DNA of 64,000 bases, from positions 352,001-416,000 of the forward strand of contig CAVXKA010000002.1 in NCBI GenBank assembly GCA_963762255.1, given 5' to 3'. This document shows, piece after piece, positions 1 through 64,000 of this stretch; the first letter of the stretch is position 1, and each line of letters opens with the position of its first letter. Source of the stretch: Candidatus Eiseniibacteriota bacterium (GTDB lineage: Bacteria; Eisenbacteria; RBG-16-71-46; JABDJR01). A program made the position numbers and the translations under genes. The notes under the pieces are model-generated. The model was not told the origin of the DNA, searched no databases, and saw only the letters and a list, made by a program, of their open reading frames with translations.

Positions 1-79
1 GTCCCCCGCCGCACGCACCGAGGGTAAGGGCCAGGACGGCGAGCCCGATCGTCAAGGCCGCGAGGCCGCGTTGGCGCAT
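1..79 (-). CDS. Lipoprotein, N-terminus only (truncated by the window edge)
   Basis: ATG at 79 with AAGGAG RBS (85-90). Translates MRQRGLAALTIGLAVLALTLGAC-GGG, a signal peptide with an LGAC lipobox. Not in the ORF track. Confidence 0.75.
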   Translation of the reverse strand, partial: MRQRGLAALTIGLAVLALTLGACGGG

Positions 80-146
80 GGCGTCTCCTTGGGAAACCCG
101 TGTCCGCGTAAGCCCTTGGTCCGAGAGGGGTAAGCCAAGTCAAAGC

Positions 147-176
147 AGTATAGGAACCGCCCGCGGAGGTTGTCAA
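147..176 (-). promoter_or_regulatory. sigma70-type promoter for the lipoprotein gene
   Basis: Minus strand TTGACA-N18-TATACT. Confidence 0.7.
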
Positions 177-237
177 CGAAGAGGGCGCGCCGGCGGTCTT
201 TGGTGCGATCAGGGTCGGGAACCCGGTCTCGCCCCCC

Positions 238-280
238 AAAAAGCAGCGACCACTCCCTCATCCGGAGAGAGTGGTCGCTG
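238..280 (-). terminator. Rho-independent terminator after the 302-1042 gene
   Basis: Stem CAGCGACCACTC(244-255)/GAGTGGTCGCTG(269-280), extendable, followed by CTTTTT on the minus strand. Confidence 0.75.
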
Positions 281-301
281 ACGAGAACCGAGCGAGACGC
301 T

Positions 302-1042
302 CTAGTTGTAGGTGCTCTTGATCCGACCCCAGGTGGACTGCTGAACCGGAACAGGGGTCTCGCAGGCGTCCAGGAAGGTGGTGCCGACGCCCAGATCATC
401 GACTTCCCACGTCCAAACACCACCCGTCACGCTGGCCTGACGGAAGGCGTAGGCGGAGGAGAAGATGTTCGGCGTGGCGACCTCGGTCACGGTGAGCGAA
501 GGGCTCGCTTCGCTGACCGGGTCCACCCACAGGGTTGCCTGACGGGTGTGCGGGTCGTAGCAGGTCGCGACCACGTACCAGGTGTCGTAGGCGAGTGTGG
601 TGGGCCACACGGTGGCCGTGTTGCTGCTCACCGAAATCCCGAAGGTGAACGCCGGGCTGCTCGGGATGATGAACACCTTCGCACGGAAGTTCGAGGTGCC
701 GGTATCCTTGAAGTGGGCGAAGTACCCGTTCACCGTGGGCGTAGTCCCCGTGAGGGCGGGGATCCGGACCTTGAAGCACGCGTAGACCCTGCTGGTCGAG
801 TCCGGGGCGGGGCTGCTCCACGCCCGGTTGTCATCCGCTGACCTGGAGGTCATGCCCTGGATGTAGCCGCCGCTCATGACCTGAATGTCGGTAGTCCCGC
901 TGTGGATGGCCCATCCGCCGTTGGGGACGAGGTTACCCACAGGGTAGCTGAAGTTCTCGAGGTAGATATTGGCCGCTAGGGCGGGCGACACGAGCAGCGC
1001 CGCACTACCGAGCGCGAGAAGCGCAATAGCCGTCTTTCGCAT
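302..1042 (-). CDS. Secreted beta-rich (LamG/jelly-roll-like) protein with C-terminal TWGxIK tail
   Basis: Sec signal MRKTAIALLALGSAALLVSPALA, AAGGAG RBS, Ser/Thr- and aromatic-rich body, ends PVPVQQSTWGRIKSTYN. Confidence 0.8.
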   Translation of the reverse strand: MRKTAIALLALGSAALLVSPALAANIYLENFSYPVGNLVPNGGWAIHSGTTDIQVMSGGYIQGMTSRSADDNRAWSSPAPDSTSRVYACFKVRIPALTGTTPTVNGYFAHFKDTGTSNFRAKVFIIPSSPAFTFGISVSSNTATVWPTTLAYDTWYVVATCYDPHTRQATLWVDPVSEASPSLTVTEVATPNIFSSAYAFRQASVTGGVWTWEVDDLGVGTTFLDACETPVPVQQSTWGRIKSTYN

Positions 1043-1261
1043 TCTGGAGTCTCTCCTTTTGGTGCTTAGCTAAGCCGGCGGCTGTATGAATGGCCGTTAG
1101 CACCCTCGCAACCCTGCCCTCCCAGAGGGAGCCAGCTAGAGGAGCGATGGCTCAAGTTGTTTCGGGCCTCCGGTCGCCGAACGGCACCCCGACAGGGGCA
1201 CCCGCTCCCGGCTTGGCCAGCGTGACTGCCGCCGACCCACATTCACCTAACCGCTGCGATA

Positions 1262-1291
1262 ATGATACATTAGCAGGGTGGTGTGGCGCAA
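1262..1291 (-). promoter_or_regulatory. Candidate sigma70 promoter for the 302-1042 gene (about 215-nt leader)
   Basis: Minus strand TTGCGC-N18-TATCAT in a locally AT-rich patch. Confidence 0.45.
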
Positions 1292-1431
1292 GTTGATTCC
1301 GTGGCCACTGGAGAGGCCCCTAGGAATACCAGGCTGCTTCGCCAACTTGTGGAAACCTCGAGCCGGTCGATCGTGTCTACGACTGGAGCCCGCTCAGGAG
1401 TCGGTAGCGCCCCGCAGGAGAACCCTCGCAG

Positions 1432-3108
1432 TTGAGCCATCAGCCTTCAGTCCCCGACCGCTCCTCCCCGCCGACGCGGAGACCTGACTGTCGGGCGGTT
1501 CTCGACCCCACGCGATCCGTTTCCGACGTCTCCCGTCTCGCATCGCTGGCCCTGGCAGGCCTCCTGCTCGGGACGTACCTCTGGCTTGCTCCACCTGTCT
1601 CCGGAGACAAGGACTCGAGCGAGTTCACCGTCGTGCTGGCAACCGGCGGGGTCCTCCATCCCACCGGCTACCCGCTGTTCACACTTGTCGGCCACGGTTT
1701 CGTGGTGTTGCTGCATGCGCTGGGGATATCTTGGCCCCGTGCCGCCAACGCGTGGTCAGGAGTCGGGGGCGGGCTCGCGCTCTTCCTCTACCACCGTCTT
1801 GCCCTCCGCTGGTTGCCTTCGGAGCCCGGTCCGGGTCGGCTTGCCAGGTTCGGGCTCGCTGCCCTCCCGGTCCTCCTTCTCGGCTTCAATCCTGTCTGGA
1901 CCGCAGTGACAACTATCGCGGAAGTGCATAGCTGGCATGTGGCTTGGGTGATCGGTCTGGCCCTCTTTCTTGATTGGGAAATGGAAGCGCTGAGACGCGG
2001 AACGCCGGTGGCCACCGACCTGGCACGTCACATGGGGGTCTGGGGTCTAATCTGCGGCGTGGGGATGGGCCATCATGTCACTGCGGTGTTCTTCGTCGCC
2101 ATCGGGACGGTGGTCTTGGGATGGGGACTTGCGCGCCGGGGGCTCTTTCGGTGGTGGGTGCCTCTGTTGTGGTTGGGCGGGGGCATGCTCCCCTTGCTGA
2201 GCTATGGGTATCTCTGGTACATGGCGAGCCGACCTGGGGAGTCGGTTGTATGGCCCATGCTCGAGCCCACTTTCCACGGCCTCCTGAACCACGTCACCGC
2301 GCTATCGTACCGACAGTACTTGGGGGGGTGGAATCCAGAGACATCGGAGCGGTCGGCTCTGATCTCCTACGTTTATCCGTTCCTCTGGCCAGGGCTCGCC
2401 CTCTATGCGTGGCACACCGTCGTCCGGCGGCGCTCCCCGACATGGGGCTCTCGGGCGGGATTTCTGCTCGCGTCCACGATGCTACTTCTGTTCACGTTCC
2501 ACTATGGCGTCACCGACCCCAGTTCGTACTTTCTCCCCTGCTTGGCGGTGGCCTTGCTGGCCCTGGTACCGACAGGGTGGGCGGCTCTATGCAGACTCCG
2601 ACGACGTCGACCGGCGACCCTGCTGTCCGGGATCGGCACAGCGGCAGCGCTCGCGATTCTCATCGTACCGTGGGTGCACACGGCAAGAGTACATACCCAA
2701 GCACTGGTAGAGATCGATGAACTCCTGCTGGGAATGTGGCGCTCCATCCCCTTCGAAAGCGGCATCGTCCTGTGGCCCAACGGCAACTACTACCGCCTGA
2801 AGGAGTATCAGAAGCTCGGGAACGAGAAGCCCGCCATCGACGTGTATGCAACCGCGGTCATCTGCAATGACTATCCGAGAAGGATGTTCATCCAGAAGTA
2901 CGGCTTCGACCCCCTGGGCAATAACGACGCCGCTCATCTGGCCGAGCCGTTGAAGCCCGAGTTCGTCATCGGACAGCAGACATCCCCGGACGAAGCCCGA
3001 TTCTTCGCCCGGATCCACGAGACCATCATCAACCGCGCACCCGTGCCGGTGGCGGCCTTTGACGCCCCCGTCGAAGTCCGGGTATACGCCCCGAGGATTG
3101 CGCGCTGA
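1432..3108 (+). CDS. DUF2723 / TMEM260-like membrane GT-C glycosyltransferase
   Basis: DSSEF...GVLHPTGYPL motif typical of DUF2723, AEVH and HH motifs, about 10 hydrophobic segments. Confidence 0.8.
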   Translation: MSHQPSVPDRSSPPTRRPDCRAVLDPTRSVSDVSRLASLALAGLLLGTYLWLAPPVSGDKDSSEFTVVLATGGVLHPTGYPLFTLVGHGFVVLLHALGISWPRAANAWSGVGGGLALFLYHRLALRWLPSEPGPGRLARFGLAALPVLLLGFNPVWTAVTTIAEVHSWHVAWVIGLALFLDWEMEALRRGTPVATDLARHMGVWGLICGVGMGHHVTAVFFVAIGTVVLGWGLARRGLFRWWVPLLWLGGGMLPLLSYGYLWYMASRPGESVVWPMLEPTFHGLLNHVTALSYRQYLGGWNPETSERSALISYVYPFLWPGLALYAWHTVVRRRSPTWGSRAGFLLASTMLLLFTFHYGVTDPSSYFLPCLAVALLALVPTGWAALCRLRRRRPATLLSGIGTAAALAILIVPWVHTARVHTQALVEIDELLLGMWRSIPFESGIVLWPNGNYYRLKEYQKLGNEKPAIDVYATAVICNDYPRRMFIQKYGFDPLGNNDAAHLAEPLKPEFVIGQQTSPDEARFFARIHETIINRAPVPVAAFDAPVEVRVYAPRIAR

Positions 3109-3120
3109 CCCGCGGTGCTC

Positions 3121-4389
3121 TTATCTCGACGCCTCGCGCGGCGTGCGCCAGCGCGTAACGGTGCCCCGGCGAGGCCGGCGGCCCCACCCCATCGGCGTGG
3201 CCACCACCGTGACCACCGCCATGAGCATCCAGTAGACGATCGGGTAAAACACGGCCACGTAGTAGAAACGGGATACCGTGGGGTCGTAGCGACGCTCGAG
3301 GAGGACACCCAGGAGGAGCTGGAGGAGACATGTGGTGCCGATCAGCATCCCCCACCAGTTGGGAACCGGGGAAACCCCCACCGGGACGAGCCCGACGGCG
3401 AGGGATGCGCCCCAGAGCGCGATCAGGATGACCACGCAATAGGCCCACGAGATGGAGAGGATCGCCTCCACGAAGACTGGCCAGTGCCGGCGGTTCTTCC
3501 AGTGGCGCAGGACGTCGTCGTTGCGCCGCAGCACCTGGGCCAGCCCCCGCGCCCAGCGCAGGCGTTGCCGCCACAGGCCGCTCAGGCCGGAAGGCACCTG
3601 CATCCACACCAGGGCCCGCGGCTCGTAGCGTACGTCGTAGAACGCGCGCTGGAGCTTCCAGGTCATGTCGATGTCCTCCGTGGCCATCTCTGGGCTGTAG
3701 AGACCGACGTCGATCAAGGCCGATCGCCGGAACGCCCCCACCACGCCGGACATCGTGAGGATGCGCCCCCACACACGCTGGGCGCGGCGCAGGAGGCTCA
3801 CGATCGAGGCGAATTCGATGAGTTGGAGCTTGGCCAGCAGGCTTTCCCGGTTGGCCACCCGGGGATTGCCGGTGACCGCCGCCACGCGCGCCGATCGAAA
3901 GTGCGGCACCATCCAGCGCAGGATCCCCGGGTCGGGATACGCGTCGGCGTCCATGATGAGGACGATCTCCCCGTTCACCACCGGGATCGCGTCGTTCAAG
4001 GCCATCGCCTTCCCCTCGTTGCGTCGCTTGCGAATCAGACGCACCTGGCCGCGCGCGATGTACGGGGCGATCTCCACCGCGGTGTTGTCGGTGGAGGCGT
4101 CGTCCACGATCACGATCTCCTTGAACGGATAGTCGATCTGGAGGATCCCCTCGATGGTCCGGGCGATGACCTTCTCCTCGCAATACGTGGGCACGAGCAC
4201 GGTGACCAGCGGGTACTCGTCGATCGCGTAGAGATCGCGGTTAGGGCGGCGCTCCCATCGCCAGTAGTAGACGAGAGACGTGGAGATCCAGACCAGGCTG
4301 GAAAGCACGGGGTAGAGGGCGAAGAAGAGCAGCACCGCGAAATAGGGGGGACTCTCCTGAAAGCGCAGCAGCGTGTCGTGGAGTTCCAC
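3121..4389 (-). CDS. pgaC: Poly-beta-1,6-N-acetylglucosamine synthase (GT2)
   Basis: DDASTD, GKA.ALN, DAD, TEDID and QRLRW motifs plus TM helices. Probable GTG start at 4389 gives 422 aa. Confidence 0.85.
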   Translation of the reverse strand: MELHDTLLRFQESPPYFAVLLFFALYPVLSSLVWISTSLVYYWRWERRPNRDLYAIDEYPLVTVLVPTYCEEKVIARTIEGILQIDYPFKEIVIVDDASTDNTAVEIAPYIARGQVRLIRKRRNEGKAMALNDAIPVVNGEIVLIMDADAYPDPGILRWMVPHFRSARVAAVTGNPRVANRESLLAKLQLIEFASIVSLLRRAQRVWGRILTMSGVVGAFRRSALIDVGLYSPEMATEDIDMTWKLQRAFYDVRYEPRALVWMQVPSGLSGLWRQRLRWARGLAQVLRRNDDVLRHWKNRRHWPVFVEAILSISWAYCVVILIALWGASLAVGLVPVGVSPVPNWWGMLIGTTCLLQLLLGVLLERRYDPTVSRFYYVAVFYPIVYWMLMAVVTVVATPMGWGRRPRRGTVTRWRTPREASR

Positions 4390-4391
4390 GG

Positions 4392-4817
4392 TCAGAAGGC
4401 CCTGTAGATCTTGGCGCCGGTGCGGGGATCGAGATCGATCTCCACCTCCGGCGCCATCTGAAGGGTTTCCCAGCCGGGGCCCGTCACCGGGCGGCCCAGC
4501 ACGTCGCGCGACCAGTCGCGGCTCGCCTCGCGGGAGTGAAGACGGCGATAGGCGTACCGACGGGAGAGGATCAGGTTGTGGCGAATCCACGCCGCGGTGA
4601 GGCTGACGGATACGACGAGAAGGATCGCGACGACGAGCACGCCCGCCGCGCCCTCGGCGGGCGGCGTGCGATAGAAGACGCGCCGCCAGAAGAGCGCGAA
4701 GACGATCCATCCGCCCACCGCGAGCAGGAAGTGGAATACGCCGGCTGCGCGCCCTGATTCGGTCAGGGGCGGACGATAGCGTGGATCGCGGATCGGGGAC
4801 GGCGACACGCGCGGCAA
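4392..4817 (-). CDS. PgaD-like small membrane partner of PgaC
   Basis: 141 aa, two TM helices followed by WIRHN (PgaD has W..YN), stops 2 bp before pgaC. Confidence 0.55.
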   Translation of the reverse strand: MPRVSPSPIRDPRYRPPLTESGRAAGVFHFLLAVGGWIVFALFWRRVFYRTPPAEGAAGVLVVAILLVVSVSLTAAWIRHNLILSRRYAYRRLHSREASRDWSRDVLGRPVTGPGWETLQMAPEVEIDLDPRTGAKIYRAF

Positions 4818-4959
4818 ACTCCTCGAAGAGATTGGGTCTAGTTCGCTTCTCTTCGAGAGTTATCGGCGGTGACGCCCTCCGGTTTGAGAGGGGCCGATAC
4901 CGCGCGGCCTGTCCTGCGCATCCGGGCGGTCAGCCTCCGGCCGGCTGCCGCCCCCCGCC

Positions 4960-6420
4960 TCAGCCCCCGGACTCTTCCGGCGACCACCGCAGCTTGAGCT
5001 TCCGCGCGGCGAGAGCCTCGTCGGGGCGGGCAACCGGCGTGGTGTGCGGCGCCCCCTTCACGAGATCGGGCGTCTCCGCCGCCTCGCGTGCGATCTGGCG
5101 CATGATCTCGATGAACCGGTCGAGCGTGGGCTTGGGCTCGCTCTCGGTCGGCTCGATCATCAACGCTTCCTCCACGATGAGCGGGAAGTACGTGGTCGGC
5201 GCGTGCATCCCGAAATCGAGAAGCCGCTTGGACACGTCGCCCGCACGCACGCCGTGCTTCTTCTGCTCCACCGCCGACAGCACGAACTCGTGCATGCACG
5301 GGCCCGGGTACTTGACGGCGTAGCTTTCGCGCAGCGCGGCGAGGAGATAGTTGGCATTCAGGATGGCGTTGCGCGTCATGGCGGTGAGCCCCGTGCCGCC
5401 CAGGCTCATGATGTAGACGAGCGCGCGCACCAGCACTCCAAAGTTCCCGTGGAACCCGTGCATGCGACCCACCGACAGCGGCCGGTCGTAATCCACGCGG
5501 TACACCCCGTCCTTTTCCTCGATCACCGGCACCGGCAGGAACGGGCGCAGATCCTCCCGCACCGCGATCGGCCCCGCGCCCGGGCCGCCGCCTCCGTGAG
5601 GCGTCGAGAAGGTCTTGTGCAGGTTCAGGTGCATCATGTCGAAGCCCATCTCACCGGGGCGAACGAGCCCGACCAACGCGTTCATGTTGGCGCCGTCGAG
5701 GTAGAGGAGCGCGCCCGCGCCGTGCACGGCAGCGGCGATCTCCTCGATGTGGGTCTCGAAAATCCCCAGCGTGTTGGGGTTGGTGACCATCATGGCCGCG
5801 GTGCGCGGTCCGAGGACCTTGCGCAGCGCTTCGAGGTCCACCTTCCCCTCGGCGTTCGATTTGATCTCCACCGCCTTCATCCCGGCGATGCGCACCGACG
5901 CCGGGTTCGTGCCGTGGGCGGAATCGGGGATGATGACCTCGTCACGATTCTCGCCACGGCTCTTGTGATAGGCGCGGGCCACCAGCATGGCGGTGAGTTC
6001 GCCCTCCGCCCCCGCCGCCGGCTGCAGGGTCACCGCGGGAAGACCTGTGATCTCGGCCAGCGCGCACTCCAGCGTCTTCAGGAGCTCCAGCGCCCCCTGC
6101 ACCTCCTCGTCGGGTGCGAGCGGATGGATCAACGCCAATCCGGGCAACGCCGCCAGCCGGTCGTTGATCTTCGGGTTGTACTTCATGGTGCACGACCCGA
6201 GGGGATAGAAGTCCTTGTCGACGTGATGATTCAGCGTCGAGAGGTTCGTGAAGTGGCGCACCACTTCCGGCTCGCTCACTTCCGGCAGGAACGGCGTGTC
6301 CGCCCGGCGAAGATTTGCCGGCACCAGCGACTCCACCCCCTTGGCCGGAATGTCCAACTCGGAAAGAAGCGCGCCCCGCACTCCCGGACGCGATTGATCG
6401 AAGATCAGCTTCTCAACCAC
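4960..6420 (-). CDS. gcvPB: Glycine dehydrogenase (decarboxylating) subunit 2
   Basis: YPLGSCTMKYNP, DSAHGTNPAS, LNLHKTFSTPHGGGGPG. Confidence 0.96.
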   Translation of the reverse strand: MVEKLIFDQSRPGVRGALLSELDIPAKGVESLVPANLRRADTPFLPEVSEPEVVRHFTNLSTLNHHVDKDFYPLGSCTMKYNPKINDRLAALPGLALIHPLAPDEEVQGALELLKTLECALAEITGLPAVTLQPAAGAEGELTAMLVARAYHKSRGENRDEVIIPDSAHGTNPASVRIAGMKAVEIKSNAEGKVDLEALRKVLGPRTAAMMVTNPNTLGIFETHIEEIAAAVHGAGALLYLDGANMNALVGLVRPGEMGFDMMHLNLHKTFSTPHGGGGPGAGPIAVREDLRPFLPVPVIEEKDGVYRVDYDRPLSVGRMHGFHGNFGVLVRALVYIMSLGGTGLTAMTRNAILNANYLLAALRESYAVKYPGPCMHEFVLSAVEQKKHGVRAGDVSKRLLDFGMHAPTTYFPLIVEEALMIEPTESEPKPTLDRFIEIMRQIAREAAETPDLVKGAPHTTPVARPDEALAARKLKLRWSPEESGG

Positions 6421-7789
6421 GGGCCGCCTCCTTCACCGCCTCCACCAACGCGTCGAGGTCCTCCCGAGTGTGCTTCTCCGTCGCGCAGACCAGCAGGAGG
6501 CGATCCGCCTTCGCCGGCCGCGTGCCCGGCAGCGCCTCGGGGAGCGCCCCCAGATCCACCCCGGCGAGCACGCCGCGCTTGAGCGCCCCCCGCACGATGT
6601 CCCGCGCCGGCCGCGGGCACTCCAGCACGAACTCGTGGAAAAAGGGCGCGTCGAAGGCGAGCTTGAATCCCGGCAGCGCGCCGAGTCGCTCAGCCGCGTA
6701 GTGCGCGCGCTCCAGGCAGTGCTCGGCCGTTTCGCGCATGCCCTGCGGTCCGAGAAGCGAGAGATAGATGGAGGCGCGCAGCGCGAGCAGCCCCTGGTTG
6801 GTGCAGATGTTGGAAGTCGCCTTCTCGCGCCGGATGTGCTGTTCGCGGGTCTGCAGCGTCATCACGAACGCGCGGAGCCCGTTCCGGTCCACCGTCTCGC
6901 CGACCAGGCGCCCCGGTACGTTCCGCGCGAACTCCTTCTTCGCGGTGAAGATGCCGAGCGCCGGGCCGCCGAAGCTCGGGGGCGTGCCCAAAGACATCCC
7001 TTCGCCCACCGCAAGGTCTGCGTCCATCGCTCCGGGGGTCTTGTAGATCGCAAGCGCGTGCGGTTCGAACACCGCGATCGCGCGTGCGCCCGCCGAGTGG
7101 GCCATCGCGAAGGCCTCGGTGGCGTCCTCGACGACGCCGTAGAAGTTCGGGGTCTGAACCACCACCGCGGCGGCATCGACGGAGAGGTTCGCGGCTAGCC
7201 ACGCGCGGTCGACCGTGCCGCGCTCGGCGGGATCGGCGCACACTTCGATGTCCTGCTCCCGGCAGAAGGTGCGCAGGGTCTGCAAGTAGTGGGGATGAAC
7301 CGGGCCCGCCACGAGGATGCGCTTCCGTCCCGTGGTGGACGCGGCCAGGAGCGCCGCCTCGGCGAGCGCGGTCGCGCCGTCGTAGAGCGACGCGTTGGCG
7401 ATGTCCATCCCGGTCAGCTCCGAGATCAGGGTCTGAAACTCGAAGATGACGGCGAGCGTCCCCTGCGAGACCTCGGGCTGGTACGGCGTGTACGCGGTGT
7501 AGAACTCGGAGCGGAAGCAGAGAGTGTCCACCGCCGCCGGGACGAAGTGGTCGTAGGCGCCGGCGCCGAGGAAGGAGCGGCGGTTTCCGCCGTGACCGTT
7601 CCTGGCCGCCAGCCCCTCGATGAGCCGGGCGACTTCGAACTCGCTTTTGGGGGCAGGCAAGCCGAGCGGCTCCTTGAGACGCAACTTCTGCGGCACGGGT
7701 GTGAGGAGTTCATCGAACGACGAGACCCCGATCGCCCGCAGCATCGCCTCCTCTTCGCCGTCCCCGCGCGGGATGTAGGGGAATCTCAA
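6413..7789 (-). CDS. gcvPA: Glycine dehydrogenase (decarboxylating) subunit 1
   Basis: YTAYTPYQPEVSQG, NASLYDG, TREQHIRREKATSNICTN. Confidence 0.96.
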   Translation of the reverse strand: MRFPYIPRGDGEEEAMLRAIGVSSFDELLTPVPQKLRLKEPLGLPAPKSEFEVARLIEGLAARNGHGGNRRSFLGAGAYDHFVPAAVDTLCFRSEFYTAYTPYQPEVSQGTLAVIFEFQTLISELTGMDIANASLYDGATALAEAALLAASTTGRKRILVAGPVHPHYLQTLRTFCREQDIEVCADPAERGTVDRAWLAANLSVDAAAVVVQTPNFYGVVEDATEAFAMAHSAGARAIAVFEPHALAIYKTPGAMDADLAVGEGMSLGTPPSFGGPALGIFTAKKEFARNVPGRLVGETVDRNGLRAFVMTLQTREQHIRREKATSNICTNQGLLALRASIYLSLLGPQGMRETAEHCLERAHYAAERLGALPGFKLAFDAPFFHEFVLECPRPARDIVRGALKRGVLAGVDLGALPEALPGTRPAKADRLLLVCATEKHTREDLDALVEAVKEAARG

Positions 7790-7790
7790 T

Positions 7791-8177
7791 CTAGTGCCCC
7801 TCCCCCACGTGGCCGCGGTAGGCGTCGGCGTCCATGAGCTTGGCCACTTCGGCGGGATCGGCGACCTCGAGCTTGATCATCCAGCCGTCGACGTACGGAG
7901 ACTTGTTGACCTGCTCCGGCTTGTCGGCCAGGGCGGCGTTCACTTCGATCACCTTTCCCCCCACCGGGGCGAAGAGATCGCTCACCGTCTTCACCGCTTC
8001 GATGGTGCCGAAGCTCGCGCCCTGCGCGACCTCGGAACCCACCTGCGGCAACTCGATGAACACGATGTCCCCCAGTTCGCCCTGGGCGTAGTCGGTGATC
8101 CCCACCACCGCGGTCTTCCCAGTCACCCGCACCCACTCGTGATCCTCGGTGTACTTCAGTTCCTTGGGCGTTTCCAT
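7791..8177 (-). CDS. gcvH: Glycine cleavage system H protein
   Basis: HEW, GITDYAQ..LGDIVF, lipoyl-Lys motif EAVKTVS. Confidence 0.96.
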   Translation of the reverse strand: METPKELKYTEDHEWVRVTGKTAVVGITDYAQGELGDIVFIELPQVGSEVAQGASFGTIEAVKTVSDLFAPVGGKVIEVNAALADKPEQVNKSPYVDGWMIKLEVADPAEVAKLMDADAYRGHVGEGH

Positions 8178-8214
8178 GTCGTCCTCCCGGCCGCGGCCGG
8201 ATGCTCGTCCACCC

Positions 8215-9339
8215 TCACTTCACGGGCGCCTTGCGGCTCCCCTTCGTATAAAACGGAAACCGCGCCACCGCCGCCGGCTCTACCCGGCCGCGGATGTCCA
8301 CGCCGACCACTTGCCCCGGCTCGGCGTGCTTCACCTGCACGTACCCCATGCCGAGACCCTGTTCCAGCGAGGGCGCGAAGGTCCCACTGGTCACTTGCCC
8401 GATCGGTGCTCCCGCGTCCACCAGCGGGTACCCCTTGCGCGGGATGCACCGAGGGCTCTGCGGCACCAGACCGACCAGGCGGCGGCTCACGCCGCGATCC
8501 TTCTGCTTCACCAGCGCCTCGCGGCCGATGAAGCTCTCCTTGTTGAGCTTCACCGTCCACGACAGCCCCGCCTCCAGCGGCGTGGTGAAGTCGTCGATAT
8601 CGTTTCCATAGAGGCAGTAGCCCATCTCGAATCGCAGGGTGTCGCGCGCGGCGAGGCCGATGGGGACGATGCCGACGCCCTTTCCCTCCTCCATCAGGCG
8701 ATCCCAGAGATCGGCGGCCCAGCGCGCGGGCACGTAGAGTTCGAAACCGTCCTCACCGGTGTAGCCGGTGCGGGAGATGAGGACTTCGATCCCGCACACC
8801 TCGCCCCACTGCGCCGTGTAGGTCCCCATCGGATCGAGCGCTGTCTCCGTAAGGCGCTGAAGGAACGGTTGGGTCCCCGGGCCCTGCACCGCGAGCAACG
8901 CGGTGTCGTCAGACTCGTTGCGGAACTTCACGCCGGCGGGAAGATGCGCCTGCACCCAGGCTTCATCCTTGTCGATGTTGGCTCCGTTCACCACGAGCAG
9001 CACCGAGTCTTCCAGGCGGTAGACGATGAGATCGTCCACGATGCCGCCGTCCTCCCGGCACATCGGGGAGTAGACCGCCTGCCCCACCGGAATGTCGGCG
9101 ATCTTGTTGGTGACGAGACGGTCGGCCGCCTCGAGCGCACGCGCTCCGGTGAGCCGGAACTCTCCCATGTGGGAGAGGTCGAATATGCCGATGCCCTTGC
9201 GCACGGCCTCGTGCTCCGCAATCTGTCCGGAGTACTGGAGGGGCATCAAGTAGCCCGCGAAGGGAACGATCTTCGCCGCCAGGGCGAGGTGTTGATCGTA
9301 CAGGGGGGTCTTTTTCGCTTCGGTCTCTGCCGTCGCCAT
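8215..9339 (-). CDS. gcvT: Aminomethyltransferase (glycine cleavage T protein)
   Basis: TPLY..H, FDLSHMG, RTGYTGEDGFE, RDTLRFE. ATG at 9339 with GGAG RBS. Confidence 0.96.
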   Translation of the reverse strand: MATAETEAKKTPLYDQHLALAAKIVPFAGYLMPLQYSGQIAEHEAVRKGIGIFDLSHMGEFRLTGARALEAADRLVTNKIADIPVGQAVYSPMCREDGGIVDDLIVYRLEDSVLLVVNGANIDKDEAWVQAHLPAGVKFRNESDDTALLAVQGPGTQPFLQRLTETALDPMGTYTAQWGEVCGIEVLISRTGYTGEDGFELYVPARWAADLWDRLMEEGKGVGIVPIGLAARDTLRFEMGYCLYGNDIDDFTTPLEAGLSWTVKLNKESFIGREALVKQKDRGVSRRLVGLVPQSPRCIPRKGYPLVDAGAPIGQVTSGTFAPSLEQGLGMGYVQVKHAEPGQVVGVDIRGRVEPAAVARFPFYTKGSRKAPVK

Positions 9340-9453
9340 GGATGCTCCATTGACCGCGAGGCCGTCGGAGCGAGGCAGAAGCTCCTCAGATCCTGCAGTT
9401 CCGTGTATCACGCGTTGTTCTTGGGGGCGGGCTCTTTGGACGAAAACCGACGC

Positions 9454-9462
9454 ATGGTATCA
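9454..9462 (-). promoter_or_regulatory. Candidate extended -10 promoter for the gcv operon
   Basis: Minus strand TG-A-TACCAT about 115 bp upstream of gcvT. Confidence 0.4.
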
Positions 9463-9479
9463 CAGGGGTCCGAGGGTGA

Positions 9480-9595
9480 GTAGCAGTCGGGGAGCCGCTT
9501 CCGCGGCTCCCCGATGCAGTCGAACATGAACCCCCCGCGCTTTGGGGGGTAGTTATCGGGGAGCCGCTTCCGCGGCTCCCCGATGCTATCGAACA
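9480..9595. repeat. Tandem pair of 47-bp REP-like palindromic repeats
   Basis: GTAG-nnn-TCGGGGAGCCGC-TTCC-GCGGCTCCCCGA-TGCnnTCGAACA at 9480 and 9549 (period 69). Confidence 0.85.
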
Positions 9596-9627
9596 GAGCG
9601 GGCGTCGCGTCACCGCGCGACGCGTGC

Positions 9628-11280
9628 TTATCCGCGCTTTTTGCGCGATGCCTTTCGCACAGCGCGCGGTGCGGGCACGGTCGCTGCCGGCTTCGCTGCA
9701 CCGACGTTGCTGGCGGGCAGGGAGCGCAGCGAAGTCCGCGGCCCAGGCTTCGGTCCCTGGCCCGCGGGCTTCTTCCAACGGGTCAGGAACTCGGCGAGGA
9801 GCCGCACTCCGGCCCCGGTGCCGCCCAGCCCCATGATCGGACCCGGCTTCTCGTTCCAGGCCGTCCCCGCGATATCGAGATGAGCCCAGCGGTAGCCGTT
9901 GGTGAAGGCGCCCAGGAATGCCGCCGCAGTGATCGCGCCGCCGGGGCGACCGGCCGTGTTCTTGATGTCGGCGACGTCGCTCTTGACCATGTCGCGGTAT
10001 TCCGGCCAGAGAGGGAGCGGCCACGCGCGATCGCCGGAGGCCTCAGCCGCCTTGTACACCTCGTCCAGGAGCCACTCGTCGTTGGCCAGGACCCCGGACG
10101 CGGAGGAACCGAGCGCAATCACGCACGCTCCGGTGAGCGTCGCGAGATCGATCACGGCGTCCGGCTTGAACCGCTCGGCGTAGGCGAGAGCGTCGCAGAG
10201 GATGAGCCGTCCCTCGGCGTCGGTGTTCTTCACCTCGATCGTGACTCCGGCCATCGACGTCAGGATGTCGCCCGGCTTGTAGGCATCGCCATCGGGCATG
10301 TTGAACGCGGCGGGAACGATGCCGACGACCCGCAGCGGGATCTTGTTCTCGGCCACGAACCGCATGGTTCCCAGGACCGCCGCGCCGCCGCCCATGTCGA
10401 ACTTCATGAGCTCCATCGCCTCTCCCGGCTTGAGAGAGATGCCGCCGGTGTCGAAGGTGATGGCTTTCCCCACCAGGCACACCGTGCCGCGGGAGCGCGC
10501 CGGCTCGTGTTCCATGATGATGAACTTGGGCGGTGCGGCCGCGCCGCGCGCGACTCCGAGGAAGGCGCCCATGCCCAGCTTCTCGCAGTCCGCCTTCTCC
10601 AGCACCTTCACCTTGAAGCCGAACTGCCGGCCCAGACGCTTGGCGGTCTCCGCCAAATACGCGGGGGTGACTTCATTGCTGGGGCCGTTGCCGAGCTCGC
10701 GGGCCTCGTTGACCGCGTTCCCGATGCTCAGCCCAAGCGCGGCGCCCTCGCGGATCGCCTTCACCTTGGACGCCAGCTTCTCCACCACGGTCAGTTGCTC
10801 GAGCAGGAGCGGCTCCGCGCGACCGTCGCGGAAGTAGTTGTCGTAGCGGTAGAGCCCGTAGAGGAGCCCCTCGATGAGAGCCTGCGATACCTCGCGCGCG
10901 GGCTTGCCCGACTCGCCGCCATGCAGCACGGTGGCCGCCCGCTTCACCTTGAGCTTGCGGAGCACGCCGGCGAGGGTCCCGCCGAGCCGGCGAATCCCCT
11001 CGAGATCGAGCGCGTCCGCCTTGCCCAACCCCATCACCACCACGCGCTCCGGGACGCCCCGTCCCGAGACCGCGGGATAGAGAACCATGGCCTCCCCCGC
11101 CGATCCCTTGAAGTCGCCGGACGCGAGGGCGCGGGCGATGACTCCGCCCGCCGCGGCGTCCACCGCCGCGGTGGCCCCCGTCGGGTTCTTCGCCCCTTCG
11201 TAGAGGTTCACCACGACCACGGGACCACCGACATGCGCGATGTCCCCCTGCTCCACGCTCAGCTTGAACTTAACTTCCAT
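9628..11280 (-). CDS. pepA: Leucyl aminopeptidase (M17) with basic C-terminal tail
   Basis: VGKAITFDTGG, MKFDMGG, NTDAEGRL, ATLTGA, HLDIAG. ATG at 11280 with GAGGAGG RBS. Confidence 0.95.
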   Translation of the reverse strand: MEVKFKLSVEQGDIAHVGGPVVVVNLYEGAKNPTGATAAVDAAAGGVIARALASGDFKGSAGEAMVLYPAVSGRGVPERVVVMGLGKADALDLEGIRRLGGTLAGVLRKLKVKRAATVLHGGESGKPAREVSQALIEGLLYGLYRYDNYFRDGRAEPLLLEQLTVVEKLASKVKAIREGAALGLSIGNAVNEARELGNGPSNEVTPAYLAETAKRLGRQFGFKVKVLEKADCEKLGMGAFLGVARGAAAPPKFIIMEHEPARSRGTVCLVGKAITFDTGGISLKPGEAMELMKFDMGGGAAVLGTMRFVAENKIPLRVVGIVPAAFNMPDGDAYKPGDILTSMAGVTIEVKNTDAEGRLILCDALAYAERFKPDAVIDLATLTGACVIALGSSASGVLANDEWLLDEVYKAAEASGDRAWPLPLWPEYRDMVKSDVADIKNTAGRPGGAITAAAFLGAFTNGYRWAHLDIAGTAWNEKPGPIMGLGGTGAGVRLLAEFLTRWKKPAGQGPKPGPRTSLRSLPASNVGAAKPAATVPAPRAVRKASRKKRG

Positions 11281-14164
11281 CGCCTCCTCCTCGGGGCCGG
11301 CGCCGTGCGCGCCCCTCTGTGACCTGGGTCTTCCCGCGCGGCCGTGCCGCCGAACCGAACTCCTCCGCCAACGCGCGCCCGGTGTGGGAGGCCGCGGCCT
11401 TCGCGATCTCCTCGGGCGTTCCTTGAGCCACCACGCGCCCACCGCCGTCCCCGCCTTCGGGTCCGAGGTCGATGATGTGGTCGGCCGTCTTGATCACGTC
11501 CAGGTTATGCTCGATGACCACCACCGTATTGCCTCGATCCACGAGGCGATTCAACACCGCGAGAAGCTGGCGCACATCGTGAATGTGAAGCCCGGTGGTG
11601 GGCTCGTCGAGAATGTAAAGCGTCTTTCCCGTAGCGACCTTGGCCAGCTCCGAGGAGAGCTTCATGCGCTGCGCCTCGCCTCCGGAGAGGGTCGTGGCCG
11701 GCTGGCCCAGGTGAATGTAGCCCAAACCCACCCCTTGCAACACGTCCAACCGCCGGCGCACGGTGGGGATCGCGGCCAGGAACTCCGCCGCCTCGTCCAC
11801 CGTCATTTCCAGCACGTCATGCACGGTCTTGCCCTTGAACGTGATCTCCAGGGTTTCGCGATTGTACCGTCTCCCGTGACAACTGTCGCATCGCACGTAC
11901 ACATCGGGGAGGAAGTGCATCTCGATCTTCACGACCCCGTCCCCCGCGCAGGCTTCGCAGCGCCCCCCCTTCACGTTGAACGAGAACCGACCCGGCTTGT
12001 ACCCCCGCACCTTGGCCTCGGGAAGCTCCGCGAACAGGCTGCGGATCTCGGTGAAAATTCCGGTGTACGTCGCGGGATTGGAGCGCGGCGTGCGCCCGAT
12101 CGGGGATTGATCGATCTCCACTACCTTGTCGAGGTGCTGGAGCCCTTCGAGGCGCAGGTGGCGCCCCGCGGGCTCGGAGCCGGAGTGGAAGTGCCGCGCC
12201 GTCGCACGGAACAGGATGTCATTTACAAGCGTGCTCTTGCCCGAGCCGCTCACCCCGGTCACGCAGGTGAACACGCCGAGGGGAAAGTCCACGTCGATCT
12301 TCTTGAGGTTGTTGGCGGCGGCTTCGCGCACCACCAGTGACTTGCCATGCCCCGAGCGCCGTGCGGCGGGAAGCGGGATGGCGTCCCGTCGCGAGAGATA
12401 CCGGCCGGTGAGCGAGGTCGGGTGCGTCTCGATTTCGGCGGGAGTGCCTTCGGCGACCACTTCGCCCCCGAGCTTCCCCGCCCCGGGACCGAGATCCACG
12501 ATCCAGTCCGCCGCGCGCATGGTGTCGAGGTCATGCTCGACCACGAGCACCGTGTTTCCCAGATCCCGCATGGCGAGCAGGGTGCGCAGCAGCCGCTGGT
12601 TGTCGCGATGGTGGAGCCCGATCGAGGGCTCGTCGAGAACATAGAGCACTCCCATGAGGCGCGAGCCGACCTGGGTGGCGAGGCGGATGCGCTGGGCCTC
12701 GCCGCCGGAGAGCGTCGACGCGTTGCGGTCCAGCGTCAGGTACTCGAGCCCCACGTCGGCCATGAACCGCAGGCGCTGGCGGATCTCCTTGAGCACCTGC
12801 ACGCCGATCTTCGCCTCGCGCTCGGTGAGCTGGAGCGTGTCCACCCACGCGATCGCATCCTGGACCGCGAGCCGCACCACGTCGTGGATGGAGCGCTCGT
12901 GCACGCGAACGGCCAGGGTCTCCGGCTTGAGGCGTGCGCCGCCGCATGCGCGGCAATCGGTGGAGGCCATGTAGGCCTGGACCTGTTCGCGAACGAGTTC
13001 GCTCGTGGACTCGCGGTAGCGGCGCATGAGACCGGGGATGACCCCGCGCCACTCCTTCTTGTACTTCATGCTGAAGCGCGAGTCCTGATACTGGACGTCG
13101 ATCTCCTTGCCGCCCGCGCCCTGGAGCACCACCTGCCGGACTTTGGCCGGCAGCTTCTTCCACGGCGCGTCGAGGTCGATCCGATATGCCTTGGCCAGGG
13201 CCTTGATCTGCGAACCGAGCCAGAGAGAATCGACGCGGGTACCGTACGGGGCGATCGCGCCCTCGTTGATCGAGAGATCCGGGTTGGGGACGACGCGCTC
13301 GGGATCGATCTCCATCCGCGTCCCCAGACCGTCGCACTCGGGGCACGCGCCGTAGGGAGAGTTGAAGGAGAACATGCGCGGCTCGAGATCGGGATAGGAG
13401 AGACCGCAGGCCACGCACACCGCGTGCTCGTTCAGCACGCGGTCCTCCGCGCCGTCCACGACGACGGTGACCAGTCCACCCGAGAGCCCGAGGGCGGTCT
13501 CGATGGAGTCGGTGAGGCGCTGGCGTTGAGCGGCGTCGGGCTTGAGCCGGTCCACGACGATCTCGATGGTGTGCTTGCGCTTCTTGTCGAGCGCGGGGGC
13601 GGACTCGATCTCGACCCACGCGCCGTCGATGCGCGCGCGCAAGAACCCCTCGCGCTTCAGCTCGGCCAGCTCGGCGCGATACTCCCCTTTCCGTCCCCTC
13701 AGGATGGGAGCGAGGACTTGCGTGCGTTTGCCGGCGGCGGAGGCGAGTACGCCGTCGGCCATCTCTTGGACGGTCTGCCGGCTGATGGGGCGGTCGCACC
13801 GCGTGCAAAACTGCTTGCCCACCCGGGCGAAGAGCAGCCGGAGGTAGTCGTAGATTTCGGTGGCGGTGGCCACGGTGGAGCGGGGGTTGCGGGCGGCGGT
13901 GCGCTGCTCGATGGAGATGGCGGGCGAGAGGCCGTCGATGTGGTCGACGTCCGGCTTCTCCATCTGGCCGAGGAACTGCCGAGCGTAGGCGGAAAGGCTC
14001 TCCACGTAGCGCCGTTGCCCCTCGGCGTAGATGGTGTCGAACGCCAGGCTCGACTTGCCCGAGCCGCTCACCCCGGTGATTACCACCAGCCGGTCGCGGG
14101 GAATCTCCAGGGAGATGTTCTTGAGGTTGTGCTCGCGGGCTCCGCGAATGGAGATGGTCGCCAT
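11270..14164 (-). CDS. uvrA: Excinuclease ABC subunit A
   Basis: GAREHNLKN, two GVSGSGKS Walker A motifs, two LSGGEAQR signatures, zinc-finger Cys pairs. Start MATISIRG at 14164. Confidence 0.97.
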
Positions 14165-14204
14165 GGTTCTGCCTGGGGAAGGGGTCGGGAATGGAGAGCG
14201 ATAG

Positions 14205-14233
14205 AGGCTAGGACGCGTCCGGAGCGGTGTCAA
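14205..14233 (-). promoter_or_regulatory. sigma70 promoter for uvrA-pepA
   Basis: Minus strand TTGACA-N17-TAGCCT. Confidence 0.65.
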
Positions 14234-14250
14234 GGAAGCCCAACTGCTCG

Positions 14251-14279
14251 TTGACGCTCGCCATCTCGGGGCCTACCAT
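14251..14279 (+). promoter_or_regulatory. sigma70 promoter for the dikinase-like/maeB-like operon
   Basis: TTGACG-N17-TACCAT, back-to-back with the uvrA promoter. Confidence 0.65.
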
Positions 14280-14326
14280 CGGCTCCGTACCGCCGGAGCG
14301 GATGCATCCCGCCACGGGGTTCGAGG

Positions 14327-17300
14327 GTGACTGAGAAACCGGGGCGGGAAACCGTCCCTTTGCACGCGCATCCGGGCACGGAACAGGCCGCCGTCGCCGG
14401 GCTCGTCGCATCGATCGTCGCGCAGTGCGCGGCGGCGATGGGCCGGCCCGAGCGCGTCGTCGAGGATTGCCGACGTCTCCGCGCGCTCCTCCCCGCTTCA
14501 CCCGCGGACTGGCCTCTCCCCGAGTTGGAGCCGCTCTTCCCTCTGCCGGCGGCCAAGTCCACCGAGTTCGCGGCGCCGGTCTGCGCGCTGATCGAGGAAG
14601 CGGCGGCCGCGATCGCCTCGCCGTGGCCCTTCTTCGACGCGCTTCTCGCCGCGCGCGACCCTGACCTCGCCGGCCGCGCCCTCGATCTCCTCGCCCGCCG
14701 CGCTCGAGACGCATCGCTGGCGATAGAACCCGAGCGGCTGCGCCGCCTTGCCGCGCGCGTCGAGGCCGAAGGCTCGCCGCTCGTCACGCCCTGCGCGCTC
14801 GACGCGCTGGGCGCGATCCTCGCCGCCGCCCGGCCCGCGCCGGCGCACGTCGCGGACGCCGCGCAAACGTTCTTCTTCGAAGCCGCCGACCCTCTCGTTC
14901 GCCGGCTTGCCGCGCGCGTGCTGGATCGATCGGGGGAACCCGCGCCGCGGGAGACCGCGATCCGTGCGCTGGGCGCCGAGGCGTTCGCGTTCCTCCACCC
15001 GTACCTCGAGTTCACGCGGGCCTCCCATCGCGATCTCCTGGAGCTCGCCTCGTCGCCGGGCGTGGTTCCCTCGCTCGCATCGCTCCAACGCGCGGAAGCG
15101 CTCGCCGGCGAGAGCGTGCTTCGCGAGGTGATCGCCCGGCTGGGCTGGCCGCACCTCAACCTGGGTCTCGAGGTCGATGCGCAGGTCGCGATCGCGCTCC
15201 CCGGCACCTTCCCGTTCCTGGTCGCCCGCGAGGAGGCGCCCTACTTCGCGGCGCTCGCGGGGGTCGAGCCGGTTCGGGAGTTGACGCTCTTCATCGCGCA
15301 CGGTGGGACGACCGGCGCCGAGGGCGCGACGGAGGATTCGGGAGGTACCGTCGCGCGCTTCCGCGGGTACAACCTCGCTCATGCCGAGGCGCTCGCCGAC
15401 ATCCTCGATCTCGCCCCGCTCACCCGCGAGAAGAGCGTGCGCATCCTCGACCGAATGGACCGCATCGTGGAGGACTTCACCGCCCTCTTCGCCCGTCACT
15501 CCGACGAGTGCGCGCGGCTCCCCGATGCGTATCGCGAACTGCGCGGCCGCGTGACGGCGGAGCTCGATCGCGACGACGGCGATACGACGCTGTCCACCGA
15601 GCTGACCCGCCTCGTGCAGATGTTCGAGGATCCGCGCTCGCTCGACGAGGTGCGCACGCTCCACGGTCTCAAGCGATACCTGCACCAGCGGGGTTTGCGA
15701 CTGGGCTTCCGATTGGTGGAGACCTCCCGGGCGACCAATCGCAGGGTCCACATCCTCCTTGCCGACCCGGACGGGCTGCGCCGCGAGTGTCCCGAGATTC
15801 GATACGTGGATTTCGAGCCGCCGGTCTCCGAGGGAGAATCGCAGATTCCGTTTCCGGTGCGCGTGGCGGTAGAAGGGTTCTCGCGACAGCTCATGCGCGG
15901 TCAGAGCGCGTTTCCGGGGCTTAGCGTGTTCTGCTACGGAAACGAGGTGCACTACTACCTCGCCTTCGGCAATCACCCGGCGTTCCTGCGCATCGACTAC
16001 TCCCCGCCTCTCCAGGGAGGCATGATCGATCTCGAGTACTTCGGGGTCAGCAAGTCCGAGCTCAATCAGCATCCCGATCCGGAACTCACCGCGCTGCGGG
16101 CCTGCTTTCGCCGCCTCGACTTCGATGTGCAGGTGGAGAGCACCCACGTGCGGGCGCGCTACGACAAGGAGCGGGCCCTCGACCTGGGGGCGATCTGCGA
16201 GAAGGCGGGCGCGCTCTTCCGCCTCGCCCCTCACCTCATGGACGTGGATTGGGCGGTGGGAGGACTGCGTCTGTCGGCGGACGCGCGCGGCAAGGTCGCC
16301 GAGGCCTGGGCCGACTTCCTGGCTCGCTGGGGAAGCCTGCCCAGCGATCGTTTCCTGACCGGCGACCGCCAAGGGATTCTGGTGGGCTTGGTGCGCGCGC
16401 CGGGGGGCCCGCGGGAGCTGGTGTGGAGCGGCGAAGGCGCGTACCAGGACCGCTTCTCGTCCCCTTTCCCCCCCGAGGCCTGGGCGCGGTGGCAGGAAGC
16501 GATCCGCGGGTTGGGGTTGGAGAGGCCGGTATCGGTCCCTGATGTCGATCGGCGCTACGCGCAACTCCGGTTCGAGCACGAGTTCCTGACCCCGCTGCGC
16601 GCGGCGAAGGCGCGCGGGCAGATCGTCGCCGAGGAGGGTACCCATCGCCGCGCCGCGGCCGACCGTTTCCGCCTCGAGCACGAGGCCGAGATCTTCGCTC
16701 GCCTTCTCGCCGGGCCCTCGGCGGCGCTCACCGGCGCGATCGCGCTGGCGCGCCTGGTGAGCCCCCTCGAGCGCACCCTGCGCTTCCAGACCACCGGCGT
16801 GGTCAACGGCCATGAGGTGCAGCGCGCGCGGCTTCCGCTGCGAGGGGAGGACATCGGCCTGTTCGTGCTGCGCGGACCGCGCGGCATCATCCGCCTCGCG
16901 CTCTACTCGCGCGACGGCGTCCTCTGGAGCCGCCGCGAGGACGCCGGCTCACCCTGGACCTTCAGCGGAGAAACCGATGCCGCGGTCCTCGCCGCGCTCC
17001 TTCGCGCGAACGGCTATCCGCCGCTCCCGTTCGATGGAAGCGCCGTGGACGCGGAAGACACCGAGGATCTCCGCCGGCGCCTGCGCCGGCTGGACCCGGC
17101 CCCGCGCCTGCGAAGCCTCTCCGGCGAGCGCGTGGTCACCGGTCTTCGCGCCTCTCCCGGACGCGCGGTCGGACCCGCGCGGCTTGGGATGGGCGGCCGC
17201 TCCCCCCGCGATTTCGCGGGCGCCATCCTCGTCACCCCGCGCGTGGGCCCCGAGGACAACGCGTTCCTCTTCAGCGCCGCCGCCATCGTCTCGACCGGAG

Positions 17301-19420
17301 GCGGCATCCTGAGCCATGCCGGACTCCTCGCCATCCAATTCCGCAAGCCGGCCCTCATCGTTCCCGGCCGCTGGTCGGTGGAAGCGGACGGCGCCCCGAC
17401 CCTGAGTCTTCCCTGTCTCGAGTACGGCGAGGAGGAGCGCGAGGTCGAGGGCTCGCGCGTCGTCCTGCGCACTGACCTTCAGGAGCGGGAGCACTCCCTG
17501 CGCGAAGGCGATCTGGTCGCGGTGGACGCGGCTGCGGGAACACTGCGCGTGTTGGGGCGCGGCCCCGAGGCGCTGGCGCTCCACGACGGGCTCTGCCGGC
17601 TCGAGGACGCCCGCCGTCGGCTGGCCGGCGATCGTCCCGACGAGGACATCCTCGTCCTGCGCGGCCATCGTCTCAAGGCGCGTCATCAGCTCGCCAAGCT
17701 CGTCGCCCGCTTCACCGATCCCGCACTGGCGCGACATACCGTGGACGAACTCCTTCTGCGCGAACCGCGTCTCGACGATCCCGATCGCGTACCGGAGACC
17801 GCGGCGCTTCTCGCCGCGCTCCTGGCGAACCCGGTGGTGGGGGCGCGCGCGCGCGAGCATGCGGCGGCGCTGACCGAGGATCTCGACCGGCGGCGGCAAG
17901 CCCTGGTGTCGCGGTCGGCGTTCCGCATCCCGACCTCGCGCTCCGCCTACGAGGTACTGCAGCTTCGCCTCGACGCGCTCCGTCTCAGCGAGGCCTTCCG
18001 CGCCGCGCGCGAACTGCTGCCGTCGGCCGAGAGTGCAGGTGTCGGCTCCGGTGCCGACGCAGCCGACCTCGATGCCCTCGCGCTCGAACAGCTCCGCCGG
18101 CTCCTCGCCGGGCGTCTGCGCACCCTGCGCGATCGTTCCTTCGACGACGCGGGACGACCCCGGCGGCGCCATCTCCTGCGGGAGGCCGAGCGGCTCGCCA
18201 AGGTCTGCGGCGGGTCGGAAGGCACCCGGCGCCGGCTGCACGCCGCACGGGCCGGACTCGCGCAGGAGGACGACGCCCGCGTTCGCTCGCTGTCCACCCG
18301 ACGAGTCCTCGGCGCGCCGGACGGCGGATTGGAGCTGCTCCCCCTGGTGGGAGGCAAGGCGGCCAACCTCGCCGAGATCGAGCGCCTGGCCGGATCGCAC
18401 GTCGTGCCGCCGTGGTTCGCGGTCACGCATCACGCTTTCGAGGAGATGCTCGCGTCACCGGTCGCGGTGCGGGCCGCCGGCCTGGAGAGCCTGATCGCCG
18501 GCGCGCACACGCTTCACGAGGCGATCGAGTCGATTCTGGGCCATAGCGAGCTTGGAATAGCACAGCGCGCTGCGGCTATTCGTTTGCTATGGGATCAGAG
18601 CCGCCTGCCCGAGGATCTCGCCGCCGAGATCCTGGAGGCGTGCGCGAAGATCCTCGCCGTCCCCGGCGACGATCAACCTCTCCCCGGTTTCGTGGCCATT
18701 CGCTCCTCCTCCCGCGAAGAGGACGCCGAGGCTGCCGCCCGCGCCGGCGAGTTCGACACGTTTCTCTTCGTGCGCGGGGAAGCCGCGGTGCTGGACCATC
18801 TCAAGCGCGCGTGGAGCGGCCTATGGTCGGAACGGGCCATCCACAACCGGGCCGTCCTCGAGAGTTCCACCGAAAAGGCCGGCGGCGGCATCGTCGTCCA
18901 ACGCATGATCTTTTCGCGGGTCGCCGGCGTCGTGCAGACGGTCAACGTGGCCGAGAACGAACCCCGCGAGTTCGTCATCAACGCCGGCCTCGGTCTCGGG
19001 GAAGGGGTGGTCTCCGGGGCGGTGGCCGCGGACCAGATCGTGGTGGCGCGCGAGGGCGATCTCGAGAAGGGGCCGCTCCGTTTCCGCTACGCCACCGCCG
19101 ACAAGACCGAGCGCGTGGTCCTGAATCGCGAGGCGGGTCTGGGGACACGGCGCGAGGAAACCCTCTACCACCAGCGCCTGCGCCCGGCGCTAGAGTACGT
19201 GGAGCTCTGCGAGCTGGTGCGCGCGGCGGCCCGCCTCGAGGAGGCCTACGGCTATCCCCTCGACCTGGAATTCGGGATCGAGGGAACGCGGCTCTGGATC
19301 CTCCAGGCGCGACCCGTTGCCGTCTTTCACGCTCTCTTGCGGGAGACTCTCGACCGTCGGCCCCTGGCCCCCCGGTCCCGATCACGGATTCCCCGAGCCC
19401 ATGAGGAGATCGCGTCATGA
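14327..19420 (+). CDS. Giant PEP-utiliser/PPDK-family phosphotransferase: unknown N-terminal region, His-swivel domain, C-terminal ATP-grasp
   Basis: GLRASPGRAVG...STGGGILSHAGLLA (His997). From about aa 1342: GGKAANL, AIRSS..EDA...AG.FDT, VQRMI, GLGE.VVSG, DLEFG, LWILQARP. Confidence 0.85.
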   Translation: MTEKPGRETVPLHAHPGTEQAAVAGLVASIVAQCAAAMGRPERVVEDCRRLRALLPASPADWPLPELEPLFPLPAAKSTEFAAPVCALIEEAAAAIASPWPFFDALLAARDPDLAGRALDLLARRARDASLAIEPERLRRLAARVEAEGSPLVTPCALDALGAILAAARPAPAHVADAAQTFFFEAADPLVRRLAARVLDRSGEPAPRETAIRALGAEAFAFLHPYLEFTRASHRDLLELASSPGVVPSLASLQRAEALAGESVLREVIARLGWPHLNLGLEVDAQVAIALPGTFPFLVAREEAPYFAALAGVEPVRELTLFIAHGGTTGAEGATEDSGGTVARFRGYNLAHAEALADILDLAPLTREKSVRILDRMDRIVEDFTALFARHSDECARLPDAYRELRGRVTAELDRDDGDTTLSTELTRLVQMFEDPRSLDEVRTLHGLKRYLHQRGLRLGFRLVETSRATNRRVHILLADPDGLRRECPEIRYVDFEPPVSEGESQIPFPVRVAVEGFSRQLMRGQSAFPGLSVFCYGNEVHYYLAFGNHPAFLRIDYSPPLQGGMIDLEYFGVSKSELNQHPDPELTALRACFRRLDFDVQVESTHVRARYDKERALDLGAICEKAGALFRLAPHLMDVDWAVGGLRLSADARGKVAEAWADFLARWGSLPSDRFLTGDRQGILVGLVRAPGGPRELVWSGEGAYQDRFSSPFPPEAWARWQEAIRGLGLERPVSVPDVDRRYAQLRFEHEFLTPLRAAKARGQIVAEEGTHRRAAADRFRLEHEAEIFARLLAGPSAALTGAIALARLVSPLERTLRFQTTGVVNGHEVQRARLPLRGEDIGLFVLRGPRGIIRLALYSRDGVLWSRREDAGSPWTFSGETDAAVLAALLRANGYPPLPFDGSAVDAEDTEDLRRRLRRLDPAPRLRSLSGERVVTGLRASPGRAVGPARLGMGGRSPRDFAGAILVTPRVGPEDNAFLFSAAAIVSTGGGILSHAGLLAIQFRKPALIVPGRWSVEADGAPTLSLPCLEYGEEEREVEGSRVVLRTDLQEREHSLREGDLVAVDAAAGTLRVLGRGPEALALHDGLCRLEDARRRLAGDRPDEDILVLRGHRLKARHQLAKLVARFTDPALARHTVDELLLREPRLDDPDRVPETAALLAALLANPVVGARAREHAAALTEDLDRRRQALVSRSAFRIPTSRSAYEVLQLRLDALRLSEAFRAARELLPSAESAGVGSGADAADLDALALEQLRRLLAGRLRTLRDRSFDDAGRPRRRHLLREAERLAKVCGGSEGTRRRLHAARAGLAQEDDARVRSLSTRRVLGAPDGGLELLPLVGGKAANLAEIERLAGSHVVPPWFAVTHHAFEEMLASPVAVRAAGLESLIAGAHTLHEAIESILGHSELGIAQRAAAIRLLWDQSRLPEDLAAEILEACAKILAVPGDDQPLPGFVAIRSSSREEDAEAAARAGEFDTFLFVRGEAAVLDHLKRAWSGLWSERAIHNRAVLESSTEKAGGGIVVQRMIFSRVAGVVQTVNVAENEPREFVINAGLGLGEGVVSGAVAADQIVVAREGDLEKGPLRFRYATADKTERVVLNREAGLGTRREETLYHQRLRPALEYVELCELVRAAARLEEAYGYPLDLEFGIEGTRLWILQARPVAVFHALLRETLDRRPLAPRSRSRIPRAHEEIAS

Positions 19421-21681
19421 TCCGCCGAGAGGAATCGCTCAAGTACCACTCGCTCGACCGCCCGGGAAAGATCGAGGTGCGGGCCACCAAGCCCTGCCTC
19501 ACTCCGCGCGAGATGCGCCAGGCCTACCTCCCGGGCGCCTCGTACCCGGCCGAGGAGATCCACCGCGATGTCTCCTCTGTCTTCAAGTACACGGCTCGCG
19601 GCAACCTCGTCGGTGTGATCACCAACGGCTCGGCCGTGCCCGGCCTCGGAGCTGTGGGGCCCTATGCGGCCAAGCCGATGCAGGAAGGGATGGCGGTCCT
19701 CTTCAAGCGCCTCGCCGACATCGACGTGTTCGACCTCGAACTCGACACCGCCGACCCCGACCGGTTCATCGAGACGGTGAAGCTCCTCGAGCCGACCTTC
19801 GGCGGGATCAACCTGAAGGACATTCGCGCGCCGGAGGGGCTCTACATCCACGACCGGCTCACGGAACTCCTGGAGATCCCGGTCTTCCACGAGAACCTCT
19901 ACGGGACCGCGGTGGTGGCGGCGGCGGCGCTGCTGAACGCGCTCGATCTGGTGGAGAAGCCGATCGACGCGGTGGACGTCGTGATCTCCGGCGCGGGAAC
20001 GGTCGGCACCGGGTGCGCCCGCCTTCTGGTCGCTCTCGGCGTGCGCCCGGAGCGCCTGCGCGTGTACGACGTGGCCGGGCTGATTCGCCCGGACCGCGGC
20101 GATCTTCACGACTATCAGCGCCCCTTCGCGCGCGAAGACGCACCGCGGGATCTCGCCGAGGGTCTGCGCGGCGCCGACGTGTTTGTGGGCGCCTCCGCCG
20201 GCGGCGTGCTCACTCCCGACATGGTCCGGGGCATGGGGCGCTATCCCATCGTCCTCGCCCTGGCTACCCCCGAGCCGGAGATCACCTACGACGCCGCGCG
20301 CGCCAGCCGCCGCGACGTGGTGGCGGCCACCGCCGTCGCAGGCTCCCCCAACGCGGTGCTGGATGTGCTGAGTTTCCCCTACATCTTCCGCGGGGCTCTT
20401 GACGTGCAGGCCCGCCGCATCACGCAGGGAATGCTGGTGGCGGCGGCGCGCGCGCTGGCCGATCTCGCGCGCGAGGACGTGGTCGAGGAGGTGGAACGCG
20501 CCTACGGAGCCGGCCGGTTCAGCTTCGGCCCGGAGTACCTGCTCCCCAAAGCGATCGACCCGCGCATCCTGGTATGGGAATCCTCCGCCGTGGCCCAGCA
20601 GGCGATCCTGGACGGGGTGGCGAGCCGGCCGACGGCCGCCGAACCGCACCGCGATTCCCTGGCCGCGCGGCTCGGAACCGGCCGTGAGACGCTGCGCAGC
20701 ATGATCCTCGCCGCGCGCCGAAGCAAGCTGCGCGCGGTCTTCTCGGAGGGGACCAACGAAACAATTCTGCGCGCGTGCAGCATCCTCGCCGACGAAGGAA
20801 TCGCGAGCCCGATTCTTCTCGGACGCGAGGACGAGGTGCGGGCGGCCATCGAGGAACTCCGCCTGGATCTCCCCGGCGTGCCGATCATCGACCCCGCCCG
20901 GAGCCCGCGCCTGGAGACGTACACCGAATCCTACTTCGCTCTGCGCGGCCGGCGCGGCGTCATGCGCGCGGCCGCTACGCAGCGCCTGCTCAGGCGCGAG
21001 TACTACGCCGCGATGATGCTCCACTGCGGCGACGCCGACCTCATGGTCTCCGGCGTCTCCGCCCACTATGCGGAATCGCTGCGCACGATCCTCGAGGTGA
21101 TCGGGACCGCGCCCGGCATCCGTCGGGTCTCCGGGCACTACCTCGTGCTGTTGCCCAAACGCATGTTCGTGCTCGCCGATTGCGCGGTCAATATCAACCC
21201 GGACGCCGAGGAGCTCGCCGAGATCGCGCTTCTCGCCGCCGACCTCGCGCGGTCGCTCGGAGAAAAGCCGCGTGTAGCCATGCTTTCCTTCTCGAACTTC
21301 GGGAGCGTGGATCATCCGGTCACGCGCAAGGTGCGCCGCGCCGCGGAGATCGTGAAGCAGCGCGCTCCGGATCTGGAGATCGACGGGGAGATGCAGCTCC
21401 CCATCGCGCTGGACGGGGAGATGCGCCGCCGGTACTTCCCCTTCTCCTCCCTGGGGGACGACGCCAACGTGCTGGTCTTCCCGGGACTCGAGCCGGGGAA
21501 CCTGGCCCTCCACCTGCTGCAACACCTGGGGGGCGCGGTGCCGGTGGGGCCGATCCTCCTCGGCACGCGCTTCCCCGCACACGTGCTGCAGTTCGGCTAC
21601 TCCGTGGAAGAGGTGGTCAACCTCACCACGGTGGCGGCGGTGCAGGCGGCGGCGGGGCGACGCTCTACTGAAGCATCGTGA
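19417..21681 (+). CDS. MaeB-like protein (malic enzyme + PTA domains) with degenerate active site
   Basis: YH....PGKIE, AYLPG, YTARGNLV, EPTFGGINL, FPYIFRGALDV, C-terminal PTA domain (LSFSNFGS, DGEMQ). Catalytic K and metal ligands are substituted. Confidence 0.9.
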   Translation: MIRREESLKYHSLDRPGKIEVRATKPCLTPREMRQAYLPGASYPAEEIHRDVSSVFKYTARGNLVGVITNGSAVPGLGAVGPYAAKPMQEGMAVLFKRLADIDVFDLELDTADPDRFIETVKLLEPTFGGINLKDIRAPEGLYIHDRLTELLEIPVFHENLYGTAVVAAAALLNALDLVEKPIDAVDVVISGAGTVGTGCARLLVALGVRPERLRVYDVAGLIRPDRGDLHDYQRPFAREDAPRDLAEGLRGADVFVGASAGGVLTPDMVRGMGRYPIVLALATPEPEITYDAARASRRDVVAATAVAGSPNAVLDVLSFPYIFRGALDVQARRITQGMLVAAARALADLAREDVVEEVERAYGAGRFSFGPEYLLPKAIDPRILVWESSAVAQQAILDGVASRPTAAEPHRDSLAARLGTGRETLRSMILAARRSKLRAVFSEGTNETILRACSILADEGIASPILLGREDEVRAAIEELRLDLPGVPIIDPARSPRLETYTESYFALRGRRGVMRAAATQRLLRREYYAAMMLHCGDADLMVSGVSAHYAESLRTILEVIGTAPGIRRVSGHYLVLLPKRMFVLADCAVNINPDAEELAEIALLAADLARSLGEKPRVAMLSFSNFGSVDHPVTRKVRRAAEIVKQRAPDLEIDGEMQLPIALDGEMRRRYFPFSSLGDDANVLVFPGLEPGNLALHLLQHLGGAVPVGPILLGTRFPAHVLQFGYSVEEVVNLTTVAAVQAAAGRRSTEAS

Positions 21682-22792
21682 GGAAGACGCCTGCCACCAT
21701 CGCCGTGCCGATCACGCCGGCCACGTTCGGTCCCATGGCGGGCATGAGGGGGTTCACCCGCCCCTCGGTCTCGTCGGACACGAGCTTCTGAACCACCCGC
21801 GCAGCCATGGGCACCGCCGACACCCCGGCGGCGCCGATGCAAGGATTGATCTTCTTCCCCTCGGGCAGCAAGAGGTTCAAGAACTTGCCGAGGAGTACGC
21901 CGCCGGCAGTGCTGAAGATGAACGCCACCGCGCCCAGGAGCAGGATGAGAATCGTCTTCACGGTGAGGAAGTTCGCCGCGTCCATGGTGGCCCCGACTGC
22001 GAGACCGAGGAACATCGTCACGATGTCGATCAACGCAGACCCGGCGGTCTTGCGTAGCCGCTCGGTCACCCCGCACTCCCGCAGGAGATTCCCGAACATG
22101 AGCATGGCCATCAGGGCGGCCGAAGACGGAACCGCCAGCGAGGCCAGCGTCCCGGTGATGATCGGGAAGAGCACCACCGCCACCTTGCTCACTTCCTTCG
22201 GCTGCGGCATGTCGATGCCCCGCTCCCGGCGCGTGGTCAGCAACCGGATCACAGGGGGCTGGATGATCGGAACCAGCGACATGTAGCTGTACGCGGCCAC
22301 GGCGATCGGCCCCAGAAGATGGGGCGCCAGGCGGGTGGCGAGATAGATCGAGGTCGGGCCGTCGGCGCCGCCGATGATGCCGATGCTCGCCCCCTCCTGC
22401 GGCGTGAACCCCAGGAGATACACCGCCCCCATGCCGGCTACGAAGACGCCTAGCTGGGCGGCCGCTCCGAGGAGGAACGTCAGGGGCTGGGCGAGCAGCG
22501 GACGAAAATCGGTCAGCGCCCCGACTCCCAGGAAGATCACGGGGGGGAGCAGATCGGTGAGGATCCCCTGCCGGTAGACGAGGTTGATGATCCCGGTGTC
22601 GTGAGAACCGAGTTCGGCGAGCGGTAAGTTGGCGATGAGGATGCCGAACCCGATCGGGATCAGCAGCAACGGTTCGTAGTCCTTGGCCACGGCCAGATAG
22701 AGCAGCACGCCGGCGACCACGTACATGATCGCGTTGCCAAGGCTCAGGTGAGCGAAGCCCGACTGGGTGACGAGCTGCTGGACGGTCTCCAT
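21665..22792 (-). CDS. oadB: Na+-translocating decarboxylase beta subunit
   Basis: YEPLLLIPIGFG, GAAAQ.G, IGIIGGADGPT, AAYSYM, GVSAVPMAAR, AMGPNVAGVIG. Confidence 0.95.
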   Translation of the reverse strand: METVQQLVTQSGFAHLSLGNAIMYVVAGVLLYLAVAKDYEPLLLIPIGFGILIANLPLAELGSHDTGIINLVYRQGILTDLLPPVIFLGVGALTDFRPLLAQPLTFLLGAAAQLGVFVAGMGAVYLLGFTPQEGASIGIIGGADGPTSIYLATRLAPHLLGPIAVAAYSYMSLVPIIQPPVIRLLTTRRERGIDMPQPKEVSKVAVVLFPIITGTLASLAVPSSAALMAMLMFGNLLRECGVTERLRKTAGSALIDIVTMFLGLAVGATMDAANFLTVKTILILLLGAVAFIFSTAGGVLLGKFLNLLLPEGKKINPCIGAAGVSAVPMAARVVQKLVSDETEGRVNPLMPAMGPNVAGVIGTAMVAGVFLTMLQ

Positions 22793-22804
22793 GAACCCGC
22801 CTCC

Positions 22805-24679
22805 CTAGGAAAGCACCAGGATCGGCTGCGTCGAATCGATCTCTTGACCGACCGCGGCGTTCACCGCCACCACAACGCCGTCGACAGGGGCGCGGATGTC
22901 GTGCTTGGCCTTCATCGCTTCGACCGCGGCCACCGTTTGCCCCTTCTTCACGTGGTCCCCCACCTTCACGGAGACCCCCACCACCTCGACGCGGCCCCCG
23001 AACGGGGAGCGCACCGCCACCGAACCGCCACCCGAAGGTGGCGCACTCGCAGGCGTGCCGGCCGCCGGGGCCGCCGCCGGCGCAGGCGCCGGGACTCCCG
23101 CCCCGAGGCCCATAGTCGCCGCCGGCTCCAGCGTGATCGTGAACACGCGCGCGCGGCCGTTCTCCTCCACCGTGCATCGAGTCTGCGTCGGGCCGGCGAC
23201 CGGCGCGGCGGGCGCCGGCGCTGGCGGCGTCGCCTGACCCTCCGTCCCCTTCTTCTTCAGGGGGACATCGATCTTCGGTTTGCCGGTCAGGAGGCGAATG
23301 CCTTCGTTCATCTCCAGCGGCATCCCCGGCACGATCGCGGAGAGAACCAGGAACACGTTCTCATCGGTGACCGGAAGGCCGCGCTCGGCAAGCGCGCTCC
23401 GAGCGGTCACGATGTGATTGGGGGCCGCCTCGAGGGGATCCCCGTCGAAGGGCGGCAACTCCAGCTCCTCCGACGCCTTTTTCACGACCATCGGGTCGGG
23501 AGGCAGCGGGGTCTTGCCGAAGTAGCCCAGCACGGCGCGCGCGTAGCCGTCCTCGATGCGCTCCCAGCGTCCGTAGAGAACGTTGTTGAACGCCTGGAGC
23601 CAGTATTGCTGGCTGCCCGGCGTGACGCTGGTCCAGGCTCCGCCGGCCTCCACGACCACCGGGAACTCGGCCAGCACCTCGCCGTACTTCTCCAGAATCC
23701 CCGCCTTCACCATCATGTGGACGTTGGGACCGATCGCGCCTCCGGGCATGGGGAAACCGACCACCCGCGCGTCGGCGGTGGTCGTGGCCGGATTGAAGGC
23801 GTAGTCCTTGAGCAGGTCGGTGAGGCACTCTTCGATCGGGTTCATGGATGCCGGGTCGATGTCGAGCGAGTAGCCGGTCCCCTTCAGGGCGTGGGCCATG
23901 GAGCGCACATCCGGCTGAACGGTGCCGCTGGCCAGCGGGCGCACAGAGAGATCGATTCCGTCAGCCCCTCCCTCGATGCCCGCCATATAGCAGGCCACCG
24001 CCATGCTCGCGGTGTCGTGGGTGTGGATCCAGAGCGGCATCTCCGGGGGCATCAGCTTGCGGACCCCCACGGCCGTCTCGTAGACCGTGCGCGGGTCGCA
24101 GGTGCCGCTCGCGTCTTTCAGGCAGAGGCTATCGATGCGCACCCCGCCGGCGAGCAAGCGCCGCGCGATGTCGATGTAGAACCCCGACGTATGGACGCGA
24201 TCCGACACGAAGGGGAGACCCATGAGGGCCACGCACGCCTGGTGGTGCATCCCCGCCTCGACGATCGGTCGCGCGGTGTTGATGAGGTTGCGCACATCGT
24301 TCATGTAGTCGAAGTTGCGGTCCCAGGTGGTCCCGTGCTTCTTCATCAGCTTGGCCTGGAGCCGCAGCGCCTCCAACGACTGCGTGGTGAGGGTGACCCC
24401 CGACACCGATCGCGTGAGGATCTGCAAGTCCGCGTCCGGCCCCACCGCATCGCGGATCGCCTGCATGTCGGCGAAGGGATCCTCCCCGAGATAGAAGTAG
24501 GGTGCCTGGTAGCGGGCGCCGCCTCCGAACTCGAAGTGGCGGATCCCGAGACGGGAGGAGAGCTTCACCGCCTCCAGGAAATCAGCCAACCGGACCTTGC
24601 CGCCGAACGCGCTTTGCAGACCGTCGCGGAAGGCCGTCATCATGACCCGGATCTGCTTGGGCTTCTCGGTGCGGATCAT
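22805..24679 (-). CDS. oadA: Oxaloacetate decarboxylase alpha / PycB-like carboxyltransferase with biotin-carrier domain
   Basis: FRDGLQS, LKDASG, HTHDT, PGG, VTPGSQ, Pro/Ala linkers, biotinylation motif EAMK. Confidence 0.85.
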   Translation of the reverse strand: MIRTEKPKQIRVMMTAFRDGLQSAFGGKVRLADFLEAVKLSSRLGIRHFEFGGGARYQAPYFYLGEDPFADMQAIRDAVGPDADLQILTRSVSGVTLTTQSLEALRLQAKLMKKHGTTWDRNFDYMNDVRNLINTARPIVEAGMHHQACVALMGLPFVSDRVHTSGFYIDIARRLLAGGVRIDSLCLKDASGTCDPRTVYETAVGVRKLMPPEMPLWIHTHDTASMAVACYMAGIEGGADGIDLSVRPLASGTVQPDVRSMAHALKGTGYSLDIDPASMNPIEECLTDLLKDYAFNPATTTADARVVGFPMPGGAIGPNVHMMVKAGILEKYGEVLAEFPVVVEAGGAWTSVTPGSQQYWLQAFNNVLYGRWERIEDGYARAVLGYFGKTPLPPDPMVVKKASEELELPPFDGDPLEAAPNHIVTARSALAERGLPVTDENVFLVLSAIVPGMPLEMNEGIRLLTGKPKIDVPLKKKGTEGQATPPAPAPAAPVAGPTQTRCTVEENGRARVFTITLEPAATMGLGAGVPAPAPAAAPAAGTPASAPPSGGGSVAVRSPFGGRVEVVGVSVKVGDHVKKGQTVAAVEAMKAKHDIRAPVDGVVVAVNAAVGQEIDSTQPILVLS

Positions 24680-24888
24680 CGTTCCTCCTCCACCCTCGTC
24701 ACCTTCGTCCCCGGATAGGCCTGTTGCGCGGCGGCCGTGACTGCCGCCAGTACCGCGCCGTCGCTCGAGTCCGCGCGCACCGGGAAGGCCAGCGCGATGA
24801 GGCGGAACACGACGGCGAGCGCCCCGAGCAGCACGAAGACCGTCACCACCCCCACGAAACAGACGGTCAAGAAGCTGGGTGCATTCAT
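24676..24888 (-). CDS. oadG: Decarboxylase gamma subunit-like (OadG family)
   Basis: 70 aa, one TM helix (GVVTVFVLL), VLAAVTAA motif, ATGA overlap with oadA. Confidence 0.75.
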   Translation of the reverse strand: MNAPSFLTVCFVGVVTVFVLLGALAVVFRLIALAFPVRADSSDGAVLAAVTAAAQQAYPGTKVTRVEEER

Positions 24889-25006
24889 GGCGGCATCATA
24901 CGCGCGTCCGTGATGAATTGAATACCTCTTCGTTGAATTTTCTTGTCGTATACATACCGCTCAATTTTTGCGGAGGACCACATGGTGATCGATGACAAAG
25001 GAGATA

Positions 25007-25969
25007 TCAAACTCCGGATGCCGGCTCCCCGAGCACGACCACCCGTCCGCGCCGAATGGGGGCGGCGATCCCCTCGATCCGCAGCCCCAGGTCCTCGGCG
25101 ATCTCCGTCACCGCTCCGCGGGCCACCTCCTTTCCCCCCGGAACGTCTTCGTAGATAGCGACTTGCCGCCCCAGTACGGTCGACCGGCGCCGGTAGACGG
25201 CGAGTATCTCTCCGAATCCCCCCGCCTGCAGCTCGTCCAGCCGCACGCGCAACGCGCAGATTACTGCACCGAACAGATCCGCCAGGGAGCACGATACTGA
25301 AGGTCCGGCGTAGTCGCGAAGCGCTGCCACGCGAGGCACGAAGATGTCCGGCTCCACCTGGGGGGTGCGTTCCACATCGAGGCCGATGCCCAGGATGGCA
25401 TCCGTGAGCCGTGATCCCTGAGACCGGGTCCGGACGATGACACCCCCCACCTTGGCGCCGTCGAGCATCGCGTCATTGATCCAGCGGATCCCGGCTTTGC
25501 CCTCCAGCCCCGGAACCGCATCGATCGCGTCGAGCAGAGCGACCGCGGGCGCGATGAGCATGCTTGCTCCCCCCTCTCGGGCGGACACGTCGACGCGTGA
25601 GCCGGCCACGAGGTGCAGGTTCCCTGGAACCGCCACCCATCGGCGGCCTTCCCACCCGTGGAATTCGCTCCCGGTTTCCGCGACGGCCAGAAGACGGTCT
25701 CCGGCTTCTCCCGCCTCGAGCAGCGATGCCAGGACGTCGAACTGCGATCGCGCGGCGTGGCCCGCCACGAAGAGACGCTTCCATCCGATCTCTCCGTCGA
25801 TGGTGCCCGTGAACCACTCCGACCCGGAGAGAAGAGCCGTCGCGACCGCGCGATCCTCCGGGGTCAAATCACGGGCGGCGACGCCTCGCCAGGATGCGCG
25901 CCGGCCGATCAAGCGCTCGGCGAACGGGAGCCGATCCGTGCAGATCCACATCGCTTCGACCTTACACAA
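25007..25969 (-). CDS. Biotin-protein ligase (BPL family), divergent
   Basis: G..GRRW..PGNL, RWINDA (cf. KWPND), KVGGVI, GIG, C-terminal SH3-like domain. Adjacent to the biotin-dependent decarboxylase. Start may be 25951. Confidence 0.75.
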   Translation of the reverse strand: MCKVEAMWICTDRLPFAERLIGRRASWRGVAARDLTPEDRAVATALLSGSEWFTGTIDGEIGWKRLFVAGHAARSQFDVLASLLEAGEAGDRLLAVAETGSEFHGWEGRRWVAVPGNLHLVAGSRVDVSAREGGASMLIAPAVALLDAIDAVPGLEGKAGIRWINDAMLDGAKVGGVIVRTRSQGSRLTDAILGIGLDVERTPQVEPDIFVPRVAALRDYAGPSVSCSLADLFGAVICALRVRLDELQAGGFGEILAVYRRRSTVLGRQVAIYEDVPGGKEVARGAVTEIAEDLGLRIEGIAAPIRRGRVVVLGEPASGV

Positions 25970-26019
25970 CCCGCCGCGCCGCGGCTATCCTCTTACCCTT
26001 CGTCGACAAGGAGGATCCG

Positions 26020-27099
26020 ATGCGCACCGCCCGATCGAGAGCGCCTTTCATCGTCGTCACGGCGGCGTGGGTTCTCGCCGCCCTGCTGGTCCGTCCCGCC
26101 GCCGCCCAGAGCGCCCGGGTTTCCTCGGCGCTTCTGGAAGACGAGCGCAACACGATCGAGCTGTTCCGGCGGGTGTCGCCGTCGGTGGCCTTCATCACCA
26201 ACAAGCAGCTTCGCCGCGACGTCTTCAGCCTCAACGTCTTCGAGATCCCGGCGGGAACGGGGTCGGGCTTCGTATGGGACGACCGCGGCCACGTGGTCAC
26301 CAACTTCCACGTGATTCAGGGCGGAAACGCCTTCTCGGTGACGCTGGCCGGCGGCAAGACCTACGAGGCCAAACTCGTGGGCTCGGAGCCCACCAAGGAT
26401 CTCGCGGTACTGCGCATCGACGCGCCCGGCGAGGAACTCGTGCCGATCGAGCCCGGCGACTCGGGTCCCCTGCTCGTCGGCCAGAAGGTCCTGGCGGTCG
26501 GCAATCCCTTCGGCCTCGACCAGACGCTCACCACCGGCATCATCAGCGCGCTCGGCCGCGAGATCCGCTCCGTGGCGGGCAACCTCATCGACAACGTGAT
26601 CCAGACCGACGCGTCGATCAATCCCGGCAACTCGGGGGGGCCCCTCCTTGACTCGGCGGGCCGGCTCATCGGCGTGAACACCGCCATCGTGAGCCCCTCC
26701 GGATCGAGCGCGGGCGTGGGGTTCGCGGTGCCGGTCAACACGGTGAAGCGGATCGTTCCTCAGCTCATCCGCTTCGGCAAGATCAAGCACGCCGGAATCG
26801 CGGTGAACATCCTTCCCGACGATCTCGCCCGCCGCTGGGGTGTGACCGGAGTGATTCTCCGCCAGGTGGAGCCGGGAGGCCCCGCGGACCGGGCGGGCAT
26901 GAAGTCGCTGCAGATGGACCGCTGGGGGCGCGTGTTGTCGTTCGACGTGCTGGTCGGCATCGACGACCGCGAAATTCGGGGGTACGACGACATGTTCTCC
27001 GCCCTCGACGGGCGCGAACCGGGGGAAACCGTGACGCTGCGTTTCCGGCGAGGCAGCGAGGAATTCACCGCAAGCACGAAGCTCAAGGAGCTGGACTAG
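26020..27099 (+). CDS. Deg/HtrA-family serine protease with one PDZ domain
   Basis: GSGF, TNFHV, DLAVL, QTDASINPGNSGGPL. ATG at 26020 with AAGGAGG RBS. Confidence 0.93.
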   Translation: MRTARSRAPFIVVTAAWVLAALLVRPAAAQSARVSSALLEDERNTIELFRRVSPSVAFITNKQLRRDVFSLNVFEIPAGTGSGFVWDDRGHVVTNFHVIQGGNAFSVTLAGGKTYEAKLVGSEPTKDLAVLRIDAPGEELVPIEPGDSGPLLVGQKVLAVGNPFGLDQTLTTGIISALGREIRSVAGNLIDNVIQTDASINPGNSGGPLLDSAGRLIGVNTAIVSPSGSSAGVGFAVPVNTVKRIVPQLIRFGKIKHAGIAVNILPDDLARRWGVTGVILRQVEPGGPADRAGMKSLQMDRWGRVLSFDVLVGIDDREIRGYDDMFSALDGREPGETVTLRFRRGSEEFTASTKLKELD

Positions 27100-27105
27100 A
27101 GGCGG

Positions 27106-28353
27106 CTACTCGTAGCGCAGCGCATCGACCGGGTCGAGCTTGGAGGCGCGCACCGCCGGCCACATGCCGAAGAAGAGCCCCACCCCCACCGACACCGAGA
27201 TCGCAGCGACGTAGGCCCAGATCGGGACATAGGATGGGAGCGGGGTCAGCAGGTCCACCAGCTTGCCGATCAGGAAGCCGAGGACCATTCCCAGGATGCC
27301 GCCGGCGCCGGTGAGCACCACCGCCTCGGCGAGGAACTGCGCCAGGATCTGCCGCCGTGTGGCCCCCAACGCCTTGCGCACCCCGATCTCGCGCGTCCGC
27401 TCGGTGACCGAGACCAGCATGATGTTCATCACCCCGATCCCACCCACCAGCAGCGCCACCGAGGCGATCGCCACCATCACGACGAAGAACGCTCCGGTGA
27501 TCTGCTTGTAGAGCGACACCAGACTCTGCTGGGTCACCACCGAAAAGTCGTTCTCATCCTGCGGGCGAAGCTGCCGCGTGCGGCGGAGCGACTCGGTGAT
27601 CTCCTCGATGGCCGCGTCGAGGCGCTCCGGCTGAACCGGCTTGGCGCTGATGTAGAGTCGCATGCGCGGCGAACCGAAGTACTTCCGCAGCGCTTCCTTG
27701 GGAATGAGGACGACGTTGTCGAGGCTCCCTCCGAGGATCTTGCCCCGCGCCGTCAACACGCCGGTCACCTCGAACTTCTGGTTCCCGATGGTCAAGGACT
27801 GTCCCACCGGATCCACCCCGCCGAAGAGTTCGGTCTCCACCTCGGCCCCCACCATCGCCACCCGCGCGCCGCCGCGGATCTCCGGATCGGTGAAGGGGCG
27901 CCCCGATTCGAGGGACAGGGCATTGACGATGAGGTGATAGGCGTCGATCCCCTCGATCTCGGTCCGCCGGCTCGACTCCACGCCGTACTCGAGCCGTTGG
28001 CTGGTGTAGAAGCTCTCCGAGACGGCCAGCACCGACGGGCAGGTCTCGCGGATCCCTATGGCGTCCTGACTGTCGAACTGACGGCGCTTGCGCAGCGAAT
28101 CCGGAATTTCACCGACGAACACCCCCGGATCGAACCTGCGGATGATGATGGTGTCGGTGCCCAGCGACTCGAGCTGCTTCATCATGGATCGGTTGAGCCC
28201 CTGCACGAGGCTCACCATCCCCACGACCGACGTGATGCCGATGACGATGCCCAGCACCGTGAGCCCGCCCCGAAGCTTGTGCGCGACGAGGCTCTGCAGC
28301 GCCAGCCGCCCGATCTCTCCCTCCATGCCCCGCAGGGGCAATCTGAACCGCAT
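27106..28353 (-). CDS. MacB/FtsX-family ABC permease
   Basis: GGIGVMNIMLVSVTERTREIGVRKALGA, PA.RA..LDP.DALRYE. Confidence 0.93.
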   Translation of the reverse strand: MRFRLPLRGMEGEIGRLALQSLVAHKLRGGLTVLGIVIGITSVVGMVSLVQGLNRSMMKQLESLGTDTIIIRRFDPGVFVGEIPDSLRKRRQFDSQDAIGIRETCPSVLAVSESFYTSQRLEYGVESSRRTEIEGIDAYHLIVNALSLESGRPFTDPEIRGGARVAMVGAEVETELFGGVDPVGQSLTIGNQKFEVTGVLTARGKILGGSLDNVVLIPKEALRKYFGSPRMRLYISAKPVQPERLDAAIEEITESLRRTRQLRPQDENDFSVVTQQSLVSLYKQITGAFFVVMVAIASVALLVGGIGVMNIMLVSVTERTREIGVRKALGATRRQILAQFLAEAVVLTGAGGILGMVLGFLIGKLVDLLTPLPSYVPIWAYVAAISVSVGVGLFFGMWPAVRASKLDPVDALRYE

Positions 28354-28356
28354 GGC

Positions 28357-29577
28357 CTACTCCGCCCGCAGTGCGGTCACCGGGTCGAGCCGGGCCGCGC
28401 GTGATGCGGGAAAAATGCCGAAGAAGAGCCCCACCGCAGCGGACACACCAAATCCCAGCAGGGTCGCGCTGAGCGTGATACGCGCGGGGAAGCCGGTCGT
28501 CGCGGAGACGATCGAACTCACCGCGAACCCGATCAGGATGCCGACCAGTCCCCCGGTGATGGTGACCACGAGAGACTCCATGAGGAACTGGTTAAGAACG
28601 TCCCGGCGGCGCGCCCCCACCGCCTTGCGCACTCCGATCTCCCGGGTGCGTTCGGTCACCGACACCAGCATGATGTTCATGATCACGATCCCGCCCACCA
28701 CCAGCGAGATGCTCCCCACACCCAAGAGCACCAGGAAGATGCCCTTGGTGAGGTTCTCGTAAAGATCCATGAGCGCGTTGGAGGAGAACACTTCGAAGTT
28801 GTCGCCTTCGGCCGGCCGCAGCCCCCGCGACGCGCGCAGGATCCAGCGCATCTCGGCCAACGCCTCCTCGGTGGGCACGCCGACCGCCGGCTGCGCGAGG
28901 ATGGTGAAGCTCTGCCGGTCCCGGTACCAACCCATGAGCTCGGTGATGGGGATGGCCACGAAGTTGTCGGTGCTCTGCCCGAAGATCTTCCCCCGCTCCC
29001 CGAATACGCCGATCACGCTATAGCGGCGGCTTCCCACCCGGATGTCCTGCCCTACCGGGTCGCCGATCGGGAAGAGTTCCTTCGCGACCTCGCTTCCCAG
29101 CATGGCCACGCGCCGTCTTCCCCGCACGTCCTCCTCCCGCAGCGGCCGCCCGTTGACGAGAGGGTAGGGATCGTAGAAGGGGTTCTCCGAGGTGAGGCCG
29201 ACCACGCCGATTCCGCTCAGCTTGCGCTTCTCGTGCTTCACCTGGGCCCCGGTTTGCAGGAGCGCGCCTACGGAAGCCAGGCTCTCGCTGCGCTCGCGCA
29301 GGAACTCGTAGTCGTCGAGATCGAGGTCCGGACGCTTGAGGCGCTCGAAGTAGGTGTCCTCGTTGAAGGCGAGCCCGATCTTGTCGGCCTGAAGGAGCTG
29401 CGCGCCCTGCATGAGGATCTTCTCCGACACGTACTGGTTGAGCCCCTGAATGAGGCTCACCAGCGTGATGACGGTGATGACTCCCATGATGTGCCCGAGG
29501 AGGGTCAGGAAGGTGCGGAGCTTGTGGTTCCAGAGGGCGGTCAGCCCGAGCCTGAGCCCCTCCCAGAGGAGACGCAT
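28357..29577 (-). CDS. MacB/FtsX-family ABC permease
   Basis: NIMLVSVTERTREIGVRKAVGA. Start MRLLWEG overlaps the ATPase stop (TGATG). Confidence 0.92.
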   Translation of the reverse strand: MRLLWEGLRLGLTALWNHKLRTFLTLLGHIMGVITVITLVSLIQGLNQYVSEKILMQGAQLLQADKIGLAFNEDTYFERLKRPDLDLDDYEFLRERSESLASVGALLQTGAQVKHEKRKLSGIGVVGLTSENPFYDPYPLVNGRPLREEDVRGRRRVAMLGSEVAKELFPIGDPVGQDIRVGSRRYSVIGVFGERGKIFGQSTDNFVAIPITELMGWYRDRQSFTILAQPAVGVPTEEALAEMRWILRASRGLRPAEGDNFEVFSSNALMDLYENLTKGIFLVLLGVGSISLVVGGIVIMNIMLVSVTERTREIGVRKAVGARRRDVLNQFLMESLVVTITGGLVGILIGFAVSSIVSATTGFPARITLSATLLGFGVSAAVGLFFGIFPASRAARLDPVTALRAE

Positions 29578-30263
29578 CAGCGTGCTCCCGCGGTGGTGTC
29601 GCTTTCGATCCGCCCGTCTTTGAGCCGGACGCGGCGGTGGGCGTGAGCGGCGATGTCCTCCTCGTGGGTCACCAGGATCACGGTGTTCCCCTCGGCGTGG
29701 ATGCGGTCGAAGGCGACCATGATCTCCGTGCTGGTCCGGGAGTCGAGGTTGCCTGTGGGTTCGTCGGCAAGAATCAGCGAGGGGTTGTTGACGAGGGCGC
29801 GCGCAATCGCCACGCGCTGCCGTTGTCCGCCGGAGAGTTCGTTCGGACGGTGGTGGCCGCGGTCGGCCAGCCCCACCATCTCCAGCGCGCGATCGACCCG
29901 CCCTCGCCGTTCGGCTCGCGGCACCCCGGCGTAGATGAGTGGAAGCTCCACGTTGCGGAAGGAGTCGGAGCGCGCCAGCAGGTTGAAGGTCTGGAAGACG
30001 AACCCGATCCGACGGTTCCGGATCGCGGCAAGGGCATCGTCGTCGAGGCTGGAGACGGTCTCGCCGTCCAGGACGTAGGTGCCGGAGGTGGGGGTGTCGA
30101 GGCATCCCACGATGTTCATGAGCGTGGACTTCCCGCTCCCCGACGCCCCCATGACCGCCACGTACTCGCCGCGGGCGATGTCGAGATCGACGCCGTCCAG
30201 CGCGCGGACCTCCGTCGTCCCCATCTCGTAGATCTTCGTGAGCGAGCGGATCTCGATGAGCAC
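29577..30263 (-). CDS. ABC ATP-binding protein (MacB/LolD family)
   Basis: [31 protein letters not shown]. Confidence 0.95.
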
Positions 30264-31573
30264 TAGTCCGCGTCCTTGTCCTTGTCCTTACCGCCGCTCT
30301 TGAGTTCCTTGACCTTCACCCCGTCCTTGAGATCCTTCAGAACCCCATACGGGCCGCTCACGATGAGGTCTTCCGGGCTCAGTTCCCCCTTCACCTCGAT
30401 GCGCGTGTCGTCGGCGATGCCCGAGGTCACCGGGACGAAGGTCGCCTTCCCGTCCACCAGCTTGTAGACCCCTTCGACGATCTCCTTGTCGCGCTTCTCG
30501 CGCGCGGTCTCGTCCAGCGTATCCGCAGGGGCCGCCGCCTTGCGCCCGCCCTTCTTCTCGCGGCGATCGACCGCGGCGCGATCCCGATCGAGGGCGCCGC
30601 GGCTGCGCGCCACCAGAGCCTGAATCGGGACGGTCAACACGTCCGTGCGTGTCTCGGTCTCGATGTCCACGTCGGCGGTCATACCCGGCTTGAGCCGCGG
30701 GTCGGGCGTCACGAATCGGACCTCGACCTCGAAGTTGATGGCCTCGTCCACGGTGCCCAACCCGCTGCCGCGGCCGGAGCTTCCCACCGAGACCACGGCG
30801 CCGTCGAAGCTGGTGTCGGGAATCGCGTCGACGGTGATCTTGGCCTTCTGCCCCACCGCCACGTGGATGATGTCCGCCTCGTCCACTTCGGCCACCACCT
30901 GCATCTCGGCGAGATCCGATATGGTGAGGATCACCGTACCCGGGTTGTTCATCGTCCCCACGATGGCCATCTCCCCCTCTTCGATGTTGAGGCGGGAGAT
31001 GACACCGGAAACCGGCGCCCGGTACTCGGTCTTCTTGAGGTCGTCGCGGCTGTCGCGGACAGACGCCTCCATGCGCGCCACATCCTGCCGCTGCGCTTCC
31101 ACCTGAGCCACCTGAACCTGGTAGTCGGTGCGAGCCCGGTCGAGCGCCTCCGCCGAGGTGAGGCCCTTCTCGTTCATGGCCTCCTGGCGGTCCTTGTCAC
31201 GGGAGAGCTTATCGAGCTGGGCCTCGGCGAGCCGCAGACTCGCCCGCGTGCTGTTGAGTCCCGCCTGGGCCTGCGCCACCCGGCTGCGATACTGCTCGGC
31301 GTCGAGAACGAGAAGCAGGTCGTCCTTCTTCACCGAGTCCCCTTCCGCCACATGCAACGTCTGCACCCGCCCCGGTACCTCGGCGCTCAAGTCGACCGAG
31401 GCCACCGCTTCGACCTTGCCCGGCGCGTTGGTGCGCGCGGTCACGTCGCCGCGCTCCACCTTGGCGGTCCTCGCCTTGACCGAGGGAGTGGAGGACCGGG
31501 AGAGGTTGGCGATCACGAGAACCGCCACGACCACGACACCGGCGCCAATCAGCAACCATTTCTTCACGGTCAT
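30263..31573 (-). CDS. Membrane fusion protein (MacA/HlyD family)
   Basis: N-terminal TM helix, barrel-sandwich G.V..L.V.EGD.V, alpha-hairpin, APVSG, LKPGMTA. Confidence 0.92.
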
Positions 31574-31647
31574 TCCCCCCTGGCGACTCAGCCAGCCTCC
31601 TCGTGCGGACACGTGAGCGCGCTTCGAGCTCCGCGTCCGCCTCCGTG

Positions 31648-33025
31648 TTACTCGGGAAGCGGGGCGCCGCGCGCCTTGTCCAGCGCCGCTTCGGAAATCT
31701 TGAGCCCGGTCTGGGCATTGACGAGGTTGTTGCGCGCCGTCGTGAGGCTCACCTGGGATTGGAGCAGTTCGAGCACGGTTCCCAGCCCCTGCTCGTAGCG
31801 TTGCTCGGAGAGACGCAGGTCCTCTTGCGAGGCCTCCACGCCGCGTTGCGCGGTCTCGATCGCGGCGATGGATGCGCGATAGTTCAGGATCGCCTCCTCG
31901 ACCTCCTGCTGCACCGCCAGCTTCAGATCCTGAATGTGGTAGTCGGCCTGGCGCGCCGCGGCCCGGGCCTGCTTGTCGTCGCCGAAATTGAAGAACGCGT
32001 CGAGGGTCACCGAGGCCCCCACTTGGACGCTCCAGCCGTGGGCCTGGTTCTCAGCCTTGATGTCGTACGGCTCGAGCACGTCGTCGACCAACTCGAACTG
32101 GGAGCGCGAGGCGCTGACGTCCGAGGTGCTGTAGCTGAACCGCGCGAAGAGGCCGGGAACCCGCGAGAGCAGCGCCGCCTTGGCGTAGTCGTTCGCGCTC
32201 CCCCGCTGGGCGATCGCTTGCCGAATGTCCGGGCGCACCAGAGCCTCATCCGCAACTCCCAAGCTGTCCACCGGCGCCGGCGCCGCGCTCAGGTCCCCGG
32301 CCAGCGTGAGAGGCGTGTCGGCGGAGAAGCCCATGAGCGTGGCCAGCCGTGAACGCTCGATCGCCACCTGGTTCTCCTGGCGGATGAGGGCCAGTTCGGC
32401 CTCCGACACCTGGACCCGCGCCTTCAACACGTCCACCTTCGCCACCGAACCCAGATCGAACATGCTCTGCACGCGGCGTTCTTCGTCGCGTGGCCAACTG
32501 AAGGCTCTCGGTCTGGACAATGAGAAGATCCTGGGCGCGCAGCACCATGTAGTACTGCTGGCGCACGCCGAAGGCGAGCTCCTGAGCCGAGGCCACCCGA
32601 CCGTGCCGCGCCGCCTGCACCGAGGCGTCGCTGCCGCGGTACCGGTACCAGAGCGGGAGGCTCAAGCTCTCGCTAAGGCCGAAGCCTGCCGTGGTTCCGT
32701 TCGACTGGGAATCCTCGGGAAGGTCCTCGCTCGCGACCGTGACCCCGTTGATCTCGGTCACCTGGTAGGAACTCGTCTGGTCGGATTTCGAATAGTAGAC
32801 GGACCCGTTCGCCGAGGGGAGCAGACCCGCCAGCGCGGACATGCGGGAACCCTCCGCCGAAGCGACTCCGGTCTCCGCCTGGCGGTAGGCGTAGTTCTGG
32901 CGGAGCGCGATGCGAACCGCTTCATCCACGTCCAGGGGATCGGCGAGGGGAGGGGCGGCCTCCGCTCGCGTGACCAGGACCGCGATGGCCAGCAATAGCG
33001 CGCAGAGGATTCTCGATCGCAACAT
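31648..33025 (-). pseudogene. TolC-family outer membrane efflux protein with +1 frameshift near 32491 (pseudogene or sequencing error)
   Basis: N-terminal half (signal peptide, A.R.N, YY.VL) and C-terminal half (G.VAKVDVL, Y.QGLG..LELL) join as ESLQLARDEERRVQSMF if one base is removed. 1378 bp = 459 codons + 1. Confidence 0.85.
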
Positions 33026-33198
33026 GAAACCTGCCTCCTTGAAATGCACCGTCGCGGTCCCGCGAATCACGGGTCCATACGGCTCGAACCGCGGCGAAGT
33101 TGCGCCAATGGTGCTGAATCGGAGTCCGGACTGAGGGGGACGGGGTCGTCGGGGCCACACTCTAGCGCATGGTCCGGCTCGCCGTCATGAGCCGATTT

Positions 33199-33224
33199 GG
33201 GCCGGCCCCACGAGGGGCCGGCCC
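33199..33224. terminator. Perfect 11-bp GC hairpin downstream of tonB (no U tract)
   Basis: GGGCCGGCCCC-ACGA-GGGGCCGGCCC. Confidence 0.4.
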
Positions 33225-33230
33225 GGAGGG

Positions 33231-33890
33231 CTAGCCGCTCCGGAGGGTGAACTCGAAGGGGATGCTGATGCGAGCCTTGACCGGCGTATCGCGCTGTTTG
33301 GCCGGCGTGAAGAGCCACCCCATGGCCGCATCACGGGCGGCATCATTCAGGCTCTGGATCGTGGTCGACTTGACCACGCGCGCGGCGATGACGCGCCCGC
33401 TCTCGTCGATGGTCACCTCGATCCAGACCATCCCCTCCGCCCCCGCCGCGCGCGCCAGCTCGGGATACTGCGGCGCGACGGTTTTGATCGGTTGCGGAGG
33501 CGAGTCGAAGGCGTAGAACGCGGCGTCGCCACTCCCCGAATCTTCGGGAATGACCGGCGGAGCGAACGGGTTGAAGTCGGTATCCGGGATGGTCTCCTCC
33601 AGCCCCACGGTCTCAGAGATCTCGAGTTCCGAGGGGAGCATCGGCCGCTCGATGTCCTTGGGTGGTGGCGGGACCACAATGTCCTCTGGAACGTCGATCG
33701 CCTGCATCTTCCGCTCGCGGAGCTGGTACGGCTTCATCTTGTAGGGCGGGACGGTGAGAAAGGCGATGCCGTGGACCGCTCCCGCGATGAGCAGAGCGAT
33801 CTCCACGACGCGCAGATACTTCGACTTGAACTCGAAGTTGGCGCCCCCCATCAGGGTGCCATGGAGCGCCTCCAGCGACGGGGTGCTCAT
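33231..33890 (-). CDS. tonB: TonB-family energy transducer
   Basis: TM helix with His, Pro-rich linker, TonB_C domain (P.YPELAR..G.EG.V, W.F.PA). ATGA overlap with exbD. Confidence 0.88.
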   Translation of the reverse strand: MSTPSLEALHGTLMGGANFEFKSKYLRVVEIALLIAGAVHGIAFLTVPPYKMKPYQLRERKMQAIDVPEDIVVPPPPKDIERPMLPSELEISETVGLEETIPDTDFNPFAPPVIPEDSGSGDAAFYAFDSPPQPIKTVAPQYPELARAAGAEGMVWIEVTIDESGRVIAARVVKSTTIQSLNDAARDAAMGWLFTPAKQRDTPVKARISIPFEFTLRSG

Positions 33891-34300
33891 GACTTCTTCT
33901 CCCGTTCCGTGGTGAACGACGCGTTGAGGGCCTGCGCCTCCTTGAGCATCTCGATCACCTCGGCGGCGATGGTCCACGGCACTCTCTCGTCGATGTTCAA
34001 TCCGGTGATGAGCGCGGGGTCGCTGCCAAGCTTGCCCCGCAGAATGGGAACGATGTCGACGAGCGTGATCAGGTTGTCGTCGATGGTCATCTCGCGAGCG
34101 CTCTGCACCCAGACGTGGGTAATCCTCTGGCGCGGCACCCGCTGGCCTGCTTCGGCCCGCGGCAACTGTACCGGCAGCCCCTCCTCCATCTTGAAGATGG
34201 TGGTGGCCATGAAGAAGATGAGGAGCAGGAACGCGATGTCGGCCATCGAGGCCGTCGGCACCTCGTTCCTGGTGCCCATGGTCCGTTTCACCTTGGCCAT
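33887..34300 (-). CDS. exbD: ExbD/TolR family protein
   Basis: ASMADIAFLLLIFF TM helix with the essential Asp. Confidence 0.9.
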   Translation of the reverse strand: MAKVKRTMGTRNEVPTASMADIAFLLLIFFMATTIFKMEEGLPVQLPRAEAGQRVPRQRITHVWVQSAREMTIDDNLITLVDIVPILRGKLGSDPALITGLNIDERVPWTIAAEVIEMLKEAQALNASFTTEREKKS

Positions 34301-34301
34301 G

Positions 34302-34715
34302 TCACGCCCCCTTGGTCTTGAGCGAGATACGGCTGGCGCCGGCCATCTTCAGCTCGTCGAGAATGTCCACCATCACCCTGTAGGGAGCCGTGGAGGGCGG
34401 CTCCACCGAGACCACGAGCTTGTCGTTGGCCGCTTCCGCTTCCTTCACGAGGATTCGGATCTGGTTCAGCGGCGTCGGCTCATCGTCCACCAGGAAGACC
34501 GCCCCGGTAGGATCGGTGGTGATCACCATCACGTTCTGCCGGTTCACAGCAATCGCCGAACTGGAAGTGGACTTTGCGGGCAGGATCAACGAGAGCCCGA
34601 ACTCCTCGGAAATGGTCGTGGTGGCGATGAAGAAGATCAGGAGCAGAAACGCCATGTCGGCGAGGGAGGCCTGGGGAATCTCCTCGCTGGCTTTCATCCT
34701 GTGGATCTTGGCCAT
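34302..34715 (-). CDS. exbD: ExbD/TolR family protein
   Basis: ASLADMAFLLLIFF. Confidence 0.9.
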   Translation of the reverse strand: MAKIHRMKASEEIPQASLADMAFLLLIFFIATTTISEEFGLSLILPAKSTSSSAIAVNRQNVMVITTDPTGAVFLVDDEPTPLNQIRILVKEAEAANDKLVVSVEPPSTAPYRVMVDILDELKMAGASRISLKTKGA

Positions 34716-34777
34716 GTTCGTTTACCTCGCGGGTTCCCCGGCCGGCACCGGCCGTCCGGGGCTCCCGACCGCCCTTG

Positions 34778-35665
34778 CTATGCCTTCTGTTCCCGCTCCA
34801 TGTCCACCAACGTGTCCACCAGTTCCACCGACGCCTCTTCCATGTCGAGCACGAAGCGGTCGATGTTGGAGATGAAGTAGTTGACGGCGATCTGCACCGG
34901 GATGGCGATGACCAGACCGGCTTCGGTCGTGATCAGGGCCTCGGAGATCCCGCTTGCCACCAGCTTCGCGCTCACCTGTTCCGCGGCGGCGATGGCCTCG
35001 AAGGCGTGAATCATGCCCGACACCGTCCCGAGGAAGCCCAGCATCGGGGCAACGTTTACAACCGAGGTCAGGACGATGAGCCCCCGCTGCAGGAAAGACA
35101 TCTCAATCGCGCCTGCGTTCTCGATCGCCTTCTCTACCTCTTCCGGACCCTTCGTGGCGCGGCTGAGGCCGGCGTGCAGGATGGCGGCGATGGGGCCGCG
35201 CGTCCTCTGACAAACCTCGATGGCGCCGGGAACGCCGTCTTCCTTAAGTGCGCCGATCACCTTGCTCATGAACTGACGGGTGTTCACCTTGGCGCGGTGG
35301 AACGTCCAGGCGCGCTCGATGATGACGGCCAGGCCAACGATCGAGCAGAGAAGGAGCGGCCACATGAAGATGCCGCCCTTCACGAAGGTCTCGACCAGGT
35401 AGCCCTGCGGCGGAAGCTCGACCGGCGCCTCCTCGGCGCCGCCACCCAGCGTCGGCAGTGCTTCACTCACCTGACCGGCCCCGCCGGCGTCGGCGCCCGG
35501 CATCGCTTCCCCGGCCGCCGGCTGCTCGGTGCCGGTGGCCTGAGGCTCCTGGGTCGCCGGGGGGGTAGCCTCCTGAGCGAGCGCGAGGGTGAAGGACACG
35601 GCGGCCAGAACCAAGACCATGGAGACCACCATGACCCAACCGCTGAATCTAGAGTTGGCGACCAT
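34778..35665 (-). CDS. exbB: MotA/TolQ/ExbB proton channel protein with N-terminal signal and Ala/Pro/Glu-rich extension
   Basis: GG.FMWPL, APMLGFLGTV.GMI.AF, GISEALITT..GL. Confidence 0.92.
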   Translation of the reverse strand: MVANSRFSGWVMVVSMVLVLAAVSFTLALAQEATPPATQEPQATGTEQPAAGEAMPGADAGGAGQVSEALPTLGGGAEEAPVELPPQGYLVETFVKGGIFMWPLLLCSIVGLAVIIERAWTFHRAKVNTRQFMSKVIGALKEDGVPGAIEVCQRTRGPIAAILHAGLSRATKGPEEVEKAIENAGAIEMSFLQRGLIVLTSVVNVAPMLGFLGTVSGMIHAFEAIAAAEQVSAKLVASGISEALITTEAGLVIAIPVQIAVNYFISNIDRFVLDMEEASVELVDTLVDMEREQKA

Positions 35666-35870
35666 CTACCGTTCTCCTTGTGCGATGCGCACTTATTGCG
35701 CCGGCAAGGCGCACGCCGACACAGCGGCGGCGCTCCCGGATACGGAACTCCACGAGGTCAACTGGGAAGAGGGAAGATGTTGGCCCGCCCGGAACCCTAT
35801 CGGGCGGATACCCCGAGCATCTCGGGGGAGGCAGCCGACGATCTGCACCACCGATCGCCGAACTCGAACG

Positions 35871-35899
35871 AGGATAAGACCCTGTGAAGAGGGTGTCAA
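35871..35899 (-). promoter_or_regulatory. sigma70 promoter P1 for exbB-exbD-exbD-tonB
   Basis: Minus strand TTGACA-N17-TATCCT. Confidence 0.7.
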
Positions 35900-36169
35900 G
35901 CTGTGGTCCTCGCGCGCGGCCCGAGGCCGCCCCGCGCCGTTTCGGAGCGGGGGAAAACGCGATATCCAGGTTGAGGACGTGTCAGGGAGCCACCCAGCCA
36001 GCCGCACCACCTCGTCCACGCGCCGGCCCGGTCGGCTCACCGGGGCTGCAACCGCCACTCGAGCACACTCCGGGAAAGGTCAAGACCCGCCCCCCCAGCG
36101 CCGATATCTGCTCTTAAGCCCCCTCGGGGACTGGAGCTCGGCAGGGGAACACGGAAAAACGAAGCCAGC

Positions 36170-36198
36170 ACTATAGGTTGGGCGCCCCAAGGTGTCAA
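36170..36198 (-). promoter_or_regulatory. Second near-consensus sigma70 promoter (P2) firing leftward
   Basis: Minus strand TTGACA-N17-TATAGT. Confidence 0.7.
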
Positions 36199-36221
36199 CC
36201 GAGGGCGCGGGGAGACATCGG

Positions 36222-38096
36222 ATGCGCGTCATTTCGTTCGCGGGCTCGCTCGCGCTGGTCATCGCCTTGCACGGCGCCGCAGCGGCGAACCAGGGTCAGT
36301 ACGCCCCCATCACCGACGATCTCTCCGATGCCAGAGAGGCTCTCGCATTGATGCGGGACCAGGGAGCCACCGGCCTCTCGGTGGAGGCGATCGCCTACTA
36401 CCAGGAAGGCATCGACGCCGCACGACGGGGCGACCGCGCCGAGGCCATCCAGAACCTGACCAGCGCGGGCCAGCTCGACCCGGCCCTGCCCGAAGCCCAT
36501 CTGGCCCTCGCGCGCCTGCACTTTCCTATGGAGCCGTCGGTCGTCTTCGCCGACCTCGTGCGCGCCGCCCGCGCCGCCGTCTCTTCCTTCAGCGCGCAGC
36601 ACCTGCTCCTCGTCAACGTCATCTTCATCTTCCTCATCGTCGCAACGCTCGGCAGCGTCCTCACCGTCCTGTATTCGGTGGTGAAGCTGATCCCGAGGGT
36701 GCACCACTCCACAGCCGAACTCCTGCGCCGGTGGCTACCGCCGGCGGTCGCCTCGCTGCTGGCGATCCTCGTCATCCTCGCTCCCGCGCTCTGGCGCGTC
36801 GGACTCGTGCCGGTCCTGCTGCTGTTGGGAGGGACGATCTGGTGGTGGATGGACCGCGGCGATCGCCGGTGGCTCGTCACCCTCGCCGCGCTCACCGTCG
36901 CCACGCCGCTCCTTCTTTGGGGGTTTTCCCCCGTTCTCTATTCCCCCTTCGATCCCTCCGGCGGGGCCCATCTCATGGGTCAGGCCATGTCGGCCCCCTA
37001 CTCAACCGGGTTGGCGGAGGCGATGCGGGACGCGCGGGCGCGCGAGCCCGAGAACGCCGATCTCGCGTTCGCGGAGGCGATGGTGCTCAAGAGAGGGGGG
37101 CGGTTCGACGAGGCCGAGGCGGCCTATCAGGAAGCGCTCCGCTTCGGGGCCTCGGAGGCACTCACCTACAACAACCTGGGCGTGATCGCCTTTCTGCGCG
37201 GAAACTACGACGGCGCCCTGGCTCTCTTCGACGAATCGACGTCCGCGGAGTCGGATCACGCCGCTCCCCACTACAACATGAGCCTGGCCTACGCCAAGAA
37301 GCTGCTCTTCGAGAAGGCCGACGAGCAAATGCTCGAGGCGAACCAGCTCTCCATCAACCGCATCCGGGCGATCCTGCGCCACGGAGCCGACGGCAGGGAG
37401 AATCCTCTGCTGGACGAGCCGCTTCCAGCGACCGCCATGTGGGCGGCGGCCTGCGACGCTCCACGCCACATGCCCGGGCTGCCGCGGTGGATGGGATTCG
37501 CGTTCCCGGGCGCGCTTGCCGCTCTCCCCTTCGTGTCCTTGCCCATGTTGGCCCTCGGCCTCGTACTCGGGCGCAAGCTCAGCCTCGCGCTGCCGAGTCT
37601 CGGCTGCGCGAATTGCGGCCGGCCGGTCTGCCGGCGTTGCCTCCGGCGCATCCGCAAGGCCGCCTACTGCACGCCGTGCGGCGACGCGCTGCTGCGCATC
37701 CAGAGCACGGCCTATTCGAAGCTCGTGCTCGATTCGCGTCTCAGGCGCAACCGCACCTTCTCGTCGATATTCCCCCGGCTGGCCGGCTGGATCCTGCCCG
37801 GCTACCACGCGTCCCGCACCGGACACGCCGATCTCGCCGCGATGCTCTCCATGGGCGCCGCGCTGGGGGTGTTCGGTCTGTTCAGCGATCGACTTCCTGT
37901 GACGCGCCTGGCGTGGGTGGAGAACGGACCGAGCCTCTGGTGGCCGCTCCTGCCGGTGATCCTGCTGGCGATCGCCTTGGTGGCCTCCGTGCTCACGACC
38001 CTCAGGCTCAAACCCGCGCCCCCCGTCTCCGACTGGGATGAGGACGACATCCCCCGGGGACGGCCGGCACCGCGAAGCATGGGACGGGCGGCATGA
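36222..38096 (+). CDS. Membrane TPR protein with a Cys-cluster zinc-binding segment
   Basis: Signal peptide, TPRs (YNNLG, HYN.S), several TM helices, CANCGRPVCRRC...YCTPC. ATG at 36222 with GGAG RBS. Confidence 0.8.
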   Translation: MRVISFAGSLALVIALHGAAAANQGQYAPITDDLSDAREALALMRDQGATGLSVEAIAYYQEGIDAARRGDRAEAIQNLTSAGQLDPALPEAHLALARLHFPMEPSVVFADLVRAARAAVSSFSAQHLLLVNVIFIFLIVATLGSVLTVLYSVVKLIPRVHHSTAELLRRWLPPAVASLLAILVILAPALWRVGLVPVLLLLGGTIWWWMDRGDRRWLVTLAALTVATPLLLWGFSPVLYSPFDPSGGAHLMGQAMSAPYSTGLAEAMRDARAREPENADLAFAEAMVLKRGGRFDEAEAAYQEALRFGASEALTYNNLGVIAFLRGNYDGALALFDESTSAESDHAAPHYNMSLAYAKKLLFEKADEQMLEANQLSINRIRAILRHGADGRENPLLDEPLPATAMWAAACDAPRHMPGLPRWMGFAFPGALAALPFVSLPMLALGLVLGRKLSLALPSLGCANCGRPVCRRCLRRIRKAAYCTPCGDALLRIQSTAYSKLVLDSRLRRNRTFSSIFPRLAGWILPGYHASRTGHADLAAMLSMGAALGVFGLFSDRLPVTRLAWVENGPSLWWPLLPVILLAIALVASVLTTLRLKPAPPVSDWDEDDIPRGRPAPRSMGRAA

Positions 38097-38120
38097 CGAT
38101 CAGACTGGAGTCGTAGCCGC

Positions 38121-39071
38121 ATGGCCATCCGGGGAAGCCTCTCCGAATTCTCGGTCGCGGAGATCCTGCAGCTCCTCGCGCTGCAGCAGAAGTCCGGCGT
38201 TCTGGCCCTCACGGACGGCGAGGAGCAATCGCAAGTGCTCTTCTTCGAGTACGGCCGGGTGATGGCCGCCGCCGATCGCCGCCAGGACGGGCGACATGCG
38301 TTTCTCGCCTACCTCATGGACAACTCCCTCCTCTCTCAAGATCAGCTCGAGAGCGTGGAGGACATCTGCCGCGCCACCGGTCATGACCTCTTCACGGTGA
38401 TGGTGTCGAGCGGGGTGGTGGGTCGCGATCGCATGCTCGACGAGATGCGCCGCCACACCCAGCGCATCGTCGACGACGTGGTGGACTGGAGAAACGGCAC
38501 CTACGAATTTTCCGGAGACGAGAAGAGCCTCCCGGTCCAGGGGATTTCCCTCAAGCTCAATCCGGAGGAGCTGCTCCTCGAGAGCATGCGCCGCAACGAC
38601 GAACTGGCCACGCTCAAGGAATCGATGCTCGCCCCCGACCTCGTGCTCGCCGCGGTGGAGGACGCCGACATGCAGCCGCTTCCACGCGACTGCATGCTGG
38701 CGCTCGGGCTCGTGGACGGCCGCCGGACAATCGAAGAGATCTGCGCCGTCTCCCCTCTCGGCGAGTACATGACCTACGACGCCATCTCGGAACTGCTGAG
38801 CCGCCAGCAGATCATGATCGTGGAGCCCGGCGAGGCGGAGCGATTCACCCCGCCCGCGGTGCAGTCACGGCTGCCGTCGTGGCGGGCGGTGGCGGCGGCG
38901 ATGTCGCTCGTCCTCGGCTCGCTTCTCCTGGGCTCGGGGCTGGCCCCACTGATGGAGCGGTCCGTCGGCGACGGCGGTTGGCTCCCCACCGAGGTCGAAG
39001 CGTCCCGCGATCAGATTCGCGCCGAAGTTCGCGCCGATGTGCTCGCCCTGCGCGAGACACTTCACCGCTGA
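38121..39071 (+). CDS. DUF4388 (PatA N-terminal-like) domain protein with C-terminal TM helix
   Basis: G.L.EFS..EILQL....KSG.L, W..G.YEF, LLLE..RR.DE, VDGRRT. Confidence 0.85.
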   Translation: MAIRGSLSEFSVAEILQLLALQQKSGVLALTDGEEQSQVLFFEYGRVMAAADRRQDGRHAFLAYLMDNSLLSQDQLESVEDICRATGHDLFTVMVSSGVVGRDRMLDEMRRHTQRIVDDVVDWRNGTYEFSGDEKSLPVQGISLKLNPEELLLESMRRNDELATLKESMLAPDLVLAAVEDADMQPLPRDCMLALGLVDGRRTIEEICAVSPLGEYMTYDAISELLSRQQIMIVEPGEAERFTPPAVQSRLPSWRAVAAAMSLVLGSLLLGSGLAPLMERSVGDGGWLPTEVEASRDQIRAEVRADVLALRETLHR

Positions 39072-39086
39072 GCGCGGCGCGCTCGG

Positions 39087-39659
39087 TCAGCCGGCGCGAT
39101 CCGAGCGCGCGCCCAGAATCCAGCGCGCGGCCTCGGCGACGTCCCGCACCACGGCATCGGCGAGTCCCCGCCGCATCGCTTCTCCCCGCGCCCGGCGTCC
39201 GTGGCCGGTGAGCACCAGTACCGTCGTCACCCCGGCATGTCGCCCCGCTTCGAGATCGGCGACGGTATCCCCCACCATGAACCCGTCGCGCGCTCGCACG
39301 CCGTAGTCTCGCAACCCCTCCCGCAGCATTCCCGCCGAGGGCTTGCGGCAGCGGCAGGGTCCGGTGAGGTCGGGATGATGGGGACAGTAGTACGCGCGCT
39401 CGATGCGCGCGCCCGCGCGTCTCGCCAACGATTTGAGCCGCCGATCCATGCGACGCAGCCCCGCTCTGTCGAGAAGGCCGCGCGCCACCGCGGACTGGTT
39501 CGAGACGACCAGCAGGAGGGCCCCACCCCGAGCGAGCGCGCGGAGCCCGACCGGCGCCGCACGGTAGAGCCGGAGCTGTTCGGGGCGCGCGGGATGCCGC
39601 GCGTCGGGAACGAGGGTGCCGTCGCGATCCAGAAAGACGATCCACCGGGAATCGTTCAT
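39087..39659 (-). CDS. gmhB: D-glycero-D-manno-heptose 1,7-bisphosphate phosphatase
   Basis: FLDRDGT, SNQS, CPHHP...C.CRKP, MVGD...D. Confidence 0.92.
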   Translation of the reverse strand: MNDSRWIVFLDRDGTLVPDARHPARPEQLRLYRAAPVGLRALARGGALLLVVSNQSAVARGLLDRAGLRRMDRRLKSLARRAGARIERAYYCPHHPDLTGPCRCRKPSAGMLREGLRDYGVRARDGFMVGDTVADLEAGRHAGVTTVLVLTGHGRRARGEAMRRGLADAVVRDVAEAARWILGARSDRAG

Positions 39660-40678
39660 GGCCGAGCCCTCATCACCCGCTCCAGTACCTCCAACAACTG
39701 ATCCACCGAGAGATCGCGCAGACAGCGCAGATGCTCGTCGCCGCCAAGCGGGCAACGGCGGCGAAAGCACGGGCTGCACGCGAGGCCGCGCCAGAGCGCC
39801 TCCCCCTCGTGGGGCTCCGGCCCGGTCCAGTCGGGGGTGGATGAGCCGAAGAGCGCGGCCACCGGGACTCCCGCCGCGCGACCCAGGTGGAGCGCCCCCG
39901 AGTCGTTGGTGACCAGCCCCCGACATCGAGAGAGCACCGCCACCGCATCCATGAGCCCGGTGGCACCGGTCAAGTCGAGAGCGCCGGCTTCGGCGAGCCG
40001 CGCGCCGAGGGGTCGCTCGGCATCTCCCCCCACGACGATCGTCGCCTCGCCCCGATCGCGCAGCGCGCGAGCGACCGCCTCGAAGCGCTCCATCGGCCAT
40101 TGCTTGGCGGGTCCGTACGCCGCTCCCGGCGCCAGCGCCACCGGCGCGCGGCCACCCAAGGGGGCGAGCAGTTCATCGGCACGAGCGAGCGAGCGCCCCT
40201 CGGGCTCGAGGCGAAATTCCGGTCGGTCGATCGTCGCACCGCCGGCCGCCGCAGCCAGCTCCGCATACTCTTTCCAAAGGGAGCGCGAGCGCCGCGAGGC
40301 CGGGAGCAGGTCGGTGAGGAGAAAACCTCTTCCCGGCCGCTGCCGCCCGAGGCGCAGTTTCGCTCCCGACAGCGCAACGAGGAGCGCCCCGCTCATCGCG
40401 TCAGTGAAGGTCACCGCCCGATCCGGCCGCCACCCGCGCACCTCGGAGCGCAACTCCCACGGAGCGCGTCCTCCGCGAGCCGGAAGGAGATGTTCGAAGA
40501 GATTTGCCGCGCGATAGAGGGGGATCACCCGCGGGTGCGCCACCCCCAGATAGTGCTGGGCTTCTCCCGGTAGAGCGCGTAGCGCGGGAAGCACCATCAC
40601 CGCATCGCCGATCCAGTTGGGAAGCCGCAGGAGCCAGCGCGTACCCGGTGAAGGAGGAGGCCAGACCGCTGCGGTCAC
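39656..40678 (-). CDS. waaF: LPS heptosyltransferase II (GT9)
   Basis: PNWIGDAVM, APGAAYGPAKQWP, TNDSG..H. GTG start overlaps the pspC stop. Confidence 0.9.
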   Translation of the reverse strand: MTAAVWPPPSPGTRWLLRLPNWIGDAVMVLPALRALPGEAQHYLGVAHPRVIPLYRAANLFEHLLPARGGRAPWELRSEVRGWRPDRAVTFTDAMSGALLVALSGAKLRLGRQRPGRGFLLTDLLPASRRSRSLWKEYAELAAAAGGATIDRPEFRLEPEGRSLARADELLAPLGGRAPVALAPGAAYGPAKQWPMERFEAVARALRDRGEATIVVGGDAERPLGARLAEAGALDLTGATGLMDAVAVLSRCRGLVTNDSGALHLGRAAGVPVAALFGSSTPDWTGPEPHEGEALWRGLACSPCFRRRCPLGGDEHLRCLRDLSVDQLLEVLERVMRARP

Positions 40679-41085
40679 TGCCGCCGGTACGCGAGGAGGA
40701 AGATGCCGAGCGCCGCGAGCACGATCGACGCCAACACTTTCAGGCTGACCAGGGACACGATGAAGCCGAGTACCTTCCAGAGGATGGGCAGAAGTCCCAG
40801 CGTGAGGAGGAAGACGCCGAGCACGGCACGCGGGCTCTCCGTGGCCAGCGGCGGCCCGGGAGCGCCCCCCTCTTCCTCGGGCTGCTCGGGGATGGTCACC
40901 CAGAGGACCGCGTAGACGATGAGGCCGATGCCCATCAGGAGGGTGGCCAGCACGAAGCCCAAACGTACCCAGACCACGTCCACCTCGAGGTAGGCGGAGA
41001 GGCCGCCGCACACGCCGGCGAAGACGCGGTCGTCGAAAGAGCGAAGGAGACTGCCCGGGCGCTTCATGGGTTCCACGGGGGGCAT
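40675..41085 (-). CDS. PspC-domain membrane protein
   Basis: RS..DRVFAGVCGGL..Y......VR, Y..LW..IP. Confidence 0.85.
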   Translation of the reverse strand: MPPVEPMKRPGSLLRSFDDRVFAGVCGGLSAYLEVDVVWVRLGFVLATLLMGIGLIVYAVLWVTIPEQPEEEGGAPGPPLATESPRAVLGVFLLTLGLLPILWKVLGFIVSLVSLKVLASIVLAALGIFLLAYRRQ

Positions 41086-41124
41086 TCTAAGAGACGTCCC
41101 GGCGGCTGTCGAGACACCGGTCGG

Positions 41125-43230
41125 TCATGGCACTCCGGGCCCCATGCGGGAGAGTTCCGCCAGCGCCTGCTCGGCGCGCCCGCGCTCACCGGACCGCGGG
41201 AACCTGCTCAGGAATTCCCCGAGCACCACGCGAGCCGATCCATACCGATCCGCCTCGACCAGAGTCCGAGCCAGACCGAGATACGCCGCTTCCAACGCCG
41301 GGTCGCGGGTCATCGCCTCCCGATAGGCGTCGGCGGCCTGACTCGTCTCGCTCATCGCCTCGTGGGCCCGCCCCAGATTGTAGGAGACCAAGGCGTCGGC
41401 GGGGTCCAACTCGTGCGCGCGGCGTAGCGCGGCCAGCGCCTCCTGCACCTGTCCGTTCCTGAGGACGACGACCCCGAGGTTCCCCCACGGCTTCGCATTC
41501 TCGGGATCCATGCCCACTGCCTCGCGCAGCATGCGCAGCCCGAGTTCCGTCTTCCCCTGACGTGCGAGCACCGTCCCCAGGGCGGAGAAGTACTCCGCGA
41601 GCCGCTGGTTGCCATGAAGCGAGGCGAAGAACTCCGGCGGGATTTGCGAGAGATCGCGCAGCGGCGCCTCGGGGCGGCGGCGCAGGATGCGAATGGTGGG
41701 ACCGAAGTATCGTCCTGCCGTGAAGACGGCTTCTTCCGAGAACGCGCGATCCAGAGAGGCATAGAAGGCGGCCTGCGCCGGGTACTCCCGCGTGTCGGCG
41801 AGGTAGCGATCGTCCACCTGCGAGGAGAGCACCACCGCGTCGAACGTCGCATAGAAGGGCGGCGAGTACGCGGGATCGTAGACATGAGGGGTGATGGAGT
41901 GGAAAGGAAGGTAGAGGACGTTGTAGCGCGATGCGTCGGGCTCGGGGCCGTAACGCTCGACAAGGAGCGTGCTCCCCTCGGAGAGATGCTCGGCGATCCA
42001 GCGCGCAGCGGCAATGCGGGAATCCTCCCGCCCGCGCACCGACACCGCCTGCACCGATCCGACCGCCGGCCATGCCGCCAGCAGCGCCGCCAGCGCGGCC
42101 GTCGTCACACGCCTCGCCCCTATCCGCTCCCCGAGCGCCGACCCGAGAAGCGCCACCCCCGCACCCGCCCACACCGCCACGACCGGAAGGAGAGGGAGGA
42201 TGTAGCGCGGCGCAGCCATCTTCCACGATCCCACGACGAGCCAGAGCAGCAAGGCGAAGACGGCGGCGGGAAGCGCGAGCCGCCGTGACGCGGGTCGGGC
42301 GAGCAACGCGGCGAGGCCGGCGAGCCCGCCGAGGGCGAGCGACGGCGTCCACCCCTCTCCGAGCGCCGTGCGCAGGTAGAACACCCAGGTGCGACCGCCA
42401 TCCAGCCCCAGATGGCCGATCGACATGTGGCGGCGTTCGAACGCGATGTCGCGCGCCGCCGAGGGCGCATCGAGCAGGACGTAGGGGGACGCCACGACAA
42501 ACACAAGGGCCGCGGTGAAGAGCGCCTGCCAGAGCCAGCTTGAGATCACGATCCCCGCCGGGCCCTCGCGGCGCGCACCCACGCGAAGCGCATGGGCGGA
42601 GACGAGCGCGGCAAGGAGCAGAGCACCGGGATACTTGGCGGCGGCGGCGAGACCGATCCAGACCCCGCACCAGAGATAGTCGGAGCGCTGGCCGCGCTCG
42701 ACGAGACGGGTGGATGCGGCCAGCGCGGCAGCGGCGAACAGCGCGAGGAAGATGTCGGGGCTGACGATCTGGCTCTCCACCACCGCCATCGGCGCCAGCG
42801 CGATGAGCACGGCCGCGGTCCAACCCGCCGCGTCACCGGCCAGCCGTTTGGCCATCGCGCGGACGGGCAGCACGAGAAGAGCCCCTGCGATCGCTTGAAG
42901 GCTTCGCCCCCACAGGGTGGCCCGGCTCAGGTCCTCGGCCAGGAGTTGACGGAAGTCGTTCAGTGAATTCACGGCTCCCGTGAGGCTCAACCAGAGATAC
43001 GCGATCGCCTGGGCGCCGAAGTTCAGGTAGAAGCTCAGGCTCGGATAGCGGAAGAAGTGGGGGTTGAGATCGATCGTCCCCCCCGGCTTCCCCCACAGCG
43101 CGATGGCCTCGCGGACCGGCGTCGCTTCTTCGAAGACCTGAGGGAACCCCCATCCAAGATGGGTCACCCGCACGGCCAGCGCGGCCAGCGTGACGAGTCC
43201 CAGAACCAAGGCTTCGGCGCGGCGTGTCAT
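41125..43230 (-). CDS. GT-C (ArnT/PMT-2-like) glycosyltransferase fused to C-terminal TPRs
   Basis: EE motif, LNPHFF.YPS, AAKYP, RY.LP, multiple TM helices, 4-5 TPR repeats. Confidence 0.8.
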   Translation of the reverse strand: MTRRAEALVLGLVTLAALAVRVTHLGWGFPQVFEEATPVREAIALWGKPGGTIDLNPHFFRYPSLSFYLNFGAQAIAYLWLSLTGAVNSLNDFRQLLAEDLSRATLWGRSLQAIAGALLVLPVRAMAKRLAGDAAGWTAAVLIALAPMAVVESQIVSPDIFLALFAAAALAASTRLVERGQRSDYLWCGVWIGLAAAAKYPGALLLAALVSAHALRVGARREGPAGIVISSWLWQALFTAALVFVVASPYVLLDAPSAARDIAFERRHMSIGHLGLDGGRTWVFYLRTALGEGWTPSLALGGLAGLAALLARPASRRLALPAAVFALLLWLVVGSWKMAAPRYILPLLPVVAVWAGAGVALLGSALGERIGARRVTTAALAALLAAWPAVGSVQAVSVRGREDSRIAAARWIAEHLSEGSTLLVERYGPEPDASRYNVLYLPFHSITPHVYDPAYSPPFYATFDAVVLSSQVDDRYLADTREYPAQAAFYASLDRAFSEEAVFTAGRYFGPTIRILRRRPEAPLRDLSQIPPEFFASLHGNQRLAEYFSALGTVLARQGKTELGLRMLREAVGMDPENAKPWGNLGVVVLRNGQVQEALAALRRAHELDPADALVSYNLGRAHEAMSETSQAADAYREAMTRDPALEAAYLGLARTLVEADRYGSARVVLGEFLSRFPRSGERGRAEQALAELSRMGPGVP

Positions 43231-43315
43231 CCAGAGATCGCTCCCCAGCGCGAGAAGGATTGCGCGGGCGCGGCCGGGGACCGGATACTTCCCTCGTCGG
43301 ACCCGTTCACGATGA

Positions 43316-43345
43316 AGCATAGGAACTCAGCAAGAGGACGGTCAA
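43316..43345 (-). promoter_or_regulatory. Candidate sigma70 promoter for GT-TPR/pspC/waaF/gmhB
   Basis: Minus strand TTGACC-N18-TATGCT. Confidence 0.55.
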
Positions 43346-43373
43346 GGAAGGCCGCGGCCGCCGAGGATGAACC

Positions 43374-45425
43374 ATGCGTGGCAAACCCCTTCTGATCTGG
43401 ATCTCCGCCGGCGCATGGGCGGCGCTGTGTTTGGGATCGATGCTGGCCGCCACCGGGGGCCGGCTTTCGATGCCCCTCGACGACTCCTACATCTTCTTCC
43501 AGTACGCCCGCCGGCTCGTCGGGGGAGCCCCGTTCTCCTTCCAGTCGGGGGACGGCGTGACCGCAGGCGTGACGAGCCTCCTCACGCTCTTCGTGCACGC
43601 GATCGGCTACCTGATTGGATTCCGAGGCGCCGCAATGTCGATCTTTGCACTCCTCCTCGGAGGTGTGGCGCTGGCATGGGCCGGGCACAGCGCGTGGCGC
43701 CTCGGCCGCCGTCTCTGCCCCCGGGTCGCGTGGCTTCCCCCCGCTCTCGTCTTGACCAGCGGACCTCTGGGGTGGGGCTTCATGAGCGGCATGGATCTTC
43801 CCCTCTTCGTCGCGCTGGCGCTCGCTTTCGCGGCGGACTGGCCCCAGCCCGACACGCGACCGTCTCGGAGGCTCTTCCTCTGGGGCGCCCTGCTCGGCCT
43901 TGCCCGCCCCGACGCGGTGTTCCTCATCGTGCCGGCCGTCCTCCTGGGTCTTTCCCTCCCCGGCCGGCGCACCTGGTGGGCAATCCCGCTTGCCGGTGGG
44001 GTCTTTCCATTCCTGCTGCAATGGGTGCTCACCGGGCGGCCGGAGTCGGCCTCCATGGACGTGAAATCGGTCCTCGGGACCCAGGGCCTCGCGGTGTCCG
44101 ACTGGCTCGCCGGGGGGCTCTCCTACCTGAGCACGACGCTGCGCGGGGTGATGGCCGGCGCGGCGGTGCAGGACGCCTCGGCGATTCGCGCGAACGACGG
44201 ATCGGGCATCGGGTTCTTCCTCGTCCCCTTCGCCCTGCCGCTCTTCCTTCTCGGGCTGCTCCCGGGATCGCTGATCGAGTGGCGCGCCAGGCGGGCGGGG
44301 ATACACGCTCTGCTTCTCGCCTGGGCTGTGCTGCTTGTGCTCGCGGTGTCCTTCACCGTCCCGCGCACCTGGCACTGGCATCGTTACCTCATGCCGGTCT
44401 ACCCGTTGGTCCTTCTCGGCGCAGCGATCGGAGCGGATCGGTTGGGTCGCGGCGTCGAATCGCTATGGCGGGAACTGCGCGAGGGTGACGGGGCGCGCCT
44501 GGTCGGCCTCGCGCTGGTCCTTCTCAGCCTCCCCGGCGCGGCCTTCTTCATCGTCGCCTACGGTCGAAACTGCGCCGACGTCCGATTCCAGCACATCGAG
44601 CTCGCGCAGAGCCTCAACTCGGGGGACCCGGGGGTGCCCCGCATTCTCGGTCTCCACGACACCGGGGCCCTCGCCTACTTCGGAAACTACCGAACCCTCG
44701 ACCTGGAGGGGCTCACGAGCGCGCGCTTTCGGGGACCGGCTCGGCTGGGCGCGGCCGGGGTCTGGGAAGAACTCGAGAGGATGCCCGCGACCGAGCGCCC
44801 GGACATGCTGGCGTTCTACTCGGGGTGGTTCGATCCCGTCTTCCTCCAACCCCATCGGCTGATTCACGCTCAGCGCATCTTTCGCCAGTCCATCGCGGCG
44901 GGGAATCCCCTCAACGTCTATCAGACGGACTGGAGCCTGGCGGGAGCGGGGGATTTGCCCCGAGACCCCTCCCTGCTCGCAGGCCTGGCCGGCGCGCGGT
45001 TGGTCGGGGTGCTGGATGTGGCCGATCTTGCAAGCGAGGCTGAGGCGGACTATCGCTACCGCATCCTGGACGGGGCCTACGAGAACCTGCTCCGGCGCCT
45101 GCCCGCCGCCGACGGAGTCGACGTCATGGACGGCGGGCGGGTGGTGAGCGGAGGCGAGACCTTCACCGTCGGCGGGATCGCCCCCGGCCGGCCGGTCGTG
45201 CTGGTCATGCGCTCGCACGCGTCTTTTCGTCTCAGGGTGGAAATCGGGGACGGGTTCCGCGGTATATGGTCCTCAGTCGCGGGAACGGCGGGGCTCTGGT
45301 CGGAGAGCGCCTTCACCGTTCCGGAGAGCGGCGTGCGTGGGGATCGGCTGACCGTACGGCTGTCCTCCGACGATCCGCATCATTCGGCCTACGGGTCGTT
45401 TCACTACTGGATCTACCAGCGGTGA
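43374..45425 (+). CDS. GT-C family membrane glycosyltransferase (DDxYI-motif, AftB-like)
   Basis: LDDSYIFFQYAR, G.TS, SGM.., ARPD, RY..P, D.GA..Y...D..GL. Confidence 0.7.
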   Translation: MRGKPLLIWISAGAWAALCLGSMLAATGGRLSMPLDDSYIFFQYARRLVGGAPFSFQSGDGVTAGVTSLLTLFVHAIGYLIGFRGAAMSIFALLLGGVALAWAGHSAWRLGRRLCPRVAWLPPALVLTSGPLGWGFMSGMDLPLFVALALAFAADWPQPDTRPSRRLFLWGALLGLARPDAVFLIVPAVLLGLSLPGRRTWWAIPLAGGVFPFLLQWVLTGRPESASMDVKSVLGTQGLAVSDWLAGGLSYLSTTLRGVMAGAAVQDASAIRANDGSGIGFFLVPFALPLFLLGLLPGSLIEWRARRAGIHALLLAWAVLLVLAVSFTVPRTWHWHRYLMPVYPLVLLGAAIGADRLGRGVESLWRELREGDGARLVGLALVLLSLPGAAFFIVAYGRNCADVRFQHIELAQSLNSGDPGVPRILGLHDTGALAYFGNYRTLDLEGLTSARFRGPARLGAAGVWEELERMPATERPDMLAFYSGWFDPVFLQPHRLIHAQRIFRQSIAAGNPLNVYQTDWSLAGAGDLPRDPSLLAGLAGARLVGVLDVADLASEAEADYRYRILDGAYENLLRRLPAADGVDVMDGGRVVSGGETFTVGGIAPGRPVVLVMRSHASFRLRVEIGDGFRGIWSSVAGTAGLWSESAFTVPESGVRGDRLTVRLSSDDPHHSAYGSFHYWIYQR

Positions 45426-45578
45426 GGCGCCGGAGGGTAACCCGAAAGGGTCTGTGCTAGACTTTCTTTGCACCCATGCCTCAGTCCTCGTTTGCCGCGA
45501 ACCGGTTTGCGCATCCCCCTCGGCGCAGCCTCAGCGCCCAGGATCGGCGCGGCGAAATTTCATGAGCCGGAGGAAATC

Positions 45579-47201
45579 ATGACCAAGATCAAGGTTCCCG
45601 CCTTGATGATCGCAGCCGCAGTTGTCATCGGGTTCGCGTTCGGCACCGTGCTCACCGGGCAGGTCCACGCGGAGTCCCAGGGCCTGCTGACCCAGCTCCG
45701 CGTCTTCTCGCAGGTGCTCCGATTCGTGGAGCAGAACTACGTGGAGGAAGTGGATTCCACGGAGCTCGTGCGGTCCGGAATCCGGGGCGTCCTCGAGGAT
45801 CTGGACCCCCACTCCACGTATGTCGACCCCGAGGCGTTCGATCGCATGAACGAGCGCAATACCGGGGAGTACGAGGGGATCGGCGTCTCGTTCGAGATCC
45901 GCGACGGCTGGATCACGGTCATTTCGGCCATGGAGGGAGGGCCCTCGGCCAATCTTGGCATCCGCCCCGGGGACCGGATCGTCAAAATCGCGGGCGAATC
46001 GGCGCGCGGGCTCGCCAACGAGGAAGTGGTCGGAAGGCTCAAGGGGCCCAAGGGGACCTCGGTGAGCATCAGCATCGCGCGGCCGGGACTCGACAAGGAA
46101 ATCGAATTCACGATCCTCCGCGACAAGATTCCGATCTTCTCCGTCCCATACGCCTTCATGCTGGACGATGGGGAGACCGGCTACATCCGCATGATCCGCT
46201 TCAGCGCCACCACCGCCGAGGAATTGGAGAAGGCCCTTGTTCAGCTCGAGGGACAGGGCATGAAGCGCCTCGTCTTCGACCTTCGCAACAACACGGGCGG
46301 CTTCCTGAACCAGGCCATCGAGGTCGCGGACAAGTTCATCGACGGCAATCAGGTGATCGTCTCGACGAAGGGACGCATCGAGGGCTCGTCCCAGTTCTAC
46401 TACTCCACGGACGCCACCACCCACCCGCGCGTGCCGCTGATCGTGCTGATCAATCATGGCAGCGCGTCTGCGTCGGAGATCGTGGCGGGGGCGATCCAGG
46501 ACCACGACCGCGGCGTGCTGGCCGGGGTGACGACCTTCGGCAAGGGACTCGTGCAGCGCCAGTTCATGCTCCCCGACGGGTCCGCGCTCCTTCTCACCGT
46601 GGCCCACTACTACACGCCGAGCGGAAGGCTCATCCAGCGCCCCTACACCGACCGCGAGGAGTACCTCGATCACTGGCAGAAGAAGGAGGACGAGCTTGCT
46701 GTGGCCGAGATGGACACCACCGGCAAGCCGCTGTCCTACACCCTCAACGAGCACCGTCCGGTCTACGGCGGGGGCGGCATCAACCCGGACGTGCGGATCA
46801 CCGCAGACTTCGATCTCAACGACGCCGAGATCCAGTTGGAGACGAGCCGCCTCTTCTTCGAGTTCGCGAACACATACGCAACCAAGCACATCGCCAAGGA
46901 TGCGATGACCGAGGACGATTTCATCCGTGACTACCGCCTTCCCGACGCGGCGGTGGCCGCGTTCGCCGCCGAGGCCAAGGCCGACACCTCGATCAAGGTG
47001 CCCGCCGGGGACCTGGCCAATGAGACGGAGTACATCCGGACCGCGATCAAGCGTGAGATGGCGGGAAATTTGTGGGGCCAGAGCGCCCGATACCGGGTGA
47101 TCCTGGCCGAGGACCCGATGATCGCCGCGGCGATGACGCACTTCCCGCAGGCGGAGCTCATGGCCAAGATCCAGGAGAAGGCCGCGGAGGGAAACCGCTA
47201 G
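45579..47201 (+). CDS. ctpA: S41 carboxyl-terminal processing protease with PDZ domain
   Basis: LDPHS, GIG, DLR.N.GG, SASASEIVAGA.QD, FGKGLVQ, YYTPSGR. Confidence 0.93.
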   Translation: MTKIKVPALMIAAAVVIGFAFGTVLTGQVHAESQGLLTQLRVFSQVLRFVEQNYVEEVDSTELVRSGIRGVLEDLDPHSTYVDPEAFDRMNERNTGEYEGIGVSFEIRDGWITVISAMEGGPSANLGIRPGDRIVKIAGESARGLANEEVVGRLKGPKGTSVSISIARPGLDKEIEFTILRDKIPIFSVPYAFMLDDGETGYIRMIRFSATTAEELEKALVQLEGQGMKRLVFDLRNNTGGFLNQAIEVADKFIDGNQVIVSTKGRIEGSSQFYYSTDATTHPRVPLIVLINHGSASASEIVAGAIQDHDRGVLAGVTTFGKGLVQRQFMLPDGSALLLTVAHYYTPSGRLIQRPYTDREEYLDHWQKKEDELAVAEMDTTGKPLSYTLNEHRPVYGGGGINPDVRITADFDLNDAEIQLETSRLFFEFANTYATKHIAKDAMTEDDFIRDYRLPDAAVAAFAAEAKADTSIKVPAGDLANETEYIRTAIKREMAGNLWGQSARYRVILAEDPMIAAAMTHFPQAELMAKIQEKAAEGNR

Positions 47202-47220
47202 GCGGCTCCGCCGGCACGAA

Positions 47221-48237
47221 TCACTTCAGATAGCGGGCCTTGATCCCTCCCCAGCTCTCGCGCTCGACGGGATCCCCGAACCCGACCAGGATCACCCGGC
47301 TGTTCTCGCTGTCCAGGGCGAGCGAGTAGTAGCAGCATCCGGCCATGGTCGGGGTCATGTCGGTGATGACGGCCGAGGCGCAGTTCTGGTCGAAGTTCCA
47401 GCACCCGCCGAAACCATAGAAACACCAGGAGAGAACGCGTCGGTTGCCGGTGTCGGCGATGGTCAGACCGTAGCCCCCGCCCTCGCCGTAGTGCTCGGCC
47501 AGTCCCATGGGGCCGGACAGGTCGGTGGGGGGATCCCAGTCGGTCGCGAGCACGCCCTCCTCGGTGAAGGCCTGCACGCGGTCGGCAGCCCGGTCGGCCA
47601 CGTAGATCCGGCCGCCGCTGATGAGCACCCCGCTCGGCTCCAGGAACTGGCCCGGGTCGCTCCCCTCACTCCCCCAGGCACCCAGGAGCGTCCCATCGAG
47701 CGCGAACTTCAGCACCCGGTGGTTGCCGGTGTCACCGACCACCACATACTCCCTGGCATCGAGAAAGAGCGGATCGAGAAGCTGGCCGCCCCCCGACCCC
47801 CGGCTCCCCCACGCGCGCACGAACGTGCCGTCACGCGTGAACACCTGGATCCGTCCGTTCCCGGAATCGAGGACATAGAGGTTGCCGTCGCCTCCCAGAG
47901 CGACATCCGTGGGGGATTGGAATTCCCCCGTCTCCGAGCCCGCGGTCCCCCAAGCGGTGATGAGGGCCCCAAAGACGTAGTACCTGGCGACGCGATGATG
48001 CCTGGTATCCGCAACGAAAACGTCGCCGGTGACCACGTCGAAGCACATGCCCACGGGGCGATCCAACCCCTCCTGGAGGGGGTCGAGTATGTCGTCGTCG
48101 CAGTCCGCCGACCCCATCGCGCACGTCTGCGCGGCGAGCGGCGGAACGGCGACGAGCATCACGATGATCATGACCAGCGGGGGGAAACTGCGCCAGAACA
48201 CGGCACGACTCGAGCACCCCAGGGAACGGACTCCCAC
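47221..48237 (-). CDS. Secreted NHL-repeat beta-propeller protein with C-terminal SWGxIK tail
   Basis: Repeated WG..G...GQF..P....VAD.GN.RV units, signal peptide, ends PVERESWGGIKARYLK. Confidence 0.85.
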   Translation of the reverse strand: MGVRSLGCSSRAVFWRSFPPLVMIIVMLVAVPPLAAQTCAMGSADCDDDILDPLQEGLDRPVGMCFDVVTGDVFVADTRHHRVARYYVFGALITAWGTAGSETGEFQSPTDVALGGDGNLYVLDSGNGRIQVFTRDGTFVRAWGSRGSGGGQLLDPLFLDAREYVVVGDTGNHRVLKFALDGTLLGAWGSEGSDPGQFLEPSGVLISGGRIYVADRAADRVQAFTEEGVLATDWDPPTDLSGPMGLAEHYGEGGGYGLTIADTGNRRVLSWCFYGFGGCWNFDQNCASAVITDMTPTMAGCCYYSLALDSENSRVILVGFGDPVERESWGGIKARYLK

Positions 48238-48260
48238 GACGTTGCCCCCTTCCTCGGCGG

Positions 48261-49928
48261 CTACATCTTCTCGCGGATGCTCAACCGCCGGATGCGTGTG
48301 TGCAGGTGCTGGCGGCTCACGCCGAGGAGTCGCGCCGCCTGAGAGATGTTGTTCCCCGACTCGCGGAGCGCGTCGAGAATGGCCGCCTCCTCCGCCCGCT
48401 CCAGCGTCTCCTTGAGCGTCCCCTGCCGCGCCGGACGTGTCGAGGTCCTCGCGGCGATCGCGGGTAGGAGATCCTGCGGCTCGATCTTGTCGGACAGCGC
48501 GAGCGCTCCCGCGCGCTCGATCGCGTTCACCAACTCACGCACGTTTCCGGGCCACAGGTGCGTCAAGAGCACGCGCCGCGCTTCGCGGCCGAAGGTCAGG
48601 TTTGGACGGTGGGCCCGCTCCCGCACTCGGTCCAGCGCATGCTCGCCCAAGAGCAGGACGTCCTCCCCACGCTCGCGCAGCGGAGGCAGGACGATGGTCA
48701 CCACGTTCACACGGTAGTAGAGATCCTCGCGAAACCGGCCCTCATCCACTTCGTGGGCAAGGGTCTTGTGGGTCGCCGCGATGAAGCGCACATCCACTTT
48801 GCGCTCGACGTTCTCGCCCAACCGACGCACGGTGCCTTCCTGCAGGACGCGCAGGAGCTTGACTTGCAGCTTGGAGGTCAGCTCGCCGATCTCGTCCAGG
48901 AAAAGCGTCCCCTTGTCGGCCGCCTCCACGAGTCCGGCATGATCGCGGTCGGCGCCGGTAAAGGCGCCCCGCCGATACCCGAAAAGCTCGCTCTCCAAGA
49001 GCGGTTCCGGGAGGGCGCCGCAGTTCACCGGTACGAAGTTCGCTTCCCGGCGCGGACCATTGAAGTGCAGCGCCTGCGCCACCAGTTCCTTGCCGGTTCC
49101 GGTCTCTCCCTCGAGCAGCAGGGTGACCGCGTTCCCCACTACGCGGTCGAGAACCATGAAGACCTTCTCCATCGCCGGGCTCTCGCCGATGATCTGATCC
49201 CAACCGGTGCGGCGGCCCAGAGCCTGCTTGAGCGATCGGTTCTCCGCTTGCAGCGACTCGGCCTCTTCCTCCAGCCGCTGGCGATGAGCCGCCGTCTCGA
49301 GGGCGATGCCCGCCTGAGCGGCAAAGGCCTCCAGGATCTCGACCCCCTCCCGCTCCAGGAGTCCGGCAACGCTCTGGCTATCCACGTAAAGCGCGCCCGC
49401 CGGACCGTCGGGGCCGGGCATCGGGACACAAACCACGGTGCGCAGGGAGAGTTGCCGAACCGAGCGGCGCGACTTGAAGTCGGGGTTATTCAGCGCGTCC
49501 GAAACGTAGAGGGTCCGCCCCTGGTCGAGCACGCGGTCGAGGATCGTGTGGCTGACGTCGGCGATCGCGGCGGGGTCGCCCGGCGTGCCGTCCTTGGTGC
49601 GCGATGCCACCGTGACTAACCTGCCCAACTCATCGCATTTCAGACAATAGGCGCGATCGGCTCCAGTGATATCGAGAGCATGGATGAGGATGCGCTCGAG
49701 GAGCTCCTCGACCCGACCGATACGGTTCAGGGCGCGGGCGGTCTCCACCAGGAGGAGGAGCTTTCGCCGGCCTTCCTCAAGGACGCGCGCTCTCTCCTCC
49801 GTGCGCTGCAGGGCAGGGATGAGATCGCGCTTCTCCGCCGCCTCCACCGCCCGCGAGGCCTGGCTCAGCAGATCCTCCGGATCGGGGAGGTCGTCGGATC
49901 CCTTCGGTTCAGGGTCGGGTGGGCGCAT
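48261..49928 (-). CDS. sigma54-dependent enhancer-binding protein, GAF + AAA+ + Fis HTH
   Basis: GAF domain (LRTVVCVP...GALYVD), [30 protein letters not shown]...AA.LLG.SR. Confidence 0.93.
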
Positions 49929-50078
49929 GGCGCCTCCGGAGGTGAAATCCATGGATGAACGGCAGGCGACCGACATCCGAGAGAATGTTCAGCAAGAATA
50001 TGCGATCCGGGGGCTATTGTAAACAATCGTTGACGGTGTGGGGCATTTGACCCGGGAAACCAAGGGATGGTGCGCCGA

Positions 50079-51437
50079 TCAGGCGGCGCGGTCGAGTTCC
50101 TCGGGTTCCGTTCCGGCCAGCCCCTGCCGTGTCATGCGGTAGCGCAAGGCGCCGCGTCCCAGCCCGAGGAGCCGGGCCGCTTCGCTCACGTTACCGCCGG
50201 CGACTCGAAGAGCCTCTGCGATGGCCCGACGCTCGATCGCCTCCCACGGCACAGGTCCCCCGGAGAAGTCGATCAGGATCCCTCCTGCCGAGGAGCGGTC
50301 GGACGGGAACGCGACGTCCTTCAGGACATCCTCCTCCGGTGGGGTGAGGAGAGCGAGCCGTTCCATGAGGTTGCGGATTTCCCGCACGTTGCCCGGCCAC
50401 GGGTATCCGGCGAACTTGCTCTCGAGGCCGGGGGACAGTCGGAGCGGCCGGCGGCGCAGGCGGCGCGACGAGTCCTCCAAGAACGTCTGGGCCAGAATCC
50501 ATGCATCGCCTTCGCGCTCGCGCACCGGCGGCAGCTCCACGCGCACGACGTCGAGGCGGAAGTACAGGTCGGCGCGGAACCGTCCCTCGCGCACTTCGGC
50601 AACGAGATCGCGGTTGGTGGCGGCGATGAGGTGGGCGTCGAGCACGATCTCCTCGCGTCCCCCCACGCGGCGAAGGCGCCGCGAATCGAGCACGCGCAGG
50701 AGCTTCGATTGCAGGCCCAGGTCCAGCTCCCCGATCTCATCCAGGAACGCTGTTCCGCCCTGCGCAAGCTCCAGGAGTCCGAGCTTGCCCCGCCGCGCGT
50801 CGGTGAAGGCTCCTTGCTCGTGGCCGAAGAGTTCACTCTCGAGAAGGTTTGCTGGAATCGACGCGCAGTCGACTTCCACGAATGCCCCGTGCGCGCGGGG
50901 CCCCAGCGCGTGGATGCGGCGCGCGGCGATCTCCTTGCCGGTTCCGCTCTCGCCGGTGATGAGGACGCTCGACGGGGCGCCCGCAGCGATGCGCTCGAGC
51001 ATGGTGCGCATGCGCACCATCGCTTCCGAGTCGCCGATCATGGGCGGCGCACCGGCGAGCACCCTCCCCCGCTCGCGACTCTGCCACACGCGGGAGGCCA
51101 GGGAGAGCGCCTCGCGGTCCAGCGACGCGCGGGGCAGCAGCCCGCGCGGGTGGCGGGCGGCGGCGAGCCGATCGATCTCGGACTGCTCCGCCGGCGCGAT
51201 CCAGACCTTTTGAGCGCGCGACGGCGCCTCGTCGAGTGCCGACACCAGGCGGTCCATGCCTGGATCGGGAGCGCCGGTCAAGAGCGCCAGGGCGGGGTCG
51301 GCCCCTGCCCGCACCGACTCGGCGGCACCCTCCGCGCGCGAGAAAGCGAGCACGTGATGTCCTTCGTGCTGTAGCGCGAGACGCACGCGCTCGCGCAGCG
51401 CCTCTTCCGGCTCGACGACGAGAATGGTCAGCGGCAT
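50079..51437 (-). CDS. NtrC-like sigma54 activator with degenerate receiver domain
   Basis: GESGTGKE, GAFTDA, FLDEIG, WPGNVRE, Fis HTH. The N-terminal REC-like region lacks the acidic pocket. Confidence 0.9.
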   Translation of the reverse strand: MPLTILVVEPEEALRERVRLALQHEGHHVLAFSRAEGAAESVRAGADPALALLTGAPDPGMDRLVSALDEAPSRAQKVWIAPAEQSEIDRLAAARHPRGLLPRASLDREALSLASRVWQSRERGRVLAGAPPMIGDSEAMVRMRTMLERIAAGAPSSVLITGESGTGKEIAARRIHALGPRAHGAFVEVDCASIPANLLESELFGHEQGAFTDARRGKLGLLELAQGGTAFLDEIGELDLGLQSKLLRVLDSRRLRRVGGREEIVLDAHLIAATNRDLVAEVREGRFRADLYFRLDVVRVELPPVREREGDAWILAQTFLEDSSRRLRRRPLRLSPGLESKFAGYPWPGNVREIRNLMERLALLTPPEEDVLKDVAFPSDRSSAGGILIDFSGGPVPWEAIERRAIAEALRVAGGNVSEAARLLGLGRGALRYRMTRQGLAGTEPEELDRAA

Positions 51438-52579
51438 CAGTGCGGTCCTCCGCCTTGAGCGGCCGATCGGAACCGCTCCTCCTGCTTCTTGAGGTAGACA
51501 TTCTGCGGATCGAGGACCAGCGCCTTCTTCGCAAGATCGAGCGCCTTGCCGGCCTCTCCGCGCGCGAACTGGATCTCGGCCAAGGTGTCGAGGACCTGCC
51601 ACGAGTTGGGCTGGAGCGACAGCGCCTCCTGAGCCAATCGGTACGCCTCGTCGAGGTTCACGCGACGCTCCGCGTAGAACCAGGCGAGGCCGTTGCGCGG
51701 GTCGGGATCCCGCGGGGACGCGTCGATGGCGTTGCGATAGAGGTGGATCACCCGTGCGTACTCGCGGTCGGCTCGAGTTCGATCCTCGGCGGCGAGCGCG
51801 TCATCCCCGAGGCGGGCGTGAACACCGGGCAGAAACGTGCGCGCGTGCAGCGAGTAGAGACGGGCGAGTTCGGCGATCGGGCTCTCGGAGTCGTCCACGC
51901 GGAGGTCCACGTAGCGATCGTTGCCCCCTTGGTACCCGCCCTTGGCCTTCACCACGAGCAGAGCGGCGGACTGCTTGCCGCGCCGATCCCCTCCCGCTTC
52001 GTCCCCTGCGGCCAACGCAGCCAGCAAGCGCTCGGAGAGGCTTCCTTCCGCGATCTGGAATGCCTTCGCCATCGCGTCGGCCACGTCCGGCCCGGCCAGG
52101 ATGTTGCCCTGAATCGCGAATCCGGGGCCGCGAAGCCCGCCTGCCCAGCTCTCGCAGCGCTCGCCGGTGAAGGTCGCAGAAGCCCCGTGGGCGTCCACCA
52201 CACCGACCTGACGCGTCGCACGCTGCGGATCGCCATCGATGAGCAGGTCCAGAACCTGAGCCGCGGAAAGTCCCTTCTCAAGCGACTCAAGGCCAAGAGG
52301 CCCAAAATGCGTATTGGCAACCGCTTGAGTCGCGATCGCCCCCACCCCGGCCCGAGCCCACGGAACCACCGAACCGACGGCCAGGAAACGGGACGCGACC
52401 GCCACTCCCCACTCACCCTCGGCCGTATCGCAAGCCACGATCGAAAACGTGGCGACACCGGGGAGCGGCGGAGGCAACGCGAGAGACGGCGCCGCGAGAG
52501 AGGCGGCCCCAACGGCAACGATGAGCGCAAGCGGCAGCAGAGCGGCCGCGGACGCGATCGGGTTTCGCACGGTTCGCAT
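51437..52579 (-). CDS. Exported DUF1028 Ntn-hydrolase-like protein with TPR C-terminus
   Basis: Signal peptide then TFSIVA, GAIATQ, QGNIL, GGDRRGKQSAA, DLRVDD, TPRs (LDTLA). Confidence 0.88.
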   Translation of the reverse strand: MRTVRNPIASAAALLPLALIVAVGAASLAAPSLALPPPLPGVATFSIVACDTAEGEWGVAVASRFLAVGSVVPWARAGVGAIATQAVANTHFGPLGLESLEKGLSAAQVLDLLIDGDPQRATRQVGVVDAHGASATFTGERCESWAGGLRGPGFAIQGNILAGPDVADAMAKAFQIAEGSLSERLLAALAAGDEAGGDRRGKQSAALLVVKAKGGYQGGNDRYVDLRVDDSESPIAELARLYSLHARTFLPGVHARLGDDALAAEDRTRADREYARVIHLYRNAIDASPRDPDPRNGLAWFYAERRVNLDEAYRLAQEALSLQPNSWQVLDTLAEIQFARGEAGKALDLAKKALVLDPQNVYLKKQEERFRSAAQGGGPH

Positions 52580-52693
52580 GGGTTTTACGGGTCCCCTCCT
52601 CACCCGGTTATCGGCACTCCGGGCTGAAACTCGACACCCGACTCGTGGACCCGGGGCGCGCCTTCCGGAGGCCCGCCGGCCCGCTCCGGGCGG

Positions 52694-53506
52694 TCAGCGA
52701 CCCACCGGAGGAAGACCCGCCATCGTCTCCAGCCCGGTGAGGAGGTCGACCATCTCGGCGTGGAATCGGCCATTGCTTCCGACGAGGTGGCGCGCGCGCG
52801 GATCGAAGGTCTCGCCGAAGTAGCCGGTCACGCGACCGCCTGCCTCCTCGACCACCAGCGCCCCCGCAGCCACGTCCCAGGGTTGGAGCTTCTCTTCCCA
52901 GTAGCCGTCGAGCCGCCCGCACGCCACCTGGCAGAGATCGAGCGCCGCGGATCCTCCGCGGCGGATTCCCTGAGCGAGCTTGGCGAAGGCGGCGAACTGG
53001 GTGAGGTTGTCGCGGCGCGTCGTGCGCATGTCGTACGGGAAGCCGGTGGCGAGGAGGGCCCGGTCGAGGGTTCCCGTCGCGCTCACGCGGATCGACTGGC
53101 CGTTCAGCGTCGCGCCGCCGCCCTTCACCGCGGTGAAGGTCTCGCCGCGTGTGGGATCGTGTACCACTCCCAGCACGCGCTCGCCGGCCCGCTCGAGGCC
53201 GATCGAGACCGAGAACACGGGATAGGTGTGAGCGAAGTTGGTGGTGCCGTCGAGAGGATCCACGATCCAGCGCAGGTCCGAGTCGCGCTCGGTCCCGGTT
53301 CCTTCCTCGGCGAGGATCGATGCTTCGGGAAGGATCGCGCCGAGGCGCTTCACAAGAAAGGCCTCCGATTCCCGGTCGGCCTCGGTGACGAGGTCCACCT
53401 CGCCCTTGTACTCGACCGCGCGGAGCCGGCCCAGTTTGCCGAGGAGAAGAACCCCCGCCTCCCCCGCCACCGCGTTCACCGCTTCCGCCATGCGCAGCAG
53501 ATCCAT
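52694..53506 (-). CDS. suhB: Inositol monophosphatase family protein
   Basis: LVTEAD, EE, WIVDPLDGTTNF, GSAALDL, WDVAAG. Confidence 0.9.
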   Translation of the reverse strand: MDLLRMAEAVNAVAGEAGVLLLGKLGRLRAVEYKGEVDLVTEADRESEAFLVKRLGAILPEASILAEEGTGTERDSDLRWIVDPLDGTTNFAHTYPVFSVSIGLERAGERVLGVVHDPTRGETFTAVKGGGATLNGQSIRVSATGTLDRALLATGFPYDMRTTRRDNLTQFAAFAKLAQGIRRGGSAALDLCQVACGRLDGYWEEKLQPWDVAAGALVVEEAGGRVTGYFGETFDPRARHLVGSNGRFHAEMVDLLTGLETMAGLPPVGR

Positions 53507-53622
53507 CGTGTCCTCCCCCGTGATTCGAGGTCGAGGATGGTAGCCCCGTGGCTCGGGTTTCGCTAATGGCGAATTCTCCCTTCGCGGGTGACGCGCTGCA
53601 ACGGCGGCGGTAGAGTCCCCGC

Positions 53623-55689
53623 ATGCAACGCGATCTGCGGCCTTTGTTCTTCCCGAAATCGGTGGCGGTGGTGGGCGCTTCGTCGCGTCCCTCCTCCCTT
53701 GCCGGCGCCGTGCTGCGCAACCTGGTGGCCGGGCGCTTTCCCGGAACGGTCCAGGTCGTGCATCCGAAAGAGAGCGAGGTGCACGGCGTGCGCGCCGTGG
53801 CGGGGCTCGAGGATCTCGACCCGGCGCCCGAGATGGCGGTGATCGGTGTCGCCCCCGACAAGGCCGAGGCCGCCATCCTGCACCTGCTCGAGCGGGGCAC
53901 TCGCGCGTTCGTGCTGCTCACCGCGGGGTTCGGCGAGACCGGACCCGAGGGTCGCGCGCGCGAGCTGAGCCTGGCGGCGCGCTGCCGCGAACGCGGAGCG
54001 GTGCTCATGGGTTCGAACTGTATGGGGCTCCACTGCGTGACCGAGACCTATCGCCTGGACGCGAGCTTCTCGCGGGTGACCCCGGCGCCGGGACACGTCG
54101 CCCTCATCTCTCAGAGCGGGTCGATCGGCGAGTGGCTCTTCCTGCGCATGACCGAGCGCAGGATCGGCGCTGCCTTCTATGCAAGCGCCGGCAACATGGC
54201 CGACCTCACCGTGCCCGATCTCCTGGAGGGTGTGGCCTCTCTTCTTCCCGGCGTGGAGCAGGTGCTTCTCTATCTCGAGACGATCCCTCCCGCGGCGCGC
54301 CTTCGCGAGGCGGCGGCCGCGCTGCGCCCCGGTGTGCGGCTCATGGTCGTGCGAGGGGGCACCACAGGGTCCGGGAGCCGCGCCGTGGGCGGACACACCG
54401 GCGCGCTCGCCGCCGAGCCCGCGCTCTCCGAGGCGCTCATGCGCGGAATCGACGCCGAGGAAATCTACTCGCTCACCGAGACGATGGACCTGATCGAGGT
54501 GATCGACCGGTTGGGCGCGCCGCGCGGCCGCCGCGTGGCGCTGGTGACCAACGCCGGCGGGCCCGCCGTCCTCGCCGCCGACGAGCTCGCCCGCATGGGG
54601 ATCGAACTCGGCGAGATCTCGGGGGGGCTTCAGGCGGAGATGCGGACCGCGCTCCCGATGGCCGCGGTGACCGCAAACCCGGTGGATCTCCTCGCCTCGG
54701 CGGGGCCGGAGGAGTATCGGCACGCGCTTCAACTCTTGAGCAGGTCCGGCGAGCTCGACGCGCTGCTCCCCATGTTCATGCACCCCATCGTGACCGATGC
54801 CCACGCGGTGGCGCGGGTGTTCGCCGAGGTGCTGGCCGGCGCGCCCGTCCCGTCAGTCCCCTGCTTCATGGTCGCGCCCGTGGACGACGCGGCCACGGAG
54901 ACGATTCGCGACGCCGGCCTTCCGGTGATCGGGGAACCCAATCGCGCGGCGCGCGCGCTCGCGCGTTGGGCGCAGCCCCCCTCGCCGGACCGCGCCGAGT
55001 GGCCCTCGGCCGGTGACCGGCGCTGGCCGTCACCCGCGCCTTCTCTGGGAGGCTCGATCTGGGGCGATCCCGCCGTACTGGAGGGCTTCCTCGCTTCATC
55101 GTCCGCCTCCACCGCCGAGTCCGGCCGATGCGCGGGCTACGAGGAAGCGCGCATGTTGGTCCGCGCGATGAGGGCGCCGCTCGCGCTCAAGATCGAGCGC
55201 GGCTCGGATCCGCACAAGGCGCGCGCGGGTCTTCTCGCCATGGCCCGCACCGACGACGAGGCGGAGGCGGCTCTGAACCGGCTGCGGACCCTGGAGCGTG
55301 GCGGGGACCGGTGGCTGGTGCAACGCCTTGTTCCGCGCGGGTTCGAGATCTACGCGTCGTTCCTCAGACACCCCGAACTCGGCCCCTTCGTGGGTCTCGC
55401 CCGCGGCGGAAGCGCGGTCGAGCGAGGCGCGCCGCCGGTGTGGCTCTCCCTCCCCGCCTCGGCGGGACAAGCCGAGGCGTTCTTCGTCCGCGCGACGTTC
55501 CTGCGGGAGTTGGGCGAGGCCGACGATCCCGGCCCCGCGGCCGCGCGCGCGCTGGTCGCGGCGCTGGCACGACTGGCCGGGGACGCGCCGGAAGCGACGA
55601 TGGCGGAAGTGAATCCTGCCATCTGGGATCCGGACGCGGAGCGACTCGTTCTGGTCGACGTCCGCTGGCAACTCAGCGCGGATCGCTAG
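53623..55689 (+). CDS. ADP-forming acetate/acyl-CoA synthetase family (fused alpha-beta)
   Basis: P.SVAVVGAS, AGF.E, G.NC.G, SQSG, HTGALA, TNAGG, NPVD. C-terminal ATP-grasp is divergent. Confidence 0.85.
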   Translation: MQRDLRPLFFPKSVAVVGASSRPSSLAGAVLRNLVAGRFPGTVQVVHPKESEVHGVRAVAGLEDLDPAPEMAVIGVAPDKAEAAILHLLERGTRAFVLLTAGFGETGPEGRARELSLAARCRERGAVLMGSNCMGLHCVTETYRLDASFSRVTPAPGHVALISQSGSIGEWLFLRMTERRIGAAFYASAGNMADLTVPDLLEGVASLLPGVEQVLLYLETIPPAARLREAAAALRPGVRLMVVRGGTTGSGSRAVGGHTGALAAEPALSEALMRGIDAEEIYSLTETMDLIEVIDRLGAPRGRRVALVTNAGGPAVLAADELARMGIELGEISGGLQAEMRTALPMAAVTANPVDLLASAGPEEYRHALQLLSRSGELDALLPMFMHPIVTDAHAVARVFAEVLAGAPVPSVPCFMVAPVDDAATETIRDAGLPVIGEPNRAARALARWAQPPSPDRAEWPSAGDRRWPSPAPSLGGSIWGDPAVLEGFLASSSASTAESGRCAGYEEARMLVRAMRAPLALKIERGSDPHKARAGLLAMARTDDEAEAALNRLRTLERGGDRWLVQRLVPRGFEIYASFLRHPELGPFVGLARGGSAVERGAPPVWLSLPASAGQAEAFFVRATFLRELGEADDPGPAAARALVAALARLAGDAPEATMAEVNPAIWDPDAERLVLVDVRWQLSADR

Positions 55690-56779
55690 CGGGGTCGTCG
55701 GGCCCAAGCGAACACGGGGCCCGATCGCGGCGCTTCGTCTCCACCTGCAGCGTGGTGTGGGTGATGTGGAAACGCTCTTCGAGGAGTCGCCTCGCTTCGC
55801 CGAGGATGCGATCGGTGTGGGCGAGTTGTTCCGGCCGGACCATCAAGTGGGTGGAGAGTGCGTGAACCTGCGAGGTGAGGCTCCAGACGTGCAGGTCGTG
55901 CACGTCGTCCACGCCTTCCACGCTCAGCATGGCCTCGCGCACGGCCTCGATGTTCACGTCGCGGGGGACCGACTCCAGAAGCACATCGACCGCCTCACGC
56001 AGCAGACGATAGGCGCCGTACACCACCACCCCGGCGAGCAGGAGGCTGGCGACGGAATCGAGCCACCACCACGACGTGAGCGCCATGGCGACGGCGGCGA
56101 TCAGCACCAGGACCGAGCTCGCCCCGTCGGCGGCCGCATGCCATAGCGCGGCCCGCGTGTTCAGGCCCCCGTGGGCCCGGTGGAGCCACCTCACCGAGAG
56201 GAGATTGGCCAGGAGCCCGGCGGCCGCGACCGGGATCAGAATCCCCACCCGGACCGGGGCCGGGGCGGCGAAGCGGTGCCAGGCTTCGACCACGATCCCC
56301 ACTGCCAACGCCGTCAGAAGGATCCCGTTGGCCATGGCACTCAGGATCTCCAGGCGGTAGTAGCCGAAGGTGCGCTTGCCGGTCGGAGGGAGGGCGGCGA
56401 AGCGGATCGCCGCGCCGGCGAGTCCAAGTGCGAGCAGATCGGTGAGCATGTGTGCGGCGTCGGAGAGGAGCGCGAGGGAGCGTGCGGCGAGGCCGCCCGC
56501 GACCTCGGCGAGAAAGAGCACGAGGGTGACGAGGAGCGCCCGCTTGAGTGCGCGCCGCTCGCCCGGTGACGATTCCCGCCGATGGGAGGAGCGGACGGAG
56601 GTGCGGGGAAGCGCGCCCGAGGCAAGGCGACGGGGCCGGCGGCGGGATCGGCCGGACAAGGAGGGCTGAAGCTGGCCGATCCCGCGATACCGGCCCCGAA
56701 GCGTTGCCGAGTCGCGGTACGCGTGTTCTACCCTCGCGCCCCTCGATGAGTTCCCGCGATCCGGGAGACGGCGGCTCAT
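55673..56779 (-). CDS. Cation diffusion facilitator (ZitB/CzcD-like); true start probably internal
   Basis: SLALLSDAAHMLTD, TFGYYRLEIL, H..AD, VHDLHVW, HTTLQ.E. Confidence 0.9.
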   Translation of the reverse strand: MSRRLPDRGNSSRGARVEHAYRDSATLRGRYRGIGQLQPSLSGRSRRRPRRLASGALPRTSVRSSHRRESSPGERRALKRALLVTLVLFLAEVAGGLAARSLALLSDAAHMLTDLLALGLAGAAIRFAALPPTGKRTFGYYRLEILSAMANGILLTALAVGIVVEAWHRFAAPAPVRVGILIPVAAAGLLANLLSVRWLHRAHGGLNTRAALWHAAADGASSVLVLIAAVAMALTSWWWLDSVASLLLAGVVVYGAYRLLREAVDVLLESVPRDVNIEAVREAMLSVEGVDDVHDLHVWSLTSQVHALSTHLMVRPEQLAHTDRILGEARRLLEERFHITHTTLQVETKRRDRAPCSLGPDDPASDPR

Positions 56780-57744
56780 CCCCGCAGCCCCGACCCGGTG
56801 AGCCAGGCAAGAACGGGTTCGCGCTCTCCCGCATCGCGCAGCGTCCGCACCGCGGCGAGCGCCGCGGCGGACGCCCTCTCCGCGGCCACACCGCGTCGCC
56901 CGAGCGCCGTATGCGCCGCCTCGATCTCCGCTTCATCCACTTCGATCACTTCCCCGCCGTGGCCCGCGAGCGCGGCGAGGATCTCGTCTCGCCTCGGAGG
57001 ATCCGCGATGGCGATGCCCGTGGCCCGCGTGCCGCCGCCGGCGCCGGGGCAGCGCAGCCCGGGGCACGCCGCCGCCTGCACCGCCACCAGGCGCACGTCC
57101 CGACGATCCAAGCGCTCGAGCGCGTGCGCAACGCCGAGGAACAGTGAGCCGTTGCCGACGGGAATGACCCAAGTTGCGGGAGGCTCGCCGCCGCACTGCG
57201 CGAGAACCTCGATCGCGCTCCGGCCCGTCCCTTCGGAGAACGCCGGGTGCGCGACATGACTGAAGTAGAACTCCCTGACCGCGGCTTCGGCGGCCCGCGC
57301 CGCGGCGGCGCGGCGATCGCCCTCGGCCACGACACAGGCCCCCATCATCTCCAACGCGTGTCGCTTGGCCGGCGGCAGATCGCCGGGCGTATGGACCGTC
57401 ACCGGAAGCCCGGCGCGCGCGGCCGCCGAAGCCGCGGCCAGCGCCGCGCTACCCGAGGAGTCCACAACGAGCCGGGTCGCGCCCGCCCACACCGCGACCG
57501 CGGCGAGCGCGGCGGCGCCCCGATCTTTGAAGGAGCCGGTGCGGTTGAGATCCTCGCGCTTCCAGAGAAGATCGTTGTCCACCGGATCGGACCAGAGCGG
57601 TGTCGGAGCCCCGACGTCCGCGCCCCGGATCGCATAGAGCGAGGGATCGGCAGCCGACCAGAGTCCACCGCAGACGCACCGGGCGGGATAGATCGCGGCT
57701 GTGCGCGAGGGTCGGCCGCACGCGACGCAGAGGAGATCGCTCAC
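56776..57744 (-). CDS. PLP-dependent fold-type II enzyme, threonine-synthase-like paralog
   Basis: CVAC..C.CG N-terminus, KREDLN.TGSFKDRG, DSSG, PVGNG, LTGSG. GTG start overlaps the upstream stop. Confidence 0.8.
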   Translation of the reverse strand: MSDLLCVACGRPSRTAAIYPARCVCGGLWSAADPSLYAIRGADVGAPTPLWSDPVDNDLLWKREDLNRTGSFKDRGAAALAAVAVWAGATRLVVDSSGSAALAAASAAARAGLPVTVHTPGDLPPAKRHALEMMGACVVAEGDRRAAAARAAEAAVREFYFSHVAHPAFSEGTGRSAIEVLAQCGGEPPATWVIPVGNGSLFLGVAHALERLDRRDVRLVAVQAAACPGLRCPGAGGGTRATGIAIADPPRRDEILAALAGHGGEVIEVDEAEIEAAHTALGRRGVAAERASAAALAAVRTLRDAGEREPVLAWLTGSGLRG

Positions 57745-58922
57745 GCCACCGTCTCCGTGCGCGGGTACTTGAAACCGTCGCCGGTGAGGAACAGAACGAT
57801 CTCTTCGTGAGGATTCAGCCAGCCGGAACGCGCGAGTCGGGCCGCTGCCGCGACCGTGGCCGCAGCCTCGGGGGAGATGAAGAGACCTTCGTCGGCGCCG
57901 GTCCACGCCCTGGCCTCCTCCATCTCCGCATCGGTCACCGTGAGCGCTGTGCCGCCCGTATTGCGCACCGCGTCGAGGATGAGATGGTCCCCGATCGTGC
58001 CGGGCACGCGCAGGCCCGAAGCGGCCGTTCGAGGGTTCATCCAAAGATCGGCGTGCCGCTTCCCCTCGGCGTGCGCGCGCACCAGCGGCGCGCACCCCTC
58101 GGCCTGCACGACTACGAATCGCGGCGGCGGCCCTTCGAGAAGACCCAACGCGCGAAGTTCGGCGTCCGCCTTCATCATGCCGACGATGCCGGTGCCGCCT
58201 CCGGTGGGATAGATCGCCACCGAGGGCCAGCGCCACCCGAGCTGTTCGACCAGCTCGAGCCCCATCGTCTTCTTCCCCTCCACGCGATAGGGCTCCTTGA
58301 GCGTCGAGAGGAAGAACCAATCCCCGGCTTCCGCGCACGCGCCTAGCCAGCGGCCGGCATCGGCGATGTCTCCGTCGACATCGTGGAGGTGTCCTCCGTG
58401 GAGGCGGACCTCTTCGCGGAACGGCTCGGGGGTTTCACGAGGAAGCGCCACGTGGACCTCGGCTCCCCAATAGGCGCCGTAGGCGGCCGCAGCCCCTCCG
58501 GCGTTGCCGGCGCTGGGAAGCGCGAAGCGCCGCGCCCCAAGCTCCACGGCGCGCGCCATCGCTACCGCCATGCCCCTGGCTTTGAACGATCCTCCCGGGT
58601 TGCGGCCTTCGTCTTTGAGGAGCAGGCGGGATAGGGCGAGCCGCGCGCCGAGTCGCTCGGCCGAAACGAGCGGGGTGGCCCCCTCGCCGAGGCCGCGCCG
58701 GCGCCCGGGGTCGCGCACGGGAAGGATCTCTCCCCATCGCCACAGCCCGGGCGGACGATTTCGGAGAGCGCCGGCGGTCAGGGTGCGGCGGGCGCCGTTG
58801 AAGTCATACTGCGCGAAAAAGGTCCCACCGCAGCGACAAACGGTCTGCAATCGATCCGCGTCGACAACCACACCGCATCGGGCACAGGCGAGACCGGAGA
58901 GGGCCGAAGCGGGGGCGGTCAC
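57741..58922 (-). CDS. thrC: Threonine synthase family protein
   Basis: Zn-ribbon N-terminus, LGEG.TPL, NPGGSFKARG, SAGNA, YRVEGKKT, PTGGG, TG.GFKY. Confidence 0.8.
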   Translation of the reverse strand: MTAPASALSGLACARCGVVVDADRLQTVCRCGGTFFAQYDFNGARRTLTAGALRNRPPGLWRWGEILPVRDPGRRRGLGEGATPLVSAERLGARLALSRLLLKDEGRNPGGSFKARGMAVAMARAVELGARRFALPSAGNAGGAAAAYGAYWGAEVHVALPRETPEPFREEVRLHGGHLHDVDGDIADAGRWLGACAEAGDWFFLSTLKEPYRVEGKKTMGLELVEQLGWRWPSVAIYPTGGGTGIVGMMKADAELRALGLLEGPPPRFVVVQAEGCAPLVRAHAEGKRHADLWMNPRTAASGLRVPGTIGDHLILDAVRNTGGTALTVTDAEMEEARAWTGADEGLFISPEAAATVAAAARLARSGWLNPHEEIVLFLTGDGFKYPRTETVA

Positions 58923-58940
58923 GGGTCGGCTCGGCCCCCG

Positions 58941-59294
58941 TCAATCGGTCAAGAGGTAGAGGATCCGGCCGCAGTTCTCGCAGACCTTGACCGGCTGGTC
59001 CGCCGTGATCTCGGAGAAGAAGCTGGGAGGGACACCCTGGAAGCAGCCGAGACACGTCCGGTTCTCCACCGGCACCACGGCCCGCCCATGCTTGGTGCAG
59101 AGCCGCTCGTAGATGCGCAAGTAACGTCGATCGATCTTGCCGGTCAGCTTCAGGCGAGCCGCCTCGAGCGGCCCCATATTGTCGAGCGAGAAGCCCATGT
59201 TCTCCAGCTCGGTGCGGCGCTCCTGATCTTTGGTTTCCCGGATCAACGTGTCGAGGTCCTGCAAGTTCACCAGGAGGTGAAGCTGTTCATGCAC
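58941..59294 (-). CDS. C4 zinc-ribbon protein (DUF164/zf-RING_7), short coiled coil
   Basis: LQ.LD, YERL, AVVPV...C.GC...CENCGRILY. Confidence 0.85.
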   Translation of the reverse strand: MHEQLHLLVNLQDLDTLIRETKDQERRTELENMGFSLDNMGPLEAARLKLTGKIDRRYLRIYERLCTKHGRAVVPVENRTCLGCFQGVPPSFFSEITADQPVKVCENCGRILYLLTD

Positions 59295-59757
59295 CTTCGT
59301 CGGCCTCCTCGAGGATCTCCGCCACTTCCTCGTAGTCCGCCGCGGCCAGCAGCCTGCGACGGCTCTTGACGCTCTTGACCATCTCGACGATCTTGCCCAA
59401 GACCGGCAGATACAGGTTGCTCCGTTCCTGGGGCGGGGCGACGGTCAGGAACACGAGATACACGGGCTTGCCGTCCATGGCATCGAACTCGATACCCTCC
59501 GTCGAGCGGCCGAAGGCCACCGCCAGACGGGTGATCGCGAGCGTACGCCCGTGCGGCACGGCCACGCCGCGCCCGATGCCGGTGCTGCCCAGGTGCTCAC
59601 GCTGCCGGAGCATCTCGAGGAGGATGCCTCCCTCCTTGATGCGCTGCGCGCGGACAAGGGCGTCCACCATTTCTTTAAGGGCGCCTTCCTTGTCCCTGGC
59701 CTGGAGCTGGGGAATGAAGAGCTCTTCGTCGAGAAATTCGCTGAGTCGGATGTTCAC
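59287..59757 (-). CDS. ptsN: PTS EIIA (Ntr/Fru-type) component
   Basis: RE..GSTGIG.GVA.PH, F.A.DG.PV. GTG start at 59757. Confidence 0.85.
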   Translation of the reverse strand: MNIRLSEFLDEELFIPQLQARDKEGALKEMVDALVRAQRIKEGGILLEMLRQREHLGSTGIGRGVAVPHGRTLAITRLAVAFGRSTEGIEFDAMDGKPVYLVFLTVAPPQERSNLYLPVLGKIVEMVKSVKSRRRLLAAADYEEVAEILEEADEGA

Positions 59758-59846
59758 GATCGGAAACCTCGCAGGAGCGGTGACGGGATGCGCAACCGAG
59801 GACGGTGGGAGGGCGGCGGAGGAACTACGCACAACATAGGTAATCA

Positions 59847-59876
59847 AGTCTATCCCCCCTCGCAGCGAGGCGTCAA
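59847..59876 (-). promoter_or_regulatory. Candidate sigma70 promoter for the ptsN operon
   Basis: Minus strand TTGACG-N18-TAGACT. Confidence 0.55.
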
Positions 59877-59896
59877 TCGAGGTGAGGCCTGGCGCG

Positions 59897-61135
59897 TCAG
59901 AGGCTCTGGCGCCGCCCCAGCGCGGCTCGGTGGACGAGCTCCCGCTGGGCACTCGCGGCTGCCGCCGCCCCGTGATGCGCGGCGACCCACCGGCGCCCCG
60001 CCGACCCCAATGCGCCTCGCAGATCGGGGTCGGAGAGCGCTCGTATGACCGCGGCGGCCAGGCTTTCGGAATCTTCCCCGACCAGAACCTCGCGTCCGGC
60101 CTCCGGTCCCATCCCCAGGACTCCCACCGGCGAGCCCACCACCGCCCTCTCGAGAGCCAGGCTCTCAAGCAGCCTGATACGAAGCCCACCCCCATAGCGG
60201 AGCGGGACCAGCACCACGGCCGCGGAGAGAAGGGGCGTGCGCACGTTCTCCACTTCGCCCACTACCTCGGCCCCCGCCTCGCGGGCGCGGCGAGCGAGAC
60301 CGGGAGGCAATCCTCCTCCCGCCACGAGGAGCGACGCCCCCGGACGCCCCTGGACGATCCTCGGCCACAGTTCTGCCAGAGTGTATTCGAGCGCATCTCG
60401 ATTGAAATCGGCGGCGAAGGAACCGAAGAAGAGGACGCGCTCGGCGACTTCCGGCGGGTCTTCCGCTCTGCGTGCGGCGAGCGCCACATCGAGATCGAGA
60501 CCGTAGGAAACGATCGCCGAACGATCCGCGGACACTCCCGCGCTTCGTATTGCCTCGGTGCGGTCCCCTTCCGTGACGAACCAGACGGCGGGCGCGGCGG
60601 CGAGCGCCCGGCGCTCGCGGACCGCCTCCATGGCGGCCCAGGCGGCGCCTCGGCTCCCCTCGGTAAGAAACGCCCCGGCGCGCTGGCGTGCGAGATACTC
60701 GATGTCGTGGGCAAACAGCACCCCGGGGACGCCGCGCACACGATCGAGGTAGGCGGACGAGTACCAGTACTCGACCACGACAAGATCGGGCCGGAACCTT
60801 TCGGCTTCGCGGCCGAACGCGTCGACCAGGGAGGGAAGAGCGGTGTACGTCTCTACCGGTGGGATCCCGCGCCTTGCCGCCGCCCGGGCGCGGAAGCGAT
60901 ACACCGCGCGGTGCAGGGGTGATGCGCGATTGGGAGCGAGCGGGGCCACCACTTCGAGACCCGGCACCTTCCGGCGTAGCGCATCGACGTCGGCGCTCTC
61001 CGACGGGTGGAGGCGCCGCGCGAAGAGACGGATCGTATGCTCGCCGGCAAGGTTCTGCAGCAACTGCAGCGTGCCCCACCGCGTGCCCTGAGTCGGAGGA
61101 TAGGGAAGGATCGGCTTCATCCAAAGGATGCGCAT
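59897..61135 (-). CDS. GT4 glycosyltransferase
   Basis: PYPP..G, HD.E, F.GS....N, VPLR.GGG.R..LLE. Confidence 0.88.
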   Translation of the reverse strand: MRILWMKPILPYPPTQGTRWGTLQLLQNLAGEHTIRLFARRLHPSESADVDALRRKVPGLEVVAPLAPNRASPLHRAVYRFRARAAARRGIPPVETYTALPSLVDAFGREAERFRPDLVVVEYWYSSAYLDRVRGVPGVLFAHDIEYLARQRAGAFLTEGSRGAAWAAMEAVRERRALAAAPAVWFVTEGDRTEAIRSAGVSADRSAIVSYGLDLDVALAARRAEDPPEVAERVLFFGSFAADFNRDALEYTLAELWPRIVQGRPGASLLVAGGGLPPGLARRAREAGAEVVGEVENVRTPLLSAAVVLVPLRYGGGLRIRLLESLALERAVVGSPVGVLGMGPEAGREVLVGEDSESLAAAVIRALSDPDLRGALGSAGRRWVAAHHGAAAAASAQRELVHRAALGRRQSL

Positions 61136-62199
61136 CAGCGCCCTTCTTCCGACAGCGCGCGCTCGTAGACGGCAGCGGTGGCGTCCACGCAGCGTTCCAG
61201 CGTGAAGCGCTCGATGAATGCGCGTCGCGCGGCCGTAGACCATGCGGTCACGCACGCGGGTTCGCGCCGCAGGCCGACGATCACCTCCGCCCAGACCCGC
61301 GGATCGGGATTCAGCAGGCGCCCCGTCGTCCCGTCATCCACCACCTCGTCCATCCCGGGGATGTCGCAGGCGAGCACTCCGCGCCCCGCCGCCATCGCCT
61401 CCAAGACCGCCAGCGGCATCCCCTCGAGACGCGAGGGAAGCGCCAACACGTCGATCGAGGTCAAGAACTCGGCGGGGTCGCTCACGCGTCCGAGGAACCG
61501 CACTCGGTCGGCCACGCCAAGACCCCGCGCGCGCTCCTCGAGCCACGCCCGAAGCGGGCCGTCGCCGGCGATGTCGAGCCGGGCTGTCCCTTCCCCGGAA
61601 AGCGCGAGCGCCTCAAGCACGAGTTCCACGCGTTTGCGCGGCTCGAGCGAGCAGAGCACGCCAAGCCGCAGCGCGCCGTTCGGTGCGGGGAGAGCGCACG
61701 GGGCACCTGGATCGGGAACGCCGTTTGGCACGACCACCACGCGGTCGGCGGGGAACCCTTCGGCGAGAAGCGCGTTGCGACTGGCGCGACTCACCACGAT
61801 CGCCGTCCGAATCGCGCCTGCGGTACGCAGCTTGAGCCAGCGGCGGCGGCGCGAGCGCGGGAGAAGGGTCAGGTGCTCGGTCGTGATCACCGGCTTGGCC
61901 ACCGACGCGCGAAGGCGCCACGGCAACCAACCCGAACCGCCGTCGTAGGTGGAGGGAATGTTGACGTGCACGATGTCGGGAGCCAGCGAGCGCGCGGCGC
62001 GCACCAACGAGGATGACGATGTCCAATACACGACCACCACCCCACGATGCTCGAGGCGGCCCCCCCACTCGCGTAGCACCTCCCGGTCCGGGACGGCCAG
62101 CACCGCGTCCCATGCGCGCAGGTTGAGGGCCAGGCGCTCGAGATACACCTCGGCGCCGCCGAACCCTCTTGCCTCCGAAACGAGGAGCACCCGCCTCAC
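61135..62199 (-). CDS. GT4 glycosyltransferase
   Basis: GGAE, T.H, PNGV, PSRLEGMPLAVLEAMA. Confidence 0.92.
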   Translation of the reverse strand: MRRVLLVSEARGFGGAEVYLERLALNLRAWDAVLAVPDREVLREWGGRLEHRGVVVVYWTSSSSLVRAARSLAPDIVHVNIPSTYDGGSGWLPWRLRASVAKPVITTEHLTLLPRSRRRRWLKLRTAGAIRTAIVVSRASRNALLAEGFPADRVVVVPNGVPDPGAPCALPAPNGALRLGVLCSLEPRKRVELVLEALALSGEGTARLDIAGDGPLRAWLEERARGLGVADRVRFLGRVSDPAEFLTSIDVLALPSRLEGMPLAVLEAMAAGRGVLACDIPGMDEVVDDGTTGRLLNPDPRVWAEVIVGLRREPACVTAWSTAARRAFIERFTLERCVDATAAVYERALSEEGR

Positions 62200-63698
62200 G
62201 GCGCGCCTTCGGTCATCGCGAAGCCGCGGATCTCCACCCCGGGAGCATTCCATCGCGCGATCTCCCCACCGCGCCTTTCCAGCATGTCCAGGAGGCGACC
62301 CCGAGGATCCTCGTACCAGAGCCGGCTACCCACCCACCACACACGCGGATGTCCGGATGCTAGACGATTCAGCCGGCCCACTCCCCCATCCTCCTCGCGA
62401 AAGTAGACCTCGAAGAAGGTCTCAGTATCCGCAGCACCTCGGTAGTAGCGCGCGAGCGGGCCGTTCACCCCCTGCTGAAGAACGAGATCCTCGGCAGCGG
62501 CATGAGTCTCCAGGAAGCGGGCCGCGCCTCGGAAGTCCTCGCGCGCATAGCGCGCGTCGAAGGTCTGACGCCCCCAACCCACGAGCATGCACACGATGAG
62601 CGCCCCACCGACGAGCACACCCAACCCTCGGCGCGCGCGCGCCATCCGCACGATCCCCTCGGCCAGCAGCAGGATGAACACCGGTTGCGACGCTGCCGCG
62701 TAACGGGGGTTGTAGGCCTTGAGCCCCAGCGCCGCCACCGCGGCGATACCGAGCGCGGGCAGAAAAGCCCACCAGAAGAGCCGCCGGATCTCCGGTTCAC
62801 GCAACCCCCGAGCCGCCGCCGCCAGCGCGGTCCCGGCCGCCAGAGCCGCCAGCGCGAGCCAATGCAAATGCGGTCGGAAGAGCGAGGCGGTGAGCGCGCC
62901 GTGCAGCTCGCGCAGCGGCGGGCCGAGCCCGTATCCACCGACGAAGGTGGCGTAGGTGAAGGGCAGCGCGCCGGGATGGAAAGCGCCTCCGGCCCGCAAC
63001 GGCTCCGTGCCGCTGCCCGGCACGACCTCGCTCCACACCACGTGACCCGCGAACTCCACCCACAGCCACGGCAAGGCCACGAGAATCGCTATCGCCGCGG
63101 CCAGGAGCCAGAGCTTCAGCGATCCCCGTCGATCGAAGAGCAGCGCGACTCCGAGCGCGGGGAGGAGAACGATCGCGCTCAGGTTGCACAGGAAGAGCGC
63201 GGCCAGCGCGGCGGCGTGCCAGGCCCATGCCGCGCGACAGGGCCGCTCCCACAGACGCACGAACGTCCAGAGCGTGAGCGCGGAGGCGGCGAGCAAGTAG
63301 GCGTAGCCGCGCACTTCCTGCGAATACCAGATGTGGAAGGGCGAGAGCGCGAGCAGCCAGGTCGCAAGGAGAGCGGCTCGTGGGAGCGCGCGGCGAAAGG
63401 CGAGCGTGGCCAAGCCGAGCCCGAGCACACCCCCGACCGCCGCCCACGAGCGTAGAGAGAGGTCGCCCGCCCCGGCGACCGACGTCCATGCGCGCAGGAG
63501 CATGTGAGGGAGCGGGCCCTGGGGGTTGACGAGCACGTCGTGCCAGCGGAAGGGCTCGCCGATCGAGGCTCCCTGCAAGGTCAGGAGCTCATCGATCCAG
63601 AGCGGCTGACGCGTGAGGCCGAACAGACGAAGACCGGCGCCAACCAGGAGGGCCAGAACCCAGGGGAGCCAAAACGCACCGGATTGGAAAGAACGCAC
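62196..63698 (-). CDS. GT39/PMT-2-like GT-C glycosyltransferase (start uncertain)
   Basis: LWIDE, P.GPL, SPFHIWYSQEVRGY, RY, multiple TM helices. Confidence 0.8.
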   Translation of the reverse strand: MRSFQSGAFWLPWVLALLVGAGLRLFGLTRQPLWIDELLTLQGASIGEPFRWHDVLVNPQGPLPHMLLRAWTSVAGAGDLSLRSWAAVGGVLGLGLATLAFRRALPRAALLATWLLALSPFHIWYSQEVRGYAYLLAASALTLWTFVRLWERPCRAAWAWHAAALAALFLCNLSAIVLLPALGVALLFDRRGSLKLWLLAAAIAILVALPWLWVEFAGHVVWSEVVPGSGTEPLRAGGAFHPGALPFTYATFVGGYGLGPPLRELHGALTASLFRPHLHWLALAALAAGTALAAAARGLREPEIRRLFWWAFLPALGIAAVAALGLKAYNPRYAAASQPVFILLLAEGIVRMARARRGLGVLVGGALIVCMLVGWGRQTFDARYAREDFRGAARFLETHAAAEDLVLQQGVNGPLARYYRGAADTETFFEVYFREEDGGVGRLNRLASGHPRVWWVGSRLWYEDPRGRLLDMLERRGGEIARWNAPGVEIRGFAMTEGAP

Positions 63699-63739
63699 GA
63701 CCTTAGACAGAGCGCTCCTCGGCGTCTCCCCCCGAGCTG

Positions 63740-64000
63740 TCAGTACGCGCCGTCTCGCGATAGAACGGCGGGAATGGTGCGGAGCAGGATCTTGAGATCC
63801 AGGAGAAAAGACTGGTGTTGGATGTACTGGATATCCAGGCGCATCCACTCGTCAAAGCCGAGTTTGCTGCGCCCCGAGATCTGCCAGAGACACGTGATGC
63901 CCGGTTTCACGTCCAGGCGCCGCCTCTGCCAGGGTTCGTACTTTTCGACTTCCTCAGGAATCGGGGGCCGCGGACCCACCAGCGACATGTCCCCCCGCAG
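63740..64000 (-). CDS. Polyprenyl-phosphate sugar transferase (Bac_transf), C-terminal part, truncated by the window edge
   Basis: GDMSLVGPRP, KPGIT..WQ.SGR, D..YI...S..LD.KI. Confidence 0.93.
   Translation of the reverse strand: MRGDMSLVGPRPPIPEEVEKYEPWQRRRLDVKPGITCLWQISGRSKLGFDEWMRLDIQYIQHQSFLLDLKILLRTIPAVLSRDGAY

Follow-up and report, generated by a model that had tools for sequence, protein, structure and literature searches.

A two-gene dikinase locus

The window, by which we mean the whole 64,000-nt stretch of DNA analysed, contains zero N and carries a 1697-aa open reading frame that begins with a GTG codon and encodes a His-swivel dikinase of an undescribed family. Its stop codon overlaps the start of a 754-aa MaeB-like gene (ATGA), whose product we call the partner, and beyond this pair lie convergent genes resembling those for the beta (21665-22792) and alpha/biotin (22805-24679) parts of oxaloacetate decarboxylase. 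A promoter scan of positions 13900-22000 returned a single site, against 0.2 +/- 0.6 in shuffled sequences, and Rfam gave zero matches within the window.

14251..14279, + strand: sigma-70-like promoter match (TTGACG-17-TACCAT, consensus match only), ahead of the dikinase, in the gap that separates it from the divergent uvrA
14327..19420, + strand: His-swivel dikinase, whole gene (open reading frame, Pfam, NCBIfam, homologues)
19417..21681, + strand: MaeB-like partner, a pseudo-malic enzyme (Pfam, full-length MaeB match)
21665..24679, - strand: oxaloacetate-decarboxylase-like beta and alpha/biotin genes (Pfam)

Domain order of the dikinase

Mapping of PF00391 and PF01326, which the preliminary description had suggested, placed the former at aa 965-1070 and the latter at aa 1339-1666, with no third family at E<=1. 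This confirms what had been read from the motifs, namely that a His swivel (GGILSHAG from aa 992, including His997) precedes a PEP-synthase-type ATP-grasp (GGKAANL from aa 1342), in the order seen in glucan, water dikinases, and that a pyruvate-binding TIM barrel is missing: PEP-utilizers_C is absent at E<=1, and an AlphaFold model of aa 1-1100 (pLDDT 84, pTM 0.81) contains no (beta/alpha)8 pattern. The His domain stands ahead of the ATP-grasp in 72/72 GTDB loci that hold both. The reading frame is neither chance nor the misassembled chimera that the preliminary description had considered, because a scoring of 8000 candidates gave 471 homologues at E<=0.001, and of 120 that were listed (a count that includes the protein of the window itself) 115 carry both Pfam domains, mostly at lengths of 1600-1730 aa; GC3 along the gene is 0.76-0.90 in each 100-codon bin.

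14381..15142, + strand: HEAT/ARM-like helical solenoid, aa 19-272 (AlphaFold secondary structure; structural matches are generic helical repeats only)
15347..15724, + strand: four-helix bundle, aa 341-466, with TLHGLKRYLHQ (from aa 444) on the last helix (model, structural search, alignment)
15851..16261, + strand: alpha/beta domain, aa 509-645, with H550, R555, H582, D613, K614 and D641 (model, conservation)
16718..17008, + strand: second alpha/beta domain, aa 798-894 (AlphaFold model)
17105..17554, + strand: phosphohistidine swivel domain, aa 927-1076, with the His997 codon at 17315-17317 (PF00391)
17567..18301, + strand: helical linker from swivel to ATP-grasp, aa 1081-1325 (hydrophobic moment, composition; mostly outside the folded model)
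18341..19324, + strand: PEP-synthase-type ATP-grasp, aa 1339-1666, motifs intact (PF01326, E 4e-58)

Of 189 full-length members, 188-189 have the ATP-grasp and His motifs intact: K1344, R1459, S1460, S1461, E1465 and Q1525 are each present in 189/189 and His997 in 188/189. Leu995, found in 189/189, occupies the position of the regulatory Thr of PEPS and PPDK, two residues before the catalytic His, the role of which in such swivels is described in PMC12167813. The swivel is closest to that of PPDK (maize 1vbg, Z 14.1, rmsd 3.0, 120 aligned; PRK05878, TIGR01828), whereas the best PDB and NCBIfam matches of the ATP-grasp are PEP synthases (8a8e, PRK06464). Between the two, aa 1081-1325 looks helical, since across the family the helical moment exceeds the strand moment in 0.74 of windows, and its content of beta-formers is the lowest of the five segments compared.

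A candidate acceptor site in the N-terminal region

In the AlphaFold model the N-terminal part of the dikinase forms a helical solenoid, a four-helix bundle and two alpha/beta domains, none with a clear PDB match. The preliminary description had left about 900 N-terminal residues unassigned and allowed that a structure search might find a standard pyruvate-binding domain there; Foldseek with both folded models gave no match at E<=0.001, so the region still has no clear fold match, and no standard pyruvate domain was listed. A VIA-align search of aa 505-900 against 48,161 chains returned 13 with Z>=5, none of them reaching Z 8, with no GWD, RIF-binding domain or barrel among the matches listed, aa 646-900 being weakly covered. 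The nearest structure to aa 509-645 is the MotA double-wing domain (Z 7.5, rmsd 3.5, 99 aligned), which is not a clear match, and aa 798-894 weakly matches the N-terminal domain of NIS synthetases (Z 5.6, rmsd 3.6, 78 aligned). A repeat relation between the two alpha/beta domains found no BLAST support (E 5.7), and a Pfam scan of 79 core-domain members detected no family in more than 5 of them.

Conservation is uneven along this region. The solenoid is the more variable part of the dikinase and could possibly serve as a scaffold or partner-binding surface. The stretch from aa 350 to 650 is among the best conserved, each 50 aa containing 10-18 near-invariant positions, and H446, R450 and H453 on the bundle helix are each present in 189/189 full-length members. 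From these invariant His, Asp, Lys and Arg residues, the last bundle helix together with the aa 509-645 domain is the probable phospho-acceptor site. In 10 distant relatives with the same domain order, H453, K614 and D641 are kept in 10/10 and H550 and D613 in 9/10, a conservation that is partly by construction because the relatives were picked by a profile of that region. An Arg present in 9/10 of them is lost at aa 586, which indicates that the dikinase family has remodelled its own pocket. The segment RTLHGLK resembles an HPt motif. An HPt domain was nevertheless rejected, as the match to CheA P1 (Z 8.2, rmsd 3.6, 103 aligned, 4% identity) falls in the generic four-helix-bundle range, and the reading is further weakened by H446, which is kept in only 4/10 distant relatives.

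Distribution of the family

The 98 GTDB matches are spread over 12 phyla, and many homologues are named 'pyruvate, water dikinase' in their source records. Searching with a profile of aa 424-650 gave 149 representatives; the weak tail of this search contains proteins with the same His-before-ATP-grasp order, with no ATP-grasp-first proteins of ~850 aa in it. The preliminary description had likened the TLHGLKRYLHQ segment to a C-terminal domain of deltaproteobacterial PpsA-like proteins. No usable member of that domain emerged from plasmid tblastn, the Atlas or an HMM search over locus ORFs, and the motifs of the weak tail look compatible with that family. The distant relatives are embedded in proteins of 3-6 kaa, and a search for shorter proteins with one of them gave 0 of 1089 candidates. 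Of the giant relatives scanned, two contain FHA domains, a hint that they may be used in signalling. For the domain of one distant relative, the Atlas returned, as a lead only, a cluster annotated PF27448 Rph_4th in 78% of members (score 0.84).

The partner is a pseudo-malic enzyme by sequence

Wherever the contig extends far enough, the partner follows the dikinase: it lies downstream on the same strand in 69/80 loci, in 67 of these within about 215 bp, and in the other 11 the contig ends inside the dikinase gene or within 160 bp of it. This overlapping gene, absent from the preliminary description, is the strongest functional clue at the locus.

19417..20670, + strand: malic-enzyme part of the partner (alignment; residue roles from PMC7902834)
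20704..21639, + strand: PTA-like domain of the partner (Pfam, alignment; residue roles from PMC7902834)

The partner matches ordinary malic-enzyme families in Pfam and NCBIfam (PRK12861 at 689 bits vs a cut-off of 1178), and resembles the Bdellovibrio-type MaeB (PDB 6ZNG) over its full length (663 bits), with malic domain, hook and PTA-like domain, but differs from it in following a dikinase and in its catalytic residues. The catalytic Lys is Met92, the metal-site Glu is Lys134, the DD pair is Glu159-Asn160 and the Asn is Thr284. Across 60 full partners, K107 is replaced in 60/60, none has Glu at the E149 position (54 have Lys), D174 has become Glu in 54 and D175 Asn in 58, and K107, E149 or the DD pair is present in 0/60; N300 is also replaced across the clade, whereas five control MaeBs (5/5) keep all of K/E/D/D/N. 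According to PMC7902834, in which the general acid/base Lys and the Mg-site acids are defined, MaeB needs a divalent cation. At the sequence level, then, the partner is a MaeB descendant that has lost the ability to work as a malic enzyme. The new residues are themselves conserved (K134 54/60, E159 54/60, N160 58/60, D316 59/60, P75 60/60), and a re-tooled active site therefore fits them as well as a sensor does.

What the partner retains, judged by aligned residues, are its predicted ligand contacts. Tyr37 is kept, as are the putative NADP contacts at the GxGxxG motif, Asp218 and Arg227 (R242 60/60 and D233 57/60 across partners), and the PTA-like domain keeps most of the Bdellovibrio-type acetyl-CoA contacts (R510, R513, Y551, R556, N592, Q660, N695, P712, Q725): nine of twelve positions are kept in 51-60 of 60 partners, and three, T614, Y721 and K722, are altered. 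At the place of the phosphotransacetylase catalytic motif Ser-Arg-Gly...Asp, the partner has Gln-Tyr-Gly (Q725 54/60, Tyr 56/60), and Pta models score below cut-off.

In a comparison with five controls, the partners group as a single clade with a long stem (0.59). Alignment distances of dikinase and partner correlate (r 0.765, 57 pairs, 0/2000 permutations), which co-inheritance predicts and which is not taken here as a sign of contact, and a complex prediction for dikinase aa 98-668 with partner aa 1-418 and Mn scored 0.01 against a mark of 0.32, which for this one domain pairing is evidence neither way. Apparent fusions were discarded: in P0265 (2410 aa) and P0241, which match both sets of Pfam families, the junctions read out of frame and thus mark frameshift artefacts; P0138 and P0244 appear to be misjoins; and the long MaeB ORFs in L006, L023, L035, L061 and L075 lack a dikinase match, their extra length being an extension of the open frame.

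Among farther neighbours, oxaloacetate decarboxylase genes are recurrent and optional, occurring near the pair in 7/81 loci (window counted), and a second, larger malic enzyme occurs in 3/81. Both make or use pyruvate. They mark a minority of loci, partly from related genomes, and most of the 121 flanking genes are unrelated to C3/C4 metabolism.

Proposed function and alternatives

We favour, with a probability of roughly 0.45, a water dikinase that acts on a C3/C4 carboxylate and is gated by a pseudo-malic-enzyme sensor, the dikinase and partner genes working as one unit. The C-terminal ATP-grasp, with its family motifs intact, would move the beta-phosphate of ATP to His997, freeing AMP and Pi, and the swivel domain would ferry the phosphate to the new acceptor site on the last bundle helix and the aa 509-645 domain. 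Most likely the phosphate would go to a small C3/C4 carboxylate from the PEP-pyruvate-oxaloacetate node; if one compound has to be named it is pyruvate, which would yield PEP, though this guess is a doubtful one. Through its kept NADP and acetyl-CoA sites, the partner would most likely be a metabolite-sensing regulatory subunit, and as such might stand in for the Thr-phosphorylation switch missing in the dikinase family. Malic enzyme and PEP synthase together form a known gluconeogenic route (PMC7746861). Against pyruvate as acceptor, the dikinases known to act on it bind it with a C-terminal domain, and RPH, which is without that domain, leaves pyruvate unphosphorylated (PMC4844700). The pairing of a dikinase with a disabled malic enzyme in many uncultured bacteria points to a step of central carbon metabolism that is undescribed and probably under metabolite control.

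In a rival reading, His997 might instead hand its phosphate on to another His, either H453 or H550, or to a protein that may be the partner, making the pair a signalling device that reads acetyl-CoA and NADP(H). In the N-terminal region no residues are conserved more deeply than H453 and H550, the solenoid is a fold typical of protein binding, two giant relatives bear FHA domains, and swivel domains perform protein-to-protein transfer in PTS enzyme I (PMC4844700). We nonetheless consider such a relay unlikely: the 121 flanking genes include no recurring HPr, EIIA, response regulator or transcription factor, and H446, the residue within the HPt-like motif, is poorly kept in distant relatives. 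Spending two phosphoanhydride bonds, moreover, suits production of a high-energy metabolite. Somewhat less probable again is a complex in which a re-tooled partner oxidises malate or holds oxaloacetate or enolpyruvate and the product is captured as PEP by phospho-His997. Malate or oxaloacetate would then be channelled to PEP, under acetyl-CoA control and by way of a new acceptor fold, with Lys134 in place of the lost metal. The conserved set of new residues, the kept Tyr37 and NADP site, the long-stemmed single clade, the remodelled pocket at aa 586 and genes that overlap or nearly touch all speak for it; against it, the partner is without the general acid/base Lys and most Mg-site acids of a cation-requiring enzyme (PMC7902834), the dikinase retains a strongly conserved pocket of its own, and distant relatives have the same domain.

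A dikinase of the RPH, HpeHI or PigC kind, acting on a phenol, another aromatic or a natural product with the partner as accessory regulator, would likewise have neither TIM barrel nor regulatory Thr (PMC12167813), and the Rph_4th lead points the same way. We rate it slightly below the channelled complex, as Rph, PigC and RedH models fit best on the ATP-grasp at 110-161 bits vs cut-offs of 999-1700, no catabolic or biosynthetic cluster recurs among the flanking genes and a MaeB-derived partner points to central metabolism. The glycan acceptor that the preliminary description had entertained fares far worse. A bacterial counterpart of glucan, water dikinase acting on glycogen or another glycan would share with GWD a C-terminal nucleotide-binding domain (PMC5575247) and a phosphohistidine (PMC12892837), but is very improbable: no carbohydrate-binding, CBM or GWD-specific Pfam family matches at E<=1, a solenoid stands where GWDs have CBM45 or CBM20 (PMC5575247), glycan genes among the 121 flanking genes are scattered singletons with no recurring glycogen cluster, and the fixed partner derives from a malic enzyme. 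The source names of many homologues and the PpsA-like ATP-grasp would fit a conventional PEP synthase carrying the standard pyruvate domain, yet PpsA models reach only 183-197 bits vs cut-offs of 598-740; this reading and that of a chimera, the latter at odds with an identical architecture in hundreds of independent sequences, are refuted by the Pfam, homologue, AlphaFold and locus-order results, leaving them a negligible chance.

Comparison with known dikinases

PpsA shares the type of ATP-grasp and the His swivel, and probably the same chemistry from ATP to AMP and Pi; the dikinase differs in having the His domain first, ~900 aa of other N-terminal domains, a fixed partner gene, and neither TIM barrel nor regulatory Thr. 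From PPDK it differs in the affinity of its ATP-grasp, in order and in acceptor domain, and PPDK models score 39-46 bits vs cut-offs of 456-843, with the swivel region as best stretch. NCBIfam PpsA, Rph and PigC models all have their best stretch on the ATP-grasp part, far under cut-off (top 196.7 vs 598 bits), and in Rph/PigC-type models it stops at profile position about 300-317 of 864-883. In the accessible text on RPH, HpeHI/CreHI/phenylphosphate synthase and PigC/RedH, these enzymes likewise have a non-barrel acceptor domain ahead of the swivel and no regulatory Thr, but their ATP-grasp is N-terminal or on a separate chain, and that text mentions no MaeB-like partner. Their acceptor domain has no sequence match in the dikinase, and RPH structure 5hv1 aligns over 105 residues (Z 12.9), a swivel-sized alignment. 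With GWD1 and PWD, whose chains end in a His domain and then a nucleotide-binding domain (PMC5575247) and for which, according to PMC12892837, no structure has been solved, the resemblance seen is limited to domain order, the dikinase having a solenoid in place of CBM45/CBM20 and no glucan context. Our literature search found no paper describing a dikinase/pseudo-MaeB pair.

The acceptors known for His-swivel dikinases form a short list: pyruvate, glucans, rifamycins, phenols and pyrroles. The family described here has a domain order that is new for bacterial enzymes of this kind, and its candidate acceptor domain is without a clear solved relative. Since many of its members are named pyruvate, water dikinase and the partner matches malic-enzyme families, models of metabolism built on genomes of Acidobacteriota, Desulfobacterota, Eisenbacteria, Calditrichota and Bacteroidota may be in error at the PEP-pyruvate-oxaloacetate node. 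The two-gene unit is self-contained and directly testable in E. coli. If the sensor-gated dikinase that we favour is correct, it would be a PEP-forming enzyme without a TIM barrel, regulated by an enzyme turned sensor; if instead the pair channels malate or oxaloacetate to PEP, it would represent an unknown route across this node in a dozen mostly uncultured phyla.

A family of dikinases with the swivel first

The dikinase gene encodes 1697 aa with a coding signal that is even along its length, in a window free of N, and is preceded by a candidate sigma-70-like site 48–76 bp 5′ of its start.

14327–19420 (+): dikinase
19417–21681 (+): MaeB-like partner (pseudo-MaeB), overlapping the dikinase stop codon

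The motifs located in the preliminary description were all found in place (TLHGLKRYLHQ at aa 444, GGILSHAG at aa 992 with His997, and GGKAANL at aa 1342), and its proposed domain order was borne out by Pfam, which matched a swivel at aa 965–1070, then an ATP-grasp at aa 1339–1666 and no other domain; the barrel it had reported missing was likewise not matched. All 21 NCBIfam matches fell far under their own cut-offs, with their best stretches in the swivel and ATP-grasp, and PDB sequence matches (E<0.001) were restricted to the same two domains, the closest being PEP synthases for the ATP-grasp and PPDKs for the swivel. For each of PpsA, PPDK, RPH/PigC and GWD, at least one test of membership failed.

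The possibility raised earlier that the ORF is a chimera is refuted by a homologue search and a GTDB scan, which identify a family. A query of aa 280–940 gave 471 homologues (8000 candidates scored), and both Pfam domains were present in 115 of 120 homologues among the matches listed. In GTDB, 98 of 125 candidate stretches were confirmed and 80 loci retained, every one titled MAG or uncultured, with the His domain before the ATP-grasp in all 72 that hold both. These loci belong to Acidobacteriota (29), Thermodesulfobacteriota (11), Bacteroidota (9), Eisenbacteria (8), Calditrichota (4), Ignavibacteriota (4), Planctomycetota (3) and five other phyla (7), with 5 unassigned.

Conservation was counted in 189 stored full-length members (1550–1800 aa, shorter and longer ones excluded). 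Because His997 (188/189) and the ATP-grasp residues K1344, R1459, S1460, S1461, E1465 and Q1525 (each 189/189) are near-invariant, the phosphotransfer machinery looks intact. The protein is predicted to work as a His-swivel dikinase. All 189 carry Leu at position 995; the matching position in PEP synthase, PPDK and enzyme I carries a regulatory Thr (PMC12167813). A highly conserved motif in the ATP-grasp C-lobe, YHQRLRPALEYVEL (aa 1613–1627, about 19163–19207), is a possible docking surface. One family member, P0245 (1464 aa), is degenerate: it can be recognised by its full architecture, but the His550 equivalent is gone and the ATP-grasp is matched only in pieces.

The N-terminal region and a putative acceptor site

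An AlphaFold model of aa 1–1100 (46 sequences; pLDDT 84, pTM 0.81) contains the following elements:

aa 19–272: helical solenoid, followed by a beta insertion
aa 341–466: four-helix bundle
aa 509–645: alpha/beta domain
aa 798–894: second alpha/beta domain, followed by the swivel

The modelled swivel aligns with that of maize PPDK (Z 14.1, rmsd 3.0, 120 aligned). A second model, of aa 505–900 (73 sequences, pLDDT 91.6), gave no clear match, the top neighbour being a MotA double-wing domain (Z 7.5, rmsd 3.5, 99 aligned). From the family hydrophobic moment, aa 1081–1325 appear helical.

Residues 350–650 are highly conserved, with H446, R450, H453, H550, H582 and D613 each present in 189/189 full-length members and E540, R555, R611, K614 and D641 each in 188/189; this set (aa 446–641) may form the acceptor site. 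The core segment may resemble the deltaproteobacterial domain named in the preliminary description, of which the searches retrieved no example.

A profile of aa 424–650 (79 sequences), run against 1.84 billion representatives, gave 149 matches. Its weak tail includes proteins of 767–6226 aa in which the core domain precedes the swivel and then, where present, the ATP-grasp; two carry FHA domains. Among ten hand-picked from this tail, H453, K614 and D641 are present in all, H550 and D613 in nine; an Arg present in nine of the ten has been lost from the main family, where it would stand at aa 586. Five relatives are giants of 2986–6226 aa (P0257, P0259, P0261, P0263 and P0264) with core domain, swivel and ATP-grasp in that order, the two FHA-bearing proteins among them; P0264 also matches a Ser/Thr phosphatase weakly (E about 0.02). 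PPDK_N domains have been reported in giant proteins (bioRxiv 10.1101/2023.11.21.568195), possibly the same ones as here.

A malic enzyme-like partner with altered catalytic residues

The partner aligns with Bdellovibrio MaeB from end to end (663 bits) and lies downstream of the dikinase on the same strand in 69/80 loci. Its start is no more than about 215 bp from the estimated dikinase end in 67 of the 69 and at 341 and 1400 bp in the others. All 11 loci without it stop inside the dikinase or at most 160 bp past it. The sole gap of about 1.4 kb (L057:13879–15279) contains a hydrophobic, transporter-like ORF of ~440 aa.

MaeB catalysis involves Y52, K107, E149 and D174 (PMC7902834). In the 60 of 70 partners near full length, K107 is always replaced (Met, Ile, Val, Leu, Ala or Phe), E149 never remains Glu and has become Lys in 54, D174 has become Glu in 54 with Asp left in one, D175 has changed to Asn in 58 and N300 to Thr in 55; all five control MaeBs have K, E, D, D and N intact. 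Judged by catalytic residues, the partners are thus not malic enzymes. Retained are Y52 (58/60), D150 (57/60), the GxGxxG glycines, and D233 (57/60) and R242 (60/60), which with K250 contact NADP in MaeB (PMC7902834). Nine of the twelve acetyl-CoA contacts described there are also kept, each in 51–60 of 60 partners, with T614, Y721 and K722 altered; this Bdellovibrio-type site is described in PMC12704298. In a FastTree phylogeny of 31 partners and a small set of five controls, a branch with support 100 (stem 0.59) separates the partners from the controls. Selection nevertheless clearly acts on the partner.

Genomic surroundings

Neighbours outside the pair, surveyed as 121 flanking genes at the 80 loci, are mixed. 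In 7/81 loci (the window and six GTDB loci) the pair has oxaloacetate-decarboxylase-like genes nearby, in several arrangements, and a second, larger putative malic enzyme (~575 aa) is directly upstream and co-directional in 3/81, giving malic enzyme, dikinase and pseudo-MaeB in a row.

Window 21665–24679 (−): oxaloacetate-decarboxylase-like beta and alpha/biotin genes (Pfam), convergent on the pair
L011:725–2506: larger putative malic enzyme
L016:7303–9021: larger putative malic enzyme
L073:1491–3221: larger putative malic enzyme

The alpha subunit, with no more than a weak HMGL-like match (E 8.8e-09), may represent a divergent subtype. Two Eisenbacteria loci have a gene for 2-oxoacid dehydrogenase E1 transcribed divergently from the dikinase (L046:7324–8673 and L049:7473–8822, −), the former also having a fumarase-family lyase downstream. 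Upstream in the window is an ordinary run (4960–14233, −) of uvrA, leucyl aminopeptidase and glycine cleavage T, H, P1 and P2; the closest relative, L001, likewise has uvrA upstream. Two window ORFs, 43374–45425 (+, 683 aa) and 25007–25969 (−, 320 aa), have coding-like GC3 and no Pfam match.

Proposed mechanism and alternatives

At the level of sequence or model, we observed the domain order, the intact motifs, the absence of the barrel and regulatory Thr, the strict pairing, and a partner that has lost malic-enzyme residues but retains NADP and acetyl-CoA contacts. By family knowledge (PMC4844700), the dikinase would convert ATP to phospho-His997, AMP and Pi, and the swivel would then move the phosphate to a separate acceptor site. 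We propose a C3/C4 carboxylate as the acceptor, with pyruvate the likeliest, and control of the dikinase by the partner in response to acetyl-CoA and NADP(H), a reading to which we give a probability of about 0.45. Against it, pyruvate is not a substrate of RPH, another enzyme without the barrel (PMC4844700), the partner's replacement residues are conserved as in an active site, and most neighbour genes are uninformative on C3/C4 metabolism.

Those conserved replacements also bear on a complex in which dikinase and partner are coupled to convert malate or oxaloacetate to PEP, which we consider improbable, and slightly less likely than a protein phosphorelay, itself an unlikely reading. An RPH-like dikinase with a non-central substrate is a little less probable again. 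That the protein is a glucan kinase we regard as very improbable. The GWD likeness noted in the preliminary description was found in domain order only (PMC5575247, PMC12892837). Among the 121 flanking genes, neither a glycogen cluster nor a PTS component nor an aromatic pathway recurs.

We found no published account of this dikinase family, or of a dikinase with a pseudo-MaeB, in titles and abstract openings, and a supplementary family survey (such as an RPH phylogeny) may mention it. Together, the dikinase and pseudo-MaeB make up a real and widespread two-gene system that appears not to have been described. Malic enzyme and PEP synthase are known to be paired for gluconeogenesis in Haloferax (PMC7746861), and an ancestral gluconeogenic operon of these two enzymes would explain the origin of the pair.
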